Below, in pieces: positions 1 to 64,000 of a stretch of 64,000 bases of DNA. The position numbers and the translations under genes are program-made. This DNA comes from a virus. Below the pieces are notes generated by a model. The model was given only the letters and a program-made list of their open reading frames with translations, had not been told where the DNA came from and did not search any database. The stretch covers positions 192,001 to 256,000 of IMG/VR virus record IMGVR_UViG_3300045988_179268; one strand, written 5' to 3'. Position 1 is the stretch's first letter; each line of letters begins with the position of its first letter.

Positions 1-2
1 AC

Positions 3-500
3 GCATCGGCTCACAACGAGTATGCCAAGCGCCACCTGACGCATTGCGCCGTGGAAGCCATTAAGCGCGGCGAATACACGCTTTCACCACATCCCAGTGA
101 AGAGATTCACCTTACAAGCGCAGAGCCTCTAAGCATTACCTGGCCCCCTGAGACGCTAGAACCGACACTCACACTAGAAACAACATGGGAAGGGTATTGG
201 TGGGTAAGCGACACGATGAGAGCAATCGGCGCAGTTGTCACCACCCTCAATGTTACGATGCATTCACTTTCCGACTGTAGCCCCATAGAGGATGTAAGTC
301 AGCGTACTTACATTGTGGGAAGGTATGACTCTATCGCCATGTCAGGAGAGATTCGAAGTAACTTTATGGACAGAGTGTACCGGGGCGCGTCGAAGGCTCC
401 ATCAGGGGAAAGTTTTCAGCGTTCCCAATGTTCAAAAAATGAGCCACGCATAGGCGAGAGCATCCTCACGTTTAAACCTATGGAAATTGAAATTTCATAA
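3..500 (+). CDS. hypothetical protein, 5' end outside window
   Basis: frame open from nt 3 to TAA 498-500; track ORF 51..500 is the in-window part. Confidence 0.5.
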   Translation, partial: ASAHNEYAKRHLTHCAVEAIKRGEYTLSPHPSEEIHLTSAEPLSITWPPETLEPTLTLETTWEGYWWVSDTMRAIGAVVTTLNVTMHSLSDCSPIEDVSQRTYIVGRYDSIAMSGEIRSNFMDRVYRGASKAPSGESFQRSQCSKNEPRIGESILTFKPMEIEIS

Positions 501-575
501 TCATACCTGTGCTAACATGGTAATACCCCCATGTGCATGGGGCGCATTGCTCTAACCTGAAAGGAGAATTTAGTT

Positions 576-843
576 ATGCCTATTCTCAGCATCTTCATCT
601 CTGGAATATGCTGAGCCACACTCATTTTTATTAGTGTACAGTTCTTCCGCCTCGGCGGTTCGCTTAATCCCATGAGGAATGATGCGACGCAGAATTATGT
701 GCTAATAGCCATGATTAACCTATGCGTTTCGTATCCTGACGCTATTCCTAAACCCAATTGTTATGCTCATCATTTACGCCGTATCAATTATGGTTTCGGT
801 GGGTGTGATTATCGCTTCCCTGGTTGCCACTAACCGCCTATAA
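576..843 (+). pseudogene. disrupted member of small LNPxxN membrane-protein family
   Basis: ATG 576 after GAAAGGAG. In-frame TGA at 612-614, then FFRLGGSLNPMRND aligns with FLFKLGASLNPRKNN of 951..1280. The hydrophobic C-terminal half (PIVMLIIYAVSIMVSVGVIIASLVA) is readable only after a +1 shift near 709-720. Confidence 0.5.
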
Positions 844-950
844 GCACCCCTACGCACTGTAATTGTCATTGATATTAAACAGCATCACTAGCCAACTTTT
901 GAAGCGTTCAATATGGCGCTTCAACTATTTCATTGAAGGACTTTTTAATC

Positions 951-1280
951 ATGTCCACTAACGCGATATTCGCTTCTGGTTTTGCCTTTATTATTGTTAT
1001 CCTCGCGACTGTTTTTCTGTTTAAGTTGGGTGCTTCGCTAAACCCCCGAAAGAACAACGCACTGATTAACATTTTTGAGTTTGGTACAGTAAACCTTTTT
1101 ATTTGTGCTTTGCTCCCTATCGTGTCTCTCTGCTTTGGCAATGCTGTTGCGGCGGCTGTTCAGGTTGCAACTCTTATTGGCTCCGCTGTACTTCTTGCGT
1201 CTCTGCTGGTGTGGTGGAAACGTACCGAGCCTGAGATGGGCTTGCTTGCGGCAATGGATAAGCACCTATACGGCAACTAA
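951..1280 (+). CDS. small membrane protein (LNPRKNN family)
   Basis: ATG 951 after GAAGGA (track start TTG 933); hydrophobic segments; GASLNPRKNN shared with 1315..1752 and 576..843. Confidence 0.6.
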   Translation: MSTNAIFASGFAFIIVILATVFLFKLGASLNPRKNNALINIFEFGTVNLFICALLPIVSLCFGNAVAAAVQVATLIGSAVLLASLLVWWKRTEPEMGLLAAMDKHLYGN

Positions 1281-1314
1281 ACACTATTTTCGTTCTACCT
1301 GGAGGTTTTTAATA

Positions 1315-1752
1315 ATGACTGACACTTTACCACCCGTCTTGACCCCGTTTGAAGCTGGCTTTTCTGTAGCCCTGCTGGTTATTTCCTTGGGTTGCTTTAT
1401 CGCGTTAAAAGGCTCATTGAACCCGCGTAAAAATAACTTCAGACTCAACGTTCTTCTACTGGCTGTTGTAACTAACGGTTTTACCCTAGCGAAGCCTTGG
1501 ATAGCTGACACTTTTGGCATGGACACGTATGGGGTTGTTTCGGGCGCGGTGACTGTTGTTGCCATTATTGGTCTTATGCTGATTATCTTTCATCTTGCAG
1601 GGTTTGCGGTTGGCTCTAATGATGGCGACTGTATTGCGGAGTGTGATAGCCATCATGTATGCATGGCGAGCGGCAGGTGTGCCCATGCCACGAAGGATTC
1701 TGGGACCAACAAGGGTGCTGTTATCCAGCCTGATAAGGATGCGGGGGTATAG
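1315..1752 (+). CDS. small membrane protein (LNPRKNN family), Cys/His-rich tail
   Basis: ATG 1315 after GGAGG; track ORF 1105.. overlaps the previous gene; KGSLNPRKNN motif. Confidence 0.65.
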   Translation: MTDTLPPVLTPFEAGFSVALLVISLGCFIALKGSLNPRKNNFRLNVLLLAVVTNGFTLAKPWIADTFGMDTYGVVSGAVTVVAIIGLMLIIFHLAGFAVGSNDGDCIAECDSHHVCMASGRCAHATKDSGTNKGAVIQPDKDAGV

Positions 1753-1754
1753 GC

Positions 1755-2120
1755 GTGGAGGCTCAGAATGTCTCTCAAGCTATTAGTATTATCCTCCCGA
1801 CAGCTCTTCTAGCGCTTTATGTTTTTGCTATTGGGTTGCCCCGTAAGAAGGCTGGGTTTTATCGTAAGCAAGCTGGTGTTTCTGGACGTGCGCGGCGCGG
1901 TAGGATTCTGAATTTTTGGGGTTTCTTTGCGTTAGGTGCAATTGTGTTGGCTAGTAATATCGTGTTTATGACCGGCTTACTTGCATCTGACGTGATTGCC
2001 GTGTATTCTGTAGCCATTGGCAGTTTCTTACTACTGGTCATGCTCGGTCACGCTATCTATGTGTGGCTGGCTGATGGTAAAGAGACTACGAGTGTAGACG
2101 ACTGTTGCCAACTTTATTGA
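1755..2120 (+). CDS. membrane protein
   Basis: GTG start abutting the previous stop; hydrophobic segments; one of only three TGA stops seen. Confidence 0.5.
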   Translation: MEAQNVSQAISIILPTALLALYVFAIGLPRKKAGFYRKQAGVSGRARRGRILNFWGFFALGAIVLASNIVFMTGLLASDVIAVYSVAIGSFLLLVMLGHAIYVWLADGKETTSVDDCCQLY

Positions 2121-2193
2121 TATTGCGTTCATGGGCTAATATTGATAGCATTAGATACATTAGCCGTAGTCCAAGGATACCAGATGGGAGGGT

Positions 2194-3750
2194 GTGTTGG
2201 CGAAAAATCAGACGTACAGAGCTTTTACCGTGCGCCCGATGCATATTCTAGACCTGAACGGCGAACTAATGGACAGTGCATCTGTCATGTCCCAGCTTGC
2301 CGCTGAGGTTCGAGACATTTCAGCGTATGCCACTTACGTGGTTCGTAATGACACGAAGCTTGCGGCTGACCTGGCTCAGGTTACTGCTGTTCAGCCAGCG
2401 GTTGCGGGTCGTCGGGCGGGTGTGACCATGCCTAACTTCCTTGCGACAGGCAAGTCGGGTAGGTCGCGTAAAGAGTTTCTGGTTCAGCATAACGTAGTTA
2501 CAGCTTTCCGGTCATGGCAGGAACGCATTAAAGCCATCGAGGGCACCTCTTCCAAGTACGTTTCCCAGGGGTGGAGGCGTACTGTGGATACATCTGCACC
2601 CACGTATGGGGATGCTGATTTCATCAACTTGGGCGCTGTAGATAAGCAGTATGCGGTCATCGAGAATAACCCTGTCGCGGATGGCAAAATTGTCCTCAGG
2701 ATGGTAATTTGCGGTCAGTGGTATCGTCTGATTTTCCCCTTTGATAACTCACGGTTCCCTGAGGGTAAAGTAACTCTACCTGTCATTAAAGTTGAAAATA
2801 ATCAACCTGTTTTCATCTTCACGGTCGTTACTGATAACCCTATCATTCAGTTTTCGGGTGACTACACTATCGGTGTAGACGTTGGCATCAATGACTATGC
2901 TACTGTCGTTGTTCGCAACAGTGCTACAGGGCAGATAACCCGGAAAACCACGCTCTCTCAGCGTGTTCATTCGCTCTGGAACAGTGTTCGTGCGTCTGAA
3001 CGGCAGGTTCGCGCGCTTAATAATAAAGCAGATAAGCTTATCTATGACCGTCAGGCTCACATGTCTGCGTTTGATGAGGCTCAGTTTCATCGCGAGGCGG
3101 CTTCTCGTAAGAAACGTGAGTTGGCGATTCTTGTGGCGCAGGAAATTGCCTACCTATCTCACCGTTGGAATAACGCTGTTGTGGTGGTTGAAGACTTGGG
3201 GTGGATTCGCAATACCATGAGTAACGGCAGGTGGAATCGCGGTGCTTTCGTACAGTGGCTCACTCACTATGTCACCCAGAATGGTGGCTGGGTTGTCGCC
3301 GTGAATGCGTCTAATACATCCCAGGTATGCCATGTGTGCGGTGAAAAGGTCACCCATCCTGAGTACAAGGTTTCCATCTGCCCCGAGCACGGTGACATGG
3401 ATAGGGACGTTAATGCCGCCGCAAATATTGCCTCTAGAGCTGTCCCGAAGGTGGATAAAGCTCGTAAGACTCGCGCTAAGAACCGCAAGCTACAGCCACA
3501 GGCGGCTCTTAAGACTCCGCCTGCCCGCGAAACTCTAAAGTATCCCGGCAGGGATAGGACTAAAAATGTTCCTACTCCGAAGAGGAAGAACCGCATTTCT
3601 GAGGAGGTGAATCTCCCCTTTAGCCCCGCTAGGGTGAATATGACTACGGTACTAGCGGACTGCGACACATACGGTGCCGTGGAGACCTCTAAGGCGGCTA
3701 TCAATCAGGGTAATGTAACTCGCGAATATGGGTTATGTAGCCTAAATTGA
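2194..3750 (+). CDS. tnpB: TnpB/Cas12-like RNA-guided endonuclease family protein (518 aa)
   Basis: RuvC-I GVDVGIND, RuvC-II VVVEDL, zinc ribbon CHVCG..CPEHG, RuvC-III DRDVNAAANI; GGGAGGG RBS; basic C-terminal tail; no tnpA nearby. Confidence 0.8.
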   Translation: MLAKNQTYRAFTVRPMHILDLNGELMDSASVMSQLAAEVRDISAYATYVVRNDTKLAADLAQVTAVQPAVAGRRAGVTMPNFLATGKSGRSRKEFLVQHNVVTAFRSWQERIKAIEGTSSKYVSQGWRRTVDTSAPTYGDADFINLGAVDKQYAVIENNPVADGKIVLRMVICGQWYRLIFPFDNSRFPEGKVTLPVIKVENNQPVFIFTVVTDNPIIQFSGDYTIGVDVGINDYATVVVRNSATGQITRKTTLSQRVHSLWNSVRASERQVRALNNKADKLIYDRQAHMSAFDEAQFHREAASRKKRELAILVAQEIAYLSHRWNNAVVVVEDLGWIRNTMSNGRWNRGAFVQWLTHYVTQNGGWVVAVNASNTSQVCHVCGEKVTHPEYKVSICPEHGDMDRDVNAAANIASRAVPKVDKARKTRAKNRKLQPQAALKTPPARETLKYPGRDRTKNVPTPKRKNRISEEVNLPFSPARVNMTTVLADCDTYGAVETSKAAINQGNVTREYGLCSLN

Positions 3751-3809
3751 TACTGTAATTGTTGCTGAGCTTGACCGATTGAGGGCCGAGCAGGCGACCT
3801 GGAAACAGG

Positions 3810-4256
3810 ATGCAAAAGATTTGGAAGGAAACTCTGATGTTTAACTTTATTACCCATGATATTTACGGCTACGGATTCGCGTTTATTGGTTTTTCTGCAA
3901 TGTTCGTTGGCTTTGTCCTTAAGTATATTGTTGGAATGTTGGATAAGCGCAAGGGAACCGATATTGCCAACATGAAGGAAGCAACCTTTTTGTCGCCTAG
4001 TTGGTTCACGTACTGGAGTCTGGCTATCGCCTTTGGTGTGACTGCTGTAGGTGCTTTCCTTGGCGGTAATGGTCTACTTGATGATACCGCCAAGCAGACG
4101 CTTGTCATTATCACGTTCTTCGTTATGGTGACTGGAATCATCTCTGTGCTGGTAGACATCTTTAAGTCATGGGGTAAGAAGGATGACGATGGCGATAAGG
4201 GTGCGGATGCTAAGCGTGAGATTGAGGCATCTGTGGATAAGGTCGCTGGTAAGTAA
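3810..4256 (+). CDS. membrane protein
   Basis: several hydrophobic segments and a charged tail; start could be ATG 3837; strong terminator follows. Confidence 0.6.
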   Translation: MQKIWKETLMFNFITHDIYGYGFAFIGFSAMFVGFVLKYIVGMLDKRKGTDIANMKEATFLSPSWFTYWSLAIAFGVTAVGAFLGGNGLLDDTAKQTLVIITFFVMVTGIISVLVDIFKSWGKKDDDGDKGADAKREIEASVDKVAGK

Positions 4257-4272
4257 AAGGTACCTCTCGCAG

Positions 4273-4314
4273 GGGGTTTGGTCTATGTGGTGTATAGACC
4301 AAACCCCTTTTTTT
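4273..4314 (+). terminator. intrinsic terminator
   Basis: GGGGTTTGGTCTAT/ATAGACCAAACCCC stem followed by T7. Confidence 0.8.
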
Positions 4315-4353
4315 GTACCCCTGGACTTGTGTCACACCTCACCACCATTAGAC

Positions 4354-4383
4354 TTGCATGATATTTTAAATCTGTGATACGAT
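4354..4383 (+). promoter_or_regulatory. promoter
   Basis: TTGCAT, 18-nt spacer, TGTGATACGAT. Confidence 0.6.
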
Positions 4384-4457
4384 AGGTTTATCAGCAAGAG
4401 GTGAGACGAAATGCTCACCCATACAACAAAACATCCCTCGATTGAAAGGTGACCAAC

Positions 4458-4829
4458 ATGGCACATCTCGACCCGACCCTCTACGCAGTAGCAACCGGCG
4501 AACACCTCGACGGTGTAACCCCTTACGCAACCGCCGGTCAGCGCCTAGATGTGGACTCCTTCGACCTTCACGAAGAACTCGACCCCCTGGAAGAGCTAGA
4601 AGTTCGCGTTGCAGACGAAGAAGAAGGCGGCGTTTACACCCTCCAGCTCTTCGCATATGGCGAACCCCTGGTGGGCTATACCCCCGAAGGCGCGCAGTAT
4701 CACGTCTACGCAACCGTGTACACCCTCCAGTCGGATGTGCGCCTTGTACACGCTTTCCAGTCCCACGTAGGCACGGACGCACTTCTCGCAACGACCTACG
4801 TAGACTCTGAACTGTACTTCCAGTCCTAA
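4458..4829 (+). CDS. acidic hypothetical protein
   Basis: ATG 4458 after GAAAGG (track GTG 4449); promoter at 4354-4383. Confidence 0.6.
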   Translation: MAHLDPTLYAVATGEHLDGVTPYATAGQRLDVDSFDLHEELDPLEELEVRVADEEEGGVYTLQLFAYGEPLVGYTPEGAQYHVYATVYTLQSDVRLVHAFQSHVGTDALLATTYVDSELYFQS

Positions 4830-4867
4830 ACCCAATCGTTTAACCACTTTAAGGAGAGCATCTAACT

Positions 4868-5398
4868 ATGCAGACCCGTATTACTGTTACCCCGGAAACC
4901 CTGGTCAAGGCTCACGAACAGGCACGCAAGATTATGGAACTGACCGGCGGGAAGGCTAATGCAACTTTCACCACCCGCTTGGGCGCACGCATTAAGCCTG
5001 ATGCCCTTAACGAAGTCCTGGGTGCCCTCGTGGAAACCCTGGCAGACGGCAACGCCACCTCCATCTCCATCTACCGAACCGAAGTTTCCCCCATCGAAGC
5101 GGCACAGATGCTTGGTACCGACCGCCCGACCATTATGGCACTCATTCGCGGCGGTGACCTCAACGCTGTATCGAGTGGAAAGTACTACTCCATCAAGGTT
5201 ACCGACCTTGAGAAGGTTGCAGGTAAGGTCGAGTCCATGCGACAGCAGAAGGCTTCGCCTGTAGTGGTCAAGGTTGAGGAACCTCAGGCGGCTAATGAGT
5301 CGATTCAGAAGATTAAGAACGCTGTTTCTGTAATCCGAACCAGTGAAACTTTTGAAAAGGTTCAGCGCGCCACCCTCAAGCACTTCTTCCACGTGTAA
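4868..5398 (+). CDS. putative HTH DNA-binding protein
   Basis: AAGGAG RBS; IEAAQMLGTDRPTIMALIRGGDL resembles an excisionase/MerR-type helix-turn-helix. Confidence 0.6.
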   Translation: MQTRITVTPETLVKAHEQARKIMELTGGKANATFTTRLGARIKPDALNEVLGALVETLADGNATSISIYRTEVSPIEAAQMLGTDRPTIMALIRGGDLNAVSSGKYYSIKVTDLEKVAGKVESMRQQKASPVVVKVEEPQAANESIQKIKNAVSVIRTSETFEKVQRATLKHFFHV

Positions 5399-5415
5399 AG
5401 TTGCAGTGCATTAAA

Positions 5416-5465
5416 CCCCCTAGATATTCATCTTCTCGTGAGTATCTAGGGGGTTTGTTTGTTTT
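5416..5465 (+). terminator. intrinsic terminator
   Basis: CCCCCTAGATA/TATCTAGGGGG stem followed by a T-rich tail. Confidence 0.7.
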
Positions 5466-5567
5466 CTATTATGCGACACGGCGTGAGTAGCCGCCCTTGG
5501 AGTCGCTATCTAATCGCGCCTGAGTAAAAAAGAAGCCTGGTAGGAGGGAAAGGGCTTCCTGAGGCGG

Positions 5568-7001
5568 TTAGTAGGCGTACATCATAGCCAACGAGCCTCG
5601 ATGCGACATATAGAACCTCAAGGTGACCAATGTATTATCACTCACACCAGTCACGGCGTTCATCCTCTGAGGGTGGTACGACCCCCACGCCCATGCGGAA
5701 TCATAATTCATGCCCGCAACACGAATGTTTGGGTTATCGAGAGTTGGCTCGCTCATTCCATGAGGCGCGTCAATAGTTAGCTTCTCACGAGTGCCACTAA
5801 CGCCATTATAGACAACGCAATTCTTACCAACTGTGATGCGGTTCTTAACGGTTGTAATGATGCCGCCAGCCACCTGCGCCCCATCGCCAAGCTCAAGGGT
5901 AGCTCCGCCCCTCAGCGCAATCCGACCATCCACAAAAGAATTAGCAGGGATAACGAGCCGCTTATGGGCAGGCACCTCAATATCTCCAACCACAAAAGAA
6001 TCCCTCCATAGCTGGACAGTCTTATTGCGGTGAAGCAGGTAGCCAACATTCCTACCATAGTAAGGCTGGACATAGTAGTGCCCCTTATCGGCAGGGTCAT
6101 TTGAGAGGTAAGAACCTCCATTGGGCATACAACGGCTCTTCTGATACCCATCATTAACAGGTACGTAGTCAAATTTATTATCCCATGCCTTTGTCCAGGC
6201 TTCGTTGGATTTACGCCAATCTCGACGCTGACCACCCTGCAAATAGTAACGCTCACCAAACATGCTAGGCGTATCGCCAGACTCTCCAGCAGTGAAGCGC
6301 GCCCCTAGCGGAGAATAGGGGACGACACGACCCAAAAGGCTGTGAGCATCCAGGTAAGTTAAACCGTGAGGAGGTAGCCCGGTGCCTTTATCGTAAACCT
6401 GACCGTAAACCTTAGCACCCTCAGAAACCTTCACGCTTCCATCAAGCGAAATAATGCTACCAAAGATATGCGCATCCTCTGCGATAGTGATGTCACCCTT
6501 GGCTAGAATCGCCACCGAACACCACAATGGTAACGGTAACTTGTCATAGTCTACGCGGTTCGGGTTGCCCACAAATGCGTTGGAACCCACTAGTACGCCG
6601 CCACCGGCGCTAACACCACCCATAACCAGAGCGCCAGACTTAACGGCTGTAGTCGCGCTTGATAGCATTGAGCCAGTAACTACGCTGTTTACGCCTGCTT
6701 CTAGTCGCCCGTTTGCGGAGTGCATATCGCCTATGACAAAAAGGTTCTCTGGCAGAGCGAAGCTTCGCGGCGTATTGATTGAAGAAAATCCGTAAAGGTC
6801 ATTATTGAGGTAGAGTCGAGCGGCATTATCACAGGTACTTTCCAGGGCGGCATACTCTTTGCGGCTCAACATAGGGGTGACATTCTCACCCTCCCATCGA
6901 ATATTGGAGGGCACAACGTTTTTAGGGGCGTGACTTGTTGCGAATCGCCACCCGCCCAGAGTAGTCTCAGTAGTGACGTTGCCTTTCAGTGGCATAAACA
7001 A
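5568..7001 (-). CDS. beta-helix-like repeat protein, function unknown
   Basis: 477-aa ORF with its own minus-strand promoter copy at 7041-7056; repeated G/V/I-rich segments resembling bactofilin/LbH turns. Confidence 0.6.
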   Translation of the reverse strand: MFMPLKGNVTTETTLGGWRFATSHAPKNVVPSNIRWEGENVTPMLSRKEYAALESTCDNAARLYLNNDLYGFSSINTPRSFALPENLFVIGDMHSANGRLEAGVNSVVTGSMLSSATTAVKSGALVMGGVSAGGGVLVGSNAFVGNPNRVDYDKLPLPLWCSVAILAKGDITIAEDAHIFGSIISLDGSVKVSEGAKVYGQVYDKGTGLPPHGLTYLDAHSLLGRVVPYSPLGARFTAGESGDTPSMFGERYYLQGGQRRDWRKSNEAWTKAWDNKFDYVPVNDGYQKSRCMPNGGSYLSNDPADKGHYYVQPYYGRNVGYLLHRNKTVQLWRDSFVVGDIEVPAHKRLVIPANSFVDGRIALRGGATLELGDGAQVAGGIITTVKNRITVGKNCVVYNGVSGTREKLTIDAPHGMSEPTLDNPNIRVAGMNYDSAWAWGSYHPQRMNAVTGVSDNTLVTLRFYMSHRGSLAMMYAY

Positions 7002-7040
7002 ACCTTTCCGTAGTGAGTAACTAGCATTAAGTGATTATCT

Positions 7041-7056
7041 ATTAGTATACCACAAA
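7041..7056 (-). promoter_or_regulatory. promoter motif (minus strand) for 5568..7001
   Basis: reverse complement reads TTTGTGGTATACTAAT. Confidence 0.6.
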
Positions 7057-7093
7057 TAAAAAATCACCCAAGAGTTGCACACTCTCAAATATC

Positions 7094-7104
7094 TGTGGTA
7101 GACT
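7094..7104 (+). promoter_or_regulatory. promoter motif
   Basis: TGTGGTAGACT. Confidence 0.6.
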
Positions 7105-7145
7105 ATTTATATAAGTTAAGTTTTCCCTACGGAAAGGCATCAGCC

Positions 7146-7475
7146 TTGTACATCACCGCAAACCACGCAATCAACACCACCGCGAACATCACCGCACAGC
7201 AGGTCTTCGACACCCTCACCGAAAACACCGCTAACCTTGGTATCACCAAGATTACCACCCTCGATGTAGACCCCAACACTGCATACCTCGTAGAAAGCAT
7301 TAACGGCGCATACATGGTCACCTATGCCCCCGGCGAAAACGCTACTATCTACATCAGCCCCGTAAGCGGCATGGAAGACCTCGACCCCAACACTCCTGAG
7401 GGCGAACTGGCAGACGGCTTCGAAGGCTCCACCACCCACAAGGGCATCATCAGCCTCCTCGAAAACCTCGCCTAA
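7146..7475 (+). CDS. hypothetical protein
   Basis: TTG 7146 lies 8 nt after GAAAGG; track start 7095 lies inside the -10 element, so it is unlikely. Confidence 0.5.
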   Translation: MYITANHAINTTANITAQQVFDTLTENTANLGITKITTLDVDPNTAYLVESINGAYMVTYAPGENATIYISPVSGMEDLDPNTPEGELADGFEGSTTHKGIISLLENLA

Positions 7476-7526
7476 CCTCAAAGCTTCCCCACAACCAACC
7501 ATCAACCAACAAAAGGAGACATCCTA

Positions 7527-7856
7527 ATGATGAAGATTAAGATTACCGACATGAACTTCCACATCGAAGGCGACACCCTCAACAATATCAACACCTCCAA
7601 CTATGCAGAAACGGGTGAAGGAATCACCATCCCTGACGCACGATTCGAAGTGAACCCCAGCTACGGCGAAAGCTACGAGGTCGAATATCTCGACGGAACC
7701 GTAACCGTCGGAGATTCAACCCACAACATCACTATCGACCCTGGACATGAAATGGGTATGCTTGTCTTCGACATCGCCAACGAAAACGACATGAAGCTCC
7801 TCTATCGAAACGGCAAGTTCTACATCCACATTGACGAACTCAACACCCGCATCTAA
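7527..7856 (+). CDS. hypothetical protein
   Basis: ATG after AAAGGAG; TAA stop. Confidence 0.6.
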   Translation: MMKIKITDMNFHIEGDTLNNINTSNYAETGEGITIPDARFEVNPSYGESYEVEYLDGTVTVGDSTHNITIDPGHEMGMLVFDIANENDMKLLYRNGKFYIHIDELNTRI

Positions 7857-7874
7857 CACAAGAAAGGCGCACTC

Positions 7875-8255
7875 ATGGATGACATGTTCTACAACAACAT
7901 CCCCGCATCAGCGGTACCACTCCACACCTATAATGACTTCACCGTCCCCCTGCAAGTAACACCCTTCAACGGTTGCTCCATCGAGGAAACTGTAGAGTTT
8001 TTCAAGCGAACCATCTTCGATGCAATCCTCACCATCGACACCACCAACAAGCGCTACCTCATTGAGTTTTACCAAGGCAACACCAAGCTAGGGGAAACCG
8101 CCTACAGCCTCCCCAACCCACCCCACTACCACCACCTCGCACTAACAGAAGAACTCTTCGGAGAAATCACCATCCCATACCCCACCCTAGAAGCAGGCTC
8201 AGAAACAGAAGGGGCTAACGCAGAACTTAAAATTCACGCCATCGACATTAGCTAA
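7875..8255 (+). CDS. hypothetical protein
   Basis: ATG after GAAAGG; TAA stop. Confidence 0.6.
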   Translation: MDDMFYNNIPASAVPLHTYNDFTVPLQVTPFNGCSIEETVEFFKRTIFDAILTIDTTNKRYLIEFYQGNTKLGETAYSLPNPPHYHHLALTEELFGEITIPYPTLEAGSETEGANAELKIHAIDIS

Positions 8256-8289
8256 ATCACAGGCTTACGGCAACAGCTGACGCGAATCT

Positions 8290-8300
8290 TGTGATACTAT
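8290..8300 (+). promoter_or_regulatory. promoter motif (drives E0 and gene 8430)
   Basis: TGTGATACTAT. Confidence 0.55.
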
Positions 8301-8307
8301 ATTCACA

Positions 8308-8390
8308 GCACCTCATCTGCAAAAACAGGAGGGGTGCCGTGAAACAAACTGTCGAGGAAACCCCCGACCCGCCCTGCACGTGGACGACTC
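8308..8390 (+). ncRNA. E-module E0 (internally deleted copy)
   Basis: starts about 8 nt after the -10 at 8290-8300; P1-like hairpin GCACCTC..GAGGGGTGC, GTGAAACA loop remnant, then CCCGCCCTGCACGTGGACGACTC, which resembles the terminal repeat-like hairpin. Confidence 0.4.
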
Positions 8391-8429
8391 TAACTCATCC
8401 CGGCATATTATTTAGGAGAAATCATAACC

Positions 8430-8987
8430 ATGCCCCTTTCTACTACTGCAACTTCCATTACTGGTAAGCTTTCTACCACTTTCACCGAACTTCTTGCATC
8501 CAAGGCTTCCTCCCCTGCCTCCCGAAAGGCGAAGATGGATACCGCGACCCGCAATTTTGTCGATACTCTCTTGGACGCTGGCGAGAAGGGTCGCACTCTT
8601 TCACGCCTCGCCTACGATGAAGGCATGTCTGATTCTAAGTGGCTGAGCGAGATGCTGGAGGCTAAGCGCCAGCGTATCGGTAAGCCGGACGAACCGCTCA
8701 CCGGGGTCGAGAACGCCCGCACTAAAGCCATTCTCGCAATCAACACTAAGAAGCGTCGCAAGGCTCTAGGTATCGTCTTCGCCGCCAATTCAATCATGGC
8801 GGCATCCCTGGAAGACGACTTCATCGCCCTGCTTGAGATTGAGGACGACTCCACCTGGATTGAATACGCCCTCACTCGCGGCACTCTTTCACTAATGACG
8901 AACCTTGCTAAGTTTGGCAACTATCTGGCTGACAAGAATATCGCCAAGCTAAAGCGTGAACAGGCAGAACGCGGCGGCAGTCTGTAG
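8430..8987 (+). CDS. hypothetical protein
   Basis: ATG after AGGAGA; its 5' UTR carries truncated E-module E0. Confidence 0.6.
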   Translation: MPLSTTATSITGKLSTTFTELLASKASSPASRKAKMDTATRNFVDTLLDAGEKGRTLSRLAYDEGMSDSKWLSEMLEAKRQRIGKPDEPLTGVENARTKAILAINTKKRRKALGIVFAANSIMAASLEDDFIALLEIEDDSTWIEYALTRGTLSLMTNLAKFGNYLADKNIAKLKREQAERGGSL

Positions 8988-8999
8988 GGAACAGTCAAT

Positions 9000-9707
9000 A
9001 TGACCACTCGAAAGCTATTGCCTACTAAACGCATTTATGGGTATGTTCGTGTCAGTACCGCCGGGCAGAATCCTGACCGGCAGGTGTACAACATTCACGA
9101 ATGGGTCAAGGAGAACTATGGTGAAGACGTTTACCACAGCTTAACTCTTGACGGCGCAGATTTTGTCACGGCTGATAAGGTTAGTGGCGCTACCTCAGCT
9201 AATGAGCGTGACGGGCTATCCTATATCCTCGACAATATCCAGCCGCACGATGTGCTTATCACACCTACGGTTGAGAGGTTGGGGCGTGACTCAAAGCATG
9301 TCACAGAGGTGAGGGATATGCTTGAGAAGCGTAAGGTCATCGTTATTTATAGTGACGAGTTGCCGCTTCTTAGCACCCTTGCTACGGAGTCCGGTGAGTA
9401 TCCGCCGGAAAGCTCACTTGAAGCTAACCTTACGCATAAGCTTATCTCGGGTGTAATTTTCGATATTCTGGCGCGTGTTGCCGCATACGAGTACGAAAAC
9501 AGCCGCAAAAGACAGCGCCAAGGCATCGAACGAGCTAAGGCGCGCGGCGCGTACAAGAAACCTAAGTCTCTTACTAACGACAAGCTAGAGGATGCGCGCC
9601 GCAAGATTGACATGGGTATCCCAAAGGCTGAGGTAGCACGTCAGCTTAAGATTAGCCGCGCCACTTTGCGCCGCTACCTTGATGGAATCAGCGTTCCCGA
9701 CGAATAA
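9000..9707 (+). CDS. serine recombinase (resolvase/invertase family)
   Basis: N-terminal YGYVRVSTAGQNPDRQ catalytic-serine motif; C-terminal HTH EVARQLKISRATLRRYL. Confidence 0.85.
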   Translation: MTTRKLLPTKRIYGYVRVSTAGQNPDRQVYNIHEWVKENYGEDVYHSLTLDGADFVTADKVSGATSANERDGLSYILDNIQPHDVLITPTVERLGRDSKHVTEVRDMLEKRKVIVIYSDELPLLSTLATESGEYPPESSLEANLTHKLISGVIFDILARVAAYEYENSRKRQRQGIERAKARGAYKKPKSLTNDKLEDARRKIDMGIPKAEVARQLKISRATLRRYLDGISVPDE

Positions 9708-9711
9708 TTAC

Positions 9712-9757
9712 AATTCACCCCTCTATGACTAAGCTTCATAGAGGGGTGAATTGTTTC
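9712..9757 (+). terminator. hairpin terminator
   Basis: perfect 17-bp stem AATTCACCCCTCTATGA/TCATAGAGGGGTGAATT. Confidence 0.6.
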
Positions 9758-9773
9758 CATACACTCGCTAATC

Positions 9774-9784
9774 TGTGGTACAAT
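9774..9784 (+). promoter_or_regulatory. promoter motif
   Basis: TGTGGTACAAT. Confidence 0.65.
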
Positions 9785-9824
9785 TATTTCTGTAAGGAAT
9801 TTTAGGCAACAGAAAGGCATAGTC

Positions 9825-10763
9825 ATGGAACTTTCCCACGAGGAAATCGCAGACGCTATGCACGACCACTACCGTGAACTCACGCGACTTGAGTATAGTC
9901 TCGTCAGCGTAAGCCTTGAAGCAAGTAAGGCACTCAAGCACTACACGGCAATTATTACCAAATCCATCAACCTCATGGGGTCAGGTCAGTGGTACCCCTG
10001 GCAGGAAGACCGCCACCTACGCATGGTCTGGGCAGTAGTGAAGCAAACTCTCTACAAGACCGACCACTACATCCACCACCTACACAACGACATGAGTGAA
10101 ATGCTCACTAACTGGCATGAAAACTCCAACTGCGTTGAAACGTGCCAGCTTCTACTAGAAGAAGCTGAACAGTATGCGACCACTCGCTTCATTAAAAACG
10201 CTAAGCAGGTCATCCACCGCTGGAAAAACGTTTCACCCATCATTGACGAGATTCTATCCCAGGAGCGTGTACAGCCAGCCGAATACCCACTAGAGGTTCA
10301 CTGCGACGACTACATCACAATGATTAAGGGGTACCTGGAAGCAATGGATGCGGCTACCGACGGAATGATTCAAGCCATGAACATTGTCCGGCGCACAAAG
10401 ACCGTGTACGACCTATGGGATGCTGAGACAATCAACATGAGCACCGGGAAGCCATACCGCAACCGGCAGTACATCCACGACTTCCTCAAGCTTTTCAATT
10501 ATGCGGCAAATGATTCATACCATGAGTACCTGAACGCCCACCATGAGATTCTTTTCTGTTCCGAGACATACAGTCTAGGCGGTGGCTGGGCTGACAACCC
10601 GGAAGGGTTCGCCGGTCGCCTGGAACGCATCACTAAATGGCAGAACGAAAGCCCTGCCATCACTGTAGAAAGTGCAACTAAGGACTTGCGACGCTACAAG
10701 GAATGGTACCCTGACATGCTTAATCTGGTGAATGAAATCGCGGAGAATAATGGGTTTTATTAG
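9825..10763 (+). CDS. hypothetical protein
   Basis: ATG after GAAAGG, promoter at 9774-9784; a diverged copy of its last 59 nt lies at 10981-11039. Confidence 0.65.
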   Translation: MELSHEEIADAMHDHYRELTRLEYSLVSVSLEASKALKHYTAIITKSINLMGSGQWYPWQEDRHLRMVWAVVKQTLYKTDHYIHHLHNDMSEMLTNWHENSNCVETCQLLLEEAEQYATTRFIKNAKQVIHRWKNVSPIIDEILSQERVQPAEYPLEVHCDDYITMIKGYLEAMDAATDGMIQAMNIVRRTKTVYDLWDAETINMSTGKPYRNRQYIHDFLKLFNYAANDSYHEYLNAHHEILFCSETYSLGGGWADNPEGFAGRLERITKWQNESPAITVESATKDLRRYKEWYPDMLNLVNEIAENNGFY

Positions 10764-10789
10764 GGAAATAAACTAAAACCATTAAAATC

Positions 10790-10800
10790 TGTGATATTAT
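10790..10800 (+). promoter_or_regulatory. promoter motif (drives E1)
   Basis: TGTGATATTAT, 9 nt upstream of E1 P1. Confidence 0.6.
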
Positions 10801-10809
10801 ATTCGATAA

Positions 10810-10979
10810 CACCTCGCCCGTGAGAGACAGGAGAGGTGGATAATCTAAACGGGTAGGTAGCTTCGGTTGCCTGTCAAGACCAGGAAAGTTAGCCCTCTTG
10901 GGTTAGCTGGAGGGTCACCGTCAGGGCGAAGCCCTGGCTCATCCCCTGGGTGGCTCTCCCTTACACACGGGGATGACTC
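10810..10979 (+). ncRNA. E-module E1 (stand-alone transcription unit)
   Basis: own promoter at 10790-10800. P1 CACCTCGCCCGT/ACAGGAGAGGTG, AAACGG, AAGACCAGGA, GGAGGGTCACCGTC, P4 CAGGGC-GAA-GCCCTG. Ends CTCATCCCCTGGGTGGCTC plus TCCCTTACACACGGGGATGACTC. Bidirectional terminator at 11071-11125. Confidence 0.7.
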
Positions 10980-10980
10980 A

Positions 10981-11039
10981 GGTATGCCGACTTGCTAAAT
11001 CTAGTGAATGAAATAGCCGAAAATAACGGGCTTTAATCA
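10981..11039 (+). repeat. orphan diverged copy of the last 59 nt of gene 9825..10763
   Basis: ungapped alignment to 10705-10763 gives 45/59 identical. 8 of 14 differences are synonymous third positions. It reads YADLLNLVNEIAENNGL-stop against YPDMLNLVNEIAENNGFY-stop. Confidence 0.75.
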
Positions 11040-11070
11040 CCCGACCATATACTACACTCTCCGGCAGTGC

Positions 11071-11125
11071 ATAATAAATGGGAAAACCAATCAATGTAAT
11101 TTTGATTGGTTTTCCCATTTATTAT
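11071..11125. terminator. bidirectional hairpin between convergent units
   Basis: stem of about 24 bp, ATAATAAATGGGAAAACCAATCAA/TTGATTGGTTTTCCCATTTATTAT. Confidence 0.65.
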
Positions 11126-11141
11126 AGGCTAGTCGCCTACT

Positions 11142-11612
11142 CTAGAAAAGAGTGGGTTCATAGTCATTAATGAGGTTTCCTAGTGCTGGGCGTTTACGCA
11201 CACCCATGTACTCATCGTGGGTCACGCCTTCTAGTAGACCTAGTTCATAGTATTTAGCTTCGGTTGCAATAATTGCTGATACCATTAGCCTGATGCGTGA
11301 TACGCTGGCGCGCAACATTGAGTCGGATTTGTGGAAGCGAACATATTTAGGGTGTTCCATGCATTCTTCATGTATCCGTGCGTCCGTGTAGGCGTATCCC
11401 TCTGCGTCGCTACTGAGAGGAGATAGTCTTAAATCACCGACAGGGGGTAGGAGTACGCCTTGCCGGGCGGCTTTTAGGTACGACTCAGTGGCATATCTGC
11501 GATTGGTTGTGGCGCATTTTTCCAACGCCATCGCTAATTTAGTATCATTTGACACCCGGAGGGCACCCCCTTCAACATTAGGACTGTGGCTTATCCACCT
11601 GGGCGAAAGCAT
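11142..11612 (-). CDS. hypothetical protein (start uncertain)
   Basis: track ORF; overlaps the end of 11578..11958, so an internal start is possible. Confidence 0.5.
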   Translation of the reverse strand: MLSPRWISHSPNVEGGALRVSNDTKLAMALEKCATTNRRYATESYLKAARQGVLLPPVGDLRLSPLSSDAEGYAYTDARIHEECMEHPKYVRFHKSDSMLRASVSRIRLMVSAIIATEAKYYELGLLEGVTHDEYMGVRKRPALGNLINDYEPTLF

Positions 11613-11958
11613 CAGCGTCTACACGTAGGCGAGTTAGATGCTTGTATGGCTGGCAGTAAATGTTTGTGGCGTGGATATTGTTCGCCTTCATGACATCTAG
11701 TGCTTCGAGTACGTCCGGGTCGGTGGATACAACTTCGCCTGTGACATAAGGGGTTTTAATCTTGCGGTGAACCAAGGGTTTGCCGTCACTGTCATAGAAT
11801 CGAACAATATACTTTTCAGGGTTGTGTGGGTCACGTTCTGCACCGAAACTCTTGGCGTTGGCGCAGATGAACTCCATGAGGGAGCGTCGCTCAAGCGTAG
11901 TGTCTAGCTCTAGGTGAACTTCCAGAGGGTCATCGGCGGTATAAATCTTACTGGTCAT
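11578..11958 (-). CDS. hypothetical protein
   Basis: track ORF, ATG start, TAA stop. Confidence 0.6.
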   Translation of the reverse strand: MTSKIYTADDPLEVHLELDTTLERRSLMEFICANAKSFGAERDPHNPEKYIVRFYDSDGKPLVHRKIKTPYVTGEVVSTDPDVLEALDVMKANNIHATNIYCQPYKHLTRLRVDADAFAQVDKPQS

Positions 11959-12084
11959 GAGGTGTTTCTTCTCTGAGTTGTTTATTGTGCATGTAGTCCC
12001 AGCCTATTGGCTGATGGCTTTATGTATATTATTTTAGCATAGGAGGTTTACCTAAAAACTTTATTCATGCACTAACAGGAAAAA

Positions 12085-12945
12085 GTGCCACAAAACACAT
12101 CATTTAGGAACAACAGATTTGACTGGAATGAAGCTATACTAATGGGGTTACAGCCCCTACAGTACGTAAAGGTAAACGGGTACATGTCAGTTAAATATAT
12201 GCAGAGCATCAAAGGCACCTCCGAAGAGAACGAAGATGCTGTCGGCTATCAGGGCAACTATTATTGGGTTATTGATGGCGCAACCGCCCTATTCGAAAAC
12301 CCTATCTACCCACCCTTCACAGTAGCAGACATTGCGAACGACCTGAATGACACGCTACCAGAAAGCATTGACGACAATAAGTCACTAACCGAAATCCTGC
12401 ATGATGCGATTCAGACGGTCGCCCGATACCGCCTCTACACATCAGAGAACACGACCAGCCGCGAACAGTACGCAAAGTTACCGACGTTCGCCATTATGCT
12501 TATCAGAGTTGTGGGCGACACGCTGGAATACCTCTCGCTAGGCGACTGCTACCTTTCTGTCAATGGGAAAACGTTTACAGATAAACGCATTGAACCATTC
12601 GTTGCGAAGAATCGCGCCCTAATCCAGCAACTCATTAACGAAAACGGCTCCATTACGACAGAGCAACGCACACATATCTTCCAGGAGACACGACTCAAAG
12701 CTAACGCACCTAATGGATACCCCATCGGTAGTCTTGACCCGCACAGCGCATACGGTGCAAAAACGGGCACCATCAGCCTCCACAATATGAACGCCACCAT
12801 TATTCTATACTCAGACGGCTTTATGCCTTGCTATAATCCAGAGGAGCCTATCGAGAGTTCCCTAAAGAGCCTCGCATACTCAAATTGCACAGATAAAATT
12901 TATGGAAAGCGCGACGACGCTTCCGTCCTAGTAGTAGAGGTATAA
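12085..12945 (+). CDS. PP2C-like protein phosphatase
   Basis: NEDAVG, WVIDGATA, YSDGF and terminal DDASVLVV resemble PP2C/SpoIIE motifs; GTG start. Confidence 0.55.
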   Translation: MPQNTSFRNNRFDWNEAILMGLQPLQYVKVNGYMSVKYMQSIKGTSEENEDAVGYQGNYYWVIDGATALFENPIYPPFTVADIANDLNDTLPESIDDNKSLTEILHDAIQTVARYRLYTSENTTSREQYAKLPTFAIMLIRVVGDTLEYLSLGDCYLSVNGKTFTDKRIEPFVAKNRALIQQLINENGSITTEQRTHIFQETRLKANAPNGYPIGSLDPHSAYGAKTGTISLHNMNATIILYSDGFMPCYNPEEPIESSLKSLAYSNCTDKIYGKRDDASVLVVEV

Positions 12946-12950
12946 ACCCT

Positions 12951-13733
12951 ATGACTCAGTATGTTCCCCTTGACGGCTACACTGTAACTGCAACCACCGC
13001 CACCTCCAGGCTGAATATGCCATTCACCTCTGATGAGGTAGCTGAGCTTGCCCGCGTTGTCGGTGGCGAGAATGTGGTTAATGCGCCGGTTGCTCGACTG
13101 GAGGAGTTGCGTTTAGACGATGAGGCGAAGGTTGCTGAATTAGCGCTTTCTGAGTCTGACTTCTATAGCTTCCTGGCAACGAACATCCTCTATGGCGCGC
13201 CGGTTACTGTAGTCTCTCAGATTGAAGATGAGGCTCTGCGTGAGAAGGCGCTACTATTTAAGGACACTATGGTACCTGTGGGTGTTGTGACGACTCACGA
13301 TGTTCGCCTCGCTAACGCCCTGGCAACTAGCCTCATTATTGAGGATTCTGACAGCAATATTGTTCTGACTGAGCGTGTGGCTGGTCTGCCTGTGGGTGCT
13401 GGGCTGTATGGTGTCTCTGCAACAAGCGGTGTCAGCATTGATGATGTCCTTGATGGGGCACCTGTTGTGGGCGCAGTCGCACGTGAGGCACGCAAGAGCC
13501 TTGGCGTAGACATTGATGCAGGCGATATTGTTATTCAGGGTATCGGTTTCGGTAAGACGAAGCATCAGCCTGCTATTCTCTGCCATGTGAAGCTGTCTCA
13601 CCCTCTGTCTGTCGAGGATATTCAGGTGGGCGACAAGAATAAGCGTGCTCTTCTTGTGGCGAAGGATGACCAGGAGTTCTTCGATAGTGTGCAGATGAGT
13701 GAAATTGCGCGCCTGCACTTAAGCAAGATTTAA
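12951..13733 (+). CDS. hypothetical protein
   Basis: track ORF, tightly coupled to the previous gene. Confidence 0.6.
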   Translation: MTQYVPLDGYTVTATTATSRLNMPFTSDEVAELARVVGGENVVNAPVARLEELRLDDEAKVAELALSESDFYSFLATNILYGAPVTVVSQIEDEALREKALLFKDTMVPVGVVTTHDVRLANALATSLIIEDSDSNIVLTERVAGLPVGAGLYGVSATSGVSIDDVLDGAPVVGAVAREARKSLGVDIDAGDIVIQGIGFGKTKHQPAILCHVKLSHPLSVEDIQVGDKNKRALLVAKDDQEFFDSVQMSEIARLHLSKI

Positions 13734-13828
13734 GTAACAGTATAGAGATGATGCCCCTTCCAGGATGGTGAAAACCTAAATCTGGGAGGGGCATCACTAT
13801 GCCGCAAACACGCCATTCATCAAGTATT

Positions 13829-13839
13829 TGTGGTACACT
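13829..13839 (+). promoter_or_regulatory. promoter motif
   Basis: TGTGGTACACT. Confidence 0.65.
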
Positions 13840-13890
13840 ATTCATGTAAATTAATTATTTCCAATTCCTCTCAACTCAAGGAGTGAACAC

Positions 13891-14736
13891 ATGACCGCTT
13901 ACGCAGACATCGACCTTGCCGTCAAGGAAGAAGTCATGAAGCGTCTTCGCAAGCAGAACAAGACCCTTCACCAGGACGCTTGCGAAGCATTTAAGACCCG
14001 CCGCCTCGACATGACCAGCATTATTGCGCAGACATTCGACTTCTCTGAGGGGCTATGCTCATATATCCCCAAGAACATTAGCGATAGCGAATTTGAGAAC
14101 ATCATCTCTCGAAGCATTGTAGACGCAGATAACGCTGAACCTGTCGCTCGACTGTACTATGACCCCATTGAAGAGGATGTTAAGCGTTCCGAACTTACCC
14201 TGTATCGAGACGTTCTGCCTGAGTGGGAGAAGGACGAAGACCTTATCCGAGTACTGACTATGGACATCAGTATCCCCGACTGTAAGTATGATTGCACTTT
14301 CAACGTTGAGGAAGCCGCCCACATCAACCCCACTATGGAGGCACTGCTTCGCGTTGCCATTCTTGGCGACGAAGCACCTTCCCGCACTAAGATTTACGTG
14401 CTTATTTGGGGTTGCTATGCCTCTATCCGCGTCGCTCAGCTTCTCATCAACAAGTATCGTGGTTCTAGTGAGTCACCCGCATCGGATTGGGGCAAGCCTG
14501 ATTGGGAGGAGTTGTGTGATACTCACGCTCTAGCGTATTGCCTTGATACCGTTGATGACGCAGATATTGACCTTGATGCCTTGTATGCTATTGAGGATGA
14601 GGGTGAGAAGGAGCAGTTTGTGCGTGACTGGATTACTCATGAGTGGGCGGAGGCATATGCGGACTATGCGGAGTCCTTCTTGAGTGATTGGGCGAAGGAA
14701 GTTCAGGTTGAGATTGTGGACTACTCCCAAATGTAG
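13891..14736 (+). CDS. acidic hypothetical protein
   Basis: ATG after AAGGAG; promoter at 13829-13839. Confidence 0.65.
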   Translation: MTAYADIDLAVKEEVMKRLRKQNKTLHQDACEAFKTRRLDMTSIIAQTFDFSEGLCSYIPKNISDSEFENIISRSIVDADNAEPVARLYYDPIEEDVKRSELTLYRDVLPEWEKDEDLIRVLTMDISIPDCKYDCTFNVEEAAHINPTMEALLRVAILGDEAPSRTKIYVLIWGCYASIRVAQLLINKYRGSSESPASDWGKPDWEELCDTHALAYCLDTVDDADIDLDALYAIEDEGEKEQFVRDWITHEWAEAYADYAESFLSDWAKEVQVEIVDYSQM

Positions 14737-14820
14737 GTGCTTTGTCACTGAATTAGCATATTGCCCCCATGCGACCGTTACTTATGATGTCGCATGGGGG
14801 TAATATGCTATAGGTTCCAA

Positions 14821-14848
14821 TTGCATATTTCTGAATTTGTGGTACACT
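14821..14848 (+). promoter_or_regulatory. promoter
   Basis: TTGCAT, 16-nt spacer, TGTGGTACACT. Confidence 0.65.
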
Positions 14849-14892
14849 GATTTGTAGTTAGAAATTTTCCTACATCTAAGGAGCGACATTCA

Positions 14893-15300
14893 ATGTCCAC
14901 CCCTAAGCACCTCACCGAGGCAACCCTCATTACCTTCAAGCCGACCTGCACGAATCAGGCACCCTCTGCTATCGACCTTGCTCGCATTGCGGCGACTGCC
15001 GCCGGTTACGGCGTAAATAAGGATAAGAAGACCGGCTATTGGCGAGTTTCCCTCATCACCAACAACGGCTCTAACCTGATGGGACCCGGCAAGGTAGGCA
15101 TGATTCAGGGCGAGGTTACGTCGGTAACCGTCGGTCAGAACACCACCAAGGAAGAAGTGCTCGAATATCTCGACAATGAGATGATGTTCGCAGTCCTCAC
15201 CCCCGGCGACACCACCACCAACATTAACTACGACACCGGCGAAGTCACCTTTGCGTTCAAGGGTACCGAGGAAGACTTCAATATCTTCCTGATTGACTAG
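14893..15300 (+). CDS. hypothetical protein
   Basis: ATG after AAGGAG; promoter at 14821-14848. Confidence 0.65.
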   Translation: MSTPKHLTEATLITFKPTCTNQAPSAIDLARIAATAAGYGVNKDKKTGYWRVSLITNNGSNLMGPGKVGMIQGEVTSVTVGQNTTKEEVLEYLDNEMMFAVLTPGDTTTNINYDTGEVTFAFKGTEEDFNIFLID

Positions 15301-15315
15301 GCGGATATAGCCCAC

Positions 15316-15738
15316 ATGATGAAGAAGGAAACTGAAAAGATTGAGTTCTATCTAGAGGGCATCTGTGAGCTACCAGCATACCAGCGCCAGCTAGTGAACG
15401 ATGTAGTTAATCATGCAGACACTATCACTCTCCAGCCAGGGCGATACTTACCGTCAATACTGGAAGTCCTTGTGGGGCGCGCAGTATTCAGCAATAGCGC
15501 TACGGGTGAAACCATTATGCACCCAGAATCAGAGATTTACCACGCCGCCCCACAACCAGCAGTCTTCCCATACCTAGAGAAAGTGCTGGAACCTGGCATT
15601 GATTGGGGTGAGGATGAACACCCTCAGCCCAAGACTTTTCGCATCAAGAAGATTGAGCTACCCACCTTTAACAAGCAAACAAAACTGCATGACTATCTCA
15701 CAGTAACTCTTTTCACCACCCCTATTACCTCAAACTAA
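15316..15738 (+). CDS. hypothetical protein
   Basis: track ORF. Confidence 0.6.
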   Translation: MMKKETEKIEFYLEGICELPAYQRQLVNDVVNHADTITLQPGRYLPSILEVLVGRAVFSNSATGETIMHPESEIYHAAPQPAVFPYLEKVLEPGIDWGEDEHPQPKTFRIKKIELPTFNKQTKLHDYLTVTLFTTPITSN

Positions 15739-15756
15739 AAGGATAAGCTACCAATA

Positions 15757-16095
15757 ATGAGTAACACCACCTTTGAACTTCGATATGCCCGGATGCACAC
15801 CCGCAAGTACCTCAAGGGAAAAATGTCGCCCGCCTACGACAATAGGGACGTACACGATGCCTCCCTCAACACGAAGTACGACATGACCGTCACTATGAGC
15901 ATGGTTGAGCGCGACAGCTGGCGCTTACACAATGTGACTGTCCCTAGAGAGAATGTCACTGTTATTGGCGACCTTCGGAACGGGGAGCCTTACGTCATTG
16001 CTGATGATGATTTCAAGCGCTTTGAGGTGCATATTGACATGACCTTTGTTCACGGTGACATGATTAATTTTGTAGTCCCTGAGGTTAATTTCTAA
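15757..16095 (+). CDS. hypothetical protein
   Basis: track ORF, ATG after AAGGA. Confidence 0.6.
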   Translation: MSNTTFELRYARMHTRKYLKGKMSPAYDNRDVHDASLNTKYDMTVTMSMVERDSWRLHNVTVPRENVTVIGDLRNGEPYVIADDDFKRFEVHIDMTFVHGDMINFVVPEVNF

Positions 16096-16327
16096 CCGTA
16101 ACTGGGAATAACGAAAATCGCGAAACGATACTCGCTATTCCCAGGTTAATTTTAGGGTTTTTCAACCCAAGGTCTTACGGCTAACCTACTCCACATAAGC
16201 TCACCTGGTTTCAACTAAAGAGCCACACAACCAGACTTATCACTTACGCTTCTAAGGAGAACACTACCTTAAAGGGAGATGCGCCACTGCCTTGCGTGGC
16301 TACATCTGTATAAGGCTGTATGTAAGT

Positions 16328-17644
16328 TTATTTTACGCTATCTTTGTAGCCTTGTCCACGTCGCGCGATAACGTATGCGGCACCAACATGTGTGTTTAGT
16401 TTCATTGTTGGGCAGTAGAGTTGTTTCGCTAACCATGATGTCCACGCGGGGTTTACACGCCTCACAGATATAGCGCTCCTGTAGGCGCGTCGCTCGATTT
16501 TGTCTATAAACTGCCGATACGCAAGTGAGTGTAGCATCTCGTTGTACTTCCGCCCCTGTTTACGTAGGGTGCTTGCTTTTGCAGTCTTGAAGTTAAGGTC
16601 CTCAACGCAGATGTCCTTTCCTGTCGTTAGCGCGCGTTCCACAACCTTTGTCGCAATCAACTCTAAATCTGTGGACGTTCTATTTCCTGCCTTGAAACGA
16701 TAGGGTAGGAGTTGCGTGTCGGTTAGGTGTCCATACTGGTTCGTTTCCGCTAGGGTCACGAAGCCCTTGTTGAAGTCTAAGCCAATGGTTCCATGCGTGG
16801 AACGTGTCTGAAAGTCGCTCTTGTCCATCTGAATTTCAAAGGTGCAGTACAGGTAGAAACGTCCACGCTTTTTAATAATTTTGAAGCTCAAAGGGGTGTT
16901 GCGCTGGCGGAGCGCCTCTTTAATCCACCTTTTATGGTGGTTAAAATACACGCGACCGTAAACATACTTATCCTTAGCGTTCTTAAACCCGCCAATATCC
17001 TTGCGCAACCTCAGTTCAAACTGATTGTTCTTCGAGTTAAACCACAAATGCAAGATTTGGTTACCTGATGCTTCACTCTTCGAGCCAATAAACGACATAT
17101 GGGCGTCGCGTCTATCTATAAAAGCTTGGTAATCGGTTTGTAAGAGCCGCTTGCTACCAAAGCAGATTTCGTGCCGCCCAGATTCTATCTGGTAGCTCAA
17201 GTTTGCTGATTTTTGCTTCAGCTTATTGAGCTTACTTTTCTGAGCGACAAGCTTCCGTTTAAGGTTTCGGTACTTACCTAGACAGACAGGCAAACCTGTC
17301 TTTAGCGCGGACTTTCCAACCTCTAGGGCGTGGATATTGGCTTCTAGGACTTTGATTTTGTGGGCTAGTTGCTTTTGCTCATGAGCTTTCAGCTCTTTTA
17401 GTGCGTTGAGCTGACCTTGCGCATCGGCAATGATGGAGTTCGCTGTTCGTTTCAGAATTCCGTAAGTTTTTTGAAGATGGGTGTTGTAGCTAGATTTGTT
17501 AAAATCTGGACTGTTTCTGATAGCGTAGAAAGTTTTTCGCTGAGCCTGCGCGTAAGTCCCGCGAGCGCTCTCGAAATAATCGATAATGTCTTGGTTATTC
17601 TTTTCATGAAGCTGTGTCACAGTAGTGAACTTACGCTTAATCAC
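16328..17644 (-). CDS. TnpB-like protein, probably nuclease-degenerate
   Basis: RuvC-I GLDFNKG, RuvC-II CVEDLNF, NPAWTS. No CxxC zinc ribbon, and THVGAAYVIARRG stands where D-x-NAA-x-NI is expected. Long coiled-coil-like N-terminal half. Confidence 0.7.
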   Translation of the reverse strand: MIKRKFTTVTQLHEKNNQDIIDYFESARGTYAQAQRKTFYAIRNSPDFNKSSYNTHLQKTYGILKRTANSIIADAQGQLNALKELKAHEQKQLAHKIKVLEANIHALEVGKSALKTGLPVCLGKYRNLKRKLVAQKSKLNKLKQKSANLSYQIESGRHEICFGSKRLLQTDYQAFIDRRDAHMSFIGSKSEASGNQILHLWFNSKNNQFELRLRKDIGGFKNAKDKYVYGRVYFNHHKRWIKEALRQRNTPLSFKIIKKRGRFYLYCTFEIQMDKSDFQTRSTHGTIGLDFNKGFVTLAETNQYGHLTDTQLLPYRFKAGNRTSTDLELIATKVVERALTTGKDICVEDLNFKTAKASTLRKQGRKYNEMLHSLAYRQFIDKIERRAYRSAISVRRVNPAWTSWLAKQLYCPTMKLNTHVGAAYVIARRGQGYKDSVK

Positions 17645-17831
17645 GCTTCTCCCCTTACATCTTGTAACTTAAACCCATTAGCAAGTTCCTCAGTACTCAC
17701 ATAATACCATACACCCAATGAATACAAAGCACGAAAAATAGGAATAATTTCATTGTTTTTCTACATTATCTGAAACTGCTGATTTACCCCCTCTCCTATT
17801 TCTACCCAAGCATTGTCGAAGCCCTTAAATA

Positions 17832-17842
17832 TGTGGTACAAT
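17832..17842 (+). promoter_or_regulatory. promoter motif
   Basis: TGTGGTACAAT. Confidence 0.65.
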
Positions 17843-17877
17843 TTAACTAAGTATTTTTCTAAATAGAAGGAACTATT

Positions 17878-19059
17878 ATGCACATCTATGATAAGCATGG
17901 AAACACCCTGCATTCCCTCAAGGCAGGCGAAGAAGTCATCATCTTCAAGAAGGGAATTATTGCACCCAGGGCAGAACACACCTTTGGCAACCCCAATGTA
18001 ATTTTGGGCAACATCCTTGCCGCAACCAACACATCCGCCCTATTTATGCAGTGGAACACATCAGCCCCTACCCACCGCATCCCTGTAGGTAACGCTAAGA
18101 CTAACGCTCGAACCCTTCTCTACCCCCTCACTGACCAGGAACGACCTTACGGTATTGAAAGTATCCAGACTTGCGGTAAGAACCACCGCTACCGCGACAT
18201 TATGGAAGCTTACGCCTGGGCTAAGCACTACCTCACCACAAGCCCTGTTTACAGTTCCGCGCAGATGCAGAAGAAGCTGTCTGACGGCGCATACAAGAGC
18301 GACCTCAACTTCTCCGCCGAAGAACAGTTGAAAGAAAGCCTCTGCAACACGCTAGCGTCAGTCATTACGCTCACCACCTCCCTATTCCAGGCGGCGAAGT
18401 CCGAAGCGCTAGAAGCTAACGCTAAGGCGCTGAACGCGGTCAATAACCGCTACACCGTCGCCATGCACAACTTCACTGCGCTAGAGGCTGACACGGAGCG
18501 ACACTTCCTGCACGAACGTCTCCTAGTGGCAACTGGTGACATCCTGCGCCTCCATCTGCCCGGCGGAATTGTCCACTACGCGCAGGTGACAGGATTCACG
18601 AAGAAGGGCGATGGCGTGTACCAGGTTCATCTAATGTATGGCAACGGTAATGCTGGTAGCGTCATGCATACTCGCGACCGTGTAATGAATGGTTACATTT
18701 TGGAGGGTGTAGATGCGGCTATCACCGCTGAGAGCATTGACGTTCTCCCTCTTAAATCTATTCAGCAGGCGGAAAGTTGGGCAAGTAAAGCAGAATGGCG
18801 TAAGGTAGGCGAGAATAGCCGCGAAAGCATTATTGCCGCATACGAGAACAATGCCGCAACCCCTGAGGTATTTAAAGCTCCCCTGCGAGAAATTCACCTG
18901 TACCCCAACCCCTATGAAGTAGACCGTCACTATGACATGGAGGACATGCTTGAAGAAGTTCTACTTGAAAACTTCTACACCGAAGGTGAAGGCTACCAGG
19001 CATACCGCAAGGCAGTAGAAGCCCTCACTAATATTATTGCTCACATCAAAACCTGCTAA
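17878..19059 (+). CDS. hypothetical protein
   Basis: ATG after GAAGGA; promoter at 17832-17842. Confidence 0.65.
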   Translation: MHIYDKHGNTLHSLKAGEEVIIFKKGIIAPRAEHTFGNPNVILGNILAATNTSALFMQWNTSAPTHRIPVGNAKTNARTLLYPLTDQERPYGIESIQTCGKNHRYRDIMEAYAWAKHYLTTSPVYSSAQMQKKLSDGAYKSDLNFSAEEQLKESLCNTLASVITLTTSLFQAAKSEALEANAKALNAVNNRYTVAMHNFTALEADTERHFLHERLLVATGDILRLHLPGGIVHYAQVTGFTKKGDGVYQVHLMYGNGNAGSVMHTRDRVMNGYILEGVDAAITAESIDVLPLKSIQQAESWASKAEWRKVGENSRESIIAAYENNAATPEVFKAPLREIHLYPNPYEVDRHYDMEDMLEEVLLENFYTEGEGYQAYRKAVEALTNIIAHIKTC

Positions 19060-19076
19060 AAGGAGTTTAACCTCAT

Positions 19077-19829
19077 ATGATTAAGACTGATAGTCGAGAG
19101 TTAATGACTGACCAGCAGAGGTGGGTTATGGACAATCTGCTAGGCGAAACGGTAACTAGCACCCAATATGAGGTAGCTAACCTTCCCGCCTATGGTATCC
19201 GTGGTTCACGAAGCTACCAGCCATACATCATTGCGACGAACCAGCTGGGCATGAAAATCTACGAGCCTGTTTCTAGGCTTATCAATAAGTCGTCTATCGA
19301 CAGCCAGGGGTATCTCACAGCCCTTCTAAAGCAGGTGGGCGAGGATGATGACGCTACCTTGCGTCTCATTGAACATTTCTGTGTACTATCCACTAATGTT
19401 GATAGTGGTTCGCACTGGGTGCCAGTGAAGCGTGACCGCAAGGCGGGACATGTGGGTAAGTCCTACCGCCTTATGCCCATTGGAAGGGACTATGTGGTGC
19501 TTCGCCTATGGAACCAGACAGCGGAATTGGCGAACGTGGGTGAGTTCCTGCCGTTTTCCGCATGGCAGACCATCAGTTCCTCGGAGTGGGCGGAGATTGC
19601 GCCACGTCAGCGAGGGGTTATCCCTCATGCCTCCCTGGGTAATGGTGACGACAAGTCGGCTCTTGCCTTGGTTGCGCAGTGGAAGAGCGGTTCTGTAGCG
19701 ATTAGCGATGTGGAGGTGAATCCAGGTAGGGTTTCCCTCGACTTCACTGCCGCAACATACGCTTTCACAGCAGATTCTCATAACATTAAATATGCCGACT
19801 TCATTATCCCCCTAGAGGAGCTTGCGTAA
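19077..19829 (+). CDS. hypothetical protein
   Basis: ATG after AAGGAG. Confidence 0.65.
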   Translation: MIKTDSRELMTDQQRWVMDNLLGETVTSTQYEVANLPAYGIRGSRSYQPYIIATNQLGMKIYEPVSRLINKSSIDSQGYLTALLKQVGEDDDATLRLIEHFCVLSTNVDSGSHWVPVKRDRKAGHVGKSYRLMPIGRDYVVLRLWNQTAELANVGEFLPFSAWQTISSSEWAEIAPRQRGVIPHASLGNGDDKSALALVAQWKSGSVAISDVEVNPGRVSLDFTAATYAFTADSHNIKYADFIIPLEELA

Positions 19830-19889
19830 TCTGGAGGTCGTTTACCGTTGCTGGTGGTAAAATTATTTCTGTGCCACTCGCAACGGTAG

Positions 19890-19919
19890 TTGCGCAACCT
19901 TCAAAATATGTGGTATAGT
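19890..19919 (+). promoter_or_regulatory. promoter
   Basis: TTGCGC, 18-nt spacer, TGTGGTATAGT. Confidence 0.6.
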
Positions 19920-20032
19920 TTAGGTAGATTGAAATTTGAGGTGGCTACAGGGAGGAAACCTGAAAGCACCTACAAACCAACCACAGCTCAAAGAATACCT
20001 GTGGCGACCGCTACCCCCTAAGGAGAGACGCA

Positions 20033-20998
20033 ATGACTTCAAGTAACCCACAAGTCAAGAACGCAATCAACATCATCAACAACACCCTAGAGAGCATGAA
20101 GAAGCCATCCCAGTATGGCACGGAACTCACTAAGGACAAGCTGGATAAAATTGCAACCCCTGAACTGGGGTATCTGCTGAACATTATGCATCAGCAGTGG
20201 GAAATCATTAAGACCGTAGGTGTCACTACCAACAGTGGTGAAAAGCGACGCAATTACGAGCGTGCAACCAATATCCTGCGCGAAACGCTCATCACCATCC
20301 TGGACGAAGGTCATAAGACCAACTCCCGCAAGCAGGAAGTCCGCAAGGAATACTACACTAAGCTTGCACGTCACGCCGGTAAGCTCAACGCAATCTGGCA
20401 CAGCATCACCCCTATCGGAACCCCTCGAAAGACCCCTAACGCACCCTACACGGAGGAATACATGGAACGCCGCAACACTCTTAACGCCGACAAGGAACTG
20501 AACACCCTGCGCGGAATCAACGCCGCAAACATCATCACCCTCTGGGAAGCTGAACTGCGTAAGTCCGTAGCGAAGGCTAACAAGAACGCCCTCGATGAAA
20601 GCATCCGAACCATCTACGCAAGTGGCAGTAAGGACACTGAGGCGAAGGGTGTAGCAAGCCGCGCGGCAACCGGCGCTAACTACATCAAGAACACCGTTAT
20701 GCGTAACCTTGACTCCGCAATGGAACAGCTTAACACCATCATCGACTCCACTAGCGACCTCATTATCAAGCGTGAGAACCAGCTGACCAGTGAAGCACTT
20801 AGTGACAGTGGTGAAAACATCCTGCACCTCATCAAGACCCCTAAGAAGGGTTCTGCTGACGGCAAGGAAGTGAAGCGTAAGGCTGAACAGGTTAGCCAGC
20901 ACCTCAAGGCGTACAGTGAAATCACCAGCGAAGATAAGAAGTTTGAAGATATTGACGCTGACATGTACATTGACCAGTTGCTCAAGGACGGTGAATAG
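20033..20998 (+). CDS. hypothetical K/E-rich protein
   Basis: ATG after AAGGAGAG; the antisense ORF 20087..20902 is judged a shadow. Confidence 0.65.
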   Translation: MTSSNPQVKNAINIINNTLESMKKPSQYGTELTKDKLDKIATPELGYLLNIMHQQWEIIKTVGVTTNSGEKRRNYERATNILRETLITILDEGHKTNSRKQEVRKEYYTKLARHAGKLNAIWHSITPIGTPRKTPNAPYTEEYMERRNTLNADKELNTLRGINAANIITLWEAELRKSVAKANKNALDESIRTIYASGSKDTEAKGVASRAATGANYIKNTVMRNLDSAMEQLNTIIDSTSDLIIKRENQLTSEALSDSGENILHLIKTPKKGSADGKEVKRKAEQVSQHLKAYSEITSEDKKFEDIDADMYIDQLLKDGE

Positions 20999-21000
20999 CC

Positions 21001-21597
21001 ATGCGTGCAGACAAGACGCTCACCCGCATCAATGAACTGGAAGCCGCCCTCTGGGATGAAATCACCAGCGAGTCCACTTTGTGCGACCAGTACGGTCTTA
21101 TCCCTAATCCCACCCGCGTCGAACAGCTGAACAGCACCGCTAAGGTAAGCCGTGAAGTGGCACAGGCGCAAGGATTCGACGTATTGGGTGAAAATGTGGC
21201 AGGCGTGCTACTCTGGTTCCTCGGCAGTATCATTGCCCCCATTGCAACCCTACTACTTATCCTCGTGTCACCCTATTCGCTCATCCCGGTAGTTCTTATT
21301 CATGTTTGGGCGCGATATGTCCACAAGGTAGTGAACGCAAGCTCACTCATGGGCGCTATCCTGTTCGTGCGCGGCACCACCGAAGAAGATAAAGACATCG
21401 ACAAGATGTTTATCGGCGGCATTTGCGCCGCATTTGCCCTCCACGTCGTCACGGCGCTTTTCTTCATTGGCTGGAGTCCGGTAATCAGTACCGCACATAT
21501 GCTCCTGTGGTTGTCTGTGCCGCTACTGGTACTGGAAATCATTGGTTTGATTGGTGCTAAGGTAATGGCTGTTCGTGACCGTAAGGCAACCGACTAG
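21001..21597 (+). CDS. membrane protein
   Basis: translationally coupled to the previous gene; several hydrophobic segments. Confidence 0.65.
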   Translation: MRADKTLTRINELEAALWDEITSESTLCDQYGLIPNPTRVEQLNSTAKVSREVAQAQGFDVLGENVAGVLLWFLGSIIAPIATLLLILVSPYSLIPVVLIHVWARYVHKVVNASSLMGAILFVRGTTEEDKDIDKMFIGGICAAFALHVVTALFFIGWSPVISTAHMLLWLSVPLLVLEIIGLIGAKVMAVRDRKATD

Positions 21598-21620
21598 TCA
21601 CGTAGTGACATGCCCTTAAC

Positions 21621-21690
21621 AAAAAGTTAGGTTGAAAGTGTTCCTCTTCCGATATGGGAGAAATAACACTTTCAACCTAACTTTTTTCTT
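21621..21690 (+). terminator. intrinsic terminator
   Basis: 21-bp stem AAAAGTTAGGTTGAAAGTGTT/AACACTTTCAACCTAACTTTT followed by T-rich sequence. Confidence 0.7.
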
Positions 21691-21753
21691 TTATTGAGGG
21701 GCATATGGGCGCTACTGACGTTATTGTTCAGATTCTAGGTCTTGGCGTAAGCG

Positions 21754-22278
21754 TTGGGCTTTGCTTCATGGGGTATGTTGGCAGGGGGGGGGGTGAGGTA
21801 TATTTCTGTCTATACGGCGACCCTTACTGCTATCCAGTCAATTCTTCTAAATCAGCCCGCCGTACTAGCAATGAACCTTGTGAATTTGCTCTACTACACG
21901 GCTACTCTCTTTGAAGGTAAATTCCCTTTTCTTGAAAAGGCGGGTTACCGGGTTGCCGCAATTTCAATATCTTTAGGAACGGCGGCATACGTCCAGTATG
22001 TTGTTTTGGGGTGGGGCTTCTTCTCACCTGGTACTTTAGCGATTCTTGGGGGCGCTACGGGGTTGTTGATGGTTATCGCGCATAGTTTCGCCGCACTTAA
22101 GACATATACGGTTCTGAATGTTATCTGCTGGTCGTCATACTGTATTGTTGTTGGTAGTTTTGGGAATCTGGTAGGCAACGCATTTGTCCTTATTGGAGTA
22201 GCTATTTCGGTTTGGAAACACGTTAAAGCGAGACGTTGCGCCACAGAATCGAGAACCAGCATGTCAGAACAGCTTTAA
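21754..22278 (+). CDS. multi-pass membrane protein (probably begins at ATG 21705, frame broken at the G10 tract)
   Basis: long ORF starts at TTG 21754 with no RBS. ATG 21705 has a GAGGGG RBS and a TM-like N-terminus but is in another frame. The frames meet at G10, 21784-21793. Confidence 0.55.
   Translation: MGFASWGMLAGGGVRYISVYTATLTAIQSILLNQPAVLAMNLVNLLYYTATLFEGKFPFLEKAGYRVAAISISLGTAAYVQYVVLGWGFFSPGTLAILGGATGLLMVIAHSFAALKTYTVLNVICWSSYCIVVGSFGNLVGNAFVLIGVAISVWKHVKARRCATESRTSMSEQL
21784..21793 (+). repeat. G10 homopolymer at the junction of two reading frames
   Basis: 10 consecutive G; loss of one G fuses ATG 21705 to the 21754..22278 frame. Confidence 0.9.
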
Positions 22279-22281
22279 ACC

Positions 22282-22292
22282 TGTGGTATAAT
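22282..22292 (+). promoter_or_regulatory. promoter motif
   Basis: TGTGGTATAAT. Confidence 0.65.
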
Positions 22293-22330
22293 ATTCATAT
22301 ATATTGACAATCAACTTTGGAGGATGCCTC

Positions 22331-22657
22331 ATGGCAACTATTGATATTGATTCACTATTCGGAGTGGTAGACATTGACAATGTGGCTATCCGGGTTTTTG
22401 AAGAACCTGCCCAGGAGCCTGAGATGTGGGGTAAGCAGACCTTGCATCACTACCACATCGAAGTTATTAACAACGCTACTGGAGAGCCTATTGGTGGTGA
22501 AATCTCTACCGTAATGCCGCTGACAGCTTCTCTAGCGACCTGTTCTGATGATACTGTACGCTGGCTCGTCGGTGAGCAGATTAGCCTCCTAGAGGGCGGT
22601 CTGACGGATGACAGCATCGACGCTCTTGTTGGCGGACTCGACGTAGTTCGAGAATAA
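22331..22657 (+). CDS. acidic hypothetical protein
   Basis: ATG 22331 after GGAGGA; promoter at 22282-22292. Confidence 0.6.
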   Translation: MATIDIDSLFGVVDIDNVAIRVFEEPAQEPEMWGKQTLHHYHIEVINNATGEPIGGEISTVMPLTASLATCSDDTVRWLVGEQISLLEGGLTDDSIDALVGGLDVVRE

Positions 22658-22740
22658 AACATTAAGTGAGTCACAATATAAATAATATTGCGGCTCACTT
22701 TTTCTTTACGTTCAACACAACAAAACGGAGTTTTTAGAAA

Positions 22741-23271
22741 ATGCACCCAGAGGAACTACAAAGTCGCATCTCAACCCCAACTCTCGCTATCGGAGACGGA
22801 TTACTCCTCTTCCTACACGTATCAAGAAACACCCTAAAACCGCAACTATACAGAATCAGTGAAATAACAACGGGCGACAGATTCAAAGCAACGGCGGCAG
22901 ATAATAGCGACACTACTATTACTGGAACTTTGAGAAATGGCGACATAAAAGACATTGCAGGAGACGTAGACCCCTTATCTGTCCAGTATGCGCTGAATGT
23001 TGGCGGCAAGGTCAGCCAAACAGCCCTAGAGCCATACACTCCAGATGGAGAAGAGACGGTTCTACACCTATACCGACTGGGCGACACCTACACCCCACCT
23101 GACGGCAAACCCACAAGGATTAAAGCAATTTACGACTATGGACTTATCGCCTTAGATGACGGGGAGTTAGTTATGGATGAAGAACTACGCGAAGACGTAG
23201 AACACGACATTAACCTAAATACTATTGCCCCGCAAGAAATTTTAATGCCCCGATTGGCTGGGAACATATAA
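22741..23271 (+). CDS. hypothetical protein
   Basis: track ORF. Confidence 0.6.
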   Translation: MHPEELQSRISTPTLAIGDGLLLFLHVSRNTLKPQLYRISEITTGDRFKATAADNSDTTITGTLRNGDIKDIAGDVDPLSVQYALNVGGKVSQTALEPYTPDGEETVLHLYRLGDTYTPPDGKPTRIKAIYDYGLIALDDGELVMDEELREDVEHDINLNTIAPQEILMPRLAGNI

Positions 23272-23339
23272 ACACATGGTACTATAGAAGTGACAGCGCA
23301 GAAACACTGCGACATACAACTAAAAGGAAAATAAATCCG

Positions 23340-24278
23340 ATGACTATTCAGCCTGGCGACGGACTGCTCGCCATCTACGAACTCGATAAGAGTGACCAGC
23401 CTGATACTCCTACTATCGACGGCGACCTTGTAGATTTGCAAGAGGTGCTTGACCGCCTCGAAACTCACAAAGCAACACTTCTTAAGGTTACCGACGTTCA
23501 TAAAGAGGGTTGGGGAGCAAAGACCATTGCTGTAAGCGACAATGATAAAATTGTCACCTATGCCTACAATAATGGTGAGAACAAGCTTGTTGCAGTGGAC
23601 GGCGAACCAGCGCTAGAAGGCACCGTTGGTGAACCTGTTACCCTAATCCATTTAGGTCCCCCACTCCCTTTCCACACCCCACTCTCTGAGGAGCTGTACC
23701 TGCCTGAGGTGCTTGTGCGTTGGTGGAGTCCCGACGCTAAGCCTGGTAACACTCAGACTGCGCCCATCACCAATGCTTATAAGGATGTTTGCACTGTCTC
23801 CGGCGTGCCGGGGATTCTTGCCTCTGGTCCGCTTCGCGAGTTTATTTACGGAATTATTGGCAATGACACTCATGTTGTGAATCTGAATGCGCGAAGCCGA
23901 TATATCCCTATTCCTGGAAGTTCAGCTGTGGCTCTTGATGCGGTGGAACAGGCGGATGGATGGCGTGACCTACTTAATCTAGTCATGGATGTGCGCGACA
24001 TCTCCTATGAGGATGATTACTCTTTCCTGTTAGATGACTTCTATGCGGCTCACAGCAATGTGGAAGGCGCACCTTATGGCAGGCTTGAGGCAGAAATCGT
24101 TGCAGGATACCTTGACAATGTTCGCGTATCCCTTGAGGCACTATCAGAGAAATTGCCCCAACTTGTTTCTGTAATCAATGAGCAGGTTAAGTATCTCGAA
24201 CACACCCATAAGTTCAACCTTAATGATGACTCTGTAGAGGTTGAGGGAAATGAAGATGCCGAAGAGGTCAGTCGGTAA
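23340..24278 (+). CDS. hypothetical protein
   Basis: track ORF. Confidence 0.65.
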   Translation: MTIQPGDGLLAIYELDKSDQPDTPTIDGDLVDLQEVLDRLETHKATLLKVTDVHKEGWGAKTIAVSDNDKIVTYAYNNGENKLVAVDGEPALEGTVGEPVTLIHLGPPLPFHTPLSEELYLPEVLVRWWSPDAKPGNTQTAPITNAYKDVCTVSGVPGILASGPLREFIYGIIGNDTHVVNLNARSRYIPIPGSSAVALDAVEQADGWRDLLNLVMDVRDISYEDDYSFLLDDFYAAHSNVEGAPYGRLEAEIVAGYLDNVRVSLEALSEKLPQLVSVINEQVKYLEHTHKFNLNDDSVEVEGNEDAEEVSR

Positions 24279-24366
24279 TTAAATTAAGCGTTCGATGTGG
24301 CGGTTTGTTATGAATGTGGTTTCATGACAAACCGCCACTGTCTTGTATTATGCGATGCTTTAAAAA

Positions 24367-24377
24367 TGTGGTACAAT
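24367..24377 (+). promoter_or_regulatory. promoter motif
   Basis: TGTGGTACAAT. Confidence 0.65.
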
Positions 24378-24412
24378 TTATTAGTTAAGATTTTCCTATT
24401 GAAAGGCAAGAC

Positions 24413-25981
24413 ATGCGACACATGTACTTCCTCACAGGGGCACCTGGTTCTGGTAAGAGTACTTACGTCAAGAATGTAATTAAGCGACACAAACTGGGTC
24501 GCGTCATCTCCTGGGATGACTACCGCAATCGTTTCCGTGACCCTCACAATGATGAAACCTACGACATCCCCGTATATGCCGAAGAAGACGGGGTTGCTGT
24601 AGAAACCAGTGTGAAGCCACTCACCAAGGCGCAAGAAAAGATGGCAATCGACATCTCCTATATGGAAACTGAAATGCATGTACGCAACGGTGAAACCATC
24701 TTCATTGATAACACCAACACCAAGGTTCGCAATATGCGCGGCTTCCTCGACCTTGCGGAACGGTACGCCTACAAGGTATGGTTCATCGACATTCAGGGCG
24801 ACCAGACCCTAGAGCAGATTCTTGAACAGAACGCTTACCGCACCGGATACAAGCGAGTCTCTGATGAAATTGTGTCCAACATGCACGCACAGAACATTGA
24901 GCTACGTGCGAACTGGCGCAACATCTTCCAGGACAAGGATAACGTCAAGGGGTATATTGCCCCTGATGCCCTCATTGATAATCTCAAATCCTACGTGAAC
25001 TTCCAGAAGCCTGTTCGTTCACTCACTATGGGCACAGACTTTGGCAGGCAATACGAGCGAGTATGCATCTTTGGCGACGTTCAGGGAATGGGCGACACTC
25101 TAGAAGCCGCAATCCATAGCCTTTCACCTGACAAGGGGCTACACGACATGAGCACCCTTTGGATTTTCATTGGCGACCTGTTCGACCGAGGCAACAACCC
25201 CGTCAAGGTGGCAGAACTTGTACTACCTCACCTGCTTAACAACGCCCGCAACGTGAAGCTCATCAACGGCAACCACGAGTCGCAGGTACTTAACGCATAC
25301 GCAGGCGCTAACACCAATAAAGACACCCTGGACACTATTCGGGCACTTAGGGCGGCTGGGTATGGAGATGCCTGGGTCAAGACGGCTTTAACTGAGGCAC
25401 TACCCGCCGCCGAGCTTCGCCTCGACAGTGTAGATGAAGACGGTAGTATCTACAGCAAGTACCTGTACCTAACCCACGCGGGCGCACACCCGAAACTACA
25501 CGTCGATTCACTACACATCAAGGAGAATGGTTCCGGTAGGGGCAACCCCTACGGTAGCATCTACCGCTTACCTCTCAAGTATTGGGAAACCGGCTATAGT
25601 GACATTGAAGACTTCCGATACGGGTACAGCACCTACAAAGGTTGGGCTGAACCCCTCAACGACCTCTATGCTAAGGCGACCCGCCTGCACGTAGAGAACG
25701 GTGGGCACCCCAAGAGTGAACTTGTCGCAGTGTGTGGGCACCGTGGCGGATACGGCGACCCTGCACAGTACTCGAACCTTATTCCCCTGGAGTCCGAGGT
25801 AGAGTACGAGGGTGGCTCCCTTAGCGTTGCGGTATTTACCGCCCGCAAGGTGAAGCCTGTCACCTTTGGCTATCGGAAGACTTTTAAGCATGTTTGGGAT
25901 TATGAGCGACGCGAATACCCAGGCAATAGTGATGCTGAAAGGTTCTGGGTTTCCACTTCGGAGAAGCGCCAGAGCAAATAG
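24413..25981 (+). CDS. polynucleotide kinase / metallophosphoesterase (Pnkp-like RNA-repair enzyme)
   Basis: P-loop GAPGSGKST N-terminal domain; calcineurin-like motifs GDVQG, GDLFDRG, GNHE in the C-terminal half. Confidence 0.75.
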   Translation: MRHMYFLTGAPGSGKSTYVKNVIKRHKLGRVISWDDYRNRFRDPHNDETYDIPVYAEEDGVAVETSVKPLTKAQEKMAIDISYMETEMHVRNGETIFIDNTNTKVRNMRGFLDLAERYAYKVWFIDIQGDQTLEQILEQNAYRTGYKRVSDEIVSNMHAQNIELRANWRNIFQDKDNVKGYIAPDALIDNLKSYVNFQKPVRSLTMGTDFGRQYERVCIFGDVQGMGDTLEAAIHSLSPDKGLHDMSTLWIFIGDLFDRGNNPVKVAELVLPHLLNNARNVKLINGNHESQVLNAYAGANTNKDTLDTIRALRAAGYGDAWVKTALTEALPAAELRLDSVDEDGSIYSKYLYLTHAGAHPKLHVDSLHIKENGSGRGNPYGSIYRLPLKYWETGYSDIEDFRYGYSTYKGWAEPLNDLYAKATRLHVENGGHPKSELVAVCGHRGGYGDPAQYSNLIPLESEVEYEGGSLSVAVFTARKVKPVTFGYRKTFKHVWDYERREYPGNSDAERFWVSTSEKRQSK

Positions 25982-26112
25982 GTGTATGTGCGGTGCTTGC
26001 CGCCTCGAAATGTTGTGCTAATCACAATATGGTAAGCACCCGCATTACACCATCAGCACTTAGATGTGATACACTTGATAATGACCAGCCAGCACTACGA
26101 AAGGAAACCCCT

Positions 26113-27183
26113 TTGGCTACTGTAAAGACTTATGAACTGACCGTCCAGCACGAGCGTGTCGATGGCAACCCTAAGGCAAATCACACCTTCACCTATGAGG
26201 GTACCCTCCAGCAGATTGCAGACCAGATTCGTGAAGACGTGAACCGCGTCTCCAGCGTAGACGATGTACCCGCTATTACCGAACCGCTGGATAAGACCGA
26301 CAATATCCACATGACCAACAACTACATCAACCTGGAAACTCAGGTTGTGGCGCATAACAGCGAACTACATGTCTGGTTTACCGATGTTGCGGACATTAAT
26401 CCTGACCTGCTGACCTCCAAGACTCGAACCCTTATGGAGAAGATTCCTTCCAGCATCTTCCAGCCTTACGATATTTGGAACCTTATTGATTCTGAGCGTC
26501 GTGGCGATTCCAAGGTTCCCGGCGAGTCCATTCGCAAGATGGCAGAAGTTGTCGCCGCCGCCGCAACCGTTGTTACACATGCTGAGGCGATGCCGCTGAC
26601 CCCGAAGAACCTTGTTAGCTACGCTCAGGTGATGTATGATGAGTACTTCTTTGACGCGGCAGGGCGCGGTATCACGACTGCATCTATCGAGTTCCTGGGT
26701 AAGGAAAAGGTGAAGAAGGAAGCGTCTAATGATGCTGAGGAAGAAGCTCCTTCTCACGATATTGCAGATGAGATGCTTGAAGACTTCCTACTTGGCTCTC
26801 TGGGCAACCTCTTCTCTTCCTTGCTGGACGACAAGGACTCCGAGGAAGGTGACTCTGAATGCGGCGATTGCGACTGTGGCGAGGTGCCGGACTTCATTTT
26901 CTCCAAGATTGCAGAATTTGCTAAGCAGTTCGGTGGTTCTGTTGATGGTGAAGACTGTGACTGTGAGTCCGAGGAAGACTGCCGCCCGGACGTGAAGTCT
27001 TTCCTGGACGCAATGTTTGCTACTGAGGAAGACGAGGAGCCTTGTAACGAGTGCCCTGCCAAGGAGTCAGGTTGCGAAAAGGGCTCTGAGGATACTGAGC
27101 ACCGCTATGTTGTGGTTGGCTCCTGCGACTCCCTTAAGAACTTGGACAACCTGGCAGATGCCCTGGATAAGCTTGACATCTAG
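26113..27183 (+). CDS. acidic Cys-rich hypothetical protein
   Basis: TTG 26113 lies 7 nt after GAAAGGA (track GTG 25993); C-terminal CGDCDCG, CDCESEEDC and CNECP clusters. Confidence 0.55.
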   Translation: MATVKTYELTVQHERVDGNPKANHTFTYEGTLQQIADQIREDVNRVSSVDDVPAITEPLDKTDNIHMTNNYINLETQVVAHNSELHVWFTDVADINPDLLTSKTRTLMEKIPSSIFQPYDIWNLIDSERRGDSKVPGESIRKMAEVVAAAATVVTHAEAMPLTPKNLVSYAQVMYDEYFFDAAGRGITTASIEFLGKEKVKKEASNDAEEEAPSHDIADEMLEDFLLGSLGNLFSSLLDDKDSEEGDSECGDCDCGEVPDFIFSKIAEFAKQFGGSVDGEDCDCESEEDCRPDVKSFLDAMFATEEDEEPCNECPAKESGCEKGSEDTEHRYVVVGSCDSLKNLDNLADALDKLDI

Positions 27184-27195
27184 AGTTGAGTCGTA

Positions 27196-27245
27196 GCGAA
27201 GGCGCTGTAGCGAGTAACATCTTCGCTACAGCGCCTTTCTTTACC
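27196..27245 (+). terminator. hairpin terminator
   Basis: GCGAAGGCGCTGTAGCGA/TCGCTACAGCGCCTT stem. Confidence 0.6.
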
Positions 27246-27254
27246 CCTCAAATA

Positions 27255-27265
27255 TGTGGTACACT
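27255..27265 (+). promoter_or_regulatory. promoter motif
   Basis: TGTGGTACACT. Confidence 0.65.
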
Positions 27266-27310
27266 ATTTACAGATAATTGTTAGTTTGCCTCAACCTGAA
27301 GGAGTAAGCC

Positions 27311-28438
27311 ATGAACGCATGGTCAGCAGAAGACATTAAGGCTGGCGACGTAATCCTCGCCATCAGGAACCACGATGTATACATTCACGGTGGCGGCGTA
27401 AGCAACACGCTACTCATGGCTGAAAAATTCAACAGCGAGAAGGGTGCAATCGACTGCCTCAAAGGTAGCTGGGCACTCACCAAACGCGAATGCCTCAACG
27501 ACCTCAAATCCTATGAATATGTAGGCAACGGCGATAACGTGTACGCAGAATACGTAGAACGCATTGAGCTGGCTAAGAAACTGGACAAGCTGTCCGTATG
27601 GAGCCACACCCACTATGGACGCTACTTCACCTACGCTGACCGCTCCCTCAACATTACCGACAAAGCACAGGCGGAAGCACTCAAGGCGCACCTGGCAAAA
27701 ATCAAGACCGAACTTAAAAAGGTTCGCAACTACATCCAGGAACACTACTACGCCCTCTATGTCGGAACCCTACGCGAGTGGAAGCACATAAACATTCTGG
27801 ACACTACCGGCTTCACTGGACGCATCTACGCAAGTGGTAACGCCTTCACTGAGGCAGGTATCACCGCCGGAACCATCCTAAACATCTACACCAGTAATGG
27901 TCAGTTTGAGGAGCACTTCAATATTGTTGCCCGCGTCAAATCTGCAACCAAGAAGATGCTGACCCTCACCTTTGCAAACGGATTGACCGGCACCCTCAAG
28001 GCAGGAAAGAACCTAGAGCTCACTATCGACGGTAGCCGAATGCACTTTGCCCGTGTCTACGTTGCCGGATGCGGCACCGAAAAGCAGATGCAACAGTATA
28101 TTGACGCTCTTGCCGCCGACAAGGATAATGCACTCAACGCAATCAGCCTGTATCAGAACTTCTTCCTCAGCAAGGACACCTTTATGCAGAGGTGCGTTTT
28201 TGACTATGTTGCCAGGAGCACTAAGATTAACCATGACCACAGGTGGTTGCTTGGCTTGAGTGAATACTGGCGAAAGGGTAATCTATGGGATGACTACAAC
28301 GTCGCCCACATCAACGAAATCCTAGCTGTCACCCAGGAAGTCATGGATGATGCCATGTCTAACCTAGACCGCCTAAATGCCTCCGTAAGCGAAGGATACA
28401 AGCTAATCAATAAAGTGTACGCCTTGGAGGAAAACTAA
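27311..28438 (+). CDS. GDV-motif paralog 1 of 6
   Basis: N-terminal KAGDVILA and central LTIDG motifs shared with five downstream genes. Confidence 0.7.
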   Translation: MNAWSAEDIKAGDVILAIRNHDVYIHGGGVSNTLLMAEKFNSEKGAIDCLKGSWALTKRECLNDLKSYEYVGNGDNVYAEYVERIELAKKLDKLSVWSHTHYGRYFTYADRSLNITDKAQAEALKAHLAKIKTELKKVRNYIQEHYYALYVGTLREWKHINILDTTGFTGRIYASGNAFTEAGITAGTILNIYTSNGQFEEHFNIVARVKSATKKMLTLTFANGLTGTLKAGKNLELTIDGSRMHFARVYVAGCGTEKQMQQYIDALAADKDNALNAISLYQNFFLSKDTFMQRCVFDYVARSTKINHDHRWLLGLSEYWRKGNLWDDYNVAHINEILAVTQEVMDDAMSNLDRLNASVSEGYKLINKVYALEEN

Positions 28439-28537
28439 CGTCACAGTGGCGTGTAGGGGTGATTGAGTGGCATAAAACCTGCAATCACCCCTATGCGCAG
28501 AAACACACCTGCATATTCCACGGAAGAAGGCTCACAT

Positions 28538-29671
28538 ATGACCACCAAAGACATCCGAAACGTTACCACTGGTGACGTAATCCTCGCCACCAACAAGCTT
28601 CACGGAATGTGGTGGAACCCAGACGACGAAGTGTACTATGTTCTACGTCCCGAAGAACCCCACGACACCCGCTACAAAGGAGGTGTCACTGTAAGTGGTG
28701 AAACCGCCTACCTCTCAAACTTACCCCTCGTCAAGCTTGACGCTTGCGACGCAGAAATTGTTGGTCATGGGTATAAGGACTACGCGCATAAAGCGTTAGA
28801 GCTAAATCTGCACGAACTGCAAAAGAGCATGAACTACTCACCTAGCAACTACACTTACCCTGTGAGTAGCGTCAGAACGGAAGCTGACGTGGATAACATT
28901 GTGAACACAATGCGGAGCGACCTGAAAACCCTAGAGGGAACCCGTCAGTATCTCAACGAGAAAATGTACCCCTTCATTGAAAAGGTGGAAGCAAGTCAAG
29001 TCACATACCCTAAGCATCATGAGTTGATGAGTCTAGCCATTACACGTCTTACCGACCTAGCGGCAGAGGTGTACGAGGGCGATGTAATCATCCTCTCTGA
29101 GAAGAACCAGGAAGTTAGCCCCTACCACTCAGTAATTGTTCGCGTAGAAAGCAAGACTAATAGAACCTTTAAAGTAGCCACCCCTGACGGTATCGAAGGA
29201 ACCATTAGAAAGGGAACGGTGAACACTGTTAATGGCAGACTTCTAGATGTGACTATTGACGGCGTTACCATGCCCTGCAACTATGCGGTAATCGTCCGAC
29301 TCATCAAGCCCACTACCGAAAAAATGCAGGCGTACATTGACGCTAAGCATCAAGAGCACGCCAACATTCAGAAGCTTATCGCCGCATACCGAGACATCTT
29401 CTTCCACGAAGACACGCCTCAGTTCATTAAAGACACTTTCCAGGAATACGCCCAAGATAAGTATAGTTACACCTCGCACCAATGGACTGTAAGCCCTACT
29501 CTTAACTACCGAGCATGGGACCTTGCGGACACAAACCCCATGTTTGACATCCTCAACAGTGCGCTAAAGATTTGGGCTACCATCCTTACAGCAATCACAA
29601 ACACGGCGAGACGAATCGAATCAGCTACGGACTTTCTAAGTTATGAAGGTCAGCGGCTAATCTCCGAATAA
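28538..29671 (+). CDS. GDV-motif paralog 2 of 6
   Basis: ATG 28538 after GGAAGAAGG; TTGDVILA, VTIDG. Confidence 0.7.
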   Translation: MTTKDIRNVTTGDVILATNKLHGMWWNPDDEVYYVLRPEEPHDTRYKGGVTVSGETAYLSNLPLVKLDACDAEIVGHGYKDYAHKALELNLHELQKSMNYSPSNYTYPVSSVRTEADVDNIVNTMRSDLKTLEGTRQYLNEKMYPFIEKVEASQVTYPKHHELMSLAITRLTDLAAEVYEGDVIILSEKNQEVSPYHSVIVRVESKTNRTFKVATPDGIEGTIRKGTVNTVNGRLLDVTIDGVTMPCNYAVIVRLIKPTTEKMQAYIDAKHQEHANIQKLIAAYRDIFFHEDTPQFIKDTFQEYAQDKYSYTSHQWTVSPTLNYRAWDLADTNPMFDILNSALKIWATILTAITNTARRIESATDFLSYEGQRLISE

Positions 29672-29746
29672 ACCCCTGTATGGTGGCGCTAACCCTAAAT
29701 CTAGGTAAGAGTTAGTGCCACCATACGCGACACACCAAAGGAAACC

Positions 29747-30832
29747 ATGAGCCACATCAGCAACATTGCTAACCTCAAGGCAGGTGACGTACTCTATGCG
29801 CCTAACCTCACCTATCCAACCTTCGTAAATGGCTCCATCAAGCGTAACGTCATGATGGTAGAGGCGACAGACCCAGAAAGTGACAGTATCAACCTCATTC
29901 GCGCCGATGGGGTGGTCATTAGTGCAAACCTAGCCGACAGTGAGCTACACGCCGCTGGTCATGGCTACCAGAGGTTTGCAGAACTTATCTATGCCCACTA
30001 TCAGCCAGACGGTTCTATCCGCCCATTAGGAACCGGGCTTGGCATCATGCGCCTTAGGGGGCAAATATCGGATGACACGCTGGAATGCCTATGGGACAAA
30101 GCTACCGACGCAATGAAGATGGCAGAGGATATGATGCAGAATGTTGCTCTCTGGAAGGGGATTCTCCCCTCAGAAATTAGCACCCTCGCTTCCACTGGCT
30201 ACCCTTTTATGGATAGGTCTTCACCCCATCTTCACCTCTATCCGGTAGCGGCTTTTCAGCGCCATTTTTCGGAAGGAGCGACGTTCGTCATATCTACAAG
30301 TAGTGCCGCTTCGCCGGAAACGTCTTTCATTGTGACTGTCACCAGCCGTAAGGGTAAAGTAGCGCAAATTGCCACCATTCAGGGTGCGACAGGAACGGCG
30401 ACTTATTCCCCTATGTCCTCAAAAGAACTACGTGTAGTCATTGACGGAATTAAGGTACCTGTCACTTCCATCTATCAGGTAACCCTTAAAGATGGAAGTC
30501 AGCTAGAGGAGTATGTGGAAGCATATAACCTGGAGCACGACAGGAAGCGTCAGGCGATGCAACTATGCCAAAGCGTATTCGGGGAGGAAATTAATCTTGA
30601 ACCCCTATTTAAAGGTACAAGGGGCTGGTACAATAGCAACTGGGAGACAGGTACACGCACTTATGACTACATCCAACCACACATGGGCAACCGAAGTATA
30701 ATTCCGCACATTCTTTCCATCTCAATGATGCTTCTCAAAACTGCAATCGACTACGCCGAAAGGACAATCAGCGAAGCACATGAAACTCTAACCCTTCTCC
30801 AACAAGAACACCCAGACCTATTCCAATACTAG
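29747..30832 (+). CDS. GDV-motif paralog 3 of 6
   Basis: KAGDVLYA, VVIDG. Confidence 0.7.
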   Translation: MSHISNIANLKAGDVLYAPNLTYPTFVNGSIKRNVMMVEATDPESDSINLIRADGVVISANLADSELHAAGHGYQRFAELIYAHYQPDGSIRPLGTGLGIMRLRGQISDDTLECLWDKATDAMKMAEDMMQNVALWKGILPSEISTLASTGYPFMDRSSPHLHLYPVAAFQRHFSEGATFVISTSSAASPETSFIVTVTSRKGKVAQIATIQGATGTATYSPMSSKELRVVIDGIKVPVTSIYQVTLKDGSQLEEYVEAYNLEHDRKRQAMQLCQSVFGEEINLEPLFKGTRGWYNSNWETGTRTYDYIQPHMGNRSIIPHILSISMMLLKTAIDYAERTISEAHETLTLLQQEHPDLFQY

Positions 30833-30858
30833 CCCCCATACGAAAGGCATCCATTGCA

Positions 30859-31971
30859 ATGTTTGACGCAAAGACCAATAGTATCTACGGTAGTCACATC
30901 AAGTACACCCCCAAAGAAGACCTTAAGCCCGGTGACGTATTCTACCTGCCTGGCAGGGATTGCCCAGAGTATGTAGAAGACCTTACCACTCTCAAGGAGG
31001 ACTTCGGAGTCTTTGTCGGTACTTCGGGACATTACGGCTGTAGCGAACTAGCGAATGTAGATAAGGTTGAAGTGGCTGGCAACGGGCTTGAGGTGTTGGC
31101 TAATAAATGGGTTAAGTATCGCCTCGATAATTGGTATCGTTGCGTGTGCCCCACTGTGCCGCCAACAGATATTGCGGAACAGCTAGAAAATGCTCGAAAG
31201 CAGTACCTAGAACTTAAAGCCGTCATGAAAAAGGCTGACAACCTTAAGAAGCATGTCAAGGGCAACCTGTCTGCATTTGCGCAACAGGCAGAGCTACTTA
31301 AACCGAATTACCCCGCAGGGTCTTTGCGTCACCACAGACCTATCAGGCACTTTCACTACCTAAACAGTGTTGCTGTGGGAGAGATGCTTGTTATGAACTC
31401 TACACCAGCTAATGAAGAGGGGCTTGAATCAGCACGTAATGTTGCCATCATGGTTACTAAGAAGCGCAAGCGGAGCGTCGAGTTTATGACACTCACGGGT
31501 GTTAAGGGGTTGCATGGGGAAATTAAGCATACGCAGAAGACTGAGAAGCACGGAGTTTTGAAAGTAACCCTTGATAATGTGAGTATGTTTTGCAGGAGCA
31601 TCTACACTACGGGTATTGTGAATCGCCATGCCATCAAAGAGTACATCGACATCCTCTTGAATGAAGAAGAGCGGACTCAAAACATGCTGGATGCATACTG
31701 GAGCATGTTCCTTGATGATTCCATGCGTGACCTTGCGGCTGAGTTTATTCAGTACTGCGAGGAGAAAGAAGTTGATAACCCCTGGAAGTATCGCGAGGGT
31801 GCTAGTTTCCGACTTGCACCTGACTTTGTTGATGATGAAGAGGTCGTTTTCCATATCCTGCATGGCGCATGTGAGATGGCGACTGACATTTTCGACTGGG
31901 CATCAAAAATGCACAGAGGCGCGGAATATGCCATTGAGCGACTATTTATCCACTATCCCTCTTTGAAGTAA
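30859..31971 (+). CDS. GDV-motif paralog 4 of 6
   Basis: KPGDVFYL, VTLDN. Confidence 0.7.
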   Translation: MFDAKTNSIYGSHIKYTPKEDLKPGDVFYLPGRDCPEYVEDLTTLKEDFGVFVGTSGHYGCSELANVDKVEVAGNGLEVLANKWVKYRLDNWYRCVCPTVPPTDIAEQLENARKQYLELKAVMKKADNLKKHVKGNLSAFAQQAELLKPNYPAGSLRHHRPIRHFHYLNSVAVGEMLVMNSTPANEEGLESARNVAIMVTKKRKRSVEFMTLTGVKGLHGEIKHTQKTEKHGVLKVTLDNVSMFCRSIYTTGIVNRHAIKEYIDILLNEEERTQNMLDAYWSMFLDDSMRDLAAEFIQYCEEKEVDNPWKYREGASFRLAPDFVDDEEVVFHILHGACEMATDIFDWASKMHRGAEYAIERLFIHYPSLK

Positions 31972-32095
31972 GCCGTATAAGCAAAGAGCTTTACAGTGTA
32001 CCCCAGATTGTGTACAATAGATACATAATCTGGGGTACACTTATGTGACACCCCTACAGTTCACTTATTGCAACCGTACACAAAGGAGGAGTTTC

Positions 32096-33277
32096 ATGGA
32101 AGCCACCGAAAACCAATTCCCTAAAACTGGCGATGTCATCTACAACTACCGCAAGCGAGATAAGCCTACTAATAACGGCTTTAACCTATATGACGATATT
32201 CAAGTAATCTACGTCGAATCCGCTGACCCGGAAGGTCAAACAATCACCTACTTCGAGGAAGGTAGGTACTCTAACGAGTTTAGGACAGAAAAGCTTAACC
32301 TCTCCACCTACGACGGTTTTAGCTTCTCCAACCGTCACTCTTACTACACTGAGCATTATGTCGTTGCAGGTCACGGCGTGGACGACTACGCTAAGTACAC
32401 CAATCTTGCCACAAATGCAGGACTGATTACAGGCAGTAACTACTGGAATAACTCAGTGTATGGCTCTAGCGACTACATTGATGAGTATCGACCTGAGTTC
32501 AACATTCTTGATAAGAGTCAGTATCAGTTCTGTATCTCGAACTTCTCGAAGAAAATCTCTTGGGCTCGCGAATCACTGAAGGCTCTCAAAGATACCTATG
32601 AGAGTGAGTTCGTACCTTTCGTTAAGTCTCTTAGCTATGACCTGCCCAGGGTTTCAGAGCGTAAAGATTATCGAGCCAGGACATTTAATAAAATAGAGGT
32701 TGGCGACGTGCTAGTACTGACAATTCGTGACTTGGGCAACCGACCAGACATGATTGTGCAGGTCAAGGCATTCAACAAGGATTCAGCATCCATTGAGACA
32801 GTAGGTGGACTGGAAGGCGTATTGACGGAGTTAAAGCGTGGAGACAACGACTTCAAGGTTGAAATTGATGGTCTTACACTATATGCTGTGAGTGCCGAGG
32901 TTACTTCGGCGGCTTCCGTTGAAGATGCTGTATATAACGAGGCAATTAAGAAGCAGTACCAAGCAGACCTGGAGAGTGCAAGCGACTTCTTTAAGAAGCT
33001 GTTTAATTCCAGCGATGCCGACCCGAATGTTAGTGCCCTCTATAGGACAGCCGTAAATCATGACAATAGCCGTTATGAGTGGTGGAGATTTGGACGTGGT
33101 GGAGACGGCGTTGGGCTGTTTAATTACGGCAAGGGGTATGTTCCTGTTGGTCAGCATATACTGCGCCACACCACACGAATGATTGCCAGTATCGAAGATA
33201 CTGTTACAACCATCATTAATGGTACTGAGCAGATGATTGACAAGATGAACGCCGTGTATGGGTACACCTCGGCGTGA
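32096..33277 (+). CDS. GDV-motif paralog 5 of 6
   Basis: ATG 32096 after AAGGAGGA; KTGDVIYN, VEIDG; TGA stop. Confidence 0.7.
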   Translation: MEATENQFPKTGDVIYNYRKRDKPTNNGFNLYDDIQVIYVESADPEGQTITYFEEGRYSNEFRTEKLNLSTYDGFSFSNRHSYYTEHYVVAGHGVDDYAKYTNLATNAGLITGSNYWNNSVYGSSDYIDEYRPEFNILDKSQYQFCISNFSKKISWARESLKALKDTYESEFVPFVKSLSYDLPRVSERKDYRARTFNKIEVGDVLVLTIRDLGNRPDMIVQVKAFNKDSASIETVGGLEGVLTELKRGDNDFKVEIDGLTLYAVSAEVTSAASVEDAVYNEAIKKQYQADLESASDFFKKLFNSSDADPNVSALYRTAVNHDNSRYEWWRFGRGGDGVGLFNYGKGYVPVGQHILRHTTRMIASIEDTVTTIINGTEQMIDKMNAVYGYTSA

Positions 33278-33354
33278 TATAGCTGAGTGTTTTTGTGGCG
33301 GGCAACCCCCTTTCTCGCGGTGGAGTTGCCCGCCACAACTATGCACACAACATA

Positions 33355-33365
33355 TGTGGTACAGT
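33355..33365 (+). promoter_or_regulatory. promoter motif
   Basis: TGTGGTACAGT. Confidence 0.6.
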
Positions 33366-33415
33366 ATAATTGTATCCATGTTGGAGAAATATTCAGAGAA
33401 ATTAGAGGCAGGAAA

Positions 33416-34603
33416 TTGACCGAACACACCAAGTTCCATGCAGTAGAAGCCCACGAAGTTAAGCCAGGCGACATCCTCATTGAAGCACCTAGTGAAACAT
33501 GGTTGGGGAAGCATTTTCAAGCCGCCCACCTCGTCACCAAGATTACAGACGCTAACGAAATAGTGAGCATCAGCACCCATCAGCCACACGAACCCCTCAA
33601 CATTACAGAAACCCCTATAGCCATCATTAAGGAAGGCAGTGCCAACGGGAGCTGGGAACAGTACAGCAAAGCAGTTGGAGCAGTCGTTGAATATAGTGAA
33701 GAGTTATTCAATATTACTAGTAAGCTTGACTCACTCAAGAACCTCTTCCATGACATCAAATCATGGCGCGAGAAGTTCACCCCCAGTATCCCGCTAACCT
33801 ATGGTGAATACGAATCGCTGGTTGCAAGTCACACCCAGCTTCTAGACACCATAGAAACTGCCATCGAGTATGCCGACAAGCACTTCATTCCCACCATACA
33901 GCACCTATACTCAACTGAGCTTGACGGCATTTCAGAGCGCCAGCAGAAACAGTATACTCCGCCGGTAACTGTTGTGGGCGGAGGTATGACCAAGAACGAT
34001 AAGGTGGCTAAAGCTTTCGAGTCCCTAAAACATGGTAGCTACCTTGCCATCAAACTAGATAACACAGATGGAGAAACAGACTACTGTATTGCAAAATTTG
34101 AAGGCGTTAAGGGCAACATCCGAAAGTTTGCACACCTAAAGTTCCACAATGGAGAAATCGACGGCGACATAGCTTTTGGGCGCAAAAACCTCTACTCCTC
34201 ACGACGAACTCTACATGTAGACGGGCTAGAGAAGAAGGTGGGGGTAATTTTCCTTACTCCAACCAAATCCTACAAATCTGCGTTGGAATACGTGGAAGTC
34301 ATGGATGTACAAGTGAGACTTATGCATTCATTTGATAGCGCGATGCTCTTTTGCCCCAACTCTCTCTGGAAGGACTCTCTGAAAGCCGTAACGCACAACA
34401 AGGCACTCATGGAGCGAAAAGCACACGAAGATAACACTTATGATGGGTGGACATCTGACAGGTTCCTGTGCGCTATAACTGAGACATACGGTAAGCTAAC
34501 TGAAATTGCGGGCAAGCTACGAGCAGTAACACCCCTGCTAGAACAAATGAACCACGCAAACCACAAGTTGCAACCCGAACAGCGACAGCCAAGCATTGAG
34601 TAA
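33416..34603 (+). CDS. GDV-motif paralog 6 of 6
   Basis: TTG 33416 lies 7 nt after GAGG and downstream of promoter 33355-33365; KPGDILIE; track start 33287 lies inside the terminator and promoter. Confidence 0.6.
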   Translation: MTEHTKFHAVEAHEVKPGDILIEAPSETWLGKHFQAAHLVTKITDANEIVSISTHQPHEPLNITETPIAIIKEGSANGSWEQYSKAVGAVVEYSEELFNITSKLDSLKNLFHDIKSWREKFTPSIPLTYGEYESLVASHTQLLDTIETAIEYADKHFIPTIQHLYSTELDGISERQQKQYTPPVTVVGGGMTKNDKVAKAFESLKHGSYLAIKLDNTDGETDYCIAKFEGVKGNIRKFAHLKFHNGEIDGDIAFGRKNLYSSRRTLHVDGLEKKVGVIFLTPTKSYKSALEYVEVMDVQVRLMHSFDSAMLFCPNSLWKDSLKAVTHNKALMERKAHEDNTYDGWTSDRFLCAITETYGKLTEIAGKLRAVTPLLEQMNHANHKLQPEQRQPSIE

Positions 34604-34775
34604 GGGGCAATGCTGTTGCATCCATCTACTCAGCCATTACCAGAGCGAGGGGTGGGTGTTTGTGAGGTTGCGTGTGTAATACTTCCTTTGCTTGGCGCGA
34701 AGCATTAAATGGGAAATGTGCTGAGGCGAAAGAATAAACTTCTTTTGCCTCAGCACATTTAAAATCGCATCAATA

Positions 34776-34786
34776 TGTGGTACACT
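34776..34786 (+). promoter_or_regulatory. promoter motif
   Basis: TGTGGTACACT. Confidence 0.65.
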
Positions 34787-34858
34787 GTATATAGATTGTT
34801 AGTAAGTGGGTGAAACTCACGCCCCCACAACCAAACCAACAAAAAAGGAAGTTCAAGA

Positions 34859-36061
34859 ATGAACCTACTAGAGCATTACCGCGACAACTACAGCCATGTT
34901 GTTCGCCTCAATAAGCATGAGGCAACCGGGCTAACCTGCGTCAAGTACAAGCCTGACGTTTATGACTTTACTGACCCTTACGTCCGAATGGCGCGAGGTC
35001 TAGTCCTCAACGACCAGGGCGACATTATCCTGCGAGGATTCAATAAGTTCTTCAACTGGAAGCAGTACGACCTCAAGACCACGGTAGACCGTAAGTTCAA
35101 GGAAGAGTTTACCCACATGGGGTCATTTGCGCCTGACGAGAAGGTCACCTTCTATGAGAAGCTAGACGGAACCTGCATCATTGTTGGACTCTACGAAGGC
35201 GAATACCTGTTTGCTACTCCCGGCGCTGTTGAAACCCCTAAGTATCAGGAGCCGGTACATCGACTACTAAACGAAGCTCCGCAAGTTAAGGCATGGCTGG
35301 AAGAAAACCCGGACATGTGCCTCATCTTCGAGTACACTTCCCCCTACAACATCATTAACGTGCTGTACGAGGAGGAGAACCTTACTCTCATTGGTCTGGC
35401 AAGTAAGACTTACGGCGACCGTAGCCCCCTGGAAATGCTCGAAGTAGCCGAGAAGCTAAACCTCCCCGCACCGAAGGTCTACCACATGACCATTCCCGAA
35501 GTGTCACAGGTTCAGGAAGAAACCAAGGGCATTGAAGGATTCATTGCTGTAAACCAGTATGGGCACCTCTTGAAGTTCAAGACCGAGGACTGGTTCATGC
35601 ACAGCAACGACTTCCTCCACCCCTATGTGAACAAGTCGTCACGTCCCGCCGTCCGCCGAATCATCCAGGCAGTCGCAAACGGAACGATTGACGACATGCT
35701 GGCACGCCAGGCAACCCTATCCGAGAAGGATATTGAGGATAAGATTTCCGTTGTTGTTGAATGTGTTGAAGAGCTTCTAGCTGAGGGGCAGGAGAAGTAC
35801 CTCCAGCTCAAGCAGGCGCTTGACTCTGCGCCGACCGAGGAAGCTAAGTATGAGGCTCGTGTAAAGTTCTTCGACCCGAAGAGCAAGAGTGCAACGAACC
35901 CTCAGATGGCACTAGTGACCACTCACCTGCGAGGCAAGACGTTCTCCCAGCTTATCGAAGAACACCCGGCACGCCTCAAGTCCTTCACCCAGGACATCAT
36001 GGAGCGACTTATCGCCCGAGGGGTCAGCGTGACCATCGAAAAGCCGCGCCCCAAGCAGTAA
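34859..36061 (+). CDS. RNA ligase
   Basis: nucleotidyltransferase motifs EKLDGT (KxDG), IFEY, EGFIAV, LKFK. Confidence 0.8.
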   Translation: MNLLEHYRDNYSHVVRLNKHEATGLTCVKYKPDVYDFTDPYVRMARGLVLNDQGDIILRGFNKFFNWKQYDLKTTVDRKFKEEFTHMGSFAPDEKVTFYEKLDGTCIIVGLYEGEYLFATPGAVETPKYQEPVHRLLNEAPQVKAWLEENPDMCLIFEYTSPYNIINVLYEEENLTLIGLASKTYGDRSPLEMLEVAEKLNLPAPKVYHMTIPEVSQVQEETKGIEGFIAVNQYGHLLKFKTEDWFMHSNDFLHPYVNKSSRPAVRRIIQAVANGTIDDMLARQATLSEKDIEDKISVVVECVEELLAEGQEKYLQLKQALDSAPTEEAKYEARVKFFDPKSKSATNPQMALVTTHLRGKTFSQLIEEHPARLKSFTQDIMERLIARGVSVTIEKPRPKQ

Positions 36062-36241
36062 GTGACGCAATAGGGGTAGATAGGAAAGCCTGAAACATAC
36101 GATGAGTGGTTGGAACGGATGGAAGACCTTACCGGCGTAAACCCCGCCACATACCTACCTCTCTAATTTAGGTGCCCATCAAGTACCTCATTCGATATGG
36201 GAGATGTGATAAACTGACCTTGTAACGAGTGAGGTACTTTT

Positions 36242-37444
36242 ATGCCCACTGAAATTTCTGATTCCTACTTGGAGGGAATAATGGCTCTAGCTGACAGCAT
36301 TGGCATGGTTAAAGGAAGCAGGCGTAATGTGAGGGCTTCCTTACCTAAGCGCGTCTCTGACGCTGTGATTGCTAATACTTACGGTATTGACTCCCAGATT
36401 GCGATGTGTGCGGTTGCTACCCGTAAGGCGGAGACTCACATCATGGAGTTGGGCGGACGTTACGCCACGGTAGAAGAATACAACGAATGGCTTGAAACCT
36501 ACCTTAAGCTGGGTGGGACAATTGATGTCTACCATGATTACCCGATGCCACTGAACGCCTTTTTCTTCTTCGCTAACCCATCATGGCTAGACCTTCATAC
36601 AGCATTTGAGTATTCGTTACCTATTAATGTGCTTGCAAGCCCTAACTACAACCTTAAAAGCCACCCCTTCAAAGGCTCCAATAATATTGATTGCATGGTC
36701 AGCTTCTTCGGGTGGGCTCCCACTAGTGAAGGTGACCTCTCCCCGGCGATTAGCGGCAACAACACAGTGCATGTTTGGAGTGACACGGTGGATAGGGTTC
36801 TCATGCGTGAGGATGCCGAAGATGCCGCTCTGTCTGCCCGGCTGAGGACTATGTATGATGAGTGGCATGACGACTCTACCCTTGGGAATATTGATGGGCA
36901 GATGCGTGCCCATCACATGTCAGGGGCAGGCTCGCCGCTTGTGCAGGCGTTGCGTGAATCTGTTGGTACGGTATTTAGTGAACCTGCAACGAGTAGCGAT
37001 TATGCTGAGTGGTTGCAGGAGTATGTGAACTATCTGGACAGCACGGGTGGCAAGCCAAGTGACTCACAGTATGGGAATCTGGTACATTCTGAACCTTACG
37101 CCACCTTAGCGTATATGAACGGTTTCAATCTTGATGCGAGGGCTTTTGTTCGTGTTTACAAGTTTGCTTTGCCGTTCTCTGTGCTACCGTGGGCATACGA
37201 TACTGAATGCTTCCTCTTATTGGATAAGGGCATTGATGCTGTTGAGTATGCAGACAATATTGCCCGGATGCAGGCAAGGTATGGTTTTGACAACCCTCAC
37301 ATCGTTGTTTTTGGATGGAATGCCGAAGGTGTCCCTGTTGTAATTAACGGTATAGCCCCTATTTATCGTGAGTGTCTTGACGCCCCCTCTAGGGCTATTA
37401 TCATGACTGCTTTCGATAAGGATGTTTGGGCATCCTATAGCTAG
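36242..37444 (+). CDS. hypothetical protein
   Basis: track ORF. Confidence 0.65.
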   Translation: MPTEISDSYLEGIMALADSIGMVKGSRRNVRASLPKRVSDAVIANTYGIDSQIAMCAVATRKAETHIMELGGRYATVEEYNEWLETYLKLGGTIDVYHDYPMPLNAFFFFANPSWLDLHTAFEYSLPINVLASPNYNLKSHPFKGSNNIDCMVSFFGWAPTSEGDLSPAISGNNTVHVWSDTVDRVLMREDAEDAALSARLRTMYDEWHDDSTLGNIDGQMRAHHMSGAGSPLVQALRESVGTVFSEPATSSDYAEWLQEYVNYLDSTGGKPSDSQYGNLVHSEPYATLAYMNGFNLDARAFVRVYKFALPFSVLPWAYDTECFLLLDKGIDAVEYADNIARMQARYGFDNPHIVVFGWNAEGVPVVINGIAPIYRECLDAPSRAIIMTAFDKDVWASYS

Positions 37445-37466
37445 AGTGAAGTTTCCTCGTTTTTAG

Positions 37467-37513
37467 AAAGTTCCCCTTTGCGTGACTGCACATAAGGGGA
37501 ACTTTCTTCTTTG
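37467..37513 (+). terminator. intrinsic terminator
   Basis: GAAAGTTCCCCTT/AAGGGGAACTTTC stem followed by TTCTTT. Confidence 0.7.
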
Positions 37514-37567
37514 TATGGTGGGCATAGCCGGAGCCGCATGTCTTAGATTTGTTTCAATACGCAAATC

Positions 37568-37578
37568 TGTGGTACGCT
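37568..37578 (+). promoter_or_regulatory. promoter motif
   Basis: TGTGGTACGCT. Confidence 0.6.
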
Positions 37579-37610
37579 TATCCTGTAAGGCAATGACGAA
37601 AGGATTCGCA

Positions 37611-38087
37611 ATGCAGAAAAAGAACCAACCCCTCAGTGGCGATGAAATCTTTTCATACGTGGCGTTGGCGTTTATGCTAACTCTCATGGTAGTAGGCATC
37701 GGGTATGCCGCATGGATTAACCGACCCACCCCTACCATTGACACTAACCACAACTTTCAGGTTACTCGCATCGAAACCCGGAACTTCAAAGAAGGTGAAT
37801 GGCATCGCTACAGCCACTTCGGAGATTGCCGAAACATCGACGGAAGCACTTACACCTGCATCGTAGATGACGACTACTGGGTAGGTGACACCTTTGAATG
37901 GCGCGAAGCTGACAAGTACGAAAACGCCGACGAAGGCTGGGTTAAGGTTGAAAGCGACGTAAAACCAACCGACACCGAATATGCATACCGCAAGGTATCC
38001 GACTGGGACGTTGTGCGAGATGCCCCCGGTGACAGCCGCAACGGTCAGGTAGTCAAGCATGTACACCTTGACGAGTTCTACCTCTAA
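37611..38087 (+). CDS. membrane-anchored hypothetical protein
   Basis: ATG 37611 after GAAAGGA and downstream of promoter 37568-37578; one N-terminal TM segment. Confidence 0.6.
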   Translation: MQKKNQPLSGDEIFSYVALAFMLTLMVVGIGYAAWINRPTPTIDTNHNFQVTRIETRNFKEGEWHRYSHFGDCRNIDGSTYTCIVDDDYWVGDTFEWREADKYENADEGWVKVESDVKPTDTEYAYRKVSDWDVVRDAPGDSRNGQVVKHVHLDEFYL

Positions 38088-38229
38088 AGCGCCCAAATAA
38101 GCGGCGGACTATGTGTTAATCCGCCGCTTATAGTAATATTTGGAATATGCAACGAACGTTCCTCGAAGAAGAACCTTCTTGCACAACAGAAACACCCATA
38201 ACCAGTAACAAGAAAGGGATAACTACAAC

Positions 38230-39384
38230 ATGCCGTCCAAGGAACTTCCTGTAAAGGTAGGCAAGCTTAAAGTCTACGTTCATCTCAAAGTAAATGACCG
38301 CAAGGTGCAAGACTCCATGCTGGAGTACTACAACGCATACATTAAAGTATGCAACCTAGCCAGCAAAGTCGCATACACCCTCAACACGGTAAGCGTGAAC
38401 CGAATCCACGCCCGCGTAAAGAGCGACGCGCGATTCTACGAAGAACAGCACCCTGGAGTACTAGACCGCGCCATTGACGCAGTAACCAAAGACTACGCAA
38501 ATCACGTGGCAGGCGTGAATAAATTCCCCGAAGCACGCACATACAGCGTCCACGACATCCCTGTATGTCAGGACACTGATTACGACTTCATTCCGCTGGG
38601 CAATAATCGACATGGCGTGGAACTCTACCTTGCTAACCGTAGTAGCGGATTCCCTATCACCGTACAGTTCTTGGCGGAATGGCTAAACCTACCCAATGGT
38701 CACGCATACTCCACAACCGCCTCTACCGCCGAACTGTCGTTCGACCACAAGCTAGGTTGGCTCCTTAAGTACGACATGTACACTGTACAGAATACCGTAG
38801 TGGGCATTGACCTGGGCACACGTTTCCTTGCCGTCACCTACGACGGTAAGGAAACTAAGTTCTATCGTGGCGGTGACACCCCCCTCCGGCATGAGATGGC
38901 GACGTATAGCCGCCGCCGCCTAAGTCTCAAGGAGAAGGGTACTCGTAGCGCCCGTAAGCGACTCAAAGCCCTCTCAGACGACTGGCATAAGCATCTGGAA
39001 GCAAATATTAAGAAGACTGTCAAGGAAATTCTTAAGGGTGCTGAGCCTCATACTGTGTTCGCTCTAGAAGATATTGCCGCATCTCCAGAATTGCGAGAGC
39101 GATTCGCCAAAGAAGACGTGGGTAAGCTACCGACCGTCATCTTTGACATGTTCATCCGAACCCTCCGAGATGAGGCGCAGAAACGTGGACATATTTTTAT
39201 TACCGTTTCTAAGGCAAAAACTAGCACAAGGTGCCCCGCATGTGGTATGATTATTAAAAGCAACAGGAAGCAGGGCAAACACATCTACGGATGCTCCTGT
39301 GGTTTCAGGTCTAACGACGACCGTGTAGCCGCAATTAATATCCGTGAACGTGGCATTGTTCGGCTAACTGAACGCCTAGCATAA
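38230..39384 (+). CDS. tnpB: TnpB-family RNA-guided endonuclease (384 aa)
   Basis: GIDLGTRF, ALEDI, zinc ribbon CPACG..CSCG, NDDRVAAINI. Confidence 0.85.
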   Translation: MPSKELPVKVGKLKVYVHLKVNDRKVQDSMLEYYNAYIKVCNLASKVAYTLNTVSVNRIHARVKSDARFYEEQHPGVLDRAIDAVTKDYANHVAGVNKFPEARTYSVHDIPVCQDTDYDFIPLGNNRHGVELYLANRSSGFPITVQFLAEWLNLPNGHAYSTTASTAELSFDHKLGWLLKYDMYTVQNTVVGIDLGTRFLAVTYDGKETKFYRGGDTPLRHEMATYSRRRLSLKEKGTRSARKRLKALSDDWHKHLEANIKKTVKEILKGAEPHTVFALEDIAASPELRERFAKEDVGKLPTVIFDMFIRTLRDEAQKRGHIFITVSKAKTSTRCPACGMIIKSNRKQGKHIYGCSCGFRSNDDRVAAINIRERGIVRLTERLA

Positions 39385-40416
39385 GCGCCAGGGAACATGT
39401 TTCCTGACGTGGGGTGAGATGCTACCACCCCACCAGGCTTAGGGTAGTAGGTTAAGCGGTAAAACGCTTAACCTCAGCAAACACCCTTTAGGGCACATAA
39501 AACATAAGTGCATGATGATAGGTGACGGTAGTCAAGGGTCGAACCGCTTTTATCTGGTAGAGAGGCAAAACTCTCCAGAGCCACTTCTCGGAAGGGGGAT
39601 GCGGCGCGGGAGTCTTGAACGCTTAACTCTATCGGATTGTGTTTATGTTTTCGCCAGCCTGACGAAGTTCCACTCACGCGGGAACCTGATGACTCATGCT
39701 TGCTAGTATGACGAGGGTACCTGCGGCGCGTGTTTGTACACATAAGCGTATAGTAGAAGGGACAAGCTGACCCGCAACTAGCGCCACCGTTAGCTTCATT
39801 GATAGTGCAATAGGCTAATAGCGGCAAAAGGACGCAGGTCAATACAGCAGAATAGCGACATTCGCACAATGCATGTGCAGGGAACACACTTTATAACTTC
39901 CACATGTTCACAACCTGCCCTGTATTTAACGGATGTTAGAGACACCCCAACGGACGTTTGGGTAAGTGGACGGTAAAGCTGAATCAAAGCCCCAATAAGG
40001 CATGACGAAGCATTATCACACCAGAAGCGTGTCACTGTGCAACTATGTTGCCCGCCAGTAAATGAGCAAAGCTGGCATTATCGGGCACCGCCAATAGTTG
40101 CCGGCTGTTTGCCCAGCCACACAGTATTTCATGGGCACACTGGATGTGACAAAAATACCAGCCACTTACAAATGCTCAAACCAACGTCACCACCAGAAGG
40201 TTCAATATAACGAGCCTCACAGTGGTTTGAGGAACGACGACCTACCCCTCTTGCAGGAGGGTGAAGTCGGGCCAACAGTTGAACGCAACACAACGCAGGA
40301 AACTGATTCGTTACTTATCGTTGCGGGTGTCTCTCTTTTTATGTGCAAAAATAGCCTCTCACCTATGGGGGAAACCTCAAACAATTACATCGCAAAGACT
40401 CGCACGAATTAAAATT

Positions 40417-40427
40417 TGTGGTACAAT
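40417..40427 (+). promoter_or_regulatory. promoter motif
   Basis: TGTGGTACAAT. Confidence 0.65.
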
Positions 40428-40506
40428 TAAATTGAAATAAGATTCATGGAATATAGTTACGGTTCCATGCACAACTAACGCACCTACACGGAAAGGCAAA
40501 AACGCA

Positions 40507-41460
40507 ATGACCTGCAACTACTTCATCGAAGCCGGAGAACTACTAGTACTCCCTGCCGACCCCAATGAAAACCCCGGACGACTATACGACACCTACCTTT
40601 GCATCCGAGGTGAAGACGGAATGCCGGGACGTGTCGCATCCCTCAACCCAGAAGACATGGGGAAAGAATGGGACGTCACGAAAGACAAATTCAAGCTGGA
40701 GGAAAGCACGAAGCTCACGCTCTGGTGTACCAAACCTGGTCACGGCTTGTACGCTAACACGCTACACCCGCACAAGAAGGTCTACCCCTGCCGCCCCATG
40801 AGGTTCGATTACTACAAAGCATATGAATGGGTGGAAGCGGGCAATAAAGTTTATGACATGCTAACTAATAAGGATACCCAGCCTTACAATGCTGACCCCG
40901 AAATTAGCTTCTACTTCGACGCGCTTCGTAAACTCATCCTCCAGAACCATAAATATCGAGAGTTCGTTGGGTCTGTAGGCATGGAAAACGGGGCGGTTGA
41001 AACCCTCACCAGTTTCATTACCACTAGCATGAATAATGTGAAATCATTACTACGCGCAGATGCAGGTGCTCTGGAACGTGCCGCTATGAAAACCCAACAC
41101 GCCCTCACCTACGCCCATGATGAGGAAAAGAGTGAACGGGTCACAGATGCACTCAACACCCTCAAGTCAATCCGTAACAAGGGGGCGCTAAACACTTCCA
41201 TTAGCGCCGCCGCTATCGAGAAGGCTTTGGCTTGGGTGGAAGAAGCGGCAGAAATCCACAAGAACACCGACGCACTGTTCCCCAACGATTATATGCCTCT
41301 CACCCTTGCCACCAAGGAACTGCGAAAAGTAGGCACTTCACTTCTTGCACCTGTAGAAGAATGGCATAACACCATTAGCAAGCTCATCACCATTCAGAGC
41401 CCAGAGTACGACGAAGCACGCAAGAAGTACCTCAACAAGCCTTCCAATAGCATCTGGTAG
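40507..41460 (+). CDS. hypothetical protein
   Basis: ATG after GAAAGG; promoter at 40417-40427. Confidence 0.65.
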   Translation: MTCNYFIEAGELLVLPADPNENPGRLYDTYLCIRGEDGMPGRVASLNPEDMGKEWDVTKDKFKLEESTKLTLWCTKPGHGLYANTLHPHKKVYPCRPMRFDYYKAYEWVEAGNKVYDMLTNKDTQPYNADPEISFYFDALRKLILQNHKYREFVGSVGMENGAVETLTSFITTSMNNVKSLLRADAGALERAAMKTQHALTYAHDEEKSERVTDALNTLKSIRNKGALNTSISAAAIEKALAWVEEAAEIHKNTDALFPNDYMPLTLATKELRKVGTSLLAPVEEWHNTISKLITIQSPEYDEARKKYLNKPSNSIW

Positions 41461-41802
41461 CTAAACCTTGTAGTTTCGTTACACTGGGTGTCGCCAACCA
41501 AAAAAGAATAATCAACGCAAGTAACCCAAAGTCAGCTTCACTGCCAGGTAGCCACAATCATAACCAGCAGTGAACAAAGAAGAGGTGTAGTTGTAGCACA
41601 CTCGCTGTTAAAAACCAGTTGAAGTGTCGCAACTACACCTCAAACTATTTATCAACAAAACCGTTAAAGATAAAAGCCGACTATTGTCCACATCTGGGCG
41701 ATGAACATTCAACCAGAACATGAGTAAGCACTCAATGTGAGCAGTCTCTCACCATGAAAACCAATAAATGCATCCAATGCACTAACACAGCTGGGAAGCA
41801 CC

Positions 41803-41813
41803 TGTGATATACT
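41803..41813 (+). promoter_or_regulatory. promoter motif
   Basis: TGTGATATACT. Confidence 0.55.
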
Positions 41814-42112
41814 TTTTGCAAGCGGGATGAACACGCCGCCTGCACCACGGCACCCAAACTATAGGGTGACTATGATATAGTGCGCAAACCTAACCTTAAC
41901 GGGTAGAAGTGTACCCAGAGAATGCCTACAAGCACCTCCGGTACATGGTGGCAGGCGACAAAACCGCATAATAGGCACACTAATGAGGCACCATTCCCCG
42001 GCAGACAACCCGCCAAACGCCAAACCCAGGCAACACGCCTAAAAAGGTGTGGGGAAGCCTCAATGAAAAGCCTGACAACAAACCATAACTAACATGGACA
42101 TAGGAGAGACAC

Positions 42113-43960
42113 TTGTCTACTACCCCCAACGAAACCCCAGCAACCTTCGCCAGCGCAAAGCGTAAGGTGGCAGGCGCAGTCATGCTGTCCGTTCTCACCC
42201 TTGGTGGTGGCTTCGGTGGCGCGGCAATGCTCAACGTAGCACACGCCGCCGAGGTAGCATCCGCTACCGCAACCACCCAGGCACGCACTGAAAGCACCGT
42301 AAACCTCACCACTAAGGATTTCACTGGCGAGGCACCCAAGGAAACTATTCAGAACTACGTGAACTGGGTTGTTAATCAGGATAAGGTTTCCCCTTTCTCC
42401 GCCGACAACACCACCACCTATAAGGTTAATGTGGCTGACCTTGTTGGCAAGGGGCTCACCATCAAGCCTGGTACACTACAGCTTGGCATTGGTGCTTACG
42501 GTGGTGCAGAGACTAGCTTCGACCTGCCCCTCTATGGCGAGCAGGATACTGCAATCCCCCGCGCTACCACCCTCCAGTATGGTTACGGTGACGGCGCGCC
42601 AATCACCGTAACTGCTAACGCTGATGGAACCATCAGCATCCCCCGCCCGGACGATGCAAAGATGGACATTAACGTCCTCTACTCCGTCGAGGTAGAAGGC
42701 GGTAAGACTGTCACGCAGATGATTACCATTAAGGCACCAAAACCTACTGTTGAGGCAGGTACATTTAGCGCCTCCACCACTCTTGGTGAGCTTGGCACAA
42801 CCAAGGACGCACCTACCGAAGTTAAGGCGAACGAGTCCGGTAAGGTAACTTTCACCTACACTAACAACTCGAAGCTGACTGCAACCACCGCAACGGGTAG
42901 CCCGAAGGATGACCAGAAGATTCATCTGACTATTGCGCGCGACGGTAACAACATTGAGCTTCCTGTAGTTGAGATTGCGCCCGGCGAAACGAAGACCTTC
43001 TCTGTCGAGAATATTGCCGCTTCCAGCAAGTCGGGCGAGGTGACGGGAGCTGACTTCAAGCTAACTGAGGCTTTGCCCCAGAACATTGAGTACATCTCCG
43101 CACGCCCCTGTGACCACCTTGCGGCTTCACCTATCATTGCTCCGTCCACAACAGCAGACTTCTTGAAGCTGTTCACCAGCGGCAATCATGAGCGAGTCGC
43201 ACCTATCCTCCCTGATGGTGCTACCGTGAACCTTCACGACGCTAAGGCTCCCGCAGACTATATCGGAACTTACAAGCTTGGTGGCGCATGTGGCGATGAC
43301 ACCTATGAGAGCTACATTAACCCTTATGATGGTCAAGTGGGCATTGGCTTCGGTGGCAGGGGCGCGTCCAACTACTACGGCTGGAACGACGTTAAGCAGA
43401 ACGTAACCGATTACAGCGTCTACGTTAAGCCTGTCGAGGTTGCAGAGCCTACTCCTGAGCCTACTCCTACGACAACCCCGACTCCTGAGGTAACCCCGGA
43501 ACCCACCCCGTCTGAGACTCCTATCGAGACTCCGGCACCTACTCCCAGCGAGTCTGCTACCCCGCCTGCTCCTACTGTAGAGCCTTCGCCGTCTACTCCG
43601 GCTGAGTCTCCTACCCCTGAGCCGGTTCCGACTAGCCCGACTGCCGTTCCTTCGGTAGACCCGACACCGACCGCTACCACTCCGGTCCCTTCGGCAAGCC
43701 CGTCTGAACCTGCTATTGAGAAGCCTTCGGAGCCTGGCGTGAAGCCGAGTGAGCCTGCTAAGCCTGTTGAGGCTAAAACTGGTCACGAGTTCGACTCTGC
43801 TAAGCCGGTTCTTGGCGGCATCCTTGGTGCCCTGGCTCTTGGCGCTGTAGCTGGTCTTTGGATTTTCGGCAGGAAGAAGAAGGGCGAGGCTGTGAAGCCT
43901 GAGGCTACCACTTCCGAGACTGATACTGAGGCTACTACTGAGGGAACTGACTCTAAGTAG
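42113..43960 (+). CDS. secreted/surface protein with PT-rich linker and C-terminal membrane anchor
   Basis: TTG after AGGAGAG; signal-like N-terminus ending AHA; long P/T/E/S linker; C-terminal hydrophobic segment followed by RKKKGE. Confidence 0.7.
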   Translation: MSTTPNETPATFASAKRKVAGAVMLSVLTLGGGFGGAAMLNVAHAAEVASATATTQARTESTVNLTTKDFTGEAPKETIQNYVNWVVNQDKVSPFSADNTTTYKVNVADLVGKGLTIKPGTLQLGIGAYGGAETSFDLPLYGEQDTAIPRATTLQYGYGDGAPITVTANADGTISIPRPDDAKMDINVLYSVEVEGGKTVTQMITIKAPKPTVEAGTFSASTTLGELGTTKDAPTEVKANESGKVTFTYTNNSKLTATTATGSPKDDQKIHLTIARDGNNIELPVVEIAPGETKTFSVENIAASSKSGEVTGADFKLTEALPQNIEYISARPCDHLAASPIIAPSTTADFLKLFTSGNHERVAPILPDGATVNLHDAKAPADYIGTYKLGGACGDDTYESYINPYDGQVGIGFGGRGASNYYGWNDVKQNVTDYSVYVKPVEVAEPTPEPTPTTTPTPEVTPEPTPSETPIETPAPTPSESATPPAPTVEPSPSTPAESPTPEPVPTSPTAVPSVDPTPTATTPVPSASPSEPAIEKPSEPGVKPSEPAKPVEAKTGHEFDSAKPVLGGILGALALGAVAGLWIFGRKKKGEAVKPEATTSETDTEATTEGTDSK

Positions 43961-44173
43961 TAAGTGAAGGGCGACCTTCATTTGTCCACCTGCTGTTGCC
44001 GGGTGGCGGTTAGGTTAGATTTCCGCCCAGTGTCGCGGCGCTAGTTCTGCCTGGTCGCCACCTGGCGTAGGTGGCGGGTGTTGCGGTCTACATTGTAGGT
44101 TGGCTTTAGTAACTTACCTACGTTGCGACGATTTGTGTAGACCGCATGTGCATAATTTCATAAGACACCGTTC

Positions 44174-44247
44174 ATAGGGGCTGAGTGTAATGTTAGGTTC
44201 TCACTGTTTATTGATTATCTAACACATACACTCAGCCCCTATTTTTG
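44174..44247 (+). terminator. intrinsic terminator
   Basis: ATAGGGGCTGAGTGTA/TACACTCAGCCCCTAT stem followed by TTTTT. Confidence 0.7.
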
Positions 44248-44450
44248 TGCGCACAATATATATCCAGGTGTATTAAACATGTGTGATAGAGATAACATGA
44301 CCGCACCTTCTAGATGGGTGTTTGTCCTGCATGGAGGGCGTATAATGAAAACGCCTGTGAGTATGCTGAAATTATGTATCTCCGCGCATTTTTGAGGTAC
44401 AATATACCTGGAACATCATTTATTTTCCGTCTATAGAAAGGAAGTGTCTT

Positions 44451-45437
44451 ATGGTGCGTAAGAAAAAGGAACAGTCGCAAGAAGATACCCTGCATGTTGA
44501 GCTTACCCCCGCCCGTAAGCTCAGGCAAGAAATCGCACAAAGCAACGCCTTACTGATTTATTCCCGACTAGGTTGGGGTGGTATTGGTCTACCCAAAAAC
44601 AATACGCCGCCTGTAGGTTCGCTAACCTTACAAAACGCCATCGTCCAGTACTACAACACTGTCACCAGTGCAACGACCTTAACGGACATAGAGCGAGCCT
44701 ACGCAGACCTACACCGTGAAACTGAGAACGCACTATATGAGCATTATCAGCACAGCGGCGTAACGAAAGAGGAACTGGCAAGCATCGCATCTGGAGAGAG
44801 GATTCTACAAATCATGACCGCTATCGACAAGAACGTAGGTTCTGACCCGACCATCAGTGAAGCTTTAGACACTGTTATTACCATGCGCAAAGCATTAGGT
44901 AACAGCGCCCTACCCATTATGGCGACCATCACTGACGCTAAACTCCTAGAAGCTGACATTAAGAACCTCAGTGACCGTATCGACTCCAACCTACGTGAAG
45001 AGAAGAGGCTCACCAATAAGGCGACGCTCAGTAACGAAGAGAAGAATCAGCTTGAGGTAATCCGCAAGACACTAACCCTTGACGCAATGCAAATCCGCGA
45101 TAAGGAACACCGCCTCAAGAACAACATCTCCATTCAAGACGGTTACCGTAACCTTATTGACGCGAAATCTGAACTCATCGACAAGGAAGAAGCCGCCCTC
45201 CTAAGCCTGCAAACCTATAAGCAGTACGAAAGCGACCAGGAACAGCTACAGCGAATCAGCCTCGCCCTGAACATGGGTGACAACACTGTAGACGGGCTAG
45301 ACTCGGCTGTGAACGCCGCAAGAGCAAGACTGCAAGCATGGGACGAGGTACGCAACAGCAGTATTGACGAAGCGAACAAAGAGTTTGCCATGATTGAAGC
45401 TGGTAACTACCTAGACGAACGCCGCCGCAACCTCTAA
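44451..45437 (+). CDS. coiled-coil hypothetical protein
   Basis: track ORF, ATG after GAAAGGAAG. Confidence 0.65.
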   Translation: MVRKKKEQSQEDTLHVELTPARKLRQEIAQSNALLIYSRLGWGGIGLPKNNTPPVGSLTLQNAIVQYYNTVTSATTLTDIERAYADLHRETENALYEHYQHSGVTKEELASIASGERILQIMTAIDKNVGSDPTISEALDTVITMRKALGNSALPIMATITDAKLLEADIKNLSDRIDSNLREEKRLTNKATLSNEEKNQLEVIRKTLTLDAMQIRDKEHRLKNNISIQDGYRNLIDAKSELIDKEEAALLSLQTYKQYESDQEQLQRISLALNMGDNTVDGLDSAVNAARARLQAWDEVRNSSIDEANKEFAMIEAGNYLDERRRNL

Positions 45438-45525
45438 ACAACCAAACCTACTGGTGGGTGCCCGCACATACTTATATGATATGCGGGTGCCCACCACACA
45501 AACAGCCGCATGAAAGGTGGTGACA

Positions 45526-46287
45526 ATGACCAACGAAGAACCAAAAATTACCTTTGAAAGCATCCTGCAAAACTGGAACGCACATTATAACCCTATCGCT
45601 AAGGCGCAGACACAACAGCCCATTAAGGCATTAGAGTTAAGCGCCACCATGCGTAACCCCCAAACACCGGCAGGCACATACCCCGCGTTCGAAACCTACC
45701 TTGGTGTTGATGTACTCGAAAAGAAATGTCAGCTTAGACAAGAGAAGCGGCGAAAGCGTAAGGAAATCAGAGGGAAACTCTTTGACTTCCTGAAAGTTGT
45801 CATCACTATACTGCTTGTAGGTGGCGCAATCATCGGCGGTTTCATGTTCTTCAAGCCCAGCACCCCACAGAACACTAGCAATGGTGATATTCAAAACGTC
45901 CCTCAGGCGGCAGAAACCATTACAATAGCATCACCGACCACCACCACCTCGGCGGCACCCACCCCGACAGCGGTACCCGAAGGAACCGTAACGCCCACAG
46001 CGGACGCCACACCAGAACAGAAACACTGCCTTACCACCCCAACCAAATCTCCATTCTTGGACGGTAACGGTGCGTTACACTATGGAAAAGGCACTGGACA
46101 TGATTCATACTATGTTCCCGCCAATGAGGACTGTGGTGTGCGATACACGGCAGAGGACGGAAGTAGCTACCATGAAGAGGACGACAACTCAGTAGGTAAA
46201 GAGATTGCCAAAGCTATCCTCCTCATTGTGAGTGTAGCTATAGGCATGATTCTTCTCGTGATGTTCATTGCCATCCTCGCCATCTAG
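45526..46287 (+). CDS. membrane protein, paralog of 46396..47106
   Basis: ATG after GAAAGGTGG; shared NPxTPxGTYPAFE and YYVPxNEDCGVRYT motifs, central TM, PT-rich stretch, C-terminal TM. Confidence 0.6.
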   Translation: MTNEEPKITFESILQNWNAHYNPIAKAQTQQPIKALELSATMRNPQTPAGTYPAFETYLGVDVLEKKCQLRQEKRRKRKEIRGKLFDFLKVVITILLVGGAIIGGFMFFKPSTPQNTSNGDIQNVPQAAETITIASPTTTTSAAPTPTAVPEGTVTPTADATPEQKHCLTTPTKSPFLDGNGALHYGKGTGHDSYYVPANEDCGVRYTAEDGSSYHEEDDNSVGKEIAKAILLIVSVAIGMILLVMFIAILAI

Positions 46288-46310
46288 ACGACCTCCAAAA
46301 AGAAACCCAT

Positions 46311-46361
46311 ATTGCGACTGGGTGCCTAGCACTATAAGTAGTGCAGGTACCCAGTCGCAAT
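46311..46361 (+). terminator. hairpin terminator
   Basis: ATTGCGACTGGGTGCC/GGTACCCAGTCGCAAT stem. Confidence 0.55.
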
Positions 46362-46395
46362 AACCTACAAGAAAGAAAGGTAGGACAAGAAACCA

Positions 46396-47106
46396 ATGCC
46401 CAGTAAGAGCAATAAGCGACTAGCCGGTGATACCACTAAAAGCTGTATCAGCCACGGTAACACCAAATCGTTAAACGCCGCTACCCGCAACCCTGCAACT
46501 CCGACAGGAACATACCCAGCATTTGAGAGTCACCTCGGGGTTACTGCGCTTGAAAAGAAACATGAACACAAACAAGCTAAACAGCATAAGTGGGTAGCCC
46601 GCAAAGAAAGCATCTCACTACTCCTCAAAACCGTAGTGCCCGTATTCCTTGTAACCGGGGTACTACTTGGTGGCATTATGCTCTTCGCTGGCAACACTCC
46701 ACGAACCAACACTGATAATCAAGCCACTGTTAGTGCCCAGATGACCGCAACACCTCAACCTACCGCCACTCCCACCCCCGAAGCAACAGCAAAGCCAACC
46801 CCAACAAAAACATCTACCGCCTTTATTCAGAAATTGTGTTCCACCACCCCCACGGCAACCCCTTACAGGGACAGCAACGGAGTTATGCAACACCCGGCGG
46901 GTTCAGGAAGAGACGCATACTATGTTCCCTTCAACGAGGACTGTGGCGTGCGATATACGCAAGCGAAGACTGATAAGCCTGCCTCCTCATCAAGCCTGGG
47001 TGACTACCCTATCCTCTTCATCCCTCTCGTTATCGCAATAATGCTAATCGGTGGCGGCGGAATCGCCATAATGGTTGAGAAAACCATGCAAAATTTAACT
47101 AGCTAA
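46396..47106 (+). CDS. membrane protein, paralog of 45526..46287
   Basis: same motifs and architecture as its neighbour. Confidence 0.6.
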   Translation: MPSKSNKRLAGDTTKSCISHGNTKSLNAATRNPATPTGTYPAFESHLGVTALEKKHEHKQAKQHKWVARKESISLLLKTVVPVFLVTGVLLGGIMLFAGNTPRTNTDNQATVSAQMTATPQPTATPTPEATAKPTPTKTSTAFIQKLCSTTPTATPYRDSNGVMQHPAGSGRDAYYVPFNEDCGVRYTQAKTDKPASSSSLGDYPILFIPLVIAIMLIGGGGIAIMVEKTMQNLTS

Positions 47107-47136
47107 CCCCACTCTTGAAGCAAAGGAGAAGTTACT

Positions 47137-47346
47137 ATGAACATGAACGACCTTAAAGAAAAGCTTCCCGATGGAATTTTAGGCAAGTTGCTGTGGCTTG
47201 CCACCATGCTTGTCATTGTCGTTATCGCTTTCCAGCTTGTAAAGGTATTGGCGTACATTCTGAGTATCGTGTTATTGGGTGCGTCTGCTTATCTTCTCTA
47301 CGATTCATGCCGCAAGCTCAAGAAAATGAACTCAGACAAGCATTAG
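47137..47346 (+). CDS. small membrane protein
   Basis: ATG after AAGGAGAAG; two hydrophobic segments. Confidence 0.5.
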   Translation: MNMNDLKEKLPDGILGKLLWLATMLVIVVIAFQLVKVLAYILSIVLLGASAYLLYDSCRKLKKMNSDKH

Positions 47347-47490
47347 CTTCCAATGGAGCCAGGTTAGCACCCATAATTGGGTGGCTAAGTGAAGAATCAA
47401 CATGGGAAAGACATACTCATTAAGGTTCTTTACTTAGTCACCCTTCTTAATACCTTATGCGGCATGTGTGACATGTCACAAAAACTAGGC

Positions 47491-47520
47491 TTGTGCAGTA
47501 GTAAAAATATGTGGTACACT
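47491..47520 (+). promoter_or_regulatory. promoter
   Basis: TTGTGC, 18-nt spacer, TGTGGTACACT. Confidence 0.65.
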
Positions 47521-47585
47521 TTTTGTAGCAAGTGAAGGGAAAGCCTTCACAGAGAATCAATGCAATCTACCGAAAGGTGCCCACA

Positions 47586-47996
47586 ATGACCAAGCAGACC
47601 ACCGAAACCCCCAAGGTAATCAAGCTCACCGACGAATGGGGCGACCCTCTCATCGACGGAGACGGAAACCTCCTCGTACCCAAGGAAATTAAGGTAGGCG
47701 CAACCATCAAATTCGACACTTTCCGCAACGATGGTACCCGCGTAACCTCAACCCGCTTCATCACCGGCGGCAACAGTACCCGCCTCACCATTAAGGATTA
47801 CACCGGAAAGCCCGACGGCACCCTCAACGTAATCCAGTGCAACCGCGAATGCTTCACCTGCTGGGAAGACACTGACGACGAACTCCACAGCGAAGAAAAC
47901 TGCACCGGAGCCGTAACCTTCGACGGACTCGAATACATCAACGGTCAGGACATGAACTTCGGACAGGCACTCAATATCACTGTAACCAACCCCTAA
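47586..47996 (+). CDS. hypothetical protein
   Basis: ATG 47586 after GAAAGG; promoter at 47491-47520. Confidence 0.6.
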   Translation: MTKQTTETPKVIKLTDEWGDPLIDGDGNLLVPKEIKVGATIKFDTFRNDGTRVTSTRFITGGNSTRLTIKDYTGKPDGTLNVIQCNRECFTCWEDTDDELHSEENCTGAVTFDGLEYINGQDMNFGQALNITVTNP

Positions 47997-48025
47997 ATAC
48001 AGGGACTTTGCTTACACGTAAGATG

Positions 48026-48036
48026 TGTGCTACACT
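48026..48036 (+). promoter_or_regulatory. promoter motif (drives E2/E3)
   Basis: TGTGCTACACT. Confidence 0.55.
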
Positions 48037-48046
48037 AAAAATATCA

Positions 48047-48189
48047 CACCTCGCCTGTGAGAGACGGGAGAGGTGGATAATCTAAACGGATAGGTGGCAT
48101 CGGTTACCTGTCAAGACCAGGATAACTGGCATCAGACAGTTTGAGGGTCACCGTTAAGGAAAATCCTTAACTCATCTACCGAATGACTC
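48047..48189 (+). ncRNA. E-module E2
   Basis: begins 11 nt after the -10 at 48026-48036; P1, TCTAAACGG, TCAAGACCAGGA, TTGAGGGTCACCGT, P4 GTTAAGGA-AAA-TCCTTAAC; ends CTCATCTACCGAATGACTC. Confidence 0.7.
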
Positions 48190-48231
48190 TGGGTAATACG
48201 GATTAGCGGGGTAATCACCCTTGCCAGGAAG

Positions 48232-48333
48232 CGTATTCTCCGTACACGCGGGGATGACTCCGGTTTCTGCCCCGTAAATGGGTTAGCCTCATGGCACGCC
48301 GCATCGTATTCTCCGTACACGCGGGGATGACTC
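48232..48333 (+). CRISPR. two identical type I-E-like repeats, non-canonical 44-nt interval
   Basis: CGTATTCTCCGTACACGCGGGGATGACTC at 48232-48260 and 48305-48333 (29/29 identical); the interval itself contains a degenerate repeat, TTTCTGCCCCGTAAATGGGTTAGCCTC. Confidence 0.5.
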
Positions 48334-48447
48334 TATAAACGGGTGGGCAACATTCGTGTCGCACGTCAAGACCAGGAGAGTTAGGTAACTAGCTTGAGGG
48401 TCACCGCCTAGTGAAACACTAGACCCACCCCGCGCAGGGGATGGCTC
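48334..48447 (+). ncRNA. E-module E3 (lacks P1; a full repeat sits in its place)
   Basis: TATAAACGG, GTCAAGACCAGGA, TTGAGGGTCACCG, CTAGTG-AAA-CACTAG; ends CCCACCCCGCGCAGGGGATGGCTC. Confidence 0.65.
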
Positions 48448-48568
48448 CCCGAGTCAGCAACAGGCAACCCAGACATCTTAACCGCGTTCCCTATATACGC
48501 GGGATGACTCACAGGCTCACCCTCACATACTCGCTGGGTGGATTCTCCAACATACGTAGGGCTGGCTC
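48419..48568 (+). CRISPR. mini-array: E3 terminal repeat plus two degenerate repeats
   Basis: repeat ends at 48447, 48510 and 48568 (periods 63 and 58 nt); repeats CGCGTTCCCTATATACGCGGGATGACTC and GGATTCTCCAACATACGTAGGGCTGGCTC. Confidence 0.45.
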
Positions 48569-48604
48569 ATACCAGGTGTGTGACACAGATAACACAAAAT
48601 CAGG

Positions 48605-48634
48605 TTGCGTACCATGAAAAACATGTGGTACACT
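48605..48634 (+). promoter_or_regulatory. tRNA/E operon promoter
   Basis: TTGCGT, 18-nt spacer, TGTGGTACACT; upstream palindrome TGTGTGACACA. Confidence 0.7.
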
Positions 48635-48718
48635 TGATATATAAGGCGCGGGGGTTTGAGAAAGCCGCCAATGCAAAGCTCATTGATAACTATATAGGGT
48701 AAAAACTATTGAACATAA

Positions 48719-48802
48719 GCCGCAGTGCCTGAGTTTGGAAAAAGGGGCTGACTGTAAATTAGCTGTCGTTCGACTACGGGGGTTCAAATCCCTCCTGCGG
48801 CA
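48719..48802 (+). tRNA. tRNA-Tyr(GTA)
   Basis: acceptor GCCGCAG/CTGCGGC, anticodon arm GCTGA-CTGTAAA-TTAGC, long variable arm, T-loop TTCAAAT; no encoded CCA. Confidence 0.85.
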
Positions 48803-48831
48803 CGCAACACATCATTAAGATGTGTTCTATA

Positions 48832-48990
48832 TACCTCGCCTGTTGGTGAGATGGGAGAGGTAGTAAAAATAAACGGGTAGGCAACAGTGTTTGTCACGCC
48901 AAAACCTGAAAAGCAGGTTATAGCCACAGGGCAATCTGGGCGCTCCTTGACCGTGCAACAAGGGGTCACCAAAAATCAAAGCACGGGTAT
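48832..48990 (+). ncRNA. E-module E4 (divergent variant)
   Basis: P1 TACCTCGCC..GGGAGAGGTA and AATAAACGGG are conserved; the central part is replaced by other hairpins; GGGGTCACC is retained; 3' end unclear. Confidence 0.4.
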
Positions 48991-49020
48991 GTTCAACACG
49001 TCAGCATAATTGAGTGCTGT

Positions 49021-49174
49021 GACCTCGACCTGCGAGGGGCGGGGAGGTCGAAAAAATAAATGGGCAGGCGGCTACCAGCTATCCTGTCAAGACCAGGAAG
49101 GCTGACGACAGTCAGCTGGAGGGTTACCGTCTAGTGAAACGCTAGACCCAACTCATATAGAGGAAATCCGGCTC
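49021..49174 (+). ncRNA. E-module E5
   Basis: P1 GACCTCGACCTGC/GCGGGGAGGTC (compensatory changes), TCAAGACCAGGA, GGAGGGTTACCGTC, P4; terminal hairpin CTC-ATATA-GAG covaries with CCC..GGG in other copies. Confidence 0.7.
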
Positions 49175-49260
49175 AGTATATATCAGGGGTCACTTTCCCA
49201 TACACGCGAGGATGGCTCCATAGCGGGATGGTTGAAACCTCCCTACATGCGGGATGGCTC
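49146..49260 (+). CRISPR. degenerate repeat cluster after E5 (13-15-nt intervals)
   Basis: repeat-like units end at 49174, 49218 and 49260; ..CCCATACACGCGAGGATGGCTC and ..CCCTACATGCGGGATGGCTC. Confidence 0.35.
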
Positions 49261-49287
49261 CCGCAACAAAATAATACGAAACCAGGC

Positions 49288-49316
49288 TTGCAAACCACAA
49301 AAACATGTGGTACACT
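49288..49316 (+). promoter_or_regulatory. tRNA/E operon promoter
   Basis: TTGCAA, 17-nt spacer, TGTGGTACACT. Confidence 0.7.
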
Positions 49317-49327
49317 GGTTTACATAG

Positions 49328-49398
49328 GCCCATCTAGCTTAATGTAAAGCAACAGTCTTCAAAACTGTGAGATGTCGGTTCAAGTCCGGCGGTGGGTG
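49328..49398 (+). tRNA. tRNA with UCA anticodon (UGA-reading; suppressor or Trp-like)
   Basis: acceptor GCCCATC/GGTGGGT, D arm GCTT/AAGC, anticodon arm ACAGT-CTTCAAA-ACTGT, T arm GTCGG-TTCAAGT-CCGGC, discriminator G. Confidence 0.8.
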
Positions 49399-49447
49399 CT
49401 TGCAAGTAACAAAACCGGAGTTCTAGCCGAAAGTGGCGTAACTTGCG

Positions 49448-49529
49448 GCGTGTAATGACCACGAAGGCAAGTGGCGAGCCCAGTTAGAATGGGCACGTAA
49501 TAGTAGGGGTCGGTTCCCTTCTACACGCT
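49448..49529 (+). tRNA. non-canonical tRNA-like element, possible pseudo-tRNA
   Basis: perfect 7-bp terminal stem GCGTGTA/TACACGC and an anticodon-like arm GCCCA-GTTAGAA-TGGGC (TAG), but the D and T arms do not fold canonically. Confidence 0.3.
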
Positions 49530-49534
49530 CTACA

Positions 49535-49674
49535 CTCCTCGTCTGCGAGAGATTGGGAGAGGAGGATAATAAAAACGGGCGCTAACCGCGTCAAGACCAG
49601 GAAAGCCAACGATAGTCAGCTTGAGGGTCACCGTCTAGTGAAACACTAGACCCAGCCCACGTAAGGGGCGGCTC
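49535..49674 (+). ncRNA. E-module E6
   Basis: P1 CTCCTC../..GAGGAG (compensatory changes), AAAAACGGG, TCAAGACCAGGA, TTGAGGGTCACCGTC, P4; ends CCCAGCCCACGTAAGGGGCGGCTC. Confidence 0.7.
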
Positions 49675-49728
49675 AAGAGCAGTGCTTTTACACAGCAAAG
49701 GTCGTGGGTTCAAATCCCTCACGAACCA
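49675..49728 (+). pseudogene. 3' fragment of a Tyr-type tRNA abutting E6
   Basis: GTCGTGGGTTCAAATCCCTCACGAACCA matches the T arm and acceptor 3' strand pattern of the Tyr tRNAs, but no complementary 5' acceptor strand lies upstream. Confidence 0.5.
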
Positions 49729-49756
49729 CACTTGGTACCCTTTTATAGGGCATCAA

Positions 49757-49829
49757 GTCTCTTTAGCTCAGATAGTAGAGCGCCCGCCTGAAGAGCGGGA
49801 GGTCGCCAGTGCAAGCCTGGCAGGAGACA
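49757..49829 (+). tRNA. tRNA-Phe(GAA)
   Basis: acceptor GTCTCTT/AGGAGAC, anticodon arm CCCGC-CTGAAGA-GCGGG, T arm GCCAG-TGCAAGC-CTGGC. Confidence 0.85.
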
Positions 49830-49861
49830 CGTAAGCCCACCTATTTTTTCGGTGGTGCATT

Positions 49862-50004
49862 ACCTCTCGCCTGTGAGAGACGGGAGAGAGTGAAAACGGA
49901 CGGGCGGCTTCGGTTGCCTGTCAAGACCAGGAGAATTAACTTCGGTTAATTTGAGGGTTACCGTCTAGTAAAATACTTAGACCCACCCATGTATGGGAAG
50001 GCTC
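49862..50004 (+). ncRNA. E-module E7
   Basis: all conserved blocks present; P3 AATTAAC-TTCG-GTTAATT; ends CCCACCCATGTATGGGAAGGCTC. Confidence 0.7.
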
Positions 50005-50064
50005 ATCCAGTCTACAGCTAAGAAAGCGCGCGGTGCAGTATTTCTTATATACACGGGATGGCTC
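49976..50064 (+). CRISPR. one-spacer unit after E7
   Basis: terminal repeat ends at 50004, 33-nt spacer 50005-50037, repeat GTATTTCTTATATACACGGGATGGCTC at 50038-50064. Confidence 0.45.
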
Positions 50065-50202
50065 TCTTACAGTCTGGTTCCTTTTTTGCGCCCATGTGGG
50101 CTGACTGGGAATTACTTATATGAAGAAAGAAGAGATGTGGCATCACTAACATGCACTGCTTTATCTCTGTTTTTTCAGTGACACAGATAACACAAAATCG
50201 AG

Positions 50203-50232
50203 TTGCAAACCACGAAAAACATGTGGTACACT
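50203..50232 (+). promoter_or_regulatory. tRNA/E operon promoter
   Basis: TTGCAA, 18-nt spacer, TGTGGTACACT. Confidence 0.7.
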
Positions 50233-50314
50233 TTATATATGAGACGTGAGGGCTTGAAAGAGTCCCCGACGCAAAAGCTCATTGAAAACCTTATAGAGTA
50301 AACTATTTAATCAA

Positions 50315-50398
50315 GCCGTTGTATCCAAGTGGTCAAAGGAAACTGTCTGTAAAACAGTCGCTATCGAAGCTTCGTGGGTTCGACTCCCTCCGGCGGCA
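50315..50398 (+). tRNA. tRNA-Tyr(GTA), second copy
   Basis: acceptor GCCGTTG/CGGCGGC, anticodon arm ACTGT-CTGTAAA-ACAGT, long variable arm, T-loop TTCGACT. Confidence 0.85.
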
Positions 50399-50469
50399 CG
50401 AGACACATTACTAGAATGTGTTTAGCTACATCATCTATACGTGCTATAGTTGTTGCAGTAAATATTTTT

Positions 50470-50540
50470 GGCGTACTAGTTTAGTGGTAAAACCTCAGTC
50501 TTCCAAACTGATGATACGGGTTCGATTCCCGTGTACGCCT
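50470..50540 (+). tRNA. tRNA-Gly(TCC)
   Basis: acceptor GGCGTAC/GTACGCC, anticodon arm TCAGT-CTTCCAA-ACTGA, T arm ACGGG-TTCGATT-CCCGT, discriminator T. Confidence 0.85.
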
Positions 50541-50544
50541 CTAT

Positions 50545-50683
50545 GCTCCTCGCCTGTGAGAGACGGGAGAGGAGCTAAATCTAAACGGACACTCACGTGT
50601 CAAGACCAGGAGAGTTGGGCAACCTACTCAAGGGTTACCGTCAAAGTAAAGCTTTGGCACGCTCCGCATAAGGTCGATGACTT
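50545..50683 (+). ncRNA. E-module E8
   Basis: starts 5 nt after tRNA-Gly; P1 GCTCCTCGCCTGT/ACGGGAGAGGAGC, TCTAAACGG, TCAAGACCAGGA, AAGGGTTACCGTC; degenerate end ..GGTCGATGACTT. Confidence 0.65.
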
Positions 50684-50818
50684 AGAGTAAGTATCTACAT
50701 GTTCTAAGTCATCGTGCGGGATTCGCGTCTCACTAAATCCTGCGTGTCTAAGGATTCTCCTTCTCATTAGAGAGACTATAGATGCGTTTTACATAATCTG
50801 AAATAACTAACACTTTAA

Positions 50819-50900
50819 GCGCTTGTGGCGGAATTGGCAGACGCGGCAGACTTAGAATCTGTTGTCAGCAGACGTGTGGGTTCGAGTCCCACCAGGCGCA
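50819..50900 (+). tRNA. tRNA-Leu(TAG)
   Basis: acceptor GCGCTTG/CAGGCGC, anticodon arm GCAGA-CTTAGAA-TCTGT, long variable arm, T arm GTGGG-TTCGAGT-CCCAC. Confidence 0.85.
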
Positions 50901-50930
50901 CTTGGTGTCCACAAGTGCATGTGGGTGCCC

Positions 50931-51052
50931 GCTTCCGTATCCAAGCTAGGTTAAGGGGAGCGTCTTTCATGAGCCTTCTGCACATAACGGCTATGGGAGC
51001 GCTTGCGGTGCATGAGAGTGCCCGCGCGCCGGTTCAAATCCGGTCGGAAGCA
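50931..51052 (+). tRNA. over-long (122 nt) tRNA-like element, anticodon not assignable
   Basis: acceptor GCTTCCG/CGGAAGC and T arm GCCGG-TTCAAAT-CCGGT are canonical, with a plausible D arm; about 35 extra nt lie in the anticodon/variable region. Confidence 0.35.
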
Positions 51053-51084
51053 CGTAACGCCACCTACTATGGTGGCTTGTTACT

Positions 51085-51227
51085 CACCTCGCCTATGAGA
51101 GATGGGAGAGGTGAATAATCTAAACGGACACTAACCATGTCAAGACCAGGAGAACTAGCTTACGCTGGTTAGAGGGTCACCGTCTAACAAAATGTTTAGA
51201 CCCGCCTCGTATTTATGGGGTAGGCTT
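51085..51227 (+). ncRNA. E-module E9
   Basis: P1 CACCTCGCCTAT/ATGGGAGAGGTG (G-C to A-T compensation); all blocks present; ends CCCGCCTCGTATTTATGGGGTAGGCTT. Confidence 0.7.
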
Positions 51228-51309
51228 TCAGCCTCATTAGGTAACCTATTGAGGCACCCTTATTGCAATAGGGGAGCCTTCGGGCTTCTGGCTTTTATCA
51301 CTCATTCTT

Positions 51310-51339
51310 TTGCGAGATTGAGTGTTGGTGTGGTATACT
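51310..51339 (+). promoter_or_regulatory. tRNA operon promoter
   Basis: TTGCGA, 18-nt spacer, TGTGGTATACT. Confidence 0.65.
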
Positions 51340-51358
51340 TATCATGCTTACTCTTTAG

Positions 51359-51438
51359 GCGCTTGTGGCGGAACTGGCAGACGCGGCGGACTTAAAATCC
51401 GCTTCTTCGGAGTGTGGGTTCGAGTCCCACCTGGCGCA
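51359..51438 (+). tRNA. tRNA-Leu(TAA)
   Basis: anticodon arm GCGGA-CTTAAAA-TCCGC, long variable arm, T arm GTGGG-TTCGAGT-CCCAC. Confidence 0.85.
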
Positions 51439-51468
51439 CGCAACCACCCTTAACTGGGAGGTTTATAT

Positions 51469-51542
51469 TCCCTTGTAGCTCAATTGGCAGATGCGCCCGA
51501 CTGTTAATCGGGAGGTTACTGGTTCGAGTCCAGTCTGGGGAG
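51469..51542 (+). tRNA. tRNA-Asn(GTT)
   Basis: acceptor TCCCTTG/CTGGGGA, anticodon arm CCCGA-CTGTTAA-TCGGG, T arm ACTGG-TTCGAGT-CCAGT. Confidence 0.8.
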
Positions 51543-51594
51543 CTTACGTCACTTATGCGTGGCGTTGATACCTTAGCTTTTTTGTTAAGGTTCT

Positions 51595-51670
51595 GGTCTG
51601 TTAGCTCAGTGTTGGTTAGAGCACCGCCCTGTCACGGCGGAGGCCGCGGGTTCGAGCCCCGTACAGACCG
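51595..51670 (+). tRNA. tRNA-Asp(GTC)
   Basis: acceptor GGTCTGT/ACAGACC, anticodon arm CCGCC-CTGTCAC-GGCGG, T-loop TTCGAGC. Confidence 0.85.
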
Positions 51671-51692
51671 CGTATAGTTTTTTTGGCTATGC

Positions 51693-51831
51693 CTCTCGCC
51701 TGTGAGAGACGGGAGAGAGTAAAAACGGACAGGTAGCTTCGGTTACCTGTCAAGACCAGGATAGCGGGGTAACCTGCTTGAGGGTCACCGTCTGACAAAA
51801 TGTTAGACCCAGCCCACGTAGGGGATGGCTC
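51693..51831 (+). ncRNA. E-module E10
   Basis: follows tRNA-Asp; all blocks present; ends CCCAGCCCACGTAGGGGATGGCTC; followed by a 32-nt spacer and a full repeat. Confidence 0.75.
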
Positions 51832-51892
51832 CTTGGACTCGAAGTTTTGACGAATAGGGAGTCCGTTTTCCCAGCACACGCGGGAGTGGCTC
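51803..51892 (+). CRISPR. one-spacer unit with exact 29+32 nt geometry after E10
   Basis: terminal repeat ends at 51831, spacer 51832-51863 (32 nt), repeat CGTTTTCCCAGCACACGCGGGAGTGGCTC at 51864-51892; period 61 nt. Confidence 0.6.
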
Positions 51893-51932
51893 ACCGTGAC
51901 CTCCTGTGTGATACAGGTAACATAAAAACGGC

Positions 51933-51962
51933 TTGCATACCATAGAAACTATATGGTACACT
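51933..51962 (+). promoter_or_regulatory. tRNA operon promoter
   Basis: TTGCAT, 18-nt spacer, TATGGTACACT; upstream palindrome CCTGTGTGATACAGG. Confidence 0.65.
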
Positions 51963-52029
51963 TGCTATATATGGTTCGGGGAAACCTGAAAGACCGATAC
52001 GCTATTTCTTAATTGAATGAATTTTTTTT

Positions 52030-52103
52030 GCCTCCTTAGCTCAGTTGGTTAGAGCATCTGTCTTGTAAACAGAGGGTCGCCGGTTCGACTCCGGCAGGAG
52101 GCT
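52030..52103 (+). tRNA. tRNA-Thr(TGT)
   Basis: acceptor GCCTCCT/AGGAGGC, anticodon arm TCTGT-CTTGTAA-ACAGA, T arm GCCGG-TTCGACT-CCGGC. Confidence 0.9.
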
Positions 52104-52139
52104 CGCTAAAGTAGATAGTTTTACTGTTTGCTTTTATGA

Positions 52140-52212
<73 letters not shown>

Positions 52213-52242
52213 CTCACACGCCTGTTGCAGGTTGTGTGTTAA

Positions 52243-52315
52243 GCGCCTTTAGCTCAGTCGGTAGAGCAGTGGACTTTTAATCCTCGGGTCGCGGGTTCGA
52301 GCCCCGCAGGGCGCA
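52243..52315 (+). tRNA. tRNA-Lys(TTT)
   Basis: acceptor GCGCCTT/AGGGCGC, anticodon loop CTTTTAA, T arm GCGGG-TTCGAGC-CCCGC. Confidence 0.85.
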
Positions 52316-52552
52316 CGTAGCATGAAGGGATGTAGCTAATCCTTTCGTAATACACCGGATAAACACTATTCAGAAGGTCGTAGGTTAAAATCCTGCCACG
52401 TGCCACATTGCACGTGTAGCTCGGTGTTATAAGAGCGTCTGGACGGTGCCGGTTTAAGCCATACACAGGGGAAGTGACCTACACACTTCCATAGGGGTAG
52501 CGCCCCGGCTGTCTTGTAGGATAAGGGTACCTCTTAGCGGGGGTGCTCTCAT

Positions 52553-52628
52553 GGTCTGTTAGCTCAGTGTTGGTTAGAGCACCGCCCTGTCACGGCGGAG
52601 GTCGCGGGTTCAAGTCCCGTACAGACCG
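52553..52628 (+). tRNA. tRNA-Asp(GTC), second copy
   Basis: near-identical to 51595-51670; T-loop TTCAAGT. Confidence 0.85.
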
Positions 52629-52666
52629 CTTATATGGCGCACTGACCGCCTAAATAGTCAGTCTAA

Positions 52667-52740
52667 GCCCTTGTAACTCAGCTGGTTAGAGTGCCGCTCT
52701 GATAAGGCGGATGCCGGTGGTTCAAGTCCACCCAAGGGCA
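52667..52740 (+). tRNA. tRNA-Ile(GAT)
   Basis: acceptor GCCCTTG/CAAGGGC, anticodon arm CCGCT-CTGATAA-GGCGG, T arm GGTGG-TTCAAGT-CCACC. Confidence 0.9.
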
Positions 52741-52742
52741 CT

Positions 52743-52814
52743 GTGTGTGAAGCCGGATAGCGAGGCGCTTGCTTGTGGCGCAAGTAGTAGCGGGTGCGAT
52801 TCCCGTCACACACC
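52743..52814 (+). tRNA. tRNA-His(GTG)
   Basis: acceptor GTGTGTG/CACACAC, anticodon arm CTTGC-TTGTGGC-GCAAG, T arm GCGGG-TGCGATT-CCCGT, discriminator C. Confidence 0.85.
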
Positions 52815-52816
52815 CC

Positions 52817-52891
52817 GCTCCCCTAGTTCAGTCTGGATAGAACGCCGTGCTACGAACGCGGAGGTGGCAGGTTCAAATCCTGCGGGGAGCA
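52817..52891 (+). tRNA. tRNA-Arg(ACG)
   Basis: acceptor GCTCCCC/GGGGAGC, anticodon arm CCGTG-CTACGAA-CGCGG, T arm GCAGG-TTCAAAT-CCTGC. Confidence 0.9.
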
Positions 52892-52924
52892 CGTAACAGC
52901 ACCTATTATGGTAGTGTGTTATAT

Positions 52925-53070
52925 ACCTCGCCTGTGAGAGACGGGAGAGGTGGTAAATCTAAACGGATAGGTGGCATCGGCTACCTGTCAAGACCAGGAT
53001 GGCGGGGCAACCTGCTTGAGGGTCACCGTCTAGTGAAACACTCAGACCCAACCCACATAAGGGAAAACGT
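52925..53070 (+). ncRNA. E-module E11
   Basis: follows tRNA-Arg(ACG); all blocks present; degenerate end CCCACATAAGGGAAAACGT. Confidence 0.65.
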
Positions 53071-53120
53071 AAGGTGAATCTATTTTGCGGCTTGACCCGG
53101 TATTAAGCCTAGTCAGGAAG

Positions 53121-53205
53121 ATTTTTCCCTACGCATGTGAGGCTGGCTCTACTCAGCCTAACATGCGTAGGCGACGTTTTCTCCGTACACGCGAGGGGAT
53201 GGCTC
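53121..53205 (+). CRISPR. two degenerate repeats after E11
   Basis: ATTTTTCCCTACGCATGTGAGGCTGGCTC at 53121-53149 and GTTTTCTCCGTACACGCGAGGGGATGGCTC at 53176-53205; 26-nt interval; the first repeat and the interval form a long inverted repeat. Confidence 0.4.
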
Positions 53206-53288
53206 CGGCTAGGATACGCCCTTCAAGGCGGCGCTACTTTCTTTACATACATAGAAAGTCAGCTTTTATCAATATGCTCACAACATAT

Positions 53289-53361
53289 GCCCCCATCGTC
53301 TAGATGGTTAGGATACTACCCTTTCAAGGTAGAGATGCGGGTTCGAGTCCCGTTGGGGGTA
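53289..53361 (+). tRNA. tRNA-Glu(TTC)
   Basis: acceptor GCCCCCA/TGGGGGT, anticodon arm CTACC-CTTTCAA-GGTAG, T arm GCGGG-TTCGAGT-CCCGT. Confidence 0.85.
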
Positions 53362-53496
53362 CGCAAGCTTCAAGAGTTATATTTGTAGCTTTTGGAAGCT
53401 GGCATGGGGTCATGCTGTTTTTATAGTTATGGTCACAATTTAACCTTTCGTTACATCGAGTAGCGGCTCGCCGTCTTGTTGGTTGCCGCTATTCTT

Positions 53497-53570
53497 ATCC
53501 CAGTAGCTCAGTGGATAGAGCGCCCGCCTCCTAAGCGGGGTCGTCACAGGTTCGACTCCTGTCTGGGATA
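53497..53570 (+). tRNA. tRNA-Arg(CCT)
   Basis: acceptor ATCCCAG/CTGGGAT, anticodon arm CCCGC-CTCCTAA-GCGGG, T arm ACAGG-TTCGACT-CCTGT. Confidence 0.85.
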
Positions 53571-53604
53571 CTTTTAGGTAAACCTGTTTTTTAGGTTTAC
53601 CGTT

Positions 53605-53677
53605 GCCTCCTTAGCTCAGCGGATAGAGTACCCGATTCCGAGTCGGGTGGTCACAGGTTCGATTCCTGTAGGAGGCG
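53605..53677 (+). tRNA. tRNA-Arg(CCG)
   Basis: acceptor GCCTCCT/AGGAGGC, anticodon arm CCCGA-TTCCGAG-TCGGG, T arm ACAGG-TTCGATT-CCTGT. Confidence 0.85.
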
Positions 53678-53678
53678 C

Positions 53679-53750
53679 GTCCCCGTGGTCTAATCGGGAG
53701 GATGCCGCTCTCTCAAGGCGGCGATGCGGGTTCGAGTCCCGTCGGGGGTA
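53679..53750 (+). tRNA. tRNA-Glu(CTC)
   Basis: acceptor GTCCCCG/CGGGGGT, anticodon arm CCGCT-CTCTCAA-GGCGG, T arm GCGGG-TTCGAGT-CCCGT. Confidence 0.8.
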
Positions 53751-53874
53751 CGCTCATGCGCGGCTTTTTGTTGCGTGTGTTGTGGTGACTTTCGGTAGTT
53801 ACCTTTTTTGTACGGCTTGGGCTGGGTTTGGTTTTTCCTCACTTTTGCCTTACTCAGGTTTCTGGTCGTGTTTC

Positions 53875-53947
53875 GCGCTTTTAGCTCAGTTGGTAGAGCA
53901 AGGGACTCTTAATCCCTGGGTCGCGGGTTCGAGCCCCGCAGGGCGCA
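53875..53947 (+). tRNA. tRNA-Lys(CTT)
   Basis: acceptor GCGCTTT/AGGGCGC, anticodon arm AGGGA-CTCTTAA-TCCCT, T arm GCGGG-TTCGAGC-CCCGC. Confidence 0.85.
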
Positions 53948-53977
53948 CGTAGCACATTCCTTTTGGGTGTGTTTACT

Positions 53978-54128
53978 CACCTCGCCTGTGAGGGACTGGG
54001 AGAGGTGGCTAATCTAAACGGATGGGTAGCTTTGATTGCCTGTCAAGACCAGGAGAATCTGCCTTTGGTGGGTTTGAGGGTCACCGTCTAATAAAATATT
54101 AGACCCAACCCTGTGCAGGGGATGGCTC
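53978..54128 (+). ncRNA. E-module E12
   Basis: follows tRNA-Lys(CTT); all blocks present; ends CCCAACCCTGTGCAGGGGATGGCTC. Confidence 0.7.
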
Positions 54129-54175
54129 GACAAAAAAGTCAGGCGGTGTTTTCCCTGTATACGCGGGGATGACTC
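54100..54175 (+). CRISPR. E12 terminal repeat plus one repeat, 18-nt interval
   Basis: repeat TGTTTTCCCTGTATACGCGGGGATGACTC at 54147-54175. Confidence 0.4.
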
Positions 54176-54206
54176 ACCGCTAATATGTACAATTCCATAC
54201 CTTTTT

Positions 54207-54279
54207 GCCCTAGTAGCTCAGGGGATAGAGCAGTCGCCTTCTAAGCGATTGGTCGCAGGTTCGAATCCTGCCTGGGGCA
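54207..54279 (+). tRNA. tRNA-Arg(TCT)
   Basis: acceptor GCCCTAG/CTGGGGC, anticodon arm GTCGC-CTTCTAA-GCGAT, T arm GCAGG-TTCGAAT-CCTGC. Confidence 0.85.
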
Positions 54280-54306
54280 CGCTATATGCCTCAAGGTGTG
54301 TCGCAA

Positions 54307-54459
54307 CACCTCGCCTGTGAGGGACTGGGAGAGGTGGTTAATCTAAACGGGTGGGTGGCTTTGGTTGCCTGCCAAGACCAGGAAAGCTGGCTTCGGTCAG
54401 TTTGAGGGTCACCGTCAAAGTAAAACTTTGGCTCATCTACCGCATAAAGTGAATGGGAA
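54307..54459 (+). ncRNA. E-module E13
   Basis: follows tRNA-Arg(TCT); all blocks present; end of the E2 type, CTCATCTACCGCATAAAGTGAATGGGA. Confidence 0.7.
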
Positions 54460-54495
54460 ATGTGGGTTGGCGAGGTGTTTATCCTTGTCAATAAG

Positions 54496-54638
54496 GATTT
54501 TCCCCGTACACGCGGGGATGGCTCCTGGACCCTCAAACTTGCTAGAGTAGAGCACGTATTTTCCCCGTACACGCGGGGATGGCTCTAACGTCAAGCCTAT
54601 TAGCGTTTACGTTTTCCCTTGTATGCGTGGGGTGACTC
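54496..54638 (+). CRISPR. three-repeat, two-spacer type I-E-like mini-array
   Basis: R1 54496-54524 and R2 54557-54585 are 28/29 identical (ATTTTCCCCGTACACGCGGGGATGGCTC). Spacer 1 is 32 nt (period 61). Degenerate terminal repeat at 54610-54638 after a 24-nt spacer. Confidence 0.65.
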
Positions 54639-54669
54639 ACAATAACCCTTTTATATATTCACAACATAT

Positions 54670-54743
54670 GCCCCCGTGGTCTAATTGGTCAGGATGCCAC
54701 TTTCTCAAGGTGGGTGGTACGGGTTCGAGTCCCGTCGGGGGTA
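54670..54743 (+). tRNA. tRNA-Glu(CTC), second copy
   Basis: acceptor GCCCCCG/CGGGGGT, anticodon arm CCACT-TTCTCAA-GGTGG. Confidence 0.8.
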
Positions 54744-54775
54744 CGTTCATGCGCGGTTTTTGTTGCGTGTGTTTT

Positions 54776-54848
54776 GCGCTTTTAGCTCAGTTGGTAGAGC
54801 AACGGACTCTTAATCCGTGGGTCGCCGGTTCGAGTCCGGCAGGGCGCA
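54776..54848 (+). tRNA. tRNA-Lys(CTT), second copy
   Basis: anticodon arm ACGGA-CTCTTAA-TCCGT, T arm GCCGG-TTCGAGT-CCGGC. Confidence 0.85.
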
Positions 54849-54878
54849 CGTAGCACATTCCTTTTGGGTGTGTTTACT

Positions 54879-55029
54879 CACCTCGCCTGTGAGGGACTGG
54901 GAGAGGTGGCTAATCTAAACGGATGGGTAGCCTTTGGGTTGCCTGTCAAGACCAGGAAAATTAGCTTAGGCTGATTCGAGGGTCACCGTCTGGCAAAATG
55001 GCAGACCCACCCTTTGTAGGGGGCGGCTC
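54879..55029 (+). ncRNA. E-module E14
   Basis: follows the second tRNA-Lys(CTT); near-duplicate of E12; ends CCCACCCTTTGTAGGGGGCGGCTC. Confidence 0.7.
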
Positions 55030-55098
55030 AGTGTTTGAGAATGAGGGTTGCGCCCTCAGCGAGTATTTCCCGTAAATATAATTACTATTTCACATTGT

Positions 55099-55172
55099 TC
55101 CCTTGTAGCTCAATTGGCAGATGCGCCCGACTGTTAATCGGGAGGTTGTAGGTTCGAGTCCTTCCGGGGGAG
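55099..55172 (+). tRNA. tRNA-Asn(GTT), second copy
   Basis: 5' two-thirds identical to 51469-51542; acceptor TCCCTTG/CGGGGGA. Confidence 0.8.
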
Positions 55173-55188
55173 CTTTTAATATTGTGTT

Positions 55189-55225
55189 ACGCCCTTGCTG
55201 GTTTTTGCCGGTGAGGGCGTTTTTG
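55189..55225 (+). terminator. terminator closing the tRNA island
   Basis: ACGCCCT..AGGGCGT stem followed by TTTTT. Confidence 0.7.
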
Positions 55226-55236
55226 TTGTATAATTG

Positions 55237-55247
55237 GTGTACCACAT
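55237..55247 (-). promoter_or_regulatory. promoter motif on the minus strand facing the tRNA island
   Basis: reverse complement reads TGTGGTACACC; a plus-strand TATAAT at 55230-55235 overlaps the region. Confidence 0.4.
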
Positions 55248-55274
55248 ATTTTTTAGTTGAAAGGTTTTCATAGA

Positions 55275-56309
55275 ATGTTTGTTTGCGAGGATGTGTCCCC
55301 TGTTGGTTCTGGCAAGGTTCAGTCTATTTCTTTGGGGGAGTCATTTTTGCCTGGTGACGTGATGGATGTATTGAATCCGTCTATTCCGAGTGCGGCGGCG
55401 CGTATGGTATTGATTTATAAGCGTGATGTTGTCTCTGCTGGTGCGCAGTTGGTGGGCGTTTTCACTGTTTCTGCCGACCCTGCTACTTTTGCGGGTGGTG
55501 TTGATGGTCAGGGTATTATTCCAGGTGTTGCCTCTGGTTCGCTTGTTGAGCGTGTCGTTGAGAGTGTTCCTGTGCAGGGTGGTGATTACGCCTCACATGC
55601 GTTGAAGGTTGCGTCCTGGTTGTCTAATTCTGGTGTGCCGCTGGGTTATGGTGGTGATTTGCGCAATGGTTTTGCTTTTACTGCGTTTGAATCTGCTGAG
55701 GGCGCATGTGCTGTGCCTGATGCGTTTGAGTTTTTGGATGCGGCGGGTGTGTCTGTCCCTTGGTATAACGAGGGTAACTATTTCGGGTACACTGTTTCTG
55801 GTGTTAGTAAGATTAGTTCCCTTAAGGGTGTGGGTTCTGTGTTGGGCGACCTTGGTGACGTTGGTGTGGACTCCCGCGCGCTGAGTCAGGGGGTTGATGG
55901 TGCTGGCGACAATGCTTATGTCGCGTGGTTGCTGTGGGGTGTTGATGATGGTGGTCGTGTTGGGGATGTGCATCTTGTGGCTGGTGACCCGACGCTAAAT
56001 GGGTTCCCGACTGTGGGGTTGCCGTTTATTAAGGGCGCTCCTCAGCTTGTGGGTGTCCCGGTTGAGGAGTATGGTTATCGTTTGGTGACGAAAATGTTCA
56101 CTAATTTCACTTCTGTTTTTGTCACTATTAAGTCCCCTTTGTTTAATGCTAATCGTGTTTGTTATGATGCTGGTAAGGGTTTGTATTCTTTGCCTGTTGT
56201 GGTGACTTTGGGGTCTGAGTCGCCATTGTGGGTGCCTGGCGATTTGGGGGCGCGTATGCGCTATGTTAAGGCTGTTTTGGGGCGCGATGGGGCTTTAAAT
56301 ATCTTGTAA
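55275..56309 (+). CDS. G/V-rich paralog A in the GT-biased island
   Basis: ATG 55275 after GAAAGG (track TTG 55257); C-terminal YDAGKGLYSLPVVV matches the two downstream genes. Confidence 0.55.
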   Translation: MFVCEDVSPVGSGKVQSISLGESFLPGDVMDVLNPSIPSAAARMVLIYKRDVVSAGAQLVGVFTVSADPATFAGGVDGQGIIPGVASGSLVERVVESVPVQGGDYASHALKVASWLSNSGVPLGYGGDLRNGFAFTAFESAEGACAVPDAFEFLDAAGVSVPWYNEGNYFGYTVSGVSKISSLKGVGSVLGDLGDVGVDSRALSQGVDGAGDNAYVAWLLWGVDDGGRVGDVHLVAGDPTLNGFPTVGLPFIKGAPQLVGVPVEEYGYRLVTKMFTNFTSVFVTIKSPLFNANRVCYDAGKGLYSLPVVVTLGSESPLWVPGDLGARMRYVKAVLGRDGALNIL

Positions 56310-56388
56310 ATAGCCTTTTTGGGGAGCTTGTCATACTTTTGTGTGGCAGGCTCCTTTTTGTGTGTTTTCCGGGTTTTGGGCGGGTTGG

Positions 56389-56399
56389 TGTGGTAGACT
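56389..56399 (+). promoter_or_regulatory. promoter motif
   Basis: TGTGGTAGACT. Confidence 0.55.
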
Positions 56400-56462
56400 G
56401 GTGGTGGGGTTGCGTCGGGTCTTGACGTTGCCCCCTTTTTTCTATCTTTTTCTACTATTTTT

Positions 56463-57455
56463 TTGGAGGTTGTTGTGGCTTTTGATTGGTTGAGGGGCAT
56501 TTTTGGTGGTTCTGGTGATGGTGAGCCTGTTGAGGGTGGTGCTTTTAGGGAGTCGGGGGTTTCTGATGCTGATGTGATTGCTGAGTTGGAGGCTTCGTTG
56601 GGTGCGCCGTCTGGTGGTGTTGATGTTTCGCGTCTGGTTAGTTGTGAGTTTGGGTTGCCGGGGCATGTGTTGTTTTTGTTTAAGCCTGTGGGTGGTGGGT
56701 TTGTTTTGGATGGTGTGGTGTGTGTTGGTGTGAGTGGTCGTGGTGTTGGTGGTGTTGGTAATGGTCGTGGGGTGGTTTGTTTTGGGCAGGAGCCTGTGTT
56801 GGAGGTGTTGGGTGGTTCTAGGGTTTATTCTGTGGAGGATAATTTTAGTGAGGTTGGGCGTGGGTTGTATGGTGAGGTTTTGAGTGAGGGGTGTTTGTTT
56901 GTTGGGGTTGGTGAGTCTGGTGGTTTGGATTTGTTGAGGGTTGTTGAGTCGGATGGTGTTGATTTTATTTTGGGTGACCCGTCGTTGGTGGGTTTGGAGG
57001 TGGAGTCTTTTGATGGGGGTGAGTTTGTGTGTGTGATTGCGCATAATGTGCGTGTTGATTTGTCTGCTTCGGTTTCTGTTGGTGAGGCTGTTGGTTCTGT
57101 GGGTGATGTGGGTTCTGTGGCGCGTGAGTATGTTGGTGTTGAGGGTGCTATGGTCGGTTGGTTCTGTTGGTGGGCTTCGGCGGCTGGCGTTGAGTGGGGG
57201 TATGTTTTGGGTGACCCGCGTGGGGGTGGTTCGCCGGTGATGGATGTTCCGCTTGGCGGTATTTCGGGGTTGTTTAGTGGGCTTATTGCTGGTGTTGGCA
57301 GTATTGAGGATGTTGGTGTTAGGGTTGCTGGTTCGTTTAGGAATACTCGTTTCGGTAATGTTGAGTGGGTTGCTCCTTTGTATGATGATGGTCGTGCTTA
57401 TTATGATGAGGCGGCGCAGTTGTATGCGATGCCGGTGGTGACTGTTCTGCATTAG
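56463..57455 (+). CDS. G/V-rich paralog B in the GT-biased island (start uncertain, GTG 56475 possible)
   Basis: open frame in a stretch that is about 85 percent G+T; C-terminal YDDGRAYYDEAAQLYAMPVV. Confidence 0.5.
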   Translation: MEVVVAFDWLRGIFGGSGDGEPVEGGAFRESGVSDADVIAELEASLGAPSGGVDVSRLVSCEFGLPGHVLFLFKPVGGGFVLDGVVCVGVSGRGVGGVGNGRGVVCFGQEPVLEVLGGSRVYSVEDNFSEVGRGLYGEVLSEGCLFVGVGESGGLDLLRVVESDGVDFILGDPSLVGLEVESFDGGEFVCVIAHNVRVDLSASVSVGEAVGSVGDVGSVAREYVGVEGAMVGWFCWWASAAGVEWGYVLGDPRGGGSPVMDVPLGGISGLFSGLIAGVGSIEDVGVRVAGSFRNTRFGNVEWVAPLYDDGRAYYDEAAQLYAMPVVTVLH

Positions 57456-57577
57456 CGCCTTTACCCGCTTTCGGGGGTATGGGTTTTGCGCTGTGGGGTG
57501 TTAGAATAAGGTGTGTTGCTTGTCCCCTTTTTGGGGTTCGGTGATGCACCTTATTCTTTTTTGTTTTTGGGAGGTTT

Positions 57578-58585
57578 TTGTTGTCTTCGTCGTTCATGAA
57601 GGACCCGAATGTTGCTAGTTCGCCTGTTGATGGTCAGGTGTACAATATTGTTCCTTTGGAGGATTTGAATGAGTTTGACCGGGTGGATACGAGTCATTTC
57701 GTGTCTGAGCCTACGTTGGATTCGTTGGATGGGTTGGCTAATTTTGCGTTAGGTTCATCGTCTGAGTTCCTGTTCTTGTTTGAGGATTTGGACGGGGTTC
57801 CGGTTCTTTCTGGGATTGTGTTTGCGGTGACTACGCCTAACGGTGTTGGTCGAGCTATCTTGCCTGCGCATGACCGTATTGTGTCTAGCGTGTGGGATGA
57901 GGTTTGTAAGCGTTCCTCTTCAACTTCGCGTGAGCGTCTGTCTGTGGCGTGTGCCGAGGTACTGGTTGAGCGTGGCACAGCGTTCATGTCTGCTTATACT
58001 GATGCGTTGCCTATTGGTGTTGCTAGGAAGTTGCGTGGTAAGAATAATGGGCGTGAGGTGACAGCCCAGTATGTGTTGGATAACTATGGTTTGATGCCTC
58101 AAGATGCTGTGAAAGCACATGCTGTTGGGGTGTCTGCTGACTTCATGGTTTCGGATGCGGTGAAGGTTCTTTATCGGAAGGATTCTGAGGCTATTAACCC
58201 GGTGTCTGCGGGTCGTCCTGGGTGGGCGCATGTGGGTTGGTTGCAGTGGCGTATGAGTCCGACTACAGGTCTTGAGTTAGGATTGGGCTTTGGTGCTCCT
58301 TTTGGGGAGGCTGATTCTTTGCCTTACGTGCCGCTGGTTCCCGTCTTTAAAGACACCTTTAAGCGTATGGTTATGGCGTATTCTCCTTCTGAGGGTGCCG
58401 TCGGTGCTACATTTATGTCCATCATTCAGGATGGCACGTTTAAGGGTAACGGTGACGAGTTCACTATTGGTGGCGCACTTTATAATGACGGCAGGTACGC
58501 TTATGATTCCGCTTCGGGGGTTTATGCTATGCCTATTATTATTGAACAGCCGCGCGCCACGGCTAAGGTGTTCATGGTGAACTAG
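57578..58585 (+). CDS. paralog C in the GT-biased island (start uncertain)
   Basis: GGGAGG upstream; C-terminal YNDGRYAYDSASGVYAMPII. Confidence 0.55.
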   Translation: MLSSSFMKDPNVASSPVDGQVYNIVPLEDLNEFDRVDTSHFVSEPTLDSLDGLANFALGSSSEFLFLFEDLDGVPVLSGIVFAVTTPNGVGRAILPAHDRIVSSVWDEVCKRSSSTSRERLSVACAEVLVERGTAFMSAYTDALPIGVARKLRGKNNGREVTAQYVLDNYGLMPQDAVKAHAVGVSADFMVSDAVKVLYRKDSEAINPVSAGRPGWAHVGWLQWRMSPTTGLELGLGFGAPFGEADSLPYVPLVPVFKDTFKRMVMAYSPSEGAVGATFMSIIQDGTFKGNGDEFTIGGALYNDGRYAYDSASGVYAMPIIIEQPRATAKVFMVN

Positions 58586-58813
58586 TAGAAGTGCCAGTTA
58601 AGTGATATGTTTCACACTGGAAATGGTTGTTTTGAAGTGAAATAGCCTTTTGAGTGTGCTAGACTAGTGTTATCCACAAGTGGTGCGAGGATAAACGCCC
58701 TTCGTGCCACTGCTTAGGTGGTAAAAATTATTCATTTTAACCTACTATTTATGCATTGTGGATGACTGTATGCTGGGGAGGCTTTATAGTGCTCTTTTAA
58801 AGCCTCCCCTCTA

Positions 58814-58894
58814 GCGCTTGTGGCGGAATTGGCAGACGCGCCTGGCTCAAAATCAGGTTCCTTTGGAGTGTGGGTTCGAGTCCCACCTGGCGCA
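58814..58894 (+). tRNA. tRNA-Leu(CAA)
   Basis: acceptor GCGCTTG/CTGGCGC, anticodon arm CCTGG-CTCAAAA-TCAGG, long variable arm, T arm GTGGG-TTCGAGT-CCCAC. Confidence 0.85.
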
Positions 58895-59013
58895 CTCCTG
58901 TAACGGCGTAAAACCGTGTCCCAAGTCTTTCTGGGATGTGGGTATCAGAAGGGGTTTTTAAAGGTTTCACTCTTCTGTAAACAACATTCATGATTGATGA
59001 ATGCCTTTCTGTT

Positions 59014-59055
59014 GCATGACCCTCTTACCTTCGGGTGAGAGGGTCATGCTGTTTC
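59014..59055 (+). terminator. hairpin terminator after tRNA-Leu(CAA)
   Basis: GCATGACCCTCT/AGAGGGTCATGC stem with a TTCG-containing loop. Confidence 0.6.
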
Positions 59056-59059
59056 CATT

Positions 59060-59088
59060 TTGCAAGCCTGCTAGATATGTGGTACACT
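59060..59088 (+). promoter_or_regulatory. promoter
   Basis: TTGCAA, 17-nt spacer, TGTGGTACACT. Confidence 0.7.
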
Positions 59089-59141
59089 TGAGTTAATAGC
59101 TTATTTTGTTTATTAATCTACAAGAAGGAATTACAAACCTT

Positions 59142-59648
59142 ATGCGCCCCTACGCCCGTACCTCTTCCCCTCGCACTCAGCTCCAGTCTCTTAAGGCACC
59201 TGTGTATCGAGAGATGAATAAGGTTAAGAATCGTATTGCTACTGAGAATACCCGCAATAACAATATTCTCATTAATACTCTTACCCCCTTGCTGTTTAAT
59301 TACCCTGAGTCTGAGGAGCGAACTCAGAAGACTCGCCTTCTGTTGGATGCGTCCGGCATTCATACTGCTAATATTGCTGTTCTGAGTAAGAAGAATGAGA
59401 AGTTGATGACTCTCTATGGGCAGTTGGTGACTGCTGAGCATCGAGCTTTGGTTACTCAGGTTTTTGTGGATGGACTCAATGATGAGTTTCAGAAGATTTT
59501 GAAGATGGATGGTGATTTGCGTTCGCCGTCTGCTGAGCTTCGTCGGTCGGTTGAGGATGTGCGCGCGCTAGTTTCTCCCGCTAAGACCAAGTTTAACCTG
59601 CCGCCCGTTCGGGCTTATGTATTGCCGCGTGAGTCTGTTGCGGCGTAA
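59142..59648 (+). CDS. hypothetical protein
   Basis: ATG 59142 after GAAGGA; promoter at 59060-59088. Confidence 0.6.
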   Translation: MRPYARTSSPRTQLQSLKAPVYREMNKVKNRIATENTRNNNILINTLTPLLFNYPESEERTQKTRLLLDASGIHTANIAVLSKKNEKLMTLYGQLVTAEHRALVTQVFVDGLNDEFQKILKMDGDLRSPSAELRRSVEDVRALVSPAKTKFNLPPVRAYVLPRESVAA

Positions 59649-59670
59649 GGGCTTTACAGTACGCAAAATA

Positions 59671-59681
59671 TGTGATATACT
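59671..59681 (+). promoter_or_regulatory. promoter motif
   Basis: TGTGATATACT. Confidence 0.55.
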
Positions 59682-59765
59682 ATAAATAAATTTATTCTAC
59701 TAGGCTGACTACATTCCGCATATAGGGTACTGAGTCAGCCCGCCAAAACAAGGAGATATTAAAAT

Positions 59766-60986
59766 ATGGAAACCACTGTTAAGCGAACTCTCGAAACTCC
59801 GCTGGATGCAACCGTCCGAGGTAATATTATTGCCGCCCGTAAGAATCAGGAAACCGGCACCGAATTTTACAACCTGTCTGCATATTACAAGGAACTGCTT
59901 GGGTTCCCTTATGCTTTTTCTACCCCGTCGCCACAGCATGTCGTTATTGACGAGAATCATTACCGCACTACAACTCTTAGCCCCCTAGATAGTGCGACTG
60001 TAGAGCATCTGACCCTGACTGCTTCCGAGAAGACCCCTGTCATTATCGAGGGCGTAGCTATCACTGGTCAGTATGTTGTAGGTTCAACTGGTGCTGTTCA
60101 CAGTCTGGTTGATTTGGGTAGTGTGGATGAGAACTACCTTATTGGCACTGGTCGTAGCATCTTCTATGCGCCGGTTAAGACCAAGGTCTTCTATTCGGTT
60201 GGTAACCTTGCGGCGAAGTATGGTCACCTGGGGGGCGTTGCAATGATTAACACTCTTGTGACGATGTACCGCGACTCCCACCCTGGCTATAAGAACGCTA
60301 TTGAGAAGGGTGAGTTGGAGGATTTTATTAAGTTTGCGGAGGCTCAGCCTAAGGGTGCCCGCGCTTTGGCTCTAAATGCTCCTAAGAGTGATGAGCCGCC
60401 TGCCGATTTCACTCTAGTCCCTTCCCTTGATGGCGCTGTTGTTGATAACCCTGCCGTGGTTTACAGTAATGAGCTTCTTTGTCGCTCCCTGTACCTTTCT
60501 CCTGAGCGTCACCGCGCCCTGGGTGGTACTGGTAAGCTCCCCGTATTCCTTGCCGCTGATGTCCGCCCTCGCGTAGAGGTGCTATTGAAGGCGGCGGGCC
60601 GTTCGCTGACTTATGATTTTGCGTGGCGTAAGGGTGTGCCGACTTCTCCGCTGTACACGGCAGAGCAGTACACTATGATTCGCTCTTGGATTCGCGCTGA
60701 GGGCGACAAGAAAAAGCCGTCTGATGAGTGGGTTGAACAGGCACGCGAGGTTTTCCCTGCCACTAAGCCGACCACCATGTATGCTTTGAGCCGACCCTTG
60801 CGCACTATTGTCGTGAATCAGGGTGAGGATATTGTGGTTGATGCCATTAAGAAGCATAAGGCTGAGATGGTGAAGATTGTCCGATTCAATAGTAAGGGCG
60901 TGGAGCCTATTAAGCTCCCTAGCTTGCTGTACACCAAGGAAACCGCTGATGCTCTTATGGGGGAGCTGACAGGTAAGGGTATCTAG
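59766..60986 (+). CDS. hypothetical protein
   Basis: ATG after AAGGAGA; promoter at 59671-59681. Confidence 0.65.
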   Translation: METTVKRTLETPLDATVRGNIIAARKNQETGTEFYNLSAYYKELLGFPYAFSTPSPQHVVIDENHYRTTTLSPLDSATVEHLTLTASEKTPVIIEGVAITGQYVVGSTGAVHSLVDLGSVDENYLIGTGRSIFYAPVKTKVFYSVGNLAAKYGHLGGVAMINTLVTMYRDSHPGYKNAIEKGELEDFIKFAEAQPKGARALALNAPKSDEPPADFTLVPSLDGAVVDNPAVVYSNELLCRSLYLSPERHRALGGTGKLPVFLAADVRPRVEVLLKAAGRSLTYDFAWRKGVPTSPLYTAEQYTMIRSWIRAEGDKKKPSDEWVEQAREVFPATKPTTMYALSRPLRTIVVNQGEDIVVDAIKKHKAEMVKIVRFNSKGVEPIKLPSLLYTKETADALMGELTGKGI

Positions 60987-60993
60987 ATAGATT

Positions 60994-61032
60994 AAGTGGG
61001 GGTGTTAGGCGTATTACCTAACACCCCCACTT
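60994..61032 (+). terminator. hairpin terminator
   Basis: AAGTGGGGGTGTTAGG/CCTAACACCCCCACTT stem. Confidence 0.6.
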
Positions 61033-61059
61033 GTATCCCATTGCAATATGTGGTACACT
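61031..61059 (+). promoter_or_regulatory. promoter
   Basis: TTGTAT, 17-nt spacer, TGTGGTACACT. Confidence 0.65.
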
Positions 61060-61135
61060 TTAATTAATATGCAAGAAAGTTGGAGGCAATGAATACAGCC
61101 TTCCAGTAAAATAACTAACTTAAAGGAGAAACCTT

Positions 61136-61738
61136 ATGACCCCCACCCCGCTTATTATGGCAAAGACTGCGCCTAAGCCGCGCCCGCCAAAGAGTCGCCC
61201 TCAGTACGCGAATAAGACTTCTAAGAAGGAGCCTCGTGAACTGGGCGTAGAGGCAACCCTGGCATACCCTGACTGGTATGCAGGGCACAATATGCGTGAG
61301 TATTTCCGAGCCGTAGAAGCAACCCTCAAGGGAATTAAGGAAAAGGGTATTAAGGTAACCTATACGGCGGCATATAACGCATACAGTAACCGTTACACCA
61401 TTAGCTTGCGCCTTAAGAACAAGCGAAACAGCCTACTGACCACCAATGTACGGGGCGCATCATACCCGATTAAGTTCACCACCAACCCCTACACTGCTGT
61501 TGCCGACCACGGGCGCGAAGCACCTTACGAACTTTCCGCCTTTGCGGGTGTCCTAGATAAGGTTGCTCTAGCGAACCGAACCGAAGTGTCTCGCATTGAA
61601 ACACCTATTACCAGCAACAACCCTAGCGACAAGGCTCTTACTAACGGCGTGTACCGTCTGCACCTCAAGCTTCACCCTAAAAGTGGGGCTCAGCGTCGGG
61701 TAGAAAAGCTTAAGCGTGACGCACGTGAACAGGGGTAG
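61136..61738 (+). CDS. basic hypothetical protein
   Basis: ATG after AAGGAGAA; promoter at 61031-61059. Confidence 0.6.
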   Translation: MTPTPLIMAKTAPKPRPPKSRPQYANKTSKKEPRELGVEATLAYPDWYAGHNMREYFRAVEATLKGIKEKGIKVTYTAAYNAYSNRYTISLRLKNKRNSLLTTNVRGASYPIKFTTNPYTAVADHGREAPYELSAFAGVLDKVALANRTEVSRIETPITSNNPSDKALTNGVYRLHLKLHPKSGAQRRVEKLKRDAREQG

Positions 61739-62637
61739 TGGGCACGATGCTAGATTGGCTTAACAGTAATGGCACAACAACTGTTGTCAATACTGCGTTC
61801 ACTATCGTCCTCCTACTGATATTTCTTTTTCTTCTTATTCTGCACCTGCTAAGTAAGCGTGATAATGAAGGGGCGCTAGGTGCGCCTATCGACTTGACTG
61901 AGGTAGAGGAGGAAAGCGACCACGATTACGGAAGCTGGCTAGACCTCACCCCCGAGGAACCCATACTCGACACCGATGACACTAAAGACATCCCCCTTGA
62001 TTGGTCATACACTCCGATTCGTCGTGATGCAAGCGATTGGGCAAAGGAACTCGACTTAACTTTAGGTAGGCGCGCCACAACGTTCCGTACAGCCGGTTCA
62101 CAGCGGCGAACCTACACGAAGTACAACCCTCGTTCTGCACGACCGCAAGGCATTATTTATGCGCGAACTGAACAGGTCAGTGAGGCACGAAATATCAACC
62201 TGTATGTAGGCGTGGATACCTCAGCGTCTATGAATGAGTATGCACAGTCGCGTCGTGCCGCGCAAGCGCTTGATGAGATTATCCGTAAGGACAACTACCA
62301 CACGCTAGTGACATGCGTAGATACCGTTTTTAAGGGGTGGCAGAGCGGCAGTAAGGTTGAAGAGATTTTCGTATCCGGTGGCGGCGGAACCTACATGACT
62401 TCCTTCTTTGAAGAACTCGACAAGATTCGCTGTAACCCTAGCGAGAAACTTACCACCCCTGACGCGGCAGTACTGATTACCGACGGCGAGCTGAATGACT
62501 GCGACTGGGAGAACATTATTGGGCACACACAAACTTTCAGTAGGCAAGAAATGCCCGTATTCATTATCATCACTAACCCGAAGATTAATCCGCCGGAACC
62601 TTTAAAGAACTTCGCCTACGTTTACCACGCTGAATAA
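61738..62637 (+). CDS. VWA-domain protein with N-terminal TM
   Basis: MIDAS-like VDTSASM, later TDGELND; start GTG 61738 or ATG 61747. Confidence 0.65.
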   Translation: MGTMLDWLNSNGTTTVVNTAFTIVLLLIFLFLLILHLLSKRDNEGALGAPIDLTEVEEESDHDYGSWLDLTPEEPILDTDDTKDIPLDWSYTPIRRDASDWAKELDLTLGRRATTFRTAGSQRRTYTKYNPRSARPQGIIYARTEQVSEARNINLYVGVDTSASMNEYAQSRRAAQALDEIIRKDNYHTLVTCVDTVFKGWQSGSKVEEIFVSGGGGTYMTSFFEELDKIRCNPSEKLTTPDAAVLITDGELNDCDWENIIGHTQTFSRQEMPVFIIITNPKINPPEPLKNFAYVYHAE

Positions 62638-62664
62638 CTAGCTAACCAGAAAGAGTTAAACCTT

Positions 62665-64000
62665 ATGCTTGAAGTGCAGGATGTAAACCTTGCCGATGCA
62701 ATTGACATCATTGAAGATACCGCGTTTCCACAGTACGACGAAATCACTGGGGAATTTGTGGCACCTGGAGAGAACGTCTTCCTTATCGGTCCCGCCGGTG
62801 TAGGTAAGACACAGGCTATCAATGCCCTTGCCGAGAAGATGGGGTACGAACTTATCACCCTTATTACCTCACAGATGAACGCTGAACAATTCCAAGGCAT
62901 CCCGTCTGTAGGGTCTATCACCGCCACGAACAGTAAGGGTGAGAGCGTAAAGTACCCGTCGGTCGAGTACCTGCTTGACGCATGGCAGGCGAAAACATTC
63001 ACTCTAGCAGACAGCGGCAAGCCGGTCGTACTATTTTTTGACGAATTGCGTAACGCGCCACTGGATGTACTTGCCGCATCTCTTAACATCCTGGCAGACC
63101 GCAAGGTGAACGGCATTGACCTCCCCAAGGAAACGGTTATCATTGCCGCATCAAACTCTGGTAAGGATTCTGTGAATCCGTCTAGGTTTAGCACGCCCAT
63201 TCAGGGGCGCTTTACCTGGTATGCGGTTCGCCAGACTGTCGAAGATTGGTGTGCGGGCGCTGAAACTAATTGGGGCAAGCGACTCACCTATAAAGAAAGT
63301 ATTATCCGTACAGCAATTGTGGACGCGATTCGTGACGGCAAGGCTACGCTTATGGAGCCTACCGGAAACGGTGGTGCTCCCGCAAACCTAAGTGTTGGAG
63401 GCTCCAGCGTTGAGGCTCGTGAGGTGGCTGAGTTTGCGTGGCGTTCCCCACGAAGCTGGAACAGGCTTATTTCTCAGCTGAGCGCTATTCGCACTAAGGG
63501 TCGTTCAGCGGCTGTCTGGTCGCAACGTGCAACTACTGTTACTACTGGAACTGTTGGACTTTTGGGTTTTCGGGAGATTGAAGGCATCCTTAAGTCGCTT
63601 TCTGCTTCTGTGTGCGATATTCAGAAGCAGGTTGCTTCGGCTCAGGGACAGCGTGACTTAGCTAAGACGTTCGGTCAGAGAATCTATAATGAAGGTCGCT
63701 GTACCGCAACTTTAAGGAGCATGTTCCGTGAGTACAAGGGACTTCTTGGCTCATGGACGGCATTGCAGGACTTAACTGGTGCTGTTTCATCAGGTTTCCT
63801 GGAGCGTGTTAATGAGCGCTTGACTGACATGAATCTAAGCGATAATGACCATGCTAAGAAGCAGGTGGCTGATGAAATTTGGCGGGCTGTTTCTATCCTT
63901 AAGAATTTCCATGAAGACCTTGCATCTGAAAGTGAAAATAACTTTGATATTGACTTGATGGTTACTTCCGACATTACCACTAAGCTTGTTGAAGATTGGA
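62665..64000 (+). CDS. MoxR-like AAA+ ATPase, 3' end outside window
   Basis: Walker A GPAGVGKT, Walker B LFFDE, IIAASN; frame read codon by codon with no stop to nt 64000; absent from the track because it has no stop. Confidence 0.75.
   Translation, partial: MLEVQDVNLADAIDIIEDTAFPQYDEITGEFVAPGENVFLIGPAGVGKTQAINALAEKMGYELITLITSQMNAEQFQGIPSVGSITATNSKGESVKYPSVEYLLDAWQAKTFTLADSGKPVVLFFDELRNAPLDVLAASLNILADRKVNGIDLPKETVIIAASNSGKDSVNPSRFSTPIQGRFTWYAVRQTVEDWCAGAETNWGKRLTYKESIIRTAIVDAIRDGKATLMEPTGNGGAPANLSVGGSSVEAREVAEFAWRSPRSWNRLISQLSAIRTKGRSAAVWSQRATTVTTGTVGLLGFREIEGILKSLSASVCDIQKQVASAQGQRDLAKTFGQRIYNEGRCTATLRSMFREYKGLLGSWTALQDLTGAVSSGFLERVNERLTDMNLSDNDHAKKQVADEIWRAVSILKNFHEDLASESENNFDIDLMVTSDITTKLVEDW

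Follow-up and report, generated by a model that had tools for sequence, protein, structure and literature searches.

Why would a phage write a few of its protein genes with little more than two of the four DNA letters? This question is raised by a 64,000-nucleotide stretch of DNA (hereafter, the window) from an uncultivated jumbo phage that is known solely from metagenomes and belongs to a group with genomes of ~300 kb (290-410 kb). At the end of its tRNA cluster, a few genes are spelled almost exclusively in G and T on the coding strand, and these two letters fill as much as 99% of third codon positions. This trait has been kept in three phage clades by selection.

The G/T island and its genes

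An initial examination of the letters alone (the sequence-only reading) had proposed an island of extreme G+T bias on the coding strand at positions 55190-58600. The bias is real, with a G+T content of 0.72 and a peak of 0.84 compared to 0.48 +/- 0.05 in the rest of the window, which does not share it. In 500-nt windows, G+T is 0.65-0.72 at 55.0-56.5 kb, 0.84 at 56501-57000 (GC skew +0.72, AT skew -0.64), 0.77 at 57001-57500, and 0.68-0.64 from there to 58.5 kb. The peak is centred on the second of three genes, X2. The maximum for 1-kb windows inside 54-59 kb (0.813) is more than 6 standard deviations above the mean of those outside (mean 0.479, sd 0.050, maximum 0.603). The right boundary, however, needs revision, because bias at synonymous sites runs past 58600 through the next two genes to 60986. 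Their fractions of G or T at third codon positions (K3, where K is G/T and M is A/C) are 0.78 and then 0.69.

Non-coding DNA within the island is also shifted. The two internal spacers (56310-56462 and 57456-57577) have 0.75 G+T and the 83 nt located 5' of X1 have 0.71, whereas the spacer following X3 (58586-58813) has merely 0.58. The bias is not regional. G+T is 0.53 in the spacers of the tRNA array and 0.45-0.62 in other intergenic DNA, and an adjacent gene of ~200 aa has a K3 of 0.45-0.53 despite carrying the same promoter motif as the biased genes. Many samples, assembled independently, yield the identical G/T pattern, and the island is not an assembly artefact.

Table 1. Features in and around the G/T island (positions in the window).
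Feature	Position	Strand	Remarks
C34 tRNA sub-cluster	53497-54849		Arg-CCT, Arg-CCG, Glu-CTC x2, Lys-CTT x2; precedes tRNA-Asn
tRNA-Asn(GTT)	55099..55173	+	left border of island; ARAGORN; Rfam tRNA 53 bits
Terminator-like hairpin and T run	55189..55220	+	14 pairs, 8 GC; after tRNA-Asn
Sigma-70-like promoter, TTGCCG-18-TATAAT	55205..55234	+	5' of X1
Inverted copy of phage promoter motif	55236-55247	-	1 mismatch; overlapped by X1 promoter
X1	55275..56309	+	344 aa from ATG; TTG at 55257 possible; G+T 0.70, K3 0.84
Intrinsic-terminator-like hairpin	56321..56356	+	after X1; identical in W, L001 and L009
GTGTGGTAGACT, copy of phage promoter motif	56388..56399	+	2 mismatches to ATGTGGTACACT; conserved
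Attenuator-like leader hairpin, then U run	56403..56441	+	X2 leader; -20.6 kcal/mol for 56400-56480
Antisense ORF	56442..57452	-	336 codons; G+T by codon position 0.03 / 0.36 / 0.18
X2	56475..57455	+	326 aa; GTG start, 5 nt after GGAGG (56465-56469), taken instead of the mechanical ORF start at 56463; G+T 0.81
Long hairpin (57503-57557) and U run	57503..57563	+	-50.3 kcal/mol, z -6.0; conserved; directly 5' of X3 ribosome-binding site GGGAGG (57569-57574)
X3	57581..58585	+	334 aa; TTG start as in P0001; G+T 0.65, K3 0.82
tRNA-Leu(CAA)	58814..58895	+	between X and 406-aa gene, conserved in 3/3 clades
Promoter motif of 168-aa ORF	59077-59088
168-aa ORF	59142..59648	+	clade A only; first and second positions normal
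Promoter motif of 406-aa gene	59670-59681
406-aa conserved ORF	59766..60986	+	first and second positions normal

The island carries three tandem paralogous protein genes, X1 to X3, that form a lineage-specific family (family X). They occupy the 3' end of an array of 26 tRNAs, with tRNA-Asn on one side and tRNA-Leu(CAA) on the other. Codon periodicity, indels in multiples of 3 and motifs conserved across clades indicate that these genes are translated. Their proteins are under purifying selection, with first- and second-position divergence like that of other genes, and a search for recognisable domains or functions in them found none. The relatedness suggested for the three ORFs is evident over their C-terminal halves (X1-X2, E = 2e-9; X2-X3, E = 1e-7; X1-X3, E = 7e-5). 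The C-terminal motif Y(D/N)DGRxxYDxAxxxYAMP fits X2 and X3 but is degenerate in X1 (LFNANRVCYDAGKGLYSLP).

Among the three genes, X2 is the most extreme. Its K3 is 0.97-0.99 in all eight distinct relatives, in which the gene is 981 or 984 nt long. The protein is strongly acidic (net charge about -28, 1 Lys), and Gly and Val make up 37% of its residues (19.7% and 17.2%). As proposed, K (0.3%), T (0.6%), Q (0.6%), H (0.9%) and N (1.5%) are rare, but this does not extend to Pro, which accounts for 3.4%. The dinucleotide AC, noted about four times in 56463-57455, occurs there exactly 4 times, yet its scarcity is a by-product of composition because base composition alone predicts 8.9. A long ORF antisense to X2 was rejected as a gene and is a by-product of its codon alignment with X2. 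There is no A at third positions of X2, and therefore the antisense frame has no T-initial codon and hence no stop.

Candidate expression signals accompany each gene (Table 1). A TATAATTGGTGTA(C/G)CACAT block near the X1 promoter is conserved in clade C. The element GTGTGGTAGACT, which differs from the phage promoter motif ATGTGGTACACT by A1 and C9 changed to G, is probably the X2 promoter. Furthermore, 5/5 C34 tRNA species of the phage are encoded either in the 1.7 kb leading up to the island or immediately 3' of it. These include tRNA-Leu(CAA), and the biased genes encode Leu mainly by its cognate codon, TTG.

A nucleotide-level bias held by selection

The sequence-only reading attributed the bias to the nucleic acid rather than to codon choice, and this view is borne out by shifts at all three codon positions, in Leu codons and in both internal spacers. 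G+T at codon positions 1, 2 and 3 is 0.71, 0.54 and 0.84 in X1, 0.82, 0.64 and 0.973 in X2 (A3 = 0, C3 = 0.027), and 0.65, 0.47 and 0.82 in X3, compared to 0.49, 0.41 and 0.48 in 19 other plus-strand ORFs. The ratio of T to G at third positions in biased genes is as in normal genes, while A3 is reduced to 0.15 and C3 to 0.27 of normal, such that A is avoided more strongly than C. T- and G-ending codons are both used in every four-fold family, and all two-fold pyrimidine boxes favour U over C (C is 5.6% in X2 versus 63% in normal genes). For Leu, where a synonymous choice exists at the first position, TTG is preferred over CTN and accounts for 30-85% of codons in biased genes versus 7% in normal genes.

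Weakly constrained first and second positions shift to codons for Gly, Val, Phe, Leu, Cys and Trp, and GTG or TTG serves as start codon. Every amino acid with G/T at both of its first two codon positions becomes more frequent and every one with A/C at both becomes less frequent, whatever its chemistry, and G, V and S are substituted into variable loops of clade B X proteins. K3 is equal at conserved and variable residues. The bias acts on nucleotides and not on single codons: A and C are removed from the coding strand wherever function allows, and third codon letters are nearly confined to G or T, which in effect is NNK coding.

The G/T pattern is shared by orthologues across phage clades A, B and C, whose proteins are 59% and 44% identical. 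For X1 these are P0021 (99%), P0023 (78%) and P0018/P0027 of clade C (44%). Across the clades, K3 is 0.79-0.99 for X and 0.69-0.87 for the 406-aa family, whose members in clades B and C (0.84-0.87) encode proteins of ordinary composition and whose 5'UTRs are A-rich and lack G/T bias. The biased segments have soft edges that do not coincide with those of the ORFs. The clade B segment comprises a leader of ~250 nt and the first ~280 codons of X, and the last ~60 codons are unbiased. In each array, the bias fades over the final ~60 codons of the 3'-most X gene (to a K3 of 0.65-0.80 in X3), whereas X1 and X2, each with a further X gene located 3', keep it to the end. The biased stretch is split in clades B and C by 0.5-1.1 kb of DNA of normal composition, comprising spacers and tRNA-Leu.

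Young variants, taken as polarised synonymous singletons, were compared as per-site rates in biased and normal genes. Changes toward G/T are not raised (C>T, 0.109 versus 0.114; A>G, 0.061 versus 0.091), whereas changes away from G/T are depleted (T>C, 0.049 versus 0.127; G>A, 0.038 versus 0.097). Because the former are normal and the latter under-represented, the bias is held by selection and not by mutation, and the strand-specific deamination-type process initially suggested is rejected. Singletons in biased genes number 104 for K>M versus 38 for M>K (binomial p = 3e-8), compared to 310:259 in normal genes; per site, M>K does not differ between the two gene classes, and biased genes show a 2.6-fold lower K>M. 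With young variants running 104:38 against the bias, the composition has not settled at a mutational equilibrium. X2 shows 0.02 transitions per third position, compared to 0.11-0.19 for normal genes of similar G<->T depth. Transitions are not visibly suppressed in the two G+T-rich spacers, where numbers are small, and this was counted against the explanation proposed below.

What selection might act on

We tentatively propose that these genes are kept in G and T by selection that acts on the nucleic acid, with transcription or RNA as the likeliest level, and we assign this explanation a probability of roughly 0.4. K is the only strand-asymmetric two-letter alphabet for the third base that encodes all 20 amino acids, and therefore a strand-pure gene segment must carry G/T on its sense strand and A/C on the opposite strand. 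The sense RNA consists of G and U, is poor in C, and has almost no 78-nt window in which C exceeds G; the complement (template strand or antisense RNA) is A/C-only and unable to fold. The share of windows with C>G is 0-7% for X genes and 4-12% for the 409/411-aa genes, versus 52-70% for normal genes, and antisense X2 RNA is essentially unfolded (-0.06 kcal/mol per nt). Such a G/U make-up would alter how RNA-directed machinery treats a few messages during infection, perhaps allowing their expression to continue after that of ordinary, A/C-rich phage messages has failed. Candidate agents might include ribonucleases or modifiers that depend on particular bases, Rho-type termination acting on uncoupled transcripts of a tRNA operon, and a shortage of ATP and CTP.

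The presence of 26 tRNAs, a polynucleotide kinase-phosphatase and an Rnl1-like RNA ligase implies an RNA-level setting and was counted in favour of this explanation, as was the loss of bias at the end of the last X gene of an array but not of X1 and X2. Other features weigh against it. The stronger avoidance of A than of C argues against simple Rho-proofing or R-loop models, which tolerate or prefer A over U, and the unbiased last ~60 codons of clade B X genes argue against protection of whole transcripts. Sense RNAs of biased genes match normal genes in folding stability, which, like the A-rich 5'UTRs of the 406-aa family, was counted against action at the RNA level.

A specific version, avoidance of ACA/ACY-type RNase sites, had been suggested. 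MazF cuts at ^ACA, ChpB at U^AC and MqsR at G^CU (PMC8546651). ACA is 5.5 times less frequent per kb in the island than in the rest of the window. However, ACA, ACY, UAH, GCU and AAAU are not depleted beyond synonymous-codon shuffles (ACA z = +1.6). This version is therefore not supported, while general RNA-level selection is possible; the absence of any RNase motif depleted beyond composition was also counted against the RNA-level explanation. RelE, YhaV and E. coli HigB are ribosome-dependent toxins that cut before a third-position G (PMC8546651), and thus G-ending codons would give no protection against them.

Selection might instead preserve a DNA-level function, although we consider this doubtful. 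A strand-pure segment of ~1 kb, with G/T and A/C strands that the genes accommodate at their free positions, contains no palindromes and therefore no type II restriction sites, hairpins or cruciforms, and its A/C strand cannot self-pair. It might serve in initiation of replication or recombination, in a single-stranded stage, or as a generic shield against site-specific nucleases and insertions. Such a role fits the contiguity of the biased genes, the peak on X2, and the soft edges that ignore ORF borders, as in clade B, where the leader is included and the last codons are excluded. It also fits the very strong selection against restriction sites that this phage is under (GATC, 0 versus 250 expected in the 64-kb window; GGCC, 6 versus 240). 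However, normal DNA interrupts the biased stretch in clades B and C, and the 406-aa family is biased at third positions only (overall G+T 0.61), which removes few palindromes. Third codon positions also look more constrained than the G+T-rich spacers. G3-type quadruplex motifs are absent, the 406-aa gene has no quadruplex motifs of any kind, and avoidance of A argues against an R-loop optimum, which favours purine-rich RNA. Chi-like recombinogenic DNA, also suggested from the letters, found no support, with GCTGGTGG present once in the window versus 0.9 expected.

An unlikely explanation is codon choice tied to the neighbouring tRNAs, with G- and U-ending codons read by C34, A34 or wobble. The block would be tuned to the phage C34 tRNAs (Leu-CAA, Glu-CTC, Lys-CTT, Arg-CCT and Arg-CCG, plus Ala-AGC in clades B and C), perhaps to time or throttle translation or to stay translatable when U34 tRNAs are attacked. 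The clustering of C34 species at the island, the conserved placement of tRNA-Leu(CAA), the high share of TTG, the tRNA repair genes, and the restriction of the 406-aa family bias to third positions of the reading frame, with normal UTRs, are all consistent with this explanation. Nevertheless, no signature of tRNA matching was found. A single G34 tRNA reads U- and C-ending codons alike, yet U is the favoured ending; four-fold boxes contain T as well as G endings, and only ~62 of the 326 X2 codons have a Watson-Crick phage tRNA. Moreover, first and second positions and leaders of X genes are shifted too, the end of clade B X is exempt, and strong Shine-Dalgarno sites argue against deliberately weak translation.

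Strand-asymmetric mutation, through deamination of C and A on an exposed non-template or single strand or through hypermutation by a deaminase, is very improbable. The direction of the skew is classical for exposed strands, the region is presumably heavily transcribed for its tRNAs, and G<->T transversions, 3-5 times higher per eligible site in biased genes, might reflect a local mutational peculiarity. However, the variant spectrum runs against the bias, transition flux is below rather than above that of normal genes, and the tRNA-array spacers, flanking intergenic DNA and the adjacent gene with the same promoter motif are unbiased. Selection at the protein level for acidic products rich in Gly and Val, combined with a codon preference of separate origin, would make the nucleotide bias secondary. 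It would suit the composition of X2 and the purifying selection on X proteins, but is hardly credible given that third positions are the most biased, that residues follow codon letters and not chemistry, that K3 ignores residue conservation, and that the 406-aa protein is ordinary in composition yet has a high K3.

Comparison with known systems

G+T excess on an exposed strand is known from the vertebrate mitochondrial heavy strand and from transcription- or replication-associated skew (G>C, T>A), such as in Borrelia leading-strand genes. These skews have the same direction, peak at synonymous sites and may alter which amino acids are used. Unlike the island, they are mutational and cover whole strands or regions including non-coding DNA, whereas here a few genes are affected under selection and the third-position bias of 97-99% is far larger. 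The tRNA region of phage T5 similarly has protein genes among tRNA genes with their own promoters and terminators, but its 39 ORFs have K3 values of 0.44-0.65 without G/T bias and include HNH endonucleases, whereas X has no recognisable domain.

Codon control by dedicated tRNAs is exemplified by bldA tRNA-Leu(UAA) and TTA codons in Streptomyces and by phage tRNAs that match late-gene codons. Here too, a handful of genes, located on either side of the cognate tRNA gene, are rich in a Leu codon that is otherwise rare (TTG), but the island bias involves every codon family and all three positions, and most favoured codons have no dedicated phage tRNA. With the NNK codons of synthetic libraries, which also end in G/T and make 20 amino acids available, the likeness is purely formal. 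X2 is a natural NNK-coded gene, and this accounts for its G/T richness but not for the selection.

Messages without ACA resist the MazF mRNA interferase, a property used for single-protein production, which demonstrates that synonymous recoding can give RNase immunity. The island is likewise low in ACA per kb, but at the level that codon usage predicts, with A and C removed generally. Synonymous sites also permit escape from host factors, as in restriction-site avoidance by phages and in CpG/UpA suppression and APOBEC3-motif depletion in animal viruses. Those cases concern short words genome-wide, whereas here the targets are the bases A and C on one strand of a few genes, with no word in the island depleted beyond composition. 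In both settings, the nucleic acid and not the protein is selected, and this phage itself carries no GATC in 64 kb.

G+T bias in the X genes and their relatives

An island of strong G+T bias carrying three paralogous ORFs had been proposed from the sequence alone at approximately 55190 to 58600 of the window, and a skew scan of the whole window bore this out. Plus-strand G+T climbs from about 0.48 to 0.65-0.84 at 55.0 to 58.5 kb, with a peak at 56501 to 57000 (G+T 0.84, GC skew +0.72, AT skew -0.64). The rest of the window lacks the bias, as 1-kb windows outside 54 to 59 kb have a mean G+T of 0.479 (sd 0.050) and a maximum of 0.603. The three ORFs (X1, X2, and X3) are homologous in their C-terminal halves (E = 2e-9 for X1-X2 and 1e-7 for X2-X3), and X2 and X3 start with GTG and TTG, respectively, with GGAGG upstream. 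Their G+T fractions at codon positions 1/2/3 are 0.71/0.54/0.84 (X1), 0.82/0.64/0.973 (X2), and 0.65/0.47/0.82 (X3), compared to 0.49/0.41/0.48 for the 19 other plus-strand ORFs. Among X2 codons, 2.7% end in C and none in A. The bias was also said to extend through the intergenic DNA, which holds for both internal spacers (G+T 0.75), whereas the spacer after X3 reaches only 0.58. Likewise, the early count of about four AC dinucleotides at 56463 to 57455 is exact (four in X2), but this scarcity is a by-product because base composition already predicts only 8.9.

Strand-pure segments of this kind mislead ORF-based annotation by leaving several frames open, by creating long spurious antisense ORFs, and by extending N termini. 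A 336-codon antisense ORF over X2 was rejected as a gene because the absence of A at third positions of X2 yields it automatically. Similarly, automatic annotation adds 40-90 upstream residues to the X genes of one group of relatives, clade B (P0006, P0007, and P0009-P0012), because their G+T-rich leader has no stop codon.

No DNA or protein match to the window was found in the GenBank phage collection or in IMG/VR. Homologues of the X proteins and of the protein encoded by a nearby 406-aa gene occur solely on metagenome contigs of 175-412 kb, every one labelled hypothetical, and the X family accounts for 9 clusters in a set of 1.84 billion representative proteins. Public assemblies contain hundreds of copies that are nearly identical (clusters of 152-223 members). 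Searches of X1-X3, the 406-aa protein, and the product of a neighboring 168-aa gene against Pfam, PHROGs, NCBIfam, and PDB profiles gave no significant match, and two AlphaFold (AF2) models were unusable (pLDDT 42 and 35).

Three clades of related uncultivated phages, to which the 306-kb contig BNJU01003487.1 also belongs, have their genes arranged as tRNA array, X gene(s), tRNA-Leu(CAA), ~406-411-aa gene, and ~200-aa gene. Clade A (the window, L001, L009, and others) carries X1-X3 or X2 and X3 with an X1 remnant, clade B (L004 and L007) a single X3-type gene (59% protein identity), and clade C (L011 and L013) a single X1-type gene (44% identity). The orthologues share the bias, with G/T fractions at third codon positions (K3) of 0.79-0.99 for X genes of all clades. 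The 406-411-aa gene, in which positions 1 and 2 are normal, has K3 values of 0.69 (clade A), 0.86-0.87 (clade B), and 0.84-0.86 (clade C), and the clade A 168-aa gene has a K3 of 0.77-0.79. The ~200-aa gene downstream is unbiased (K3 0.45-0.53), and noncoding DNA is unbiased or mildly biased (G+T 0.53 for tRNA-array spacers, 0.45-0.62 for intergenic DNA near the biased genes, and 0.50-0.62 for that around tRNA-Leu). This comparison covers neighborhoods of ~20 kb, and biased genes may exist elsewhere in these genomes. At the opposite codon extreme are small ORFs at window positions 7095-7475, 7527-7856, 7875-8255, and 47532-47996 (C3 54-59%, K3 0.20-0.25), and therefore K3 in this phage's genes ranges from 0.20 to 0.99.

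The pressure acts on nucleotides, and reflects neither single optimal codons nor a protein requirement. In four-fold families, T- and G-ending codons are both kept, at about their ratio in normal genes (those without G/T bias), and A- and C-ending codons are removed. Third bases in the 406-aa family of clades B and C differ from those of normal genes by factors of 1.9 (T), 1.6 (G), 0.27 (C), and 0.15 (A), and Leu codons in biased genes move from CTN to TTG. Furthermore, X proteins are enriched in residues whose first two codon letters are both G or T (G 3.3-fold and V 2.8-fold, as well as F, C, and W) and depleted of those for which both are A or C (K 20-fold and T 13-fold, as well as Q, N, and H). 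Their variable loops have G/V/S in clade B where clade A has K/S/T/N. These shifts, together with those in the leaders, uphold the proposal of the sequence-only reading that the bias is a property of the nucleic acid rather than of codon choice. By the structure of the genetic code, the scheme NNK (K, G or T) is the sole strand-asymmetric two-letter third-base alphabet that encodes all 20 amino acids. Therefore, selection for a strand-pure coding segment must give G+T on the sense strand.

Surroundings of the island

In the window, 26 tRNA genes lie at 48.7-58.9 kb, and tRNAs were the only known RNA families found in an Rfam search. The island lies between tRNA-Asn(GTT) at 55099-55173 and tRNA-Leu(CAA) at 58814-58895, and all tRNAs with C as the first anticodon base (C34 tRNAs; Arg-CCT, Arg-CCG, two Glu-CTC, two Lys-CTT, and Leu-CAA) are at most 1.7 kb from it. 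The second Lys-CTT copy is part of a duplication of ~166 nt (53868-54033 and 54769-54934, 96%). Toward the end of the array, three copies of an element of ~90-125 nt (GGTGTGT...CACCTCGCCTGTGAGGGACTGGGAGAGGTGG...) follow tRNA genes (53966-54090, 54295-54420, and 54867-54990; 78-89% identity). Clades B and C have a tRNA-Ala(AGC), whose anticodon is unusual for bacteria and phages, along with tRNA-like genes whose anticodon loops ARAGORN reports as irregular.

The tRNA at window positions 49328-49399 has the UGA-reading anticodon UCA; its counterpart at that site in L001 is a tRNA-Trp(CCA), from which it differs by a single base (C34>T). TGA is a rare stop codon that ends 5 of the window's 60 ORFs of 100 aa or more, and its read-through would join ORFs 32045-33277 and 33287-34603 into 853 codons. 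These features suggest incipient or partial UGA recoding in this single genome.

Coordinates of features in the island, its surroundings, and the relatives (window positions unless a relative's locus is named)
Feature	Position	Strand	Remark
X1	55275-56309	+	ORF in island
X2	56475-57455	+	ORF in island
X3	57581-58585	+	ORF in island
Terminator hairpin	56321-56356		X1-X2 spacer
Promoter-like motif	56388-56399		X1-X2 spacer
Promoter-like motif, 12 nt, ATGTG(G/A)TA(C/T)A(C/A)T	17831, 24366, 26064, 27254, 34775, 47509, 48623, 49305, 50221, 59077, 59670, 61048	+ (all)	upstream of genes and tRNA groups
Inverted copy of promoter motif	55236-55247		upstream of X1
Polynucleotide kinase-phosphatase	24413-25981		AAA_33 and metallophosphoesterase domains; PHROG "RNA ligase/polynucleotide kinase"
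T4 Rnl1-like RNA ligase	34859-36061
tRNA-Ala(AGC) and irregular tRNA-like genes, clades B and C	L004 9346-9423, L007 9344-9421, L011 1046-1124, L013 7228-7306; L007 3627-3701, 7880-7959; L011 3442-3514

The X1-X2 spacer is ~99% identical among three clade A genomes and, in addition to its terminator and promoter-like motif, carries a leader hairpin with a U run at 56403-56441. A hairpin of -50 kcal/mol with a U run (z -6) also lies in the X2-X3 spacer at 57503-57563, immediately before the X3 ribosome-binding site. Given these hairpins, RNA polymerase probably has to read through terminators for X2 and X3 to be expressed. The promoter motif ATGTGGTACACT, which resembles an extended -10 element or a promoter specific to the phage, has 12 plus-strand matches in the window where 0.15 are expected; in X2's copy, G replaces A1 and C9. 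The motif stands in front of tRNA groups and of both biased (168-aa and 406-aa) and unbiased (~200-aa) genes. Conservation in three clades, normal neighbors, and a motif shared with an unbiased gene show that the bias is old, confined to genes or segments, and independent of promoter class.

Few other genes in the window are recognizable, namely two TnpB-like genes, a polynucleotide kinase-phosphatase, and an Rnl1-like RNA ligase. Together, the latter two form a putative tRNA/RNA repair pair, which would imply attack on RNA by host nucleases that leave cyclic-phosphate ends. TnpB/IS605 OrfB-like genes occur at window positions 2194-3750 and 38230-39384 and in relatives (L001 1-1314, L004 1-599, and L009 1-653), some of them beside the tRNA array; two scans of one-genome-per-species GTDB contigs, aimed at the host, found no close relative of the phage TnpB genes. 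Four consecutive ORFs of ~360-400 aa at 27311-31971 are paralogous (19-25% identity, E down to 6e-11), as are two ORFs of ~240 aa at 45517-47106 (38% identity), and neither set has a known domain.

DNA element, tRNA supply, or mutation

The biased stretch of clade B begins ~250 nt upstream of the X start and reaches approximately codon 280, and K3 falls to 0.43-0.60 over the last ~60 codons in 6 of 6 sequences. The 3' drop is milder in the final X gene of clades A and C, and X1 and X2, which have another X gene downstream, have none. Bias in the 406-aa family is weaker in the first 40-60 and last 20 codons, and its 5' UTRs are A rich. The borders of biased segments are thus independent of ORF borders. 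Accuracy selection was rejected as the reason for the unbiased 3' end because K3 is equal at invariant and variable residues, and recent recombination because third positions are saturated there too.

A strand-pure element that acts at the level of DNA is an unlikely explanation. The complement of X2 consists essentially of A and C and is practically unfoldable (-0.06 kcal/mol per nt), and two-tetrad motifs number 40 in X2, 9-10 in X1 and X3, 0-4 in other genes, and none in the 406-aa gene. GC skew is positive, as an R-loop or G-quadruplex switch or origin would have it, but that idea was rejected because G3 runs are lacking (0-1 G3-type motifs in tested genes) and T is favored over A. The suggestion of Chi- or RecA-preferred DNA likewise failed, as GCTGGTGG occurs once in the window with 0.9 expected, although this octamer may not be the host's Chi. 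Avoidance of restriction sites is genome-wide rather than specific to the island, and was set aside as its cause. Palindromes found/expected in the window are GATC 0/250, GGCC 6/240, GAATTC 1/16, CTGCAG 0/15, GGATCC 0/15, and CCGG 134/240, and in all three clades the avoidance is as strong in biased genes as in normal ones. The absence of GATC and near absence of GGCC are independent evidence that weak selection is effective in this phage.

Translation control linked to the phage's tRNAs is quite unlikely. The C34 tRNAs for Leu, Glu, Lys, and Arg that flank the island cover only ~19% of X2 codons. Adaptation to tRNA supply would favor one codon, yet T and G endings are both used in the ratio of normal genes, and U is preferred over C although a single G34 tRNA reads both. 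The bias is confined to synonymous positions in the 168-aa and 406-aa genes but not in the X genes, which are also shifted in their leaders and at positions 1 and 2 and which, in clade B, are free of the bias in the last ~60 codons.

Strand-specific deamination-type mutation (C>T and A>G), which had been offered as a cause, was examined through third-position changes in alignments of clade A genomes and through polarized singletons at synonymous third positions. X2 shows 15 G<->T, 7 C<->T, and 0 A<->G third-position changes within clade A, compared to 50 transitions and 4 G<->T changes in a normal neighboring gene; per eligible site, G<->T change is alike across the compared genes. Comparison of the window with L009 gives 0.023 transitions per synonymous third site for X2, 0.12 for X3, and 0.05-0.19 for normal genes, and the ratio of transitions to G<->T changes in clades B and C is 1.8-4.2 for biased and 7-28 for normal genes. 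In all clades, X and 409/411-aa genes (the 406-aa family of clades B and C) have 3-5 times as many synonymous G<->T transversions per eligible site as normal genes; this excess could come from deeper genealogies, a local mutation process, or a constraint on the choice between G and T elsewhere.

Singletons came from 8 biased and 20 normal genes with 4-9 distinct sequences per gene, with recombination ignored. Rates toward G/T are not raised in biased genes relative to normal genes (C>T 0.109 versus 0.114 per site; A>G 0.061 versus 0.091), and rates away from G/T are low (T>C 0.049 versus 0.127; G>A 0.038 versus 0.097). Nevertheless, transitions from G/T to A/C outnumber the reverse by 104 to 38 in biased genes (binomial p = 3e-8), compared to 310 to 259 in normal genes, and the composition is thus not at mutational equilibrium but is held against the mutational flow. 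We therefore reject deamination or hypermutation in favor of purifying selection on synonymous G/T. A mutational skew would also be expected in all weakly constrained DNA of the region, yet the tRNA spacers and intergenic DNA are at most mildly biased and the next gene is normal. In the island's two G+T-rich spacers, transitions are not visibly suppressed, on small numbers. Residual effects of strand-asymmetric mutation are highly improbable, and biased gene conversion is implausible by reasoning alone because it would need repair that is both base specific and strand specific.

Selection on base composition and its possible agents

We conclude that the bias is a selected, strand-specific trait of a small gene block that resides in the nucleic acid and is not due to mutational skew, tRNA matching, or a protein requirement (probability of about 0.85). 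Causes at the level of transcription or RNA, taken together, are the ones we favor, at somewhat below even odds. This preference is based on the biased leader and the exempt 3' end of the last gene, on the phage's theme of RNA repair and tRNAs, and on the X proteins, which are fast evolving, copy variable, and acidic, as is typical of host-directed functions.

Several specific agents of this type were considered. Transcripts lacking ACA- or ACY-type endoribonuclease sites had been suggested, but a count against synonymous shuffles gave z scores of +1.6 for ACA and +4.3 for ACY, as well as -0.1 for UAH, +0.6 for GCU, and +0.7 for AAAU. UAC is low (z -3.6) in biased genes, but TAC tends to be low in normal genes too (z -1.3). 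Under-represented words are common to both gene sets, and none is depleted beyond codon usage. Motif avoidance of the MazF/ChpB/PemK/MqsR/ToxN type is therefore rejected in its specific form. G-ending codons would give no protection from RelE, YhaV, or Escherichia coli HigB, because these toxins cleave before a third-position G (PMC8546651). Proteus vulgaris HigB and YafQ favor A-rich codons (PMC4931118), a preference that would fit the A part of the bias and nothing more. In general, RNase evasion leaves the exempt 3' end and the A-rich UTRs unexplained. Selection for unstructured mRNA was rejected, as sense-strand folding of X1-X3 (-0.21 to -0.34 kcal/mol per nt) is like that of normal genes (-0.22 to -0.29).

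Escape from Rho through lack of a rut site would fit the proportion of 78-nt windows in which C exceeds G, which is 0-7% in X genes and 4-12% in 409/411-aa genes (0-12% over biased genes) versus 52-70% in normal genes. The exemption of the 3' end is seen only in the last X gene. However, Rho-proofing leaves the avoidance of A unexplained.

A more detailed proposal, which we regard as possible but rather doubtful, is that these phages keep by selection a few "keto-only" genes whose expression escapes something that disables ordinary messages during infection. Such messages would be almost without A or C, and their template strand almost without G or T. This composition would serve a few fast-evolving, probably host-directed proteins. 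The disabling agent might be an immunity that targets RNA in a base-dependent way, Rho-type termination of uncoupled transcripts, or depletion of ATP and CTP.

Synonymous sites are usually taken to mirror mutation bias or tRNA supply. X2 has 97-99% G/T at third positions over 326 sense codons with none ending in A, and the population data indicate that selection keeps G/T against mutational flow in only a few genes of deeply diverged phages. Here, selection on base composition as such can be studied in a clean and testable setting. Should the agent prove to be an RNA-directed host defense, a termination factor, or an attack on nucleotide pools, composition could flag counter-defense or "must-express" genes in uncultivated phages, and an RNA-type agent would suggest NNK recoding as a design rule for messages that resist nucleases or termination. 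Should it instead act on DNA, the island would be a new kind of strand-pure functional element.

We found no precedent in the literature for G+T-rich, G+T-only, or keto-skewed phage genes, but several known systems are comparable in part. Mutational skews of exposed strands run in the same direction, but the rate asymmetry that defines them is absent in the island. ORFs in the tRNA region of phage T5 are normal (K3 0.44-0.65), unlike the island, and the bias is thus not a general trait of ORFs in phage tRNA clusters. Control by bldA resembles the link between TTG and tRNA-Leu(CAA), although the island's bias is general. Avoidance of CpG or restriction sites and ACA-less, MazF-resistant messages follow a similar logic, but no word is targeted in the island. 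Keto-only genes would be a counterpart of CpG or restriction-site avoidance that operates at the mononucleotide level and is specific to strand and gene.
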